Assembly: GCF_036323395.1 (NCBI RefSeq)
Contig: NZ_AP028907.1
Location: 2,100,001 to 2,132,000 of the forward strand
Length of the DNA: 32,000 bases
Origin: Pyrodictium abyssi
GTDB lineage: Archaea; Thermoproteota; Thermoprotei_A; Sulfolobales; Pyrodictiaceae
Reading direction: 5' to 3'
The position numbers were made by a program, and so were the translations under genes. Positions within the stretch are counted from its first letter, which is position 1. The number at the start of each line of letters is the position of its first letter. Below, in pieces: positions 1 through 32,000 of the stretch. The notes under the pieces were generated by a model. It did not search any database. It was not told the DNA's origin and worked only from the letters and a program-made list of their open reading frames with translations.

Positions 1-191
1 CCGCAGGCGCCCATCCGGCAGCTGTAGCGGAACACGAGCGAGGGGTCGAGCCGCTGCTTGACGTAGAGCAGCGCGTCTAGCACAGTCATGCCGCGGCGGA
101 GGGGCACCCTGTACTCCTGGACCCAGGCCCGGCGCTCCTCGGGGCTATAGCGGCGCACCCGGAGCACGACCCAGCGCTCCCCACTGGCCAC
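1..191 (-). CDS. sdhB: succinate dehydrogenase/fumarate reductase iron-sulfur subunit, N-terminal part (continues beyond the window)
   Basis: Not in the ORF track because it runs off the edge. Manual minus-strand translation from GTG at 191..189 gives VASGERWVVLRVRRYSPEERRAWVQEYRVPLRRGMTVLDALLYVKQRLDPSLVFRYSCRMGACG. This is the 2Fe-2S ferredoxin-like N-terminus of SdhB/FrdB and ends in the CxxGxCG cluster motif. It starts 6 nt after the sdhD stop. Confidence 0.75.
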   Translation of the reverse strand, partial: MASGERWVVLRVRRYSPEERRAWVQEYRVPLRRGMTVLDALLYVKQRLDPSLVFRYSCRMGAC

Positions 192-197
192 GGCTCC

Positions 198-533
198 TCA
201 CCACCCTAGCGACCTGGCTAGACCGGCGGAGCCAACAGCTACGATGAGGGCTAGGAGGAGCCAGAACAGCGCCTCCACCGCAGCGCGGCCCCGCCCGCTG
301 TGCACGCGCTCGAGCAGTATGCCGCGGAGCCCGTTGAGCCCGTGGAACCCGGCTGCCAGGAGGACTAGCCAGAGCGTCCAGGGCCTCGGGGGCTGCCGGA
401 GCCAGTCAACCGGCACGTGCTCTAGGAGGTGGAGCGGCAGCGCCACGGCCAGCAGGGCGGCGGCTATGTAGCTGAGTAGCTGCCGTAGAGCCTCGAGCCT
501 CCACCCCAGCGCGGCCACGGCTCGGCTCACCAC
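198..533 (-). CDS. sdhD: succinate dehydrogenase small membrane subunit
   Basis: This is the C-terminal ~112 codons of ORF 198..791. An in-frame GTG GTG at 533/530 overlaps the sdhC stop (GTGA). The product is hydrophobic and helical, with motif [13 protein letters not shown] paralogous to [13 protein letters not shown] in sdhC. The upstream part of the 197-aa ORF is Arg/Pro-rich and overlaps sdhC in another frame, so it is treated as over-extension. Confidence 0.6.
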   Translation of the reverse strand: MVSRAVAALGWRLEALRQLLSYIAAALLAVALPLHLLEHVPVDWLRQPPRPWTLWLVLLAAGFHGLNGLRGILLERVHSGRGRAAVEALFWLLLALIVAVGSAGLARSLGW

Positions 534-970
534 GCTACGAGCATGTAGGCTGCTAGGGCGGCAGCCAGGCCCGCTAGGACGACAACAGCGTGGAGTAGCA
601 GCCGCTGCGCAGAGCGCAGGCTCGTGGACACGTAGGGTGGCCGGGGTATCCCCGGCCTGCCCAGGCCGAGGCCCAGGGCCTCGACCAGTATGAGCCTCAG
701 CCCGTTGAGCCCGTGGAACGCCGCCGCGGCGGCCACGGCGAAGCGGACCGCCTTGGAGGTTGTCAGGGCGGCTGCGGGCCAGGCTAGCCACGTGTAGCCG
801 GCGAGAGCCCCGCCCATGGTCACCGCGTGGGCCATGAAGTAGGCTAGTAGTATGAGCCCCGTAGCCCGGTGTAGCCGGTGCGCAAGCCTCTCCGGGTTAT
901 CCGGGACACGTAGCCCGGCCAATCCTCCACGCCACCCCCTATGGGCCCCCGGCCTAGTACCTCCTCTCAA
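527..970 (-). CDS. sdhC: succinate dehydrogenase cytochrome b / large membrane subunit
   Basis: ORF 527..970 has hydrophobic helices ([31 protein letters not shown]). It lies directly downstream of sdhA and overlaps it by 17 nt if the TTG at 970 is used. The start is uncertain. Confidence 0.65.
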
Positions 971-2702
971 CCGGCTTCCAGGTGGTTATCCGGACCGGTG
1001 TGTAGCCCAGCTCGATCTCGCCGCTGGCGTTCATCACTGCTAGCGTGTGCTTCAGCCAGTTCTCGTCGTCGCGGCGGGGATAGTCGACGCGGTAGTGGGC
1101 GCCCCGGCTCTCGGTCCGGGCGAGCGCCGAGACGGCCACGGCCAGCGCCACGTCGAGCATGTTGGCGGTCTCGAGCACTGCCACCAGGTCGGTGTTGTAG
1201 ACCCTGCTCTTGTCGTGGGGGTAGACGTTCCTCATCGCCTCGCGTAGCTTCTTTATCCGGCGCACGGCCTCCTCGAGGCCGCTCCTGTCGCGGAAGACGT
1301 AGACGTAGCGGTCCATGGTCTCCTGTAGCCTCTCGCGGACCTCGTAGACGCTCTCCCCGCTCTCCCGCTTCAGCAGCTCGTCGTAGACACGCTTCTCCTC
1401 CCTCGAGACCCTCTCCCTGCTGGGCCCCCTGGGGGCTCCCGGGTGCTTCTCTAGGAAGCGGAGAACCTGGCGGCCCACAAGCCTCCCGCTGACGAGGCAC
1501 TCTATGGTGCTGTTCGAGCCCAGACGGTTGGCCCCGTGGATGCTCGCCGCGGCCGCCTCGCCCGCAGCCCATAGGCCGCGTACCCAACGGCCGTCGGCGG
1601 CTAGGACGCGGTAGTAGCCGTCGGTGTGTATCCCGCCCATAGTGTAGTGGGCTACGGGGCGCACCGGGAGGGGCTCCTCGACGGGGTCCACCCCGGCGTG
1701 CTTGATGGCTATCTCGCGGACCGCGGGGAGCCGCTCGCTTATCCGCTCCTCGCCTAGGTGGCGTAGGTCGAGGAGCACGTACTCTAGCCCCGTGTGCTCG
1801 TCGCGTAGCCCCCGGCCCTCCATTATCTCGGTCATGATGGCCCTCGAGACCACGTCTCGGGGCGCTAGCTCCATCCGCTCCGGCGCGTAGCGCTTCATGA
1901 AGCGCTCTCCCCTGGCGTTGACGAGGTAGCCGCCCTCGCCCCGGGCGCCCTCGGTGATCAGTATCCCGCTGGGCACCAGCCCCGTGGGGTGGAACTGTAT
2001 GAACTCCATGTCCTTGAGGGGGATCCCCTCGCGGAGCGCCATGGCGAGCCCGTCGCCGGTGCTAGAGTGGCTGTAGGTCGTGAACCTGTAGATCCGGCCC
2101 GCGCCCCCGGTGGCTATCACACCGGCCCTGGCCTTGAATACTATCATCTCGCCGCTCCGGAGGTCCAGGGCCGTGGCCCCGCGGAACCAGCCGTCCTCGA
2201 CGACTATGCTGGTCACGTAGACCTCGTCGTACCTGGTCCAGCCGTCGAAGGCCTGGAGTCTGCCGTAGAGCGTCTGCATCTCGAAGAACCCGGTCTTGTC
2301 GGCCGCGTAGCAGGCCCTCGGGAAGCTGTGGCCGCCGAAGGGCCGCTGGGCTATCCTGCCGTCGGGCCGGCGGCTCCAGGGCATGCCCCAGCGCTCTAGC
2401 AGCCGTATCTCCTCCGGCGCCAGCTTCACCATGGTCCAGACAGCGTCCTGGTCCGCGAGGAAGTCGCTGCCCTTGACCGTGTCCCAGGCGTGGAGCGCGA
2501 CGCTGTCGCCCTCCTCGGGGTAGAGCACGGCGGCCGTGCCGCCCTCTGCGGCCACGCTGTGGCTCCTCATGAGCTGGACCTTGCTGACGATAGCCACGTC
2601 TACCCTGCCGCCGCCGGGGCTCCGCTTGATCTCCAGGGCTGTCCGCAGCCCCGCGAGCCCCGAGCCTATCACGAGCACGTCGTGCTCAACTACCTCGACC
2701 AC
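954..2702 (-). CDS. sdhA: succinate dehydrogenase / fumarate reductase flavoprotein subunit
   Basis: 582-aa ORF. It has an N-terminal FAD fold ([17 protein letters not shown]), the HYTMGGI motif, RGEGG, and the C-terminal ESRGAHYR typical of SdhA/FrdA. Confidence 0.97.
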
Positions 2703-3363
2703 TGTCCCCAGTGCCTCCGAGCAGCTCCTCTAGCCTCTCCCGGACCCGGGCCATCACCTCGTCGTAGAGGTTGCGCCCCCACGTGTCTATCACCACCGTC
2801 AGGGGGCCGAAGTCGCGGACACGGAGCAGCCAGACAGCCTCGGCCATGCCCAGCTCCTCGAGCCAGTAGACAGCCTCAACCTTCTCCACAGCCTGGGCGG
2901 CTAGCACAGCTGCGCCGCCGGTGAAGACGGCGTAGACGGCGCCGTAGCGGCGGCAAGCCTCAGCGGTGCCGGGGCCCATGCCGCCCTTGCCTATCACCAT
3001 CCGGACGCCCGTGAGCCTGATGAAGTCCGGCTCTACCGGCTCCATGCGCGCGCTCGTGGTAGGCCCCGCGGCCAGTATCTCCCAGCCGCCGTCGCCCCGC
3101 CTCCGCGCCACCGGGCCCGCGTGGTAGACCGCGAGGCCCCGGGTCGGGAAGGGCAGCTCCCCGCCGCTCTCCAGGATCTCGATTATCCTGCGGTGAGCGG
3201 CGTCACGCGCCGTGAACACGAGCCCCGAGAGGTAGACGGTATCGCCGGCCTCTAGGCGGCGGACCTCGTCCCCGCTCAAAGGGGTCGAGAGCCGGTAGAC
3301 ACGGGACACGGCCACCACGCCCCCGGGAGCAGTGGCTAGATGTGCTCCGAGGTTATCCTCCAC
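2686..3363 (-). CDS. fumB: class I (Fe-S) fumarate hydratase, beta subunit
   Basis: Carries TARDAAHRR and GKGGMG motifs of the Fe-S hydro-lyase beta (C-terminal) domain. It follows the alpha subunit. The start may instead be the in-frame GTG at 3318 just after the alpha stop. It overlaps the sdhA start by 17 nt. Confidence 0.9.
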
Positions 3364-4220
3364 GAGCCGTCCGGCCCGAAGACGCCGCTGGCGCGGCGGA
3401 GCGCCCAGCAGCTAAACACCACCCCGACAGCGTAGGTCGCGGGGTGGCGGAACCCGTACTCGATGTGGAGGCCTAGCGCGGTCACCCGGCCCCCGAAGCC
3501 GTGGGGCCCCAGCCCCAGCCGGTTCACCTCCTCGAGCAGCTCCTCCTCCAGCCGCGCAGCCTCCGGATCCGGGTGCCGCGAGCCCAGGGGCCTCAGCAGC
3601 GCAGCCCGCTTAGCCAGGGCGAGAGCCTGGTCGCCCCCAGCAGCAATGCCCACGCCCACCACGAAGGGCGGGCACGGCTTAGGCCCAGCCTCGGCCACAG
3701 CCCGGAGCACCGTCTCGCGCACCGCCCGTAGCCCCCTCAGCGGCAGCGCCATAGCGAGCCGCGTCGGCGCCTCGCTCCCCCCGCCCTTCGCCACGAACAC
3801 AGCCTCCAGCCCGTCGCCGGGGACGAGCTCGACCTCCACCCAGGGCACGTAGCGGCCAGTATTGTCGCCGCTATTCACGCCCCTCAGCGGGTCCACAGCG
3901 TTAGGCCGCAGCGGCACAGCCCTGGTAGCCTCCCTCACAGCCTCAGCAGCTACGTCGTAGAGCCTGCTACGGAGCGGAAACCCGTCCCCCACCCTAAGGT
4001 AGAACAACGGCGTCCCTGTGTCCTGGCACAACGGCCTCCCAAGCCGGGCAGCAAGCCTCGCATTCTCCAGCATAGCCTCAAGCTGCCGCCTGGCCACCGG
4101 GCTATCCTCTGCCTCCAGCGCCCTCTCCAACGCCTCGTACACGTCCCGCGGGAGCCGGGTAACCGCGACACGGATAAGCTCCACAAAGAAGCCCCGCAGC
4201 CTACCCTCCAGCCCAGCCAC
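3336..4220 (-). CDS. fumA: class I (Fe-S) fumarate hydratase, alpha subunit
   Basis: 294-aa ORF with the LCQDTGTP motif and overall Fe-S hydro-lyase alpha-domain character. GTG start at 4220. It is adjacent to the sdh genes. Confidence 0.92.
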   Translation of the reverse strand: MAGLEGRLRGFFVELIRVAVTRLPRDVYEALERALEAEDSPVARRQLEAMLENARLAARLGRPLCQDTGTPLFYLRVGDGFPLRSRLYDVAAEAVREATRAVPLRPNAVDPLRGVNSGDNTGRYVPWVEVELVPGDGLEAVFVAKGGGSEAPTRLAMALPLRGLRAVRETVLRAVAEAGPKPCPPFVVGVGIAAGGDQALALAKRAALLRPLGSRHPDPEAARLEEELLEEVNRLGLGPHGFGGRVTALGLHIEYGFRHPATYAVGVVFSCWALRRASGVFGPDGSWRITSEHI

Positions 4221-4353
4221 GGCCCCGCACCAGACACGGGCAGGTCAGCGCTGGCAAACCCCTACACAGATCCCACAACAGGACCCCAAATACAGTCCCC
4301 CGCAGCAGGGGAGGACAAAACCGAGACAGCAGCCAGCCAGGGCGCCAAACCAG

Positions 4354-4746
4354 CTACACACGTCCCTCTCGGCGCCCAAGCCTCTCCTCAAGTCTCGCTC
4401 TAATGTAGCGGGCTAGCCCGAGGACCGGAGCTAGGTCGAACGGTAGGAGAAGCCCCGGGATACCCTCAGCCTCAACCCCCAGGACCACAGCCACGTAGCC
4501 GCCGCTCTCCCCGTCCAGGGGCCCCTCGCTCTCCACGTCGATGTCTACGCTGTAGTAGTACATGTCGCCCTCGCCTGCCAGGTAGTCTTCGAGCCCCCGG
4601 TAGAGCCGCGTCCTCCGGGCATAGCCCACAACCCTCCTAGCAGCCCTAACAGCCTCCTCCAGGCCAACGCCCTCCGGCACCTCTACGACGATGCCGCCCT
4701 GGACTTCCACCTGGGTGTGCGAGCGGTCGCCAGCCGGAAACACCAC
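4354..4746 (-). CDS. hypothetical protein (C-terminal frame-0 segment of the composite gene 4354..5157)
   Basis: 130-codon ORF with strong third-position GC bias. A T-run (GGTTTTG) follows the stop. No family was recognised. Confidence 0.6.
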   Translation of the reverse strand: MVFPAGDRSHTQVEVQGGIVVEVPEGVGLEEAVRAARRVVGYARRTRLYRGLEDYLAGEGDMYYYSVDIDVESEGPLDGESGGYVAVVLGVEAEGIPGLLLPFDLAPVLGLARYIRARLEERLGRREGRV

Positions 4747-5157
4747 GTCAAGGTAGAGGCTGCTAAAGGGGCCTCGTCCTCCACGGCTACGATCTCTATG
4801 GACGCGCCGTTGGCAGCGCTACAGCCCCTCCCCTGCAACTCCTCGCTTGGGACACGGCACACCACGTCCTCCACGCTCATCGTCTCAAGGAGGCCCAGGA
4901 ACCCCCTAAACACCGCGTAGTCTATGAACCCGGCCAGCAGCGCCGAGGAGGAAACCAGCCGCCCGAACACGCCGAGGCTCAGCCGCCCAGGGGCGAGACT
5001 GCTAAGGCGGCACCGGCTCCACGATACCACTCGCCGCGTAGACCAGCATCTCGACAACCTCCCTGGCCGGCCTCCCCGTCGCCCTCACCAGGCTCTCCAG
5101 AGCCCTAGCAGCCTCGCCGCCCAGCTCCGGCCGGAGCGAGCCAGCCACACACAGCAC
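4354..5157 (-). pseudogene. composite hypothetical gene readable as frame 0 / +1 / 0 (two compensating frame changes)
   Basis: Frame 0 runs from GTG 5157 (VLVLCVAGSLRPELGGEAARALESLVRATGRPAREVVEMLVYAASGIVEPVPP) and stops at TAG 5004..5002. The +1 frame (ORF 4683..5057) is open with high GC3. Frame 0 reopens at 4746. The total length of 804 nt is a multiple of 3. Confidence 0.4.
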
Positions 5158-5183
5158 CAGAACAATGTATACCCCCTGGACTC

Positions 5184-5203
5184 AGCTCTATATAGCTCTA
5201 TAT
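5184..5203 (-). promoter_or_regulatory. tandem TATA-like decamers (AGCTCTATAT x2), candidate promoter of the 4354..5157 gene
   Basis: A perfect 10-bp tandem duplication; the minus strand reads ATATAGAGCT twice. It lies about 30-45 nt upstream of the in-frame GTG at 5157, which is compatible with an archaeal TATA box and a near-leaderless transcript. Confidence 0.4.
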
Positions 5204-5513
5204 ACAGGCCCCCGGGGAAACTATAGGAACACGCCGCCATGCCCCCGAGGCAGGCAGGGCAGACAGCCCCGAGGAAGCCAGCCAGACCCTGAAGGCCTCT
5301 CCGGGCCCGGCACAGGCAAGGGTGGCCCGTCGCCCTCTGCGCAGCCGAGGAGCTGCTAGCTGGGTGTCGTGGCGGGTCGAGAACCGTAGGCTCGGGGCAA
5401 GGCGGAGCAGTGTCGACGCTGGCGCTGAGACCCGGAAGGAGCTGCAAGAGCTCCTCGACATGCTAGTGTCGAATGCTAGGGCTGGCTCTCGCCGCATATC
5501 TCCCTGGCATGTT

Positions 5514-5777
5514 TTACCCCTTCTTGGTGAGCCCGTAGCTCCTCCTGCCCGGTGCATGGCTCTTCTCCCACGCGAGGCCCATTGCCACGAGTCTCCGGAG
5601 AGCCTTGGAGGCCATGCCGCGGGCCTCGCGGGGCAGCCTCCGAGCTACCGCCTCGGGCGGTATATGGCATTTTGTTGAGGCTCCACAGAGGCTGTAGAGG
5701 GCGCAGAGCACGGCCCGGAGCATGTAGGGCGGGGGCTTCGGGGTCACACTCAACTCCCCTGGTTCTACCAGAACCAT
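5514..5777 (-). CDS. small winged-helix DNA-binding protein (putative transcriptional regulator)
   Basis: 87-aa ORF. The segment IPPEAVARRLPREARGMASKALRRLVAMGLAWEKS...GRRSYGLTKKG resembles the recognition helix plus wing of MarR/ArsR/PadR-like wHTH proteins. It is divergent from 5861..6364 across a palindrome. Confidence 0.55.
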   Translation of the reverse strand: MVLVEPGELSVTPKPPPYMLRAVLCALYSLCGASTKCHIPPEAVARRLPREARGMASKALRRLVAMGLAWEKSHAPGRRSYGLTKKG

Positions 5778-5794
5778 GTAGCTACTTAAGCCTT

Positions 5795-5823
5795 TCTGGC
5801 AGAACAGTTATAGCTCTGCCAGA
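5795..5823. promoter_or_regulatory. 9-bp perfect inverted repeat TCTGGCAGA-N11-TCTGCCAGA in a divergent promoter region
   Basis: Arms at 5795-5803 and 5815-5823. The 11-nt spacer ACAGTTATAGC contains a TATA-like TTATAG. It sits between the starts of the wHTH gene (5777, minus) and the AbrB-like gene (5861, plus). Confidence 0.5.
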
Positions 5824-5860
5824 AACACTCTTCTAGCCCCCCGGGGGAGGCGAGAGTCCC

Positions 5861-6364
5861 TTGGAGACCCTGCAGGAGGCCCGGCTCCTCGAGGAGCCCC
5901 GGGCCGGGAGGAGCGTCACCCTACTCCTCAAAGTGAGGGCGGAGAAGCAGAGGAAACGGCTACGCAACGGCGAGCCTAGAGAGTATGTGGTCTGGCGCGC
6001 CACCATCCCAAGGGAGGCCGCCGAGAAGCTGGGCCTAGACCCCGAGGCCGGCGAGGAGCTGTTGGTCGCCACGCTGGAGGTGCCAGACTGGCCCCTCCTA
6101 CTCCTCTACCACGACCCCCAGACCCGGAGGCTCTGGGACAGGCTACCCCCAGAAGCCAAGGCCAAGGCCTGCAGCCTAGGCCACGCCCCCGAGCAGCTCT
6201 GCCGCTACTATCGTACCATAACCGTGATAGCCGGCGAGGAGGAGCTAAAGCGCCTCGGCCTAGAGCCCGGCCAGCCCATAACCCTCCGGGAGCTACTAAA
6301 GCGGGCAAGAAACACAAACAACAGCAACAGCCAGGCCGCGACAAAGCAGACAAAAGGCCTCTAA
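5861..6364 (+). CDS. protein with two SpoVT/AbrB-like (swapped-hairpin) segments
   Basis: 167-aa ORF with a TTG start. Two segments match the AbrB/MazE signature (xIPxExxxxLGLxPGxxL): VVWRATIPREAAEKLGLDPEAGEELLVATLE and RTITVIAGEEELKRLGLEPGQPITLRELL. It has a polar low-complexity tail. Confidence 0.6.
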   Translation: METLQEARLLEEPRAGRSVTLLLKVRAEKQRKRLRNGEPREYVVWRATIPREAAEKLGLDPEAGEELLVATLEVPDWPLLLLYHDPQTRRLWDRLPPEAKAKACSLGHAPEQLCRYYRTITVIAGEEELKRLGLEPGQPITLRELLKRARNTNNSNSQAATKQTKGL

Positions 6365-6534
6365 CCACGCCCTCCCATAGCCCCGTAGACGAAGAAGACA
6401 AGCCACAGAGGCCAACAAAAAGCCCCCAGCTCACCGCCGAACGTCCAACCCCCGGCCCCGGGTTCGGCGAAGAACCCTGCCCGGCCGGCCAAGCCACACC
6501 AGGCGCCAAGATACAGAAACACAGCCCGCCGCAT
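6361..6534 (-). CDS. small hydrophobic protein starting at the end of the terminal degenerate CRISPR repeat
   Basis: The ATG at 6534..6532 gives MRRAVFLYLGAWCGLAGRAGFFAEPGAGGWTFGGELGAFCWPLWLVFFVYGAMGGRG (57 aa) with two hydrophobic stretches and moderate GC3 bias. The track ORF 6361..6603 extends further into the repeats. Confidence 0.35.
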   Translation of the reverse strand: MRRAVFLYLGAWCGLAGRAGFFAEPGAGGWTFGGELGAFCWPLWLVFFVYGAMGGRG

Positions 6535-6701
6535 CTCAGCGTCCTCCTGGATTCTTCGCGGCGAGGCAATGGAGATGGACTGGGAGAAGTGCAGCCATCC
6601 CAAGAAGGCTCAGTGCCATCTAGATTCTTCCCTCTACGGCTTCATATGGCTCTTACCCTGTCCACATAGTACTTGAGGTTTCAGTGTCTTCTTGATTCTT
6701 C
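6533..6701 (-). CRISPR. CRISPR fragment A: one perfect and two degenerate copies of a 24-nt repeat
   Basis: A perfect GTTTCAGTGTCTTCTTGATTCTTC lies at 6678-6701. GGCTCAGTGCCATCTAGATTCTTC at 6607-6630 has 5 mismatches. ATCTCAGCGTCCTCCTGGATTCTTC at 6533-6557 has mismatches plus a 1-nt insertion. Spacers are 49 and 47 nt. The orientation call (minus) rests on the minus-strand reading GAAGAATCAAGAAGACACTGAAAC ending in GAAAC, and on repeat decay toward 6533, taken as the trailer. Confidence 0.8.
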
Positions 6702-6966
6702 GCCCATCTCGGCAGCGGCCTCCGCGGCGCGCGGTCTATCTGCCGCGCCAGGACCCAGACGTAGCCTAGGGACTCGCGGTACTCCATAAAGCTCATAGCA
6801 CGGCCACCCCCAGGCCTATAGGCGGGTGCGCGGCGTGGCGCGTGGAAGGAAGGCTATGACGTGGAGAGAGGCTATAGACTGGGCTATACGGGAGTACCGC
6901 GAAGACCTAGACAAGCTCAGAGAATACGACCTCAAGGCCAGGAAGCCAGCCAAGGCCTAGACACCG

Positions 6967-7398
6967 CTAGCCGTGCTGGATCCTCTGGAGCCAGCGCTTC
7001 ACCTCCTCGGGGCCCCACTCTCCAGCCGCCACGCGGACGGCCACTCTCCAGACACCGCCTGGCCGAGGAGCCTTCAACGAGTTCTTACGCATGAACGCGG
7101 CTAACATGGTGGCTGCCAGCCTCTTGTTGCCGTCTCTCAGCGGATGCCTAGCTATTATCTCGTAGAAGAGCGTGGCCGCTGCAGCGAGCTTCTTCTCCCT
7201 GCACGATCCCCTCGTGAAGGCTGCGGCGAACCTAGCAGCCGACACAGCATCCTCCAGAGCCGCCCTCACGGCGACGTGTATATGGTCCTCTGGGTAGATG
7301 CGCCTAAGCCTCTCCACTGCGTAGAGAAGCGCCTCCACCGTAGGATAGTATATCCTGCACTTCCTCCTGGACCTTCTACCCTTCCTCTTCCCCGCCAC
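6967..7398 (-). CDS. doc: Doc (death-on-curing) / Fic-family toxin
   Basis: 143-aa ORF containing ARHPLRDGNKRLAATMLAAF, the Doc variant of the Fic motif (HxFxDGNKR). It overlaps the upstream 113-aa partner gene by 23 nt. An alternative in-frame GTG at 7338 would remove the Arg-rich N-terminus. Confidence 0.9.
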   Translation of the reverse strand: MAGKRKGRRSRRKCRIYYPTVEALLYAVERLRRIYPEDHIHVAVRAALEDAVSAARFAAAFTRGSCREKKLAAAATLFYEIIARHPLRDGNKRLAATMLAAFMRKNSLKAPRPGGVWRVAVRVAAGEWGPEEVKRWLQRIQHG

Positions 7399-7717
7399 CC
7401 GTCTCCACCTCTCCCGCCATCTTCTCGATCTCGGCGTCGTCTACGACGAGGCGCCTCGACTTCGCCAGGGCTGCTAGGAGCATGGCGTAGGCGTCTGGCG
7501 GCGGCCCCTCCACGACATCGGCGCGGAGCCACTCGTTCACCGCCGCGTCCGCGAACTCCTCCACCGCCTCGCGGAACTCCTCGTCATCCACGTCCACAAC
7601 TATGTCTGCCCTCTTCGCCAGGATCTCTGGCGCGTCCCCGAGAGCCCGCCTCACCCTAGCAAGCTTGGCTTGAAGAGACGCCTTGCCGAGCTTGTAGCTG
7701 AACAAGTCTATGCTCAA
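7376..7717 (-). CDS. putative antitoxin partner of Doc (acidic protein, family not recognised)
   Basis: 113-aa acidic ORF immediately upstream of doc and overlapping it. Its TTG start overlaps the stop of a small upstream hydrophobic reading frame (TTGA). The assignment rests on position only. Confidence 0.6.
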   Translation of the reverse strand: MSIDLFSYKLGKASLQAKLARVRRALGDAPEILAKRADIVVDVDDEEFREAVEEFADAAVNEWLRADVVEGPPPDAYAMLLAALAKSRRLVVDDAEIEKMAGEVETGGGEEEG

Positions 7718-7846
7718 GGCTTCCTCCCACCCCTAGCAGCTATCGCGAGGAGGATCAGGGCGAGCGCCGCGGCGCCAGCAGCCGCGTAGAGCACGGTCCT
7801 ATCGCCGTCGGTCGGGATCAGGGCCCTGGGCTTGTGCCAGGTGGTC

Positions 7847-8024
7847 GTTTCAGTGTCTTCTTGATTCTTCTTGTGAAAGGCGTAGGACACATCACGGTGC
7901 CGCCACTTATACCCGCCTCTAGTTTCAGTGTCTTCTTGATTCTTCAGAGTAGACGCTTAGCAGAACCCACCTTTTTCACCGGGACTACGGGTAAGAAAAC
8001 GTTTCAGTGTCTTCTTGATTCTTC
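7847..8024 (-). CRISPR. CRISPR fragment B: three perfect 24-nt repeats
   Basis: GTTTCAGTGTCTTCTTGATTCTTC occurs at 7847-7870, 7922-7945 and 8001-8024. Unique spacers of 51 and 55 nt separate them. The repeat and orientation are the same as in fragment A. Confidence 0.9.
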
Positions 8025-8089
8025 TCCATACGAGGAACATTCCCAGCGAGAAAACAGCCCAGGGGAGCCAGGCCGCGGCCTGCAAGGCT

Positions 8090-8278
8090 CTAGGCACCGG
8101 CCAGCGCCCTTAGCCTCTTCATGGCCTCCTGGTAGGTGATTTCCCCCTTCTCCCACCGGGCCAGTATGGCGTGCACCTTCTCACGGTTGCCGTTTCTGGC
8201 CGCCTTCTCGGCGAGCCTCATTAGGCTCATCATCCTCCTGCGCATTTCGACTACCCTAGGATGGGGCATACTCTTCAC
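8090..8278 (-). CDS. small helical protein downstream of the PIN-like gene (possible antitoxin/partner)
   Basis: 62-aa ORF (the ATG at 8269 is the more likely start) overlapping the 3' end of 8256..8696. The sequence is basic and helical (LARWEKGEITYQEAMKRLRAL). No family was recognised with confidence. Confidence 0.45.
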   Translation of the reverse strand: MKSMPHPRVVEMRRRMMSLMRLAEKAARNGNREKVHAILARWEKGEITYQEAMKRLRALAGA

Positions 8279-8696
8279 CGGTCCTGTGGTTTATGCAGTA
8301 CAGGCCTAGCCTTATAGCCTTCTTGCACGCCTGCGAGTCGCTGGTCACAAAGTATCTTGCCCCTAGCTCCTTGGCTGCGAGGATGTGTGCGACATCCACT
8401 ACCGTGTTGTCTGATAGTGCTGCTACGCCCCATTTCTGGAGGAGGCTCTTCGCCCTCTTTAGCAGCCTTAGAACGCCGACGCTGTATACGCGTATACCGT
8501 AGCTTCGGGCGAGGAGCCTGGCCGTGGCTTGCTTGTTCACTGCCGCGTACTCCCGGATGAGCAGCTTGCTTGTACAGAGCATGCCCCTGTGCCTCAGCGC
8601 GAACTCTATAGCCTCCCTCCTCGAGTCCTCGAGATCGACGAAGAAGTTCGTGTTCACGTAGTACCGGCACCTCCGCCTAGGCCTCCTCCCGGCCAC
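8256..8696 (-). CDS. PIN-like domain protein (putative toxin)
   Basis: 146-aa ORF. It has an N-terminal strand YVNTNFFVDLED and a C-terminal VVDVAHILAAKELGARYFVTSD resembling the first and last acidic-residue segments of PIN domains, although the first Asp is replaced by Asn. An alternative GTG start lies at 8657. Confidence 0.65.
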   Translation of the reverse strand: MAGRRPRRRCRYYVNTNFFVDLEDSRREAIEFALRHRGMLCTSKLLIREYAAVNKQATARLLARSYGIRVYSVGVLRLLKRAKSLLQKWGVAALSDNTVVDVAHILAAKELGARYFVTSDSQACKKAIRLGLYCINHRTGEEYAPS

Positions 8697-8802
8697 CCCT
8701 CACCGCCTCTTAGCGGACGCGGTCATGCCTAGCACGAAGCCTAGGAAGGTGAGCGCGAACGCCACCACTACCAGGAGCTTCAGCTTGGCCGAGACCGTCT
8801 CC

Positions 8803-8826
8803 GAAGAATCAAGAAGACACTGAAAC
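8803..8826 (+). repeat. solitary CRISPR repeat in inverted orientation relative to fragments A and B
   Basis: GAAGAATCAAGAAGACACTGAAAC is the exact reverse complement of the 24-nt repeat. No second copy follows it to the right. Confidence 0.9.
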
Positions 8827-9222
8827 CTCGGCTATGCCCCTGTCGCTGTGGGGTGCGAGTGTCTTCATTAGGTCGCGCTTGTACTTGCCCATGAAGAGTA
8901 CGGCTATGTAGGCTAGGGCTAGGCCGGCTGCTATGCTCACGCCTAGCCCTATGGGCCCGGCTGTGGGGGCTCCGAGGAAGGCTCCTACCCCGACGAGCGG
9001 CGCTATGGCTATGAGGGCAGCAGTGAAGCCCACGGTGGAGACCAGGACGTAGTGGAACACCTCGCGCCGGCCGTAGTACTCGGCGACGTAGTACATGCCG
9101 GCGATGTAGAGGGCTAGCCCTATGAGGCCTAGCGCGCCGTGTAGAGGCGAGAGCGTGGAGGCTACGAGGCCGAGGGCTGCGAGAGCCTTAGCAGTGGTCA
9201 GGTCCAGGCCAGGGGCCACCAA
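8809..9222 (-). CDS. integral membrane protein (resembles archaeal DUF996-type proteins), probably 3'-truncated
   Basis: 137-aa ORF with about 4 hydrophobic helices and the segment MYYVAEYYGRREVFHYV. The last codons (AEVSVSS-stop) are encoded by the solitary CRISPR repeat itself. The family assignment is from memory and unverified. Confidence 0.6.
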   Translation of the reverse strand: MVAPGLDLTTAKALAALGLVASTLSPLHGALGLIGLALYIAGMYYVAEYYGRREVFHYVLVSTVGFTAALIAIAPLVGVGAFLGAPTAGPIGLGVSIAAGLALAYIAVLFMGKYKRDLMKTLAPHSDRGIAEVSVSS

Positions 9223-9315
9223 AGGGGAGGATAGGACGCGTATCCTGGTATATGCTGCTCGCCCCCGGCAGGCGGTGTGGCTGGGGAGCCTTGCCGAGGG
9301 AGAAGGGTGGGCGAG

Positions 9316-9393
9316 TGGCGGGCCCGGGGGGATTTGAACCCCCGACCACCGGCTTAGGAGGCCGGCGCTCTATCCTAGCTGAGCTACGGGCCC
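9316..9393 (-). tRNA. tRNA-Arg (anticodon CCT), CCA encoded
   Basis: The minus strand reads GGGCCCGTAGCTCAGCTAGGATAGAGCGCCGGCCTCCTAAGCCGGTGGTCGGGGGTTCAAATCCCCCCGGGCCCGCCA. It has a 7-bp acceptor stem, a D arm GCTC/GAGC, an anticodon stem CCGGC/GCCGG with loop CTCCTAA, and a T arm GGGGG/CCCCC with TTCAAAT. Confidence 0.95.
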
Positions 9394-9508
9394 TCCCAGT
9401 CTGGGGCTTGGGAGGCCGTCCGGGGTGGGGCCCCGTGGCCCGCCTCTCCATGGGTCTCTTGTCACCCTCTGGGGGCTGATTATATGCCTTCTCCCCGGGG
9501 GACCGGGG

Positions 9509-10702
9509 CTAGGCGAGCTCTAGGGCTACTGCTGTGGCTCCGCCGAGGCCGTGGCAGAGGGTGGCTATCCCGCGTTCTCCGCCCAGGCTTCTCAGCGCGT
9601 TGATGAGCGTCACTATTATGCGGGCGCCGGTCGCGCCTATGGGGTGGCCTAGGGCTATCGCGCCGCCTAGGGGGTTTACCCGGTCGAGTGGGGCGCCGAG
9701 CATGTCCCTGGCTAGGAGCAGGCTTACCGCGAAGGCCTCGTTGACTTCTATGTAGTCGTAGTCCTCTAGCCGTGTCCCTGTCCGCTCGAGGAGCCTGCGG
9801 ACCGCGTAGACCGGTGCTTCTAGGAACCTCCAGGTCTCGGTGGCGGCCCAGGCGTAGCCTGTCAGCCTGGCCAGGGGGCGGAGCCCGTACTCGTCTAGGG
9901 CCCGCTCCGAGGCTAGCACTAGGGCGGCGGCTCCGTCGCTCAGCTGGCTGCTGTTGCCGGCGGTGTGTAGCCCGTCGGGGCCGAAGGCTGGGGGTAGGCG
10001 GGCGAGCTTCTCGGGGCTCGTGTCGGGCCTCACTCCCTCGTCGTGGTCGAGGCTGATACGCCGCCCGTTCTTCTCCACGTCCACGGGCGCTATCTCGCCG
10101 CTGAACAGGCCCGCGCGCTGCGCCCTGGCCGCGCGGGCGTGGCTCTCCGCGGCCACCTCGTCGAGCATCTCCCGGGTGTAGCCGTGCCTCCGCGCAACCA
10201 TGTCCGCCTCCTGGCCCATCCCGAGCCCCGCTACCGGGTCGTAGAGGCCGTCGTGGAACATGGCGTCTAGCAGCTCGAGCCGCCTGGCTATGAGGTGCCT
10301 TATCCCCCAGCGGGCATCGGCGGGCACGATGAAGGGCGCCCGCGACATGCTCTCCATGCCGCCCGCTACCACCAGGTCAGCGTCCCCAGAGCGTATCATC
10401 ATAGCAGCGTTGATCACCGCAGCCATCCCGGAGGAGCACACCATGTCCACGGTGGCGGCGTCTACGGCGGCCGGTATCCCGGCGCGGAGCGCTGCCTGCC
10501 TCGCCGTGTCCTGGCCCGTGCCAGCGCGTATAACGTGGCCCATGTAGACGAACTCCACGCTCGAGGGGTCCACGCGGCCCCGCTCCAGGGCTGCGCGGAT
10601 AGCGATGGCTCCTAGCTCTACCGCGTCTAGGCGGGAGAGGCTGCCCCCGAACCTGCCTATGGGCGTACGGGCGGCTGACACGATGTAGACATCCCTGGCC
10701 AT
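9509..10702 (-). CDS. acetyl-CoA C-acetyltransferase (thiolase)
   Basis: From the ATG at 10702 it reads MARDVYIVSAARTPIGRFGGSL. It has an active-site Cys region (VDMVCSSGMAA) and the C-terminal NPLGGAIALGHPIGATGARI and CHGLGGATAVALE motifs. The track ORF extends 30 codons further upstream to 10792. Confidence 0.93.
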   Translation of the reverse strand: MARDVYIVSAARTPIGRFGGSLSRLDAVELGAIAIRAALERGRVDPSSVEFVYMGHVIRAGTGQDTARQAALRAGIPAAVDAATVDMVCSSGMAAVINAAMMIRSGDADLVVAGGMESMSRAPFIVPADARWGIRHLIARRLELLDAMFHDGLYDPVAGLGMGQEADMVARRHGYTREMLDEVAAESHARAARAQRAGLFSGEIAPVDVEKNGRRISLDHDEGVRPDTSPEKLARLPPAFGPDGLHTAGNSSQLSDGAAALVLASERALDEYGLRPLARLTGYAWAATETWRFLEAPVYAVRRLLERTGTRLEDYDYIEVNEAFAVSLLLARDMLGAPLDRVNPLGGAIALGHPIGATGARIIVTLINALRSLGGERGIATLCHGLGGATAVALELA

Positions 10703-10788
10703 CGCGGCGGCGCCCCCGTTGGGTTGTTCCGCAGCGCTACCCGGCCAGGGGCTCTGGCCTGAACAGTGTAGCTGGTGGGATATAAGGC

Positions 10789-10834
10789 CCACAATAACGA
10801 TTATAGATAATTGTTATTGTGGACGATCGTCCAC
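10789..10834. promoter_or_regulatory. two overlapping palindromes upstream of the thiolase gene
   Basis: The first palindrome is CCACAATAACGATT-ATAGAT-AATTGTTATTGTGG (10789-10822), with 14-nt arms and 1 mismatch. It overlaps the perfect 16-bp palindrome GTGGACGATCGTCCAC (10819-10834). The loop contains TATA-like TTATAGATAA. Function is unknown. Confidence 0.5.
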
Positions 10835-11169
10835 GCTATGCCGCTGGTATGCTGGCACGTGGCTGGCGACTCTTGCCCGACATACCCGATGAATACGACA
10901 GTAATGGATGCTGGTAGTTTCGCCTACCACATGCATCAACCTAGGACAAGCTTCAGGAGCTGCGACACTGCCAGTCTAGCCGCGTAATAGGAGGGCAGAG
11001 CAAGGCATGAACACCCGGTACCCGGGGCAAGAGGCTCGGCCGACCATGGATTAGCATCTTCGCCTCACGGCTGCCGTGTCTAGGGCGCGGGGCTGTCTGA
11101 GGAGAACTTGCGAGTTGTCTACGTGGGCTAGCGGGCAGCAGAGCGCCAAGAAAAGGCCTACATCGGGGT

Positions 11170-14103
11170 CTAGCCCGGGTTTTCAAGCCTGTACACGTAC
11201 ACCGGGTAGCCGCGGAACAGTATCGCGAGGTACACCTCTTCCTGGCCGCAGTCGCTGATTAGGCTACCCAGCCTGGCCAGGTCTACCTCTATGGTTACCA
11301 CGCCTCCCTCCGTGGTCCACCTGGATGCCTCTATGTAGGGTATGCTGGTGTAGCGCCAGCCCGGCGGTGTGACCCCGGCACAGAGCCTGGCGTCTGGCGT
11401 GTAGAGCAGCACCTGGAAGTCCCTGAGCGGATCCACCTGAGGGATATCCTCCACGTCCACGTGGATGGTCAGCGTCGTCGCGGTAGTGTTCACCGTTGCC
11501 GGGGGCACTGGGCCGGGGACAGCGTAGACGCGTATGCTCAGCGCGTCGCCCCGCTCTAGGGCTAGCCAGAAGGAGCCCTTGGCCTCCACGGCGCTGCTGT
11601 AGTACTTCTCTAGCAGATCGGTAGCGTGGCCTGCTAGCCAGTGGGCCCACTGCTCGCGGAGCAGCGGCGTATAGGCAGCGTCAATGGGCGGGCTTGGTGT
11701 GCCCGGGACCTCCTGGAGAGCGGGGAGCCGTAGCTCCTTCCACGCGCTCCATAGAGGGAGTACTGTGGCTAGCTGCTCGGCGGGAGCCATGCCGGTGGCG
11801 TTGGCCACGAGGGCTACGATGTCCACTGCTAGTTTCTCGTCTATCCTGTCCTCCGGGTAGGTGTCGGGTAGGCTTGGCGCTGTCTGTAGGAGCGCGGTCA
11901 CCACTGTCTCGTTGCCTAGCAGCGCTACGCGGTATAGGTTGACCTCAGCCACGGGGCTAGAAGAGTTAGCCACGTACTCCATGTAGTCCTGCCACTCGAT
12001 GGGCGGCAGATGCTGGTCGAGCACCAGCAGGGTGCCGCCTAGGGGCGCTGCGGCCACAGCGTGGCCAGGAGGCTCAGCCCACTCTATAGTGACTACGTAG
12101 GCCTCGTGGAGGCCCCCAGCGAGCAGCGCAGCAGCCTCGAACACGGCGTAGTCCACGCATATCCCGGAGCCGCGGCTCAGCATCTCTAGCGGGGTATAGG
12201 TGCGGAAGCCCGTGCCATAGACGGCGTTAGCCCGGTCGTAGTTGTAGGTGAAGTTGCTATCGGCGTACTCGAGGACCCTCCACACGAGCCACTCGGGGCT
12301 AGGCTCCCCGCCGCCTAGTACTCTTGACCGGAGCACTTCTAGCGAGGTCGTGTTCACGCCGCAGACGAGTGCGTGGTAGAGGTCGAACCCGGGCACGCTC
12401 TCGAGGACGCTGCAGCCCGTCCTCGGCTCATCCACGTAGACCAGGTCCCTTATCTCGGCGCTATCCCTGCCCAGTACCAGGGTGGCCTGGAAGACCCTGG
12501 CACTACCCAGCCAGCCTATGACCGTGTACTCTCCCGGCCCGAGCCTGTCCAGCAGCTGGTTGACCGGGATAAGCACCCTCATGCCGCGCCTGGTCACTAT
12601 CACCTGGTACGCCTCTACGGCGTCCTGGTCCTCGTCTATCTCGCGGGTATACACGGTGAAGACGGGCAGCGGCCCCTTATCGTACACGGCTATCTGCTCC
12701 ACGTAGCCCTCCAGCTCCACAGCCAGGAACCCGGCCCCAGCCTCCTGGCTGCCAGCGGCCCCGAGTATGGCGTCTACCGCCTCCTCTAGGCTTGCGGCGA
12801 GCGCGGCTCCCTCGCCGACAACGACCACCGTGGCTGTGGACGCGTTGCGCCATGCCGTCCAGCTTTCTAGCAGCCCCTGTAGCCCGCTACGGGTAGCCGG
12901 GTAGGGTCTCACGGTGCCGCTCAACTCCAGCGAGAGGGCGCTAGCGCCTGCTAGGCTCCTCTTGGCCTCGGCGCCGAGCTGTAGGGGGCTGAGGTGGAGG
13001 CGGAGCACCGTGGTGCCGTTGTAGACGCTCACGGCGGCTTCTAGCTCGGCGCCGTTGAGCCAGCCCATCGGGTCGACGAGCACGGCCTCGCCGCCTGCCC
13101 CGACTAGTAGGGCGGCGTAGCAGCCCATTGGCGGCCAGCCGGCGCCCCCTACGGTGTCGGCGCTCTGCGGGACGCCGACTAGGAATACGTGCTCGCCGGG
13201 CTGCCTCGCGGCGGCGAGTAGGGCGTAGACGAGGAGGCCTAGGCTCTGGCAGTCCCCGGCGCCGCGCCTGGCGAGCTCTAGGGGGAATAGCCAGCCGGTA
13301 GCGTTGCCCAGGCTCTGCGTAGCGGTGTCCACGTAGTAGATGGCTGTGGGCGGCGTGTAGGCTAGGTCGAGCGATACCCAGCGGAGGACGGCTAGCGCTC
13401 TCTCGTAGGGATCGAAGGCTGCGAGGCCCCTGGCTAGCTCGGGGCTTGTCTCTATCAGGGTTCTTGCCTCCTCGGCTGCCTGGCTGAGCTTCTCGGCGAG
13501 CTCGCTGAGCCTGTAGAGCCGGTTCTGTAGCCTAGCCTCCTCCGCGAGCTCGGCGAGCCTCCTATACTCGCTGGTGAGATTACTGTATGATTCTAGGAGG
13601 CTCTGGTACCTGGCCTGGAGGCTGGCCAGCTCCCTGGTTAGGTTCTCCTGGGCTGCCTGGAGCTCCCTGAGCCTTGTCTGGGCCTCTTCTAGCTCCTGGA
13701 GAGCGTCCCTATAGCTGGCCTGTAGCTCCTCTAGCTGGGCCTCTAGCCTGTCTCTCTCGCCTAGGGCCTCGCGGTACGCCTTCTCGAGGCTTCTCAGCTT
13801 CTCCTCTACAGCTTGCAGCTCCCTGGTGGCGTTCTCGTAGCGCCCGCGTAGCGTCTCGTACTCGGCAAGCAGGCTCTGGTAGCTCTCCTTTAGAGCGTTG
13901 TAGTCTCTCTGCAGCTTCTCCGCCTTCTCGGCTAGCGGGCTCTTCTCCGCGAGGAGCCTCTCGGCCTCGACGTACTTTGTGTAGAAGTAGGCGGCGATGC
14001 TTAGCGAGGCTGCTAGCAGGAGGATGAGTATAGCTGTGTAGGGGCCGGCGACGCCCCGGAGACGGGCTCTACGGTTCGCGCCTAGCGGGGAGAAATCGGG
14101 CAA
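11170..14103 (-). CDS. membrane-anchored coiled-coil protein with two transglutaminase-like (Cys-protease fold) domains
   Basis: 977-aa ORF with an N-terminal TM helix (YTAILILLLAASLSIAAYFY) and about 200 aa of heptad-like Leu/Glu/Arg-rich coiled coil. Two Cys-centred segments follow: GAGDCQSLGLLVYALL...VLVDPMGW and GSGICVDYAVFEAAALL...GHAVAA...LVLDQ. The second has a plausible C-H-D triad. Confidence 0.85.
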   Translation of the reverse strand: MPDFSPLGANRRARLRGVAGPYTAILILLLAASLSIAAYFYTKYVEAERLLAEKSPLAEKAEKLQRDYNALKESYQSLLAEYETLRGRYENATRELQAVEEKLRSLEKAYREALGERDRLEAQLEELQASYRDALQELEEAQTRLRELQAAQENLTRELASLQARYQSLLESYSNLTSEYRRLAELAEEARLQNRLYRLSELAEKLSQAAEEARTLIETSPELARGLAAFDPYERALAVLRWVSLDLAYTPPTAIYYVDTATQSLGNATGWLFPLELARRGAGDCQSLGLLVYALLAAARQPGEHVFLVGVPQSADTVGGAGWPPMGCYAALLVGAGGEAVLVDPMGWLNGAELEAAVSVYNGTTVLRLHLSPLQLGAEAKRSLAGASALSLELSGTVRPYPATRSGLQGLLESWTAWRNASTATVVVVGEGAALAASLEEAVDAILGAAGSQEAGAGFLAVELEGYVEQIAVYDKGPLPVFTVYTREIDEDQDAVEAYQVIVTRRGMRVLIPVNQLLDRLGPGEYTVIGWLGSARVFQATLVLGRDSAEIRDLVYVDEPRTGCSVLESVPGFDLYHALVCGVNTTSLEVLRSRVLGGGEPSPEWLVWRVLEYADSNFTYNYDRANAVYGTGFRTYTPLEMLSRGSGICVDYAVFEAAALLAGGLHEAYVVTIEWAEPPGHAVAAAPLGGTLLVLDQHLPPIEWQDYMEYVANSSSPVAEVNLYRVALLGNETVVTALLQTAPSLPDTYPEDRIDEKLAVDIVALVANATGMAPAEQLATVLPLWSAWKELRLPALQEVPGTPSPPIDAAYTPLLREQWAHWLAGHATDLLEKYYSSAVEAKGSFWLALERGDALSIRVYAVPGPVPPATVNTTATTLTIHVDVEDIPQVDPLRDFQVLLYTPDARLCAGVTPPGWRYTSIPYIEASRWTTEGGVVTIEVDLARLGSLISDCGQEEVYLAILFRGYPVYVYRLENPG

Positions 14104-14214
14104 CGCGGCAGTACCTCCATCTGGGCGGTGGCATCCTAGCCACGCCGTATAGGAGGCGGGAAAACACGCTATATGCGCGGCGCATGCACCCAGGAGGCAG
14201 CGTGTGGCCCCGGG

Positions 14215-16356
14215 CTACATCGCTGCGGCGAACGCTCTTATGGCGAGCGCGACTATGGTTGCAAGTGCGAGGTCGTAGGTTAGCGCTGCTAGTGCTAGCC
14301 GGGCGCTCCTAGTCTCAGAGTATATCGTGGCGAGCGTCGCCATGCAGGGTATGTAGAGCGTGACCGCAGCCATTAGTGCTAGTGCCTGCCAGGGCTCCAG
14401 AGCGTAGGCTGCGAGAGTCGCGTACTCTGCCTCGCCCGTAGCGCTGTCTAGGGGCGAGACCACGGCTATGGAGTCGAGGAACACCTCTTTGGCTATGAAG
14501 CCGCCTAGTAGGCCGAAGCCTATACGCCAGGCCCGGTCATAGTCCACGCCTAGCAGGTGCTCCACGTAGGGTGCTAGTAGCCGGCCCACGGCCGCCGCGT
14601 AGCTCTGGGAGGCGCCTCCGTCCACGTCCCCGAGGTAGCCGGCTGGCCCGTAGTTTGCTAGCAGCCAGAGCACGATGCTGGCCGCCACTATCACCGTGCC
14701 GGCGCGGACGAGGAAGTGGCGCAGCTTATCCCAGACGAACCACCAGACGACCCGGAGGCTAGGCCTCTTCAGCGGCGGTAGCTCCAGCACTATCTCGCTA
14801 GCCTCGCTGCCTTCGATGCGGGTAACGAGCTTCAGCGTCGCCAGGAACGATGCTATCGAGATCAGGTAGACGGTGAACACTGCTAGCGCGCTCTCTAGGG
14901 GGCTCCGGAAGAACACGTGCGCTAGCGCCAGGAGTACTGCTAGCCGCGCGCTGCAGGGCACCAGTGGTATCGCGAAGGCTACGGCCCTCTTCTCCTGCAC
15001 CGAGTCCATAACCCGGGTGGATATCACGCCCGGCACGTTGCAGCCGAGGCTGACCATGGCCGGGAATATCGCCTTGCCGCTGACGCCGAAGCGGCGGAAG
15101 AACCTGTCAACCCCCGCCGCTATCCGCGGCAGCAGGCCGGAGTCCTCTAACGCCGCTATCAGCGCCATAAGCACGGCTAGCAGCGGGACGAAGGTGAGCA
15201 CCAGGCCTAGCCCGTACTCGGAGGAGAGGACCCCCTCGCCTATTAGCCGGGCTAGCACCGGGTGCGGGATAACGCCCTCCACCCAGCCGGCGAGCCTATC
15301 CATAGCGGCGGCGACGAGCCCCGAGAGGCTATACTCCGCTACAGCCTCCGCGGCCTTCTCGAAGCCGAGGCGCTCGAGGAGCACGTCGAGAGGCCAGCCC
15401 GTCGCGATAACGTAGGTGGCGAGGAACACGAGGAGCATAAACCCGAGGCTAGCAAGAGGCCCCGTCAACGGGTTGAGGAAGACCAGGTCTAGCCTAGACA
15501 AGCCCCCGCCACCGTCATCGCCCTCCACGCGCTCAACGTACCTCTCGTAGAGGCGGGAGGCGTACTCGTACCTCCTCTTTATGAACTCGAGCGACGGGTC
15601 CAAGCCCCTAGCGGCTAGCTCGCCGCGGAGCCTCTCAGCCTCCTCGACCACTCTCCGGGCCCCAGCGGGGCCCAGCAGCTCCTCGAGGTACCGGGGGACC
15701 CAGTCGTAGCCCTCGAGGAGCTTTACGGCGAGCCACCTGGCGCGCCCCGGCTCGACCCCCTCCTCGGCTAGGAGCCCGGCTAGGCGGTCCACGTAGGGCT
15801 TGAGATCGCCTAGAACCTTCTCTAGCAGCCTCCCGTCATCGCTTCTACGCCTTGGCCTCCTGAGGGCCTCTACTAGCCCGTCGACACCCTGCCCCTCTAG
15901 GGCGCTGACGAGCACAACAGGTGCTCCCAGCTCTTTCTCCAGGCCCTCAACGTCTATGCGTAGCCCCTTCTCCCCGAGCATGTCGGCCTTGGTCAGCACC
16001 ACCACGACGTTGTCGAAGGCCTCTAGCAGCTCTAGGGGGAGGAAGAGGCTCCTCTCCAGAGTCGTAGCATCGGCTATAGCGACTATCACGTCGGGGCTGT
16101 TCTCCAGGAGGAAGCTGCGCGTAACCTCCTCCTCGGGGCCACTGCCGCTGATACTATAGGTTCCGGGGAGGTCGACTATGCAGAGCGTAGAGCCGTCGGC
16201 CCTAAGGTAGGCGGTCTTAATGTCCACGGTCGCGCCTGGCCAGTTGGCGACGAACTCGCTCGACCCGGTAAGCCTGTTGAAGAGCGTAGTCTTACCACTG
16301 TTAGGGGCACCCACTAGCGCTGCTACTATGCTGCATTCTCGCTGGCCACGCTCCAA
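14215..16356 (-). CDS. feoB: ferrous iron transport protein B
   Basis: 713-aa ORF with an N-terminal G domain (VGAPNSGKTTLFNRLTG, DLPGTYS, TKAD) followed by a polytopic membrane domain typical of FeoB. Confidence 0.95.
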   Translation of the reverse strand: MERGQRECSIVAALVGAPNSGKTTLFNRLTGSSEFVANWPGATVDIKTAYLRADGSTLCIVDLPGTYSISGSGPEEEVTRSFLLENSPDVIVAIADATTLERSLFLPLELLEAFDNVVVVLTKADMLGEKGLRIDVEGLEKELGAPVVLVSALEGQGVDGLVEALRRPRRRSDDGRLLEKVLGDLKPYVDRLAGLLAEEGVEPGRARWLAVKLLEGYDWVPRYLEELLGPAGARRVVEEAERLRGELAARGLDPSLEFIKRRYEYASRLYERYVERVEGDDGGGGLSRLDLVFLNPLTGPLASLGFMLLVFLATYVIATGWPLDVLLERLGFEKAAEAVAEYSLSGLVAAAMDRLAGWVEGVIPHPVLARLIGEGVLSSEYGLGLVLTFVPLLAVLMALIAALEDSGLLPRIAAGVDRFFRRFGVSGKAIFPAMVSLGCNVPGVISTRVMDSVQEKRAVAFAIPLVPCSARLAVLLALAHVFFRSPLESALAVFTVYLISIASFLATLKLVTRIEGSEASEIVLELPPLKRPSLRVVWWFVWDKLRHFLVRAGTVIVAASIVLWLLANYGPAGYLGDVDGGASQSYAAAVGRLLAPYVEHLLGVDYDRAWRIGFGLLGGFIAKEVFLDSIAVVSPLDSATGEAEYATLAAYALEPWQALALMAAVTLYIPCMATLATIYSETRSARLALAALTYDLALATIVALAIRAFAAAM

Positions 16357-16964
16357 AGGGGCTCCCCAGACGGGTAGAGGATGTCAAGGGTACTTTAAAC
16401 CATGTTAAAATACAAGGCAAAGCTGTATCGGCATAGATATTAGTTCTATTTCGGATAGTAATGTCTGTTATCCCGCGGCCCTAGCACCGGGTCTGCAAGC
16501 TAGCCCTCAGTTGGAGTCTCTAGGCAACAACATAGACTGGCGGGATTAGAACCAACGCTAGATGCACGGCACGGGGTACTACAAGGCTTAGCTACTCCAG
16601 AAGGTCGGCAATCAGCCCCGAGGCTATGTTTGCATCCCCTACAGATAGAGGACATAGAAAAGCTGCCAAGGAACTCCCTTGATGTTGGCTCGAGTAACTG
16701 CTCCCTACGGCTTATGTAAAACCAGGCGTCGTCGGGACAGGGGTGCAAAGGTAGACACCAGCAGATAAGCTGTAGCCAGCGGCGAGAAATGCTATACCAG
16801 CCAGTACATCTGCGAAGAGCATGGTCATGGAGTCTCCTAGGCCCCGGCGTAAGTAGCAGCTATAGTCGCGAGGCTCATAGATGCCTTGGTCAAGGCCACG
16901 TGCAGCAATGTGCCACTATATTCTCTACAGCAATGGGGGTAGGGCTAGACTTGGAGCTAAGACT

Positions 16965-17790
16965 TCAACCGTGATGGATAACATATTCGGGACCGTCTAG
17001 AGGAATGGCCTCCCATCCTTCATAATCCTTCCAGCGGGTCTTTGCAGCGGCAGTCTGTTCGAGTTTCTGTGGTCTCCATTTCCAGTCTGGAGAATTGCCG
17101 GCTGCTTCAGTGCATACGCTACGTAGAGGATGAATAGAGTGTGCATAGTCATGAGATGACAGGAAGAAATCTAGCACAGTGTCAACGCCCGCAGCGCCTA
17201 GTATGAGTGCCCACCTACCAGGGGCAGGATGATACCGCAGCGGCTTCATGCAGCCTATGATGTTACGTTAGTGTCTCCTGATAGTCTCTTCACGAGAGAC
17301 ACGGCGTGCTCGAGGCAGAGTAGATGAGATAGATGTACCTCTGTGGCTTTCCCTACAAGGTTGTCAGCAATGATCATGGAAGGGGTGGGCTTCCCCATGC
17401 AAGGTCATAGAGGAGTAGAGGAGCAGTAGTCTCTTCTAGGATGTCGATCACAGCTATGTCTAGGCGGTGGTCTCGCAGCGTGAAGGCCTCCTAGGAGAAG
17501 CTGTAGAGGAGTATACACAGTACAGCTATCAGCTATGGATAACTATATCCATTCAGGACGCTTTATAGCCAATAGTGTGTAGATAGCAGAAGCGCAGCCT
17601 AGGTTACGAGATAGGTCAATGCATACACATGGTATATTACGTACCTTTGGGCAGACTTAGCTAGGTCCTTGAACTCATTGTGTCCCATGGTATCCTTTGC
17701 GGCTGATGTAGGGGACACTTTGCCGGGGTACATACTACACACTTAGCTATCGCTGTTTTCCGGATACCAGTCCTAGTGGCACAGACCCCT
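16965..17790 (-). pseudogene. decayed ABC-transporter ATPase gene(s) (DppD/DppF-like remnant)
   Basis: The operon position immediately downstream of the two permeases lacks any long ORF. Minus-strand fragments resemble the signature/Walker B/H-loop region: LPRARRVSREE..., then ORF 16965..17249 with HPAPGRWALILGAAGVDTV...FLSSHDYAHSIHPLRSV (compare LSGGQRQRV...LLILDEPTSALD...ISHDLxVVxxxADRV). Multiple stops are present. The similarity was judged by eye only. Confidence 0.45.
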
Positions 17791-17793
17791 GGT

Positions 17794-18564
17794 CTAAGGC
17801 CTAACGGCGCTTCTCCGTATAGCCCAGTAAAGGATGAGCGAGTAGAGGGTTACAACGAGGATTGAGGCCAGTGCCTGCACTAAGCCAGCCTCGGTCATTA
17901 GCGCCCCCGGTGTCTCAAGCAGGAAGCTGACAATCTTGCCCCAGCTAGGGACAGTAGGGTCTGAGAGCCCCAGCATGCTGAGCATGGCCTCAGCGTTTAC
18001 AGCCATAGATGCTGCTAACCCGAGATGGCCTATCGCTGCGTCGAGTGTGCCGGGGAGCACGTAGCGTAGCAGTATATGTATATTGTCAGCTCCTAGTGCA
18101 TAGGCGGCTTCCACATATGCTTGACCGAGCATTTGCTCTACACGAGTAGATAACATCCTAAGAACCTGTGGCGCTGCGAGCATAGCTATAAATGCACCTA
18201 CCAGCACGGGCCCTGGGCGCATGAAGAGAGCCAGCATCATCGCCAGCGCTACACGCGGTAGCGGCGCGGCAGCCCCAGCTACTATGGTTACGATACTGCG
18301 CCCCAGGGGGTAGAGGGTAAGAACCCCGCCTAGAGTAATTACAGTCAGCGAGACGGCGACAGCCGAGGCGGCAGCTATGGCACTGCCGTAGCCTCCTATA
18401 GCTAGTAGGCATAATGCGTCCCTACCCACGGGATCTGTGCCTAGGGGATGCTCAGCGCTAGGCGGTTCTAGTGGCTTGGCTATAGACGTGCATTCTACCC
18501 AGAAGGAGGGCAAGAGGGGTAGCACTAACAATAAGGCCGCATAAATGAACGTTCGCAGCGTCAT
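17794..18564 (-). CDS. ABC transporter permease (DppC/OppC-like)
   Basis: 256-aa polytopic ORF. It contains EAAYALGADNIHILLRYVLPG, which matches the EAA loop of binding-protein-dependent permeases. It overlaps the upstream permease gene by 4 nt. Confidence 0.9.
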   Translation of the reverse strand: MTLRTFIYAALLLVLPLLPSFWVECTSIAKPLEPPSAEHPLGTDPVGRDALCLLAIGGYGSAIAAASAVAVSLTVITLGGVLTLYPLGRSIVTIVAGAAAPLPRVALAMMLALFMRPGPVLVGAFIAMLAAPQVLRMLSTRVEQMLGQAYVEAAYALGADNIHILLRYVLPGTLDAAIGHLGLAASMAVNAEAMLSMLGLSDPTVPSWGKIVSFLLETPGALMTEAGLVQALASILVVTLYSLILYWAIRRSAVRP

Positions 18565-19481
18565 GTTAGGCTCCCCAGAGGCTGTCGTTCCATGACACGG
18601 GGGTCTAGGAGCCCCTCAAAGAGCCTTCCAAGCACATTAGAGACCACTCCTACAAACCCTATGACCGCAAAGGCAACGGTGGCTAAGGGTAAGTCTGCAT
18701 GAAGCACAGCTCTATACAGCATTAACCCTAGCCCAGGGTACCCGAGGAGAGGCTCAATAATGGCGGAGCGCTCAAAGACCATGGCCAGGTGTACTGCGGT
18801 ATATGCGGCCATGGGAGCAGCAGCTATCTTCATGATGTGTAGTCGTATTTGTGCCTCTCTGAAACCCATAGCTCGGAGCACCTCGACGTAGCCTTGGTGC
18901 TCGTAGAGAATAGTCTCGACAACTCCTTCAAGCATGTGGAGTATCCTGGGCCACGATACAACCAGCACCAACAGCGTATAGACTGTCATCTTGTCAAGGC
19001 AGGTGCACACCCGGGGTGGAGGCCAGCCAAAGTACCAGGAGGTGAGGCCAAAGACCACGGCATACACGAAGCTGGGCACGAAGGCGAGGAACCGGATATA
19101 TCCAGGCACGTGGAACCCATAGATAAGACTCCACGCGATAGCCAGCAGAACGGCGCCAGCCACGCCAAGGAGCACAGGAACAAGCGTATATGGTAACGCC
19201 TTTACAGCTAAGTCTGTAGCTGGTATACCATACTTTATACTAGGCGGAGCGTTGCCGCATAGCAGGAAGCAGAGAAAAGCAAAGTACCCAGTAACAAGCC
19301 CCTTGCCGAGCCCATAGAGGCTCTCCAGCTTCTCCTTTGCTACAGGATCTAGAGCAGCTTCGGCACCAAGTCCAGCAAATGGATCGCCAAGGCCAAGCCG
19401 GGCAATAGTATACGTGACGGCAGTTACCAGCAAGGTGCTAGTCACGAAAAACAATACGGCCATTCTCAGTATTCTAGGCAA
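18561..19481 (-). CDS. ABC transporter permease (DppB/OppB-like)
   Basis: 306-aa polytopic ORF with YVEVLRAMGFREAQIRLHIMK (EAA-loop region) and a C-terminal LLDPRV typical of DppB/OppB-type permeases. Confidence 0.9.
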   Translation of the reverse strand: MPRILRMAVLFFVTSTLLVTAVTYTIARLGLGDPFAGLGAEAALDPVAKEKLESLYGLGKGLVTGYFAFLCFLLCGNAPPSIKYGIPATDLAVKALPYTLVPVLLGVAGAVLLAIAWSLIYGFHVPGYIRFLAFVPSFVYAVVFGLTSWYFGWPPPRVCTCLDKMTVYTLLVLVVSWPRILHMLEGVVETILYEHQGYVEVLRAMGFREAQIRLHIMKIAAAPMAAYTAVHLAMVFERSAIIEPLLGYPGLGLMLYRAVLHADLPLATVAFAVIGFVGVVSNVLGRLFEGLLDPRVMERQPLGSLT

Positions 19482-19677
19482 TTAACCCGACCCCCATAGA
19501 CGTCGTTAATGCGCTATGCGGGGCAGAGGCAAACGCATCGCACCCTTGAAGTCTAGTTGGGTCTTGCAGCCTGCGTGGAGTCCAGCACCATTGAGCTTGG
19601 TGCGCTGGGTTACGGGCCAGGAACACTAGCAAAAGGGGGCTGGCTCTCCGAGTTGGCTCACAGAGAGGTCCTGGGTA

Positions 19678-21483
19678 CTAGTCCCGTCTCTCCAGCAATG
19701 CTAGCTTATTGTATGGCAAAGGTATGCCTCCATCTATGCCGCCGGCGGTGAAGAACCAGTCGGGTGAGCCAGGCCTACTCACTACGTATATGTACGGGTA
19801 GTAGAGCGCTATGCGCGGCAACTGTTCAGCTATAACCCTTTGTAGCTCGTTAGCCGCTCTGCGGGCCTCCTCAACGCTCTGAGCCGATAGCAGCTGGTCT
19901 ACAAGCCTCTTGTATGTCTCGTTCACCCAGGGTGTACCAAACCTTCCAGTAAAGTACCATGCGAACGCCGTGGGTGTATTACCTACAGCACCGTGGCCAT
20001 TAATCTGTAGATCGTACATCTCTCTAGACACTATAGCGTCAAGCTCGCTATATGAGGCGACAGCTTTTACGTCTACACAGAGGCCTACGCGTGCAAGCTG
20101 CTCCTTAACAATAGTGGCCTCTTGCACGTAGCTGCGGAGTGTCACAATCCTAAGCCTCAACGGTTTACCGTCCGGGGCCTCACGGTAGCCGTCACCGTTG
20201 CTATCTATTATGCCTAGTCTATCCAACAACTCCTTGGCCATGGCAGGGTCATACGGGTAGCGGGGTACGTTAGGGTTGTAGAACCAACTGTATGGAGGTA
20301 TATAGCCGGGGCTCCCGGGCAGGGCTGCATCAAGGCTCCCCACGGCCTTCATAACGAGCTCTGTTAGGTTAAGCGCGTAGGCCACAGCGCGGCGGAAGAC
20401 TGTGGAGTTTGTGGGCCAGCGTTTGTGGTTGAAGTCGAGGTAGAGAACCCAGTACATGGGCCCCTTCTCAACCTTTAGCCCCTTTACCCTACCTTGTAAC
20501 TGCTTTACCAGTCGCCACGCCTTACCCACGAATACTGCTGTATCGGCTTCACCGCTTAACAGTGCCTCAGCTGCTCTTTGGGGGCTGAAAAGCCCCGAAG
20601 CCAGGATGACTATCTCATCGTAGGCCGGCCTACCAGCCCAATAGTCTTGGAATGCGTCTAACACGTAGGCCTTTTCGGGCTGGTAGCTCTTGAGCTTATA
20701 GGGTCCAGAGCCTATGAGAGCGTCGGCTCCCTTGTAGCTGTAGGGGTCTGCTACCCTTGACCACACGTGTCTAGGCAGTATGAATATTGTTGATGCGTAG
20801 TCTTCTAAGAAGAATATATAGGGCTTCTTAAGCCTTATTATAACAGTGTAATTGTCTGGCGCTTCAACGTCTTCTATAAGGTCTGGGTTTATGTTCTTCC
20901 AGTGCCAGCCATGCTTGAGCATATACTTTATAGTGAACACTACATCATCTGCTGTTAACTCTGCACCGTCATGCCAGTAAGTGCCTCGGCGTAGATGGAA
21001 TATCCATGTCGTGCCGTTCTCCTTCGCCTCCCAGCCCTCGGCGAGCCATGGAATTGTAGCGTTTTCATTCTTCCAGACCAGTGTGTCAAAGAGAAAACTC
21101 GTTATCACGTAGCCAGGGCCTCGTGGATAAAAGCTGTAAGGCGATGGTTGCCCCCAGTCACCGAGTGCTATCACAAGCCTTCTCCTCTCCTTGCCTGCAC
21201 TGAGGACCGGAACGCTACTAGACTGAAGAGTCTTGTCCGTGGTCTGTACAGTAGGAGGGATAGTATCGTGCAGCCCAGCGTCCGGGGCCTTGCCATAGCT
21301 ACTATTTTGTGTATAGAATATAGTGATGGCGGTGATGATTGTGATTATTAATATAGCACCCATGCTCATGAGGGCGAGGCTACGCCTCACCCTATGTGCA
21401 CCCAGTATTTTGGAAAGGTGTACAAAGAGGGTATTTAAGTACTGTGCGAAAGCATCTGACAGTTTTACCGACAACAACGGCAC
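19678..21483 (-). CDS. ABC transporter substrate-binding protein, oligopeptide/dipeptide family (family 5)
   Basis: 601-aa ORF with an N-terminal membrane anchor (MSMGAILIITIITAITIFY), a Ser/Thr-rich linker, then segments such as FDTLVWKNE, WHDGAELTADDVVFT and GSGPYKL typical of family-5 solute-binding proteins. The true start may be near 21369. Confidence 0.9.
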   Translation of the reverse strand: MPLLSVKLSDAFAQYLNTLFVHLSKILGAHRVRRSLALMSMGAILIITIITAITIFYTQNSSYGKAPDAGLHDTIPPTVQTTDKTLQSSSVPVLSAGKERRRLVIALGDWGQPSPYSFYPRGPGYVITSFLFDTLVWKNENATIPWLAEGWEAKENGTTWIFHLRRGTYWHDGAELTADDVVFTIKYMLKHGWHWKNINPDLIEDVEAPDNYTVIIRLKKPYIFFLEDYASTIFILPRHVWSRVADPYSYKGADALIGSGPYKLKSYQPEKAYVLDAFQDYWAGRPAYDEIVILASGLFSPQRAAEALLSGEADTAVFVGKAWRLVKQLQGRVKGLKVEKGPMYWVLYLDFNHKRWPTNSTVFRRAVAYALNLTELVMKAVGSLDAALPGSPGYIPPYSWFYNPNVPRYPYDPAMAKELLDRLGIIDSNGDGYREAPDGKPLRLRIVTLRSYVQEATIVKEQLARVGLCVDVKAVASYSELDAIVSREMYDLQINGHGAVGNTPTAFAWYFTGRFGTPWVNETYKRLVDQLLSAQSVEEARRAANELQRVIAEQLPRIALYYPYIYVVSRPGSPDWFFTAGGIDGGIPLPYNKLALLERRD

Positions 21484-21525
21484 ATGTCATATACATACTA
21501 TTAATTCCGAATATCTTTAAAATTT

Positions 21526-21542
21526 GTATGAATTATTCATAC
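21526..21542. promoter_or_regulatory. 17-bp perfect palindrome GTATGAATTATTCATAC in an AT-rich divergent intergenic region
   Basis: It lies between the binding-protein gene (minus) and the TehA-like gene (plus). The surrounding 21484-21637 region is strongly AT-rich with several TATA-like runs (CTTTAAAATTT, TATATTAAG). Confidence 0.4.
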
Positions 21543-21637
21543 TATTTGTACTATATTAAGATATGTGTAACTACGTGTTATTGTATGCTGCGCCGCTGTG
21601 TTAATCCAGGCCCTCGTTAACGCCCGGAAAAGTTCGG

Positions 21638-22828
21638 GTGCAACATGGGATATTGCATACGGTGGGACACATGGCCGGTCTAGGGGAGCGCATAAGAGGT
21701 ATGAGTGTAGCATGGTTTTCCTTCAACCTGGCTACGTCCGCTATAGTCCTGGCTAGCCACGCGCTCGGCAGCGCAGCTGGGATAGACGCGCTGCACAGCC
21801 TGGCGCGCGCACTGGCCTACATAAACACGGCGATATACTTCATCATAGCGGCGGCTTTCCTGGCCAAGACTGTTATAGCTGGGAGGGAGGTCTTGCTCGC
21901 GCTACGACACCCGGTAAAGGGCCCGTTCATGACAGCGATAAGCATCTCTACGATGCTACTAGCGCTCGACTGGGGCGCGGTCCTAGGCAACCCGGGGGTC
22001 GGTGCCGCGTTCTTCTACGCTGGCATGGTGCTTCACACGCTGCTCTTCATAGTGATTATCTACAACTTCCTCATGCACGAGGGCATAGAGATACACAGCA
22101 TGAACCCAGGCTGGTACATGCCAGCAGTAGGCAACGTGCTGGTACCATACGTCGGTGGGCTCCTAGAAGCCAAGGGGGTAGCGATACCGCATAGCCTGCT
22201 AGGAGTCTACCTGGGCACCGGCGTCGTGTTCTGGCTAGCACTGTTCACCATCTGGCTCTATAGGAGCGTATTCCACAACCCACCGCCAGCAAGGCTGCTA
22301 GCAGCCACATGGATCAACCTAGCGCCGCCAGCAGTAGCCCCGATGTCCTACGAGGCGCTGCTAGGCCTCATGCCGCACCAGTACCACGAAGCTCTAGGCA
22401 GGCTAACACACGAGGCACCAACCGTAGCTGGCTACCTCGGGGCGTTCTTTGACATGTTCTACTACACGTTCTGGGGGCTCGCCGGGCTCCTCCTACCCCT
22501 CATACTAGCGGTGACGGTAACTTACCTACGGCGCGGCATGATGGAGTTCGCGGAGAGCTGGTGGGCTTTTGTCTTCCCGATAGCGGCGTACAGCATATCG
22601 ACGATACACCTCTACCTCCACCACACCGGGGAGAGCTGGCTGCTCTATTACGCTGGCTTCCTCTACGCGCTGACATGGCTATTCTACAGCGTGACTACCG
22701 TGCTAAGCGTCTACTACGGCTACAGGGAGTGGTTCGGCCACACGCCGAGGGAAAAGATGCCTACGCTTGCTAAGCCGCTCTACGAGGACGTGGTATCCGA
22801 GGAGCACGGCGGCGAGGATAAACGGTAG
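21638..22828 (+). CDS. TehA/SLAC1/Mae1-like (TDT family) anion or dicarboxylate channel/transporter
   Basis: 396-aa ORF with about 10 TM helices. The N-terminal MSVAWFSFNLATSAIVLAS resembles the family start. The likely real start is the ATG at 21671 or the next Met. The family call is from overall topology and motifs by eye. Confidence 0.6.
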   Translation: MQHGILHTVGHMAGLGERIRGMSVAWFSFNLATSAIVLASHALGSAAGIDALHSLARALAYINTAIYFIIAAAFLAKTVIAGREVLLALRHPVKGPFMTAISISTMLLALDWGAVLGNPGVGAAFFYAGMVLHTLLFIVIIYNFLMHEGIEIHSMNPGWYMPAVGNVLVPYVGGLLEAKGVAIPHSLLGVYLGTGVVFWLALFTIWLYRSVFHNPPPARLLAATWINLAPPAVAPMSYEALLGLMPHQYHEALGRLTHEAPTVAGYLGAFFDMFYYTFWGLAGLLLPLILAVTVTYLRRGMMEFAESWWAFVFPIAAYSISTIHLYLHHTGESWLLYYAGFLYALTWLFYSVTTVLSVYYGYREWFGHTPREKMPTLAKPLYEDVVSEEHGGEDKR

Positions 22829-22915
22829 GGGGCCCTGTAAGGAAGCGCTATTTTTGCCCACCTAGAGCCCGCCTTCCAGGAGCAGCCTCCATGTCAATGA
22901 CACCGGGGCACAGCC

Positions 22916-24079
22916 ATGGAGCCTCTGAGATGGTACGATAGGGGCCTGCTAGAGGAGCTAGAACGCGTCTACGGCCCCCGGGGGCTGCCCGCCCTCCTAG
23001 AGTCGCTCATGATGCCCCCGGCTCGCTACTACTTCCGCGTCAACAGGCTCCGTGTCGACCCGGGCGAGCTCCTGGACGAGATGCGGGAGGAGGGCCTAAG
23101 GGTCTACATGGACGAGCTGCTCGAGGAGGCCCTCTGGCTCCCCGTGGAGGGGCCCCGGAGGCTCCGCGACCCCGGCTGCCGGGTCGTGGTGGACAAGCGG
23201 ACGGCCGAGAGCGTCATGATGGGGGCCCACGTCTACGCGCCTGGCGTGGTCCGGGTCGAGGACTGCGTGGCCCCGGGCAGGGAGGTGCTAGTAGTCTCGG
23301 AGAACGGCGTCCCTGTAGCGGTCGGCGTGGCTGCGCCGTTGTTCCGGGATGCGCTGCGCGCCCGCCGGGGCCTCGTGGTGGAGGTCGTGGAGCCCCTCTA
23401 CCGGGTGCCGAGCCTACGCGAGACCAGGTGGAGCCGCCAGGGGATGATCTACGAGCAGGGCCTATCCTCTATGCACGTGGCCCACGTGCTGGCCCCGGAG
23501 CCCGGCTCCGTGGTAGTAGACATGTGCGCGGCGCCGGGCGGGAAGACCAGCCACGTCTACGAGCTCGTCGGGGGCCGGGCCCGCGTGATAGCGGTAGACC
23601 ACTCAAGGAGGAAGACGGAGCGGCTCCGCGCGGAGCTGGAGAGGCTCGGCCACCGCGGCGTAGAGGTGCTGCAGGCCGACTCTAGGTACCTCGACCGGAG
23701 GCTCGGCGAGGGCGTAGTAGACTACGTGGTCCTCGACCCGCCGTGCAGCAGCCTCGGAGTCATACCGAAGATACGGGACCGCAAGACGCTGAGAGACGTG
23801 GAGATAAACGCCAGGTACCAGCGCCAGTTCCTCCGCGCAGCCTACCGGCTCCTCCGCCCGGGCGGAGTCCTAGCCTACTCCACCTGCACCATGACCCTGA
23901 GGGAGAACGAGGAGAACATACGCTACGCGGTAGAGAAGCTAGGCTTCCGCCTAGAAGAGGCATGGCCCCGCCGCTTCAGCCGCGGCCTAGGAGACTACGG
24001 CGCCCCGGCCATCAGGGTACACCCCAGCGTACACCGCGCCACAGGCTACTTCATAGCAAGGCTCCGCAAGCCGCCATAG
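22916..24079 (+). CDS. PUA-domain RNA (cytosine-C5) methyltransferase, NOL1/NOP2/Sun family
   Basis: Carries the SAM motif DMCAAPGGKTSH, the catalytic motifs DPPCSSLG and YSTCT, and a PUA-like segment VVVDKRTAESVMMGAHVYAPGVV upstream. Confidence 0.9.
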   Translation: MEPLRWYDRGLLEELERVYGPRGLPALLESLMMPPARYYFRVNRLRVDPGELLDEMREEGLRVYMDELLEEALWLPVEGPRRLRDPGCRVVVDKRTAESVMMGAHVYAPGVVRVEDCVAPGREVLVVSENGVPVAVGVAAPLFRDALRARRGLVVEVVEPLYRVPSLRETRWSRQGMIYEQGLSSMHVAHVLAPEPGSVVVDMCAAPGGKTSHVYELVGGRARVIAVDHSRRKTERLRAELERLGHRGVEVLQADSRYLDRRLGEGVVDYVVLDPPCSSLGVIPKIRDRKTLRDVEINARYQRQFLRAAYRLLRPGGVLAYSTCTMTLRENEENIRYAVEKLGFRLEEAWPRRFSRGLGDYGAPAIRVHPSVHRATGYFIARLRKPP

Positions 24080-24089
24080 CCGGGGCACC

Positions 24090-24374
24090 CTACTCCTCCC
24101 CGCCGGCGAGCAGCCGGGCAAGCCTCTCAGCCAAGCCCCCGGCATGGACAAGCGTCTTAGACACGCAGCGCGCCCACTTAGCCTCCTCTCGGAGGCCCTT
24201 GCACGGCTTCACCTCGATGCAGGCCCGCCGGGCCCCGAGCCCCTCCACCTCGGCCTCGACGCAGAGCAGCCCCTGCTCCGGCTCGAAGCTGTAGCTTCGG
24301 ACCTCGACGCCACGCTCCAGCACGTCGCCCAGCAGATAGGAGAGCTCAAAACCCAGGTCCGCGACCAAGAACAT
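24090..24374 (-). CDS. hypothetical small protein
   Basis: The internal ATG at 24374 of ORF 24090..24569 gives a 94-aa product (MFLVADLGFELSYLLGDVLERGVEV...). The N-terminal 65 codons of the track ORF are Arg/Pro/Ser-rich and overlap the MFS gene start on the other strand. Confidence 0.5.
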   Translation of the reverse strand: MFLVADLGFELSYLLGDVLERGVEVRSYSFEPEQGLLCVEAEVEGLGARRACIEVKPCKGLREEAKWARCVSKTLVHAGGLAERLARLLAGGEE

Positions 24375-24501
24375 ACACCCCGGGCGGCAGGCCCGCCTAG
24401 CCGCTAAGGGCCCGGCTCCCCGGTTAAGGCCTAGCGCAGCCCCTCTGCAGGATAGACTAGAGCGCCGGAACGCCCGGCTCGGCGGCGAGGGCCGGGAGGC
24501 T

Positions 24502-25638
24502 ATGCTCCTGCGCCGTGGCGGTCCTCTCACGGTGTTCCTCCTAGGCGCTGCCCTGGCTAGGCTGTCCATGCACCTAGCGGGCCCCTACTTCGCCGTCTAC
24601 CTTGTGGAGAACGGCCTCAGCGTAGCTCTCGTCGCCCTCTGCTTCAGCGTGAACAACGTCTCCACGTTTGCCGCGGAGTACCCGAGCGGCATCCTAGCCG
24701 ACCGGGCTGGCAGGCTCCGGGCAGCAGCGATGGGCATGCTTCTCTACGGAGCCGGTATCCTGCTGCTACTAGAGCCCAGCGCCCCCACGGCCCTCGCTTC
24801 CGCGGCTCTAACGGGCCTAGGCACGACGTTCACGTCGGGCTCGCTAGAAGCGTGGCTCGCTGACACGTACAGCGGTGCTCCCCTGAGGAGAGCCCTATCC
24901 CTGGAGAGGAGCCTAGGCTCAGCCACGGGCGCCGTGGCCGGGCTCCTAGCCTCAGCCCTAACGGCGGCAGGCACCCGGGCGCCCTTCGCAGCCTCCGCAG
25001 CCGCGGCCATGCTATCCGCGGCGCTACTGCTCGTGCCCCCGGACAACCGGGGCAGCAGCGGCAGCGGGCAGATACTCCGCCAGTCCATCAGCGTGCTGAA
25101 GGACCCCAGGTTCCTGCTACTAGCAGTCCACTACTCGCTAGTGTGGAGCGCGATACTCGCATTCTTCATCGCGTGGCCGCTGACACTAGTGGACCGAGGC
25201 CTCGACAAGGGCCTCCTCGGAGTGGTCTACACAGCCCTACTCGCGGCGATGGCTGCTGGCTCGGCGGTAGCCCAGAGGCTCCTACGCCGCCTCGACGCCC
25301 TAGGCTACCTGGCGGTGTTCAGTGCAGCAGCACTTCTCGTGTACACGTGCGTCGGGCTCACCCACGGCCTGGCGGTCACCCTCGCGCTCTTCCTCCTACT
25401 AGAGCTCATGCTAGGGGCCTACACGGTCTCGCTAGCCTACGCAAGGAACCTGGTAGTCCCCTCGGCCGTGAGAGCGTCAGCGGTATCGCTGATGAACCTT
25501 GTCGGCTCTCTGGTAGCCGCTATAGCGGCCCCGCTGATAGTTCGGCCGGACGCGATGCGAACTTACTTGACGGCGGCTGTCCTACTAGCAGCAGCCCTAG
25601 TACCAGCCCTCATGGCACGGCGGCTAGCGGAGTCGTAG
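24502..25638 (+). CDS. MFS transporter
   Basis: 378-aa ORF with about 12 TM helices and the MFS loop motif GILADRAGRLR between TM2 and TM3. Confidence 0.85.
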   Translation: MLLRRGGPLTVFLLGAALARLSMHLAGPYFAVYLVENGLSVALVALCFSVNNVSTFAAEYPSGILADRAGRLRAAAMGMLLYGAGILLLLEPSAPTALASAALTGLGTTFTSGSLEAWLADTYSGAPLRRALSLERSLGSATGAVAGLLASALTAAGTRAPFAASAAAAMLSAALLLVPPDNRGSSGSGQILRQSISVLKDPRFLLLAVHYSLVWSAILAFFIAWPLTLVDRGLDKGLLGVVYTALLAAMAAGSAVAQRLLRRLDALGYLAVFSAAALLVYTCVGLTHGLAVTLALFLLLELMLGAYTVSLAYARNLVVPSAVRASAVSLMNLVGSLVAAIAAPLIVRPDAMRTYLTAAVLLAAALVPALMARRLAES

Positions 25639-25765
25639 ACGGGGCTTCGCTGCATTACATCCTGGACGCCGGATCATAGGTTTCCCTGGCCGAGAGATGC
25701 ACTTGTTGTCCGGTATCCTTTGGCTTTATCGCCTAGGTCTTGTAACCCCGGTATACGAGGTGTCT

Positions 25766-25984
25766 ATGGTGGTTGTGTGTGAGGGTTAGACGGAAGTCAA
25801 GGAGGAGCTTGAACGCGCTGGGGTCGAGGTGGGCGAGGCTGTCCCGGGGTACCTAGAGGCGCTCGCAGCCCGCGAGAGGAGGAAGAGAATGCTCATGGAG
25901 CGGAGAAGGATACTCGAGAACACAGCTCTCAGCGAGCCGGGCTTCGCCGCCGAGAGCGTAAGAAAGGACCGTGAAGGCCGATGA
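25766..25984 (+). pseudogene. ribbon-helix-helix-type VapB-like antitoxin remnant with a disrupted N-terminus and no cognate toxin
   Basis: Manual translation gives MVVVCEG-TAG(25787)-TEVKEELERAGVEVGEAVPGYLEALAARERRKRMLMERRRILENTALSEPGFAAESVRKDREGR. An adjacent frame reads (L)CVRVRRK, so a 1-nt deletion after codon CGG would restore the usual VRVRRxVKEEL start. The expected overlapping PIN gene reads MIAAVGGVS... and terminates after 22 codons. Confidence 0.5.
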
Positions 25985-26079
25985 TTGCTGCTGTTGGCGG
26001 GGTTTCCTGCCGGGCCCTGGCTGCTGTGGCGTGCATGGAGGAGGTCTAGGGCTTCTGATCGTTCCTCTATCGTAGTTCC

Positions 26080-26467
26080 GCCTCCACCACTTCCGTACTA
26101 CGGTGTCTAGGTCGCCGTATTCTAGGCGGTTTATTAGCGCCAGCGCGGCGTGCACAGAGTCGAAGAATGTCAGCATCCTGTGTCTTCTCCGGAGGCTTAC
26201 TGCGAGTGATGCAGTCTCTGTTGTGGCTGGGACGTAGAGGGTTTTGTATGCATTCGGATTGCCCGGTCGATCTCCATGAATAGTAGCTCTAGCTTGTCCT
26301 CCCCTAGGCCCCGCGACCTAAGGTAGAGCGACAGCTCTACAGGGGAGGCGGACGAGATGTAGAGCTGGATAAGGCCCCTTCCTGCTCTCCTCGAGGAGCT
26401 GTAGAGCCCATTCATGGCCGGGATCTCTAGGGTTCAGCGCCATGAGGAACCCTGTCTCCACGGGCAC
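26080..26467 (-). pseudogene. vapC: VapC (PIN-domain) toxin gene, readable as frame 0 / +1 / 0
   Basis: Frame 0 from GTG 26467 reads VPVETGFLMALNPRDPGHEWALQLLEESRKG and then stops. The +1 frame (ORF 26197..26415) reads LIQLYISSASPVELSLYLRSRGLGEDKLELLFMEIDRAIRM. Frame 0 resumes with AYKTLYVPATTETASLAVSLRRRHRMLTFFDSVHAALALINRL (ORF 25853..26176). The 3' end is undefined. Confidence 0.55.
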
Positions 26468-26491
26468 CCTTCTAGCCGCGGCGTGCCACCG

Positions 26492-26743
26492 TTACGCGTG
26501 GAGCCTCTCTGCGGCCTCGCGGGCTCCAGCCCGCTCGGCTTCTTCTCGGACGGTTCTGCTGAAGCTTAGAGAGCCCAGGATATCGCCTATCACCTTGAAC
26601 GGGTCTGTAGACTTCTCCAGCACTATCCTGTCTCCATGGAGCCTAGCGACGAGCATATCGCCGGGCTTTAGGCCTAGCCGGTCTCTCAGCTCCTTTGGGA
26701 GGGTTATCCTCCCCTTCTCGTCCAGCTTAACCTCAACAGCCAC
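26492..26743 (-). CDS. vapB: AbrB/SpoVT-family antitoxin (VapB)
   Basis: From GTG 26743 it reads VAVEVKLDEKGRITLPKELRDRLGLKPGDMLVARLHGDRIVLEK, a canonical SpoVT/AbrB swapped-hairpin motif. It sits directly upstream of the PIN remnant. The rest of the 202-aa track ORF is over-extension antisense to the methyltransferase gene. Confidence 0.8.
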   Translation of the reverse strand: MAVEVKLDEKGRITLPKELRDRLGLKPGDMLVARLHGDRIVLEKSTDPFKVIGDILGSLSFSRTVREEAERAGAREAAERLHA

Positions 26744-26803
26744 GGGCCCACCAGTATATGGAGTGGGCCCCACCACTATAAGGAGGCTGGCCCTCAACCG
26801 CCA

Positions 26804-27631
26804 GTGGCATTGAAGCGCTGCGCAGCCCTCCGGGTTACCCGTTACCCTGGGCCAGCATGCGCACCGGGTATGGCCCTCTGGTATAGCCCTGTAGCCGGGG
26901 ATGTGCTCTTGGGCTGGCCGTGCTGCAGCTGGGAGGGCTTCTTCGAGGACGCGGAGAGGGTCCAGGAGGAGATATGGTCCCTCGTAGACCCGGGCGGCGT
27001 GGTCGTCGTGGACGTGGGTGTCGGCGACTCGACCCGGAGGCTCCTCGAGCAGGGCGCCACAGTGGTGGGCGTTGACCGGGATGCTGCCAGGCTCCGCCAA
27101 TTGCTACACCAGCCCGGGGCCATGGTTGTCGAGGCCGACTTCGCGTACGCGCCGCTGCGTAGGCGGTCTGCGGGCCTCGTGGTCTTCTACTTTAGCCTCC
27201 ACGAAGCCGACCCGGCTCTCCACCAGCGTATGCTGCTAGCAGCCCGGGAGACTGCTCCCAGAGTCATGGTGGTCGAGCCTTCTCCCAGCGGCTGCCCACT
27301 GTACGAGGAGTACGCGGGGCTCTGGAGGAGGGCTATGCACAGCATCGGGGGCTTCGAGGACTATATGCCTGTGGAGTACTGGAGGAGGCTCCTCGAGGAG
27401 ACGGGCTTCACCGTGATCCAGGCGAAGAGGGTGGAGTGGAGGGCATGCATACCCTACGAGGTGTTCAGAGGCATAGTCGAGGACACGGCCGAGGCGTGGG
27501 CCCGGCTCGGCGTCCCAGGGGAGTACATACGCGGGCTCTGGAGCCTACTAGACCGGGCTAAGAAAGAGGGCTTCAGATGGTCAGACATCTACGTCATCCT
27601 CGCAGAGGGCAGGGGCAGCCACGGTGGGTAG
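26804..27631 (+). CDS. class I SAM-dependent methyltransferase
   Basis: Motif I VVVDVGVGDSTRRLLEQGATVVGVDRD and downstream VVFYFSLHE are present. The true start is probably the ATG at 26870 or later. Confidence 0.8.
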   Translation: MALKRCAALRVTRYPGPACAPGMALWYSPVAGDVLLGWPCCSWEGFFEDAERVQEEIWSLVDPGGVVVVDVGVGDSTRRLLEQGATVVGVDRDAARLRQLLHQPGAMVVEADFAYAPLRRRSAGLVVFYFSLHEADPALHQRMLLAARETAPRVMVVEPSPSGCPLYEEYAGLWRRAMHSIGGFEDYMPVEYWRRLLEETGFTVIQAKRVEWRACIPYEVFRGIVEDTAEAWARLGVPGEYIRGLWSLLDRAKKEGFRWSDIYVILAEGRGSHGG

Positions 27632-27934
27632 CCGCCTCCGGAGCATCTACGAGAAATGCTGTATTACTAGCGGGGGTGGCTGCAGCTAGCAGAGCCGGGT
27701 AGGCTCTGCTACTATATCTTCGACAGCCTGTGCATGTCCTCGGGCGAGACGTGGCGGGGGCATACTCTCTGCTCTAAGTGGGCGCGAGGCCCAGTGCGGA
27801 GTTCTTAGATCCCGAGGCGGGCTCCGGGTAGGCGTAGCGCTAGCATCTGCTCTGCGCAACTTATAAAAGATAAAAAGCTATAATAACATAAGTTCATAAC
27901 TATCTTTAATGATGGAACACCTCTGGTGTGAAAA

Positions 27935-28258
27935 GTGGCACAAGACACCATGCTTGAAGAGTTTAAGAAAGCGTACATGGAGCTGATGAAGGAAGACGCG
28001 AGGAAGAGCTTCATAGTCCACCTAGCAGTATACATCCTGGTCAACATCATGCTGGCAATAGTCAACCTCGTCTACACGCCCGAGACGATCTGGTTCCATT
28101 ACCCGCTCATAGGCTGGGGAATAGGAGTCACGATGCACTACCTCTTCGGGGTCCGCTGGATAGAGAAGGAGATCATAAAGGACTTTGCACGGGCAGAGTA
28201 CATGATGAGAAAAGCAAGGATAGAGAAGAAGGAGGCGACAGAGGGCACAGGCAGCTAG
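27935..28258 (+). CDS. 2TM-domain small membrane protein
   Basis: 107-aa ORF in a lower-GC patch. Two TM helices (FIVHLAVYILVNIMLAIVNLV, YPLIGWGIGVTMHYLFGV) are flanked by charged segments. AT-rich TATA-like runs lie at 27861-27910. The start is GTG 27935 or ATG 27950. Confidence 0.7.
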   Translation: MAQDTMLEEFKKAYMELMKEDARKSFIVHLAVYILVNIMLAIVNLVYTPETIWFHYPLIGWGIGVTMHYLFGVRWIEKEIIKDFARAEYMMRKARIEKKEATEGTGS

Positions 28259-28358
28259 CCACAGCGCCATACGGCAGGAGCATCGGCCCCCCGGGGGTAG
28301 GCCCAGCCCCTCGGTAGAGCCTGGAGGGACAGGATGGGGCAGCTACGCTACAGCACCT

Positions 28359-29047
28359 CTAGCTGTGTGCTCCGTCCCGTAGGAGTTTTCTAAGCTCTTC
28401 CACGATGCTCCTAGAGACTGGCGGCGAGTCCTCTATCAGCTCGCTTATCCTGCGTACTCTTTCCTCGACATTGAGGCCTCCTAGCAGCTGGTCGACGAGC
28501 CTATGGCACTCCCTCCTAGTGCTGCTATCGCAGCTCCCCTCCAGCCCACCTCTATCCTGGCCAGCAAGGCTGGCTATCCAGCACTCAGCGCTGCACTTCC
28601 ACACTAGAGCCAGGAACCTGGTACCGTGGCTGCCGCTGCACTCGGCGGCATAGCGGCTAGCTGTGTGCAGTACGCGGCACTTGAACCCCTCGAGGGCGCC
28701 GCTGGCTAGCTCGCGGAGCCTATCCTCTACTCCGTCGTCGCTGTCGGAGAGGAGGAGAGCACAGAGCCCCGGCGAACCAGCTAGAGCCCTTAGCGAGTTC
28801 TGTAGCACCCTGCCGAGCTGCTTCCTCGTCTCTTTTCGGGCCTGGGCTGTACCTACCGCTGCTGTACAGAGCCTTGCTTCGCGGCCCTCTTCTCTGGGGA
28901 GGCTAGTACAAGAGCAGATAGTTTACAGCGCCGCATATACTCCGGTCGCGGTAGTCAGGGTTTTTCTACGCCCAGGAGGGCGTATAGCAGCGCAGCATCG
29001 TTCACACCCTCCGTGATGACGAGCAAGGCGCTGCAGCTGCTCAGCAC
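28359..29047 (-). pseudogene. TOPRIM / DUF4435-like nuclease partner of the upstream ATPase, disrupted
   Basis: From GTG 29047 it reads VLSSCSALLVITEGVNDAALLYALLGVEKP (the TOPRIM Glu strand), then TGA at 28957..28955. About 88 codons downstream, in another frame (ORF 28359..28808), comes GLCALLLSDSDDGVEDRL (a DxD-type strand). At least one nonsense codon plus one -1 frame change is needed. The length of 689 nt is not a multiple of 3. Confidence 0.45.
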
Positions 29048-29060
29048 GGCTCCCAGCCTG

Positions 29061-30774
29061 CTAGAACCCGCGTAGCTCAGCACCTACAGCATCTAGTGCA
29101 TCTAGCGCCTCCCCGCCACTACTCTCAAAGGCGACACGCCCAGACTGCATGAGCACCAGCTTTGTCTCGCCGAGCACGCTGAGAGCACTAGCAGCCCTTA
29201 GGATAAACTCTATCATCTCAACACTATGGGTCGTGACGATGACGTATACCCTGCCTCCTCCCTCCTTCACAGCCCTAGCCATAGCGGCCGCTATATCCGC
29301 CATGTAGCCCGGGTGCAGCCCGCTCTCCGGCTTCTCGACAAGCAGCAAATAGCGCCCCGCACCCCGGGCCAGTGTAGGTCCAGCGTAGAGCTGGAGTAGC
29401 TCAAGCGTACCGTCCCCCAGCCTTGAGGCGGGAAACACTCCCTGAGGCGTGCGAACCAGGACATCCCTCTCCGTGGGCATCACGTCCTCTACGCCTACTC
29501 CTTTGGCGTAGTTGCGAAATACATCAAGTACGCCAGATTTAAACATTAGCCTAATAGTCTTACTGAGTTCTGAAGGATTCAGTCTCCCACGCCTTATGAG
29601 GAGCACTGTCTCGAACAACGGCTTATCCAAATCCAGTGCTCTCGCGCGTAAATCTTGTACGAGTTTCGCCTTCCACGCTTCCATAAGCTGGTGGCTGCCC
29701 TGCTCCGAGAACGCCTTATAGGCTGTCTCGCGGGCTGACTTTGCCGCCCTATACATGGATTCTAGCAGGCAGTGCCAGAGCTTGTTGAGAAGCCCAGCTG
29801 GGTAGGCGCTCAACAGGATTCTCTCCAGCTTCAGCACATTCGCTACTATGGCTTCGAGCCCTGCTGAGACGAAATCCAGGACAATGTCTTTGAGCGGGTT
29901 AAGGGCATCATATAGCTTATCTAGCAGGTTGGTATCGTTGTTCATGCTGTCATGGGGGACGTATAGGCGAAGCTGCCTATACGCGTAATCAGCTGTGTCG
30001 CCGTAGTATATGGCTGTATCTAGGAGTAAAGGTCCCCGAATAGTAGAGAAGAAAGTATCTTTACGGACTCTTGCACTATGCCGTTTATGCTGCTGGCTGT
30101 GTGTTTTCCGGCTATCCTCTTGATTACAGAGTCGATTGCTTCTACTGCCTTCTGAAGCTTGCTCGGTGGAAGAAGATGCGAGAGAGCCTCCCTTATACGC
30201 TGCTGGTAGCCGATCTTCTTCGTCAATAGAGCTTCGGATAGAGCTTCGACGGGTATAATGGGGTGTTTTTCCCCTGCAGGTAGCCGTCATAGGCCCTTAG
30301 TAGGAGGTAGTCGATGAAGAGCGCTGCGAGCGCTGCGGCCAGCCTCGCGGCAGCAACATAGTCTGAGCCCTTAGCCTCCTGCACCAGGCACTCTTCAAGA
30401 CCGTCCCTGGCATACGTAAATGTCTCGTAGGCTAGAAAGAGCGCTGCTTCCCAGCTACGCCTAGGATGTAGCAGCCTCGTCCTAAACAATAGCCTCCCGT
30501 ACTTCGCCTCTATCAGGGCTTTCTCGCACCCATCGTTTACAAGCTCTCCGTAGCCCTGCAGCTGCTTCCGGACAACTATGCAGCCGATAGCATCGCCGGG
30601 CTCTGCTAGCTGCAGCCTATGGACCGGCGCTGTAAACGCCACAGCAGCTGCCTCGAGGAGCGAAGACTTGCCAGCATTATTCCTCCCAGTGATTATCGTG
30701 ATAGGGGCTAGCTCTAGCTCGGCCTCTTTCACGCCACGGAAGCACTTCACCCTTAGTAGCGGCCGCTCGGCCAA
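29061..30774 (-). pseudogene. ABC/SMC-like AAA ATPase (AAA_15/AAA_21, OLD/AriA/PtuA-like), interrupted by two -1 frame changes
   Basis: Segment 1 (30223..30774) carries Walker A (ITIITGRNNAGKSSLLEA). Segment 2 (ORF 30020..30226) is helical (KKIGYQQRIREALSHLLPPSKLQKAVEAIDSVIKRI). Segment 3 (from about 30060 to 29061) carries Walker B and the H-loop (RYLLLVEKPESGLHPGYM...VIVTTHS). The length of 1714 nt equals 572 codons minus 2 nt. The junctions lie in homopolymer-rich stretches (GGGGAAAAACACCCC; CTTTCTTC). Confidence 0.75.
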
Positions 30775-31159
30775 GAGGCCAGACCCTCATTCCAACCATC
30801 GCTAGGACAGTCATGACGCTATGGGGTATGCTGACTGCAGCCCCGTCCCTCCTCTTTGCGTGCCCAAGCTATTATCTCTGGTGATAATCGGTAGCCCCGT
30901 ACGGTAGGGCACCCCATATACCAGTAGCACCGGGACAAGCGGTGGCTCGTCGCAGAGCTCCCTAGCCTCCTCCTCGTCTCCGTGACCGGAGCTGCTATGC
31001 TGCCAGTAAGCCCCAGGAGCTAGAGCTATAGAGGAATGAGGAGTGGAAGCACATCAAGCCAGGCGCTAGGCGGTGTCCAGGAAGAACGCGGAGAAACGGT
31101 AGCTGCATCGCTTGTAGCTCTGTCAGCGGCTGGGCAGCGAGCTGAAACAGCTGTTTTGG

Positions 31160-31573
31160 CTAGGGCGCCACTCTCAGCCATGGTACCCGTTTGAAGTCGT
31201 CGCCAAACGTGATTATAGCGTCTATCCCGTAGTGCCTGCACGTGGGCGCGATTACCGCGTCGCTTGGGAGCAAACGGTATCTCTCCATGACCTCGTAGAG
31301 TTCATCCTCTTCGTAGAAGTCGATAAGGATTCTAGTATCAGCCTCCGTACCAGCCTCCTTACCGCTTCAAGAACCATGGACGGGTAGCCGTGCTTCTTCA
31401 CCCATTTCCTCGCCGCATAGCCGCCGCGCACACCATGGTAGTGCTCCAGGTAGTGTAGCGTAGAAGTGTAGAGCATAGCTGTCCCGGTGCTCCTCTAGAA
31501 GACTGAGTGCCTCCTGGCTCCTCGGCGTCCTGTGCAGTATGTGGTAAAGGATATTGGTGTCAAGGAAGATCAA
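31160..31573 (-). pseudogene. vapC: VapC (PIN-domain) toxin gene, readable as frame 0 / +1 / 0
   Basis: Frame 0 from TTG 31573 reads MIFLDTNILYHILHRTPRSQEALSLLEEHRDS. The +1 frame (ORF 31252..31476) reads LYTSTLHYLEHYHGVRGGYAARKWVKKHGYPSMVLEAVRRLVRRL. Frame 0 then resumes with ILIDFYEEDELYEVMERYRLLPSDAVIAPTCRHYGIDAIITFGDDFKRVPWLRVAP and a stop at 31162..31160. Frame 0 itself has a TGA at 31369..31367. The total of 414 nt is a multiple of 3. Confidence 0.7.
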
Positions 31574-31767
31574 GCCCTCCAGACCTCGCCTCGTAGCGCC
31601 TCAGCTCCTCCTCGCTAGACTCGCCCAACACGCCGACAAGGTCCTTCAAGAGCTTACGGATGGGCTTCTCTATCTTCACAATGGCTTCCTCGCCTTCTCT
31701 CAGCCCGGGCTCCTCTAGGGGGCACAAGTACGCCCCTCTCGTAGCGCACCCGTATAGCTCTAGCCAC
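31560..31767 (-). pseudogene. AF2212/DUF104-like antitoxin (VapB-type) with a 1-nt insertion in a C5 run
   Basis: From GTG 31767 it reads VARAIRVRYERGVLVP, then the frame changes to LEEPGLREGEEAIVKIEKPIRKLLKDLVGVLGESSEEELRRYEARSGGLDLP. This matches the family signature (xIxAxYENGVLKPLExxxLxEGexV). The shift maps to the GGGGG run at 31718-31722 on the plus strand. The stop overlaps the vapC start by 14 nt. The length of 208 nt equals 69 codons plus 1. Confidence 0.65.
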
Positions 31768-31810
31768 GGCCCAGGGCACCCCAGAGTACTATAGGAGTAC
31801 CAAGAATAGC

Positions 31811-32000
31811 CTAAGTCGTTACTCCGGCTATCCAGCCTCCGCCCTGCGCGGCTACAAGAGTCTTCTCTGTGCCGCTGGTGCCCGCCCGGGGCGCCTCCTC
31901 TACAGGGTGCGCGCCTCCCCTGGGGCAGCTGGGCAGCACCACTGGACCGGCAGAGGCGCCTCCGGGGGCCTTGGCGCTCTCCCTGGCTGCTAGGGGATGA
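31811..32000 (-). CDS. 3' end of an unidentified gene entering from beyond the window
   Basis: The minus-strand frame is open from the window edge to TAG at 31813..31811 (...PVVLPSCPRGGAHPVEEAPRAGTSGTEKTLVAAQGGGWIAGVTT), with moderate GC3 bias. No family was recognised, and it is absent from the ORF track because no start lies in the window. Confidence 0.25.
   Translation of the reverse strand, partial: HPLAARESAKAPGGASAGPVVLPSCPRGGAHPVEEAPRAGTSGTEKTLVAAQGGGWIAGVTT

Follow-up and report, generated by a model that had tools for sequence, protein, structure and literature searches.

How do complete toxin–antitoxin (TA) genes come to lie between the repeats of what looks like a CRISPR array? 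The window analysed here, a stretch of 32,000 nt from Pyrodictium abyssi (contig NZ_AP028907.1, positions 2,100,001 to 2,132,000), contains seven copies of a 24-nt repeat, and two of the intervals between them are of gene size, 1145 bp (6702-7846) and 778 bp (8025-8802). The initial annotation had given these copies and intervals correctly, and had seen in them whole TA cassettes in the place of a spacer and of the leader. We find instead that both segments are arbitrary chunks of genome with cut genes at their borders, and the account that we hold to be somewhat probable is that of a relic CRISPR array that was broken and rejoined at repeat borders and so scrambled, the TA modules being retained passengers.

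The repeats resemble a small CRISPR array of crenarchaeal type

The exact 24-mer GTTTCAGTGTCTTCTTGATTCTTC occurs on the plus strand at 6678, 7847, 7922 and 8001 and on the minus strand at 8803, with no copy expected by chance (dinucleotide shuffles). Together with two degenerate copies, the five exact ones form two triplets and one inverted copy, with start-to-start spacings of 74, 71, 1169, 75 and 79 bp within the direct series. Strands are given below for the minus-strand reading of the array:

6533..6557, minus: most degenerate repeat, at the trailer end, 5 mismatches and a 1-nt insertion (read from the sequence, and recovered in part as a repeat family)
6558..6606, minus: spacer s4, 49 nt, GC 0.59
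6607..6630, minus: degenerate repeat, 5 mismatches
6631..6677, minus: spacer s3, 47 nt, GC 0.49
6678..6701, minus: exact repeat at the junction with the Doc segment
7847-7870, 7922-7945 and 8001-8024, minus: three exact repeats (block 7847..8024)
7871-7921, minus: spacer s2, 51 nt
7946-8000, minus: spacer s1, 55 nt
8803..8826, plus: lone exact inverted repeat at the DUF996 truncation point

With periods of 74/71 and 75/79 bp and spacers of 47-55 nt, each of them unique, the triplets show what defines a CRISPR array, namely at least three direct repeats, 23-50 nt long and nearly identical, set at regular intervals and separated by unique spacers that are similar in length. The spacers are lower in GC, and the block 7847..8024 has a GC of 0.46 versus 0.68-0.69 in its flanks. 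The repeat RNA is predicted to be unstructured and has no internal dyad, and its minus-strand reading ends in GAAAC; the 24-nt length, the absent structure and this end are what we take to be features of crenarchaeal repeats. If the 24-mer is indeed a CRISPR repeat, small RNAs with an 8-nt ACUGAAAC handle would be expected. The repeats decay toward 6533 (0, then 5, then 5 mismatches with an indel), as had been described, and such degenerate repeats at the trailer end agree with the proposed minus-strand array with its trailer at 6533. The proposed leader to the right of 8024 is unrecognizable: the three repeat-proximal flanks have no sequence in common, and the flank of the repeat at 8001-8024 is native DNA that runs on without an array in the related locus L065.

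Neither a second array nor, at up to 9 mismatches, any additional repeat copy above chance level was found across the whole 32 kb, and the ORFs scanned there (every large ORF, the ORFs of the island described below, and two smaller ones) contain no cas domain, as initially reported. The 24-mer had no Rfam CRISPR-DR match, even at E≤10, neither the exact nor a relaxed repeat was found in the other genomes and metagenomes searched, and relaxed two-repeat patterns retrieved no Pyrodictiaceae array. The comparison of the spacers with viruses and plasmids, proposed at the outset, gave no match for s1-s4 in phage or plasmid records or in the fetched loci, and none for 22-mers of s1-s3 in IMG/VR, collections that hold no Pyrodictium viruses. 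As no cas genes, second array or spacer match were found, the CRISPR identity is argued from architecture, in which the repeats match what would be expected of a CRISPR remnant of crenarchaeal type; within the window, the array is an orphan. Five mutation-free repeats in an otherwise decaying region could also mean that the repeats are still under selection and hence not a relic.

The repeats lie in a strain-specific island beside a truncated host gene

The repeats are part of an island that is specific to this strain (about 5195-8826) and lies between tRNA-Arg/DUF996 and the fumarase operon:

4369..5148, minus: pseudogene with a frameshift, whose 260-aa counterpart beside fumarase in P. delaneyi is intact
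5195..6532: P. abyssi-specific remainder of the island
5514-5777, minus: wHTH gene, 87 aa, forming a divergent pair with the 167-aa gene around a palindrome
5861-6364, plus: 167-aa gene, divergent partner of the wHTH gene
6534-6361, minus: possible 57-aa membrane ORF
8809..9222, minus: truncated DUF996 membrane-protein gene, 137 aa versus 168-176 aa in relatives
9316..9393, minus: tRNA-Arg(CCT)

In the closest relatives, the island is absent and the DUF996 gene is intact, 240 bp from fumarase. Blastn homology with the relatives' loci L001-L005 is confined to 1-4312 and 8827-9282 of the window, and homology to P. delaneyi comprises 1-5194 and 8828-9363. Exactly at the inverted repeat, the DUF996 gene has lost 40 codons; identity to the relatives ends at E132, the repeat provides the stop codon and the 5 codons before it, and the missing 3' end was found nowhere in the window. 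The tRNA-Arg(CCT) neighbourhood is an integration hot spot, in which P. delaneyi carries an integrase-bearing element. For 5195..6532 there is no homology in any fetched locus; its proteins have only weak AbrB/MazE-like matches, and the family of the 167-aa protein is rare, with 25 representatives. The pseudogene of the 260-aa gene and the degenerate trailer repeats show that the locus is decaying.

The PIN segment is probably older than its repeats at this position

The segment between the inverted repeats contains the following elements:

8025..8802, minus: PIN segment, 778 bp
8801-8700, minus: last 33 codons of gene X
8696-8256, minus: PIN/VapC-fold gene
8278-8090, minus: gene of the 62-aa partner, downstream of the PIN gene and not upstream
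within 8025..8802: start of an ORF that has 86 aa in L065, cut at the segment border

The PIN-like gene and its 62-aa partner had been recognized in the initial annotation, and the AlphaFold model of ORF 8256-8696(-) (pLDDT 93.9) has a PIN/VapC fold whose best Foldseek matches in the PDB are VapC toxins (E 6e-5, TM 0.65/0.71) and PAE2754. The Pfam PIN score of 19.9 bits is under the cutoff of 23.6. D21, E23, D101 and D120 are conserved acidic residues of the family, the position of the first Asp is occupied by an invariant Asn (NTN) in 13 of 13 members, and the conserved 62-aa partner, which is also present in L065 and L066, is encoded downstream; the module thus departs from VapBC systems, which have four acidic active-site residues and an upstream antitoxin.

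The history of this segment is recorded in L065, in which positions 11-717 match window positions 8732-8024 at 93% nucleotide identity and lie 298 bp from the fumarase promoter region, with 1016-1888 matching the fumarase region. L065 therefore carries the PIN module at the same position beside fumarase without an array, which indicates that the repeats came to a resident PIN module and not the reverse. It had been argued that the same TA genes in a relative without repeats would make the junctions coincidental. The PIN module is indeed found in this state, but the junction between it and the array is no coincidence, since the end of the homology and the repeat edge are at most 1 nt apart: the sequences of P. 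abyssi and L065 diverge at GTATGGA(G)|, the edge of the repeat at 8001-8024. As the segment is present in P. abyssi and L065 and missing from the closer L001-L005 lineage, several gains or losses are needed, and "resident" may mean that it is exchanged among strains at this locus.

The Doc segment resembles DNA next to a cas cluster

The segment between the direct exact repeats is built as follows:

6702..7846, minus: Doc segment, 1145 bp
7846-7714, minus: 3' fragment of a membrane-anchor gene at the segment border
7717/7705-7376, minus: antitoxin-like partner, upstream of the Doc gene and overlapping it
7398-6967, minus: Doc toxin gene
6856-6960, plus: 34-aa gene, convergent
6796-6702, minus: 5' part (~30 codons) of a conserved 122-aa gene, cut at the repeat 6678-6701

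A complete Doc gene with an overlapping upstream partner (7376-7717, minus strand) had been proposed, and both are present. ORF 6967-7398(-) scores 30.6 bits against Pfam Fic (cutoff 24; 6e-7) and 33.4 bits against NCBIfam DOC_P1, under the cutoff of 38.65, and it has a PDB Doc-family match at E=1e-3. The motif HPLRDGNKR is invariant in 13 Doc homologues and was scored as fitting the Doc-type HxFx(D/N)(A/G)NKR. The overlapping gene, in the place of the antitoxin gene of the Phd/YefM or a related family in Doc/Phd systems, encodes 109-113 aa and is kept in L064, L067 and L069, and no antitoxin family matched its product in domain searches. The Doc module is conserved in L064, L067, L069 and L070, with dN/dS values of 0.2-0.37 and about 0 for the 34-aa gene. 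Judged from sequence, both the Doc and the PIN protein are intact, conserved and constrained. Searches of IMG/VR and of phages and plasmids found no relative of either the Doc or the 167-aa protein. Among long contigs, the closest Doc module is that of L067, which abuts a type I-D-like cas cluster; its neighbours are an HTH regulator, a 1003-aa protein, Csc2, Csc1, a DEAD helicase and a Cas2-like start.

Breakpoints coincide with repeat edges

Three junctions could be compared with other sequences, and their distances from a repeat edge are 0 nt, 1 nt and at most about 10 nt; the other two of the five segment borders (8802/8803 and 7846/7847) are without a comparator. At the inverted repeat, homology ends at 8827 with L001-L005 and at 8828 with P. 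delaneyi. The 122-aa gene, which is conserved in L064, L069 and L070, is cut at 6701/6702, and as its homology to L064/L067/L069 is lost no farther than about 10 nt from this position, the junction is resolved only to about 10 nt. Genes cut at repeats are DUF996, the 122-aa gene, gene X, of which the 3' end is left, and the 86-aa ORF of L065. As all checkable junctions are at a repeat edge or no more than about 10 nt away from it, the repeats appear to be old break-and-join sites rather than cassette borders. The proposed alignment with relatives thus placed the breakpoints at or near the repeat boundaries, but these boundaries cut genes and do not enclose cassettes.

Discussion

The scrambled array that we favour would have comprised six direct repeats and four short spacers on the minus strand, plus an inverted solitary repeat, in a hypervariable and decaying island, and would have become interleaved with two kilobase pieces of ordinary DNA. 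One piece (X'-PIN-p62) would be a resident neighbour of the fumarase operon, the other (antitoxin-Doc-p34-122aa') DNA of the kind that flanks cas operons in relatives. The joins may have been made by cuts at repeat borders or during the repair of such cuts, or alternatively by recombination between repeat copies. Repeat borders are the two positions that are cleaved by the Cas1-Cas2 integrase. Against such an origin, the prespacers that the canonical integrase measures are about 30-50 bp long, and canonical integration does not leave an inverted repeat beside a native gene; an involvement of Cas1 is pure inference on our part. Segment loss, which is easy between direct repeats, would be counter-selected by a stable toxin, and this could be why both surviving large inserts hold intact TA operons; that the modules were retained as addiction elements, as had been suggested, is plausible. 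Among the three explanations offered initially, the first, a recombination associated with the repeats, comes closest. The long segments are not discrete cassettes.

All elements except the lone repeat share the orientation of DUF996, and read-through transcription could therefore give crRNAs if a cognate Cas6 is encoded elsewhere in the genome. A bolder version, which we consider unlikely, makes the repeat borders portable recombination sites: the adaptation integrase, or the repair of nicks that it had made, would have joined kilobase chromosomal DNA to repeats, yielding gene-sized "spacers", the partial deletion of a host gene, and a mosaic of TA operons and crRNAs co-transcribed on one precursor, in which Cas6 cleavage could control the TA mRNA and the TA modules would protect the array from repeat-mediated deletion.

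If the scrambled-array reading is right, the locus is a record of the disintegration of a CRISPR array and of the part that its repeats take in genome rearrangement. Three independent comparisons put breakpoints at or near repeat edges, and one of these breakpoints truncates a host gene. Should the joins have been made at Cas1-Cas2 cut sites, they would be rare in vivo evidence that kilobase-scale rearrangements can stem from the adaptation machinery. The long-standing idea that TA modules survive in and around CRISPR loci by resisting deletion would also gain a concrete case that can be tested, and the locus is a warning to annotators not to read kilobase "spacers" with genes as mobile cassettes.

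Other histories have to be weighed against this reading. The island could be a decayed integrated plasmid or virus that landed beside tRNA-Arg with its own mini-CRISPR arrays, solitary repeat unit and TA modules. Such units and mini-arrays are known in mobile elements of archaea and bacteria (PMC8616872), and the two mini-arrays of two spacers each, the one solitary repeat, the TA modules, the small wHTH, the AbrB-like protein, the lower GC of the island, and the integrase-bearing element in this neighbourhood in P. delaneyi would all fit. However, the island has no integrase, replication or structural gene, the viral and plasmid collections yielded no relatives of the Doc and 167-aa proteins, the PIN segment is syntenic with fumarase in L065 and as diverged as its flank, and DUF996 is truncated without an att duplication of the tRNA gene, which makes this origin improbable. 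A narrower version is that the Doc segment arrived as a circular molecule with one repeat, which recombined, homologously or site-specifically, with a repeat of an intact 5-repeat array, much as phage PhiAP1.1 does in S. pyogenes, the other junctions being separate events. A segment between two exact direct repeats, as is seen, would be the expected product; there is a documented case of a prophage that integrates into CRISPR repeats (bioRxiv 10.1101/2020.10.09.333658), and recombination of a solitary repeat unit with an array has been proposed (PMC8616872). As the segment has truncated border genes and neither recombinase nor mobile-element genes, and as the inverted repeat at the DUF996 truncation and the PIN/array junction would be left unexplained, we regard this as quite unlikely.

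Two or three independent small divergent arrays, with the TA operons as the leader or promoter region, are a further option, akin to the initially proposed divergent two-array locus with a shared leader. The repeats at 8803 and 8001 both turn their leader-proximal (GAAG) end to the PIN segment, the TA operons are co-directional with the arrays, and in Sulfolobales divergent arrays are commonly paired about a gene cassette (PMC4390879). This is very unlikely nonetheless, since the flanks have no shared sequence, what would be the leader runs on in L065 as native DNA beyond the junction, the right-hand "array" consists of a single repeat with a truncated host gene behind it instead of a spacer, and the left array borders at 6701/6702 on the cut 122-aa gene. 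That the 24-mer is no CRISPR repeat at all, and instead a dispersed repeat, another recombination site (MITE end, integron-like, dif-like) or an assembly artefact, would fit the negative Rfam, cas and spacer searches and the absence of the exact or relaxed repeat from the other genomes and metagenomes searched, and TA modules between inverted short sites do recall dif modules. Yet two triplets with a 71-79-bp period and unique inter-repeat sequences are a CRISPR signature, the repeat lacks the internal dyad of Xer/dif or attC sites, the truncation of the border genes sets the segments apart from integron cassettes, and junction-spanning reads must exist because 24 nt is below usual assembly k-mers; we hold this reading to be highly improbable. 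Integron-type cassettes were rejected also because the segments begin and end inside genes and no integrase is encoded by the window ORFs scanned.

The nearest precedent is the leaderless locus F of S. solfataricus, which has an 899-bp plasmid-like fragment between two repeats (Lillestol et al. 2009 via PMC4390879), and array rearrangements have been suggested to accompany Cas1-mediated cleavage and repair (PMC4390879). In P. abyssi, too, kilobase DNA that is no spacer is enclosed by array repeats, direct ones for 6702-7846 and inverted ones for 8025-8802, and both are leaderless, presumably inactive crenarchaeal arrays with unstructured repeats of 24-25 nt and a kilobase insert exactly between repeats. 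It differs from locus F in having two fragments, one of them between inverted repeats, with intact TA operons and truncated chromosomal genes instead of plasmid sequence, in the truncation of DUF996 at a repeat, and in a tiny array with no cas genes nearby. Orphan and degenerate arrays and solitary repeat units (PMC8616872) are similar in their repeats without adjacent cas genes, degenerate terminal repeats and lone copies; however, orphan arrays normally keep a regular repeat–spacer structure, and solitary units are found mainly in viruses and proviruses and not at a deletion junction in a host gene. PhiAP1.1 of S. pyogenes (bioRxiv 10.1101/2020.10.09.333658) also places large DNA between direct CRISPR-repeat copies, but uses an integrase and a repeat-mimicking attP, whereas the P. 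abyssi segments have no recombinase or phage genes and their ends cut genes.

CreTA systems (PMC10097628) share with our locus the tie of TA function to CRISPR elements and repeat-like sequences, but are small RNA genes beside cas operons that are regulated by Cascade via a degenerate mini-array. With no cas operon in the 32 kb and with protein TA operons that are conserved as proteins, CreTA was rejected as a description of this locus. TA pairs in archaeal CRISPR-Cas loci, such as the vapBC pairs interspersed in Sulfolobales cas cassettes (PMC4390879), have cas genes on either side or an array as their neighbour, whereas those of P. abyssi lie between repeats with their borders at repeat edges. 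Common to both are PIN or Doc modules of a type II-like kind that are physically tied to CRISPR components, and the likeness extends to the Doc module of L067 beside its type I-D-like cas operon.

The repeat array and its spacers

The exact 24-mer GTTTCAGTGTCTTCTTGATTCTTC occurs five times in the window, with no copy expected in shuffled sequence, and two degenerate copies complete the set; the repeat coordinates and the description of the locus in the initial annotation proved correct. Neither a further copy (the best other position has 9 mismatches, which is chance level) nor a second array was found in the 32 kb. The array is read on the minus strand, and its elements are as follows.

Features of the repeat locus (window coordinates, strand, description)
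6533, plus: repeat copy with 5 mismatches and a 1-nt insertion (read directly off the sequence)
6558-6606: spacer s4
6607, plus: repeat copy with 5 mismatches
6631-6677: spacer s3
6678, plus: exact 24-mer
6702-7846: Doc chunk
7847, plus: exact 24-mer
7871-7921: spacer s2
7922, plus: exact 24-mer
7946-8000: spacer s1
8001, plus: exact 24-mer
8025-8802: PIN chunk (3′ end of gene X, PIN/VapC-fold gene, 62-aa partner p62)
8803, minus: exact 24-mer, inverted
8809-9222, minus: DUF996 membrane-protein gene
9316-9393: tRNA-Arg(CCT), the sole structured RNA in the window

The repeat period is 71-79 bp inside each triplet, and the long intervals measure 1145 and 778 bp. Each of the four short spacers is unique; they measure 47-55 nt, and their GC content of 0.49-0.59 compares with 0.60-0.65 in the chunks of the island and 0.68-0.69 in its flanks. 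Read as GAAG...GAAAC, the repeat RNA is without structure, and ACUGAAAC is the predicted 8-nt crRNA 5′ handle for s1-s4. The exact 24-mer had 0 matches in genome contigs, metagenome contigs and IMG/VR, collections that evidently do not contain the source genome; relaxed two-repeat patterns retrieved only unrelated bacterial and Methanothrix arrays from genomes and nothing from metagenomes. No CRISPR-DR family of Rfam matched over 6400-8900 (E<=10), and a literature search on the CRISPR-Cas content of P. abyssi returned nothing. Comparison of the four short spacers with potential targets, as envisaged in the initial annotation, yielded none: nothing above chance was found in phage and plasmid records, in IMG/VR (22-mers of s1-s3), or in the fetched loci and the window itself. 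The annotation's statement that the 32 kb contain no cas gene was borne out, as no cas domain was detected among the scanned ORFs, whose products are housekeeping proteins such as fumarase, succinate dehydrogenase, thiolase, FeoB and an ABC transporter.

A strain-specific island that truncates DUF996

Judged from alignments with related genomes, the repeats sit in a strain-specific island that truncates the host gene DUF996. The encoded protein, 100% identical to a known P. abyssi sequence, has 137 aa in P. abyssi vs 168-176 aa in three relatives, and the alignment is collinear to E132, beyond which the P. abyssi protein ends with VSVSS-stop, encoded by the repeat. The breakpoint (GCCGAG/CTAGCC in the relatives, GCCGAG/GTTTCAG in the window) coincides exactly with the outer border of inverted repeat 8803-8826, on its GAAAC side, and the lost 3′ end of DUF996 is absent from the rest of the window. 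In the five Logan contigs of the closest relatives (L001-L005, from SRR26701689-729), ~240 bp separate an intact DUF996 from the fumarase operon that comes next, and DNA homology is limited to window 1-4312 and 8827-9282; over the fumarase-sdh region (window 1-4312), identity is 96.5-96.6% in L001-L003, the contigs covering it. The homology of P. delaneyi (L006) comprises window 1-5194 and 8828-9363, and between DUF996 and fumarase this genome carries two genes, one of 137 aa and one of 260 aa. The homologue of the latter at window 5148-4369 (minus strand) is a pseudogene, with terminal parts in frame and a frameshifted middle containing stops.

The homology of the closest relatives upstream of DUF996 ends at 9282, and L002 189-283, aligned with window 9283-9393, encodes a 95-nt tRNA-Gly(GCC) in place of tRNA-Arg according to ARAGORN; differences between strains therefore extend to the flank of DUF996 opposite the island. 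In P. delaneyi CP013011 (L006), ~15 genes without Pfam match and, in addition, an SSV-type integrase (PF16795; PHROG integrase 1e-14) lie at 1-9927, beside the homologue of window 9316-9363. They border only the 3′ 48 nt of tRNA-Arg, and one 339-aa protein has weak tape-measure-like matches; the whole looks like a virus or plasmid integrated at the tRNA-Arg neighbouring DUF996 in the window.

Within the island, 5514-6364 contains a divergent pair, encoding an 87-aa winged-helix protein and a 167-aa protein, around a perfect palindrome, TTCTGGCAGA...TCTGCCAGAA (~5795-5826). The 167-aa protein has AbrB/MazE/TOBE matches that are all sub-threshold, its family is very rare (25 representatives in 1.8 billion proteins), and a single-sequence AlphaFold model was too poor for a fold search (pLDDT 55). 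The pair may be a third toxin-antitoxin (TA)-like or regulator module.

Origin of the long inter-repeat segments

The closest homologue of the PIN protein (89% aa identity) is encoded on contig L065 from metagenome ERZ23486385. L065:11-717 aligns with window 8732-8024 at 93% identity and, after a 298-bp stretch specific to this contig, L065:1016-1888 aligns at 93.5% with window 4266-3394 in the fumarase region; X′-PIN-p62, X′ being the remaining 3′ end of gene X, thus adjoins the fumarase promoter region there in the same orientation and without an array. On the minus strand, both sequences correspond through ...CCTCGTATGGA(G), past which L065 continues with CGTGGTC... and the window with the repeat (G)AAGAATCAAG..., which places the breakpoint, with an ambiguity of 1 nt, at the leader-proximal border of repeat 8001-8024. 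An 86-aa ORF that spans this breakpoint in L065 is cut in P. abyssi. At the other end, a remnant of gene X, namely its last 33 codons (ETVSAKLKLLVVVAFALTFLGFVLGMTASAKRR-stop), abuts the inverted repeat; the C-terminus is kept in L065 (GLLLGISATARRR-stop), a contig that stops 60 bp before this junction and so provides no comparator for that border. The PIN segment is probably resident DNA to which repeats were later joined on both sides; both GAAG ends face the chunk. Occurrence of the same TA genes at this position without repeats in relatives had been regarded as an argument that the junctions are coincidental; the PIN module does occur in this way in L065, but the junction still lies at the repeat edge. 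The PIN protein scores under the Pfam threshold, its AlphaFold model (pLDDT 93.9) resembles VapC toxins and PAE2754, and in its family the first catalytic Asp is replaced by an invariant Asn. The conserved partner p62, encoded downstream, is frameshifted in L065; the module is intact in P. abyssi.

The Doc module, consisting of an antitoxin-like gene, Doc, a convergent 34/41-aa gene and a 122-aa gene, was found in four relatives (L064, L067, L069, L070) and is intact in P. abyssi as regards the toxin and its partner, with the window copy of the 122-aa gene ending after ~30 codons. Nucleotide homology of this gene to L064, L067 and L069 reaches to within ~10 nt of 6701/6702 and is then lost at the repeat. 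On the other side, the 133 bp upstream of the antitoxin-like gene come from an unrelated gene and encode its C-terminal membrane anchor (...RTVLYAAAGAAALALILLAIAARGGRKP-stop), reaching repeat 7847, a junction covered by no relative. In L067, the closest long-contig homologue (whole contig 10.6 kb), the next genes encode an HTH regulator, a 1003-aa protein, Csc2, Csc1, a DEAD-box helicase and a Cas2-like N-terminus, which form a type I-D-like cas cluster, and the Doc chunk resembles sequence bordering a CRISPR-Cas locus. The 24-nt repeat is absent from these relatives of the Doc module, and relatives of Doc or of the 167-aa protein were not found on viral contigs.

Doc matches Pfam Fic above threshold and a PDB Doc structure weakly; its motif HPLRDGNKR is invariant in 13 homologues, and its dN/dS is 0.21-0.37. 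The overlapping, conserved partner (109-113 aa) has a dN/dS of 0.20, and profile searches assigned it to no family. The 34-aa ORF at 6856-6960 (plus strand), convergent with Doc, shows 97-100% aa identity in L064 and L067 at ~82% DNA identity, with a dN/dS of ~0 (two relatives); by these comparisons, the Doc module includes it as a genuine micro-protein under strong constraint.

Probable rearrangement at repeat borders

Three of the five chunk borders have a comparator, and there the junctions lie 0, 1 and up to ~10 nt from the repeat edge. Both long segments are arbitrary genome pieces with cut border genes and, given such junctions, they are not mobile TA cassettes, nor is the array simply 'interrupted'. 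The initial annotation had described whole TA cassettes bounded by repeats; the alignment with relatives bears out the repeat-edge junctions and does not support the cassettes, since DUF996, the 122-aa gene, the 86-aa ORF and gene X are all truncated. Large non-spacer inserts in crenarchaeal arrays, orphan arrays and CRISPR-associated TA genes are of known kinds, and what is noteworthy here is how precisely the junctions fall at repeat edges, one of them cutting short a host gene.

Several mechanisms were rejected. At the native sites (L002, L065, L064, L069), the best repeat matches had empirical p = 0.05-0.37, which does not support microhomology or a pseudo-repeat. Between the repeat at 6678 and the lone repeat at 8803, inverted identity reaches 28 nt (6675-6702/8802-8829), as it goes beyond the 24-mer by 3 nt at one end (GAG, codon E132 of native DUF996) and by 1 nt at the other; an extension of this kind has a probability of ~1-2% by chance. 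A transposon with these ends was dismissed, as there is no target-site duplication and a spacer, not the lost DUF996 3′ end, forms the left flank. Integron, dif-module and CreTA readings were ruled out by the defining features of each system.

Cas1-Cas2 integration is known for cleavage precisely at the two borders of a repeat. In a proposal by Garrett and colleagues, restructuring of crenarchaeal arrays accompanies Cas1-mediated cleavage and repair; an 899-bp plasmid-like fragment that they describe in S. solfataricus sits between two repeats of locus F, which has no leader (PMC4390879). This cutting and this precedent, together with the lack of microhomology, shared leader, transposon signature and recombinase gene, favour a relic array that would have been scrambled by breakage and joining at repeat borders, a reading to which we give slightly better than even chances. 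Attributing these events to Cas1-Cas2 is tentative, and rather less likely than not to be right. Selection could have acted as a filter by which large inserts with addictive TA operons would be those kept, and such TA-driven retention is plausible.

A decayed mobile element with mini-arrays and a solitary repeat unit appears unlikely as the source, and no recombinase gene was found at the locus. Insertion by recombination of a circular repeat-bearing molecule, as in phage PhiAP1.1, is less probable again. Independent divergent arrays, with the TA region serving as leader, are more improbable still, because the three repeat-proximal flanks have no leader in common. The CRISPR identity of the repeats is given by their architecture alone, and a non-CRISPR repeat or an assembly artefact has, in our estimate, the poorest prospects among these explanations. 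Among the relatives, the PIN chunk is present in P. abyssi and L065 and missing from the closer L001-L005 lineage, and the 260-aa gene is confined to P. abyssi and P. delaneyi, which implies several gains, losses or exchanges at this hot spot.

Other features of the window

At 16000-22500, GC content dips to 0.51-0.55 vs 0.65-0.70 elsewhere in the window; this region spans a peptide/oligopeptide ABC transporter (SBP_bac_5 and two permeases) that may have been horizontally acquired. An AAA_21/AAA_15 (OLD/AbiEii-like) ATPase at 29061-30774 (minus strand) is broken up into two ORFs (409 and 183 aa) that overlap, and may be a frameshifted defence gene. Near it, the 202-aa product of 26492-27100 (minus strand) has a MazE/AbrB domain at its C-terminus.
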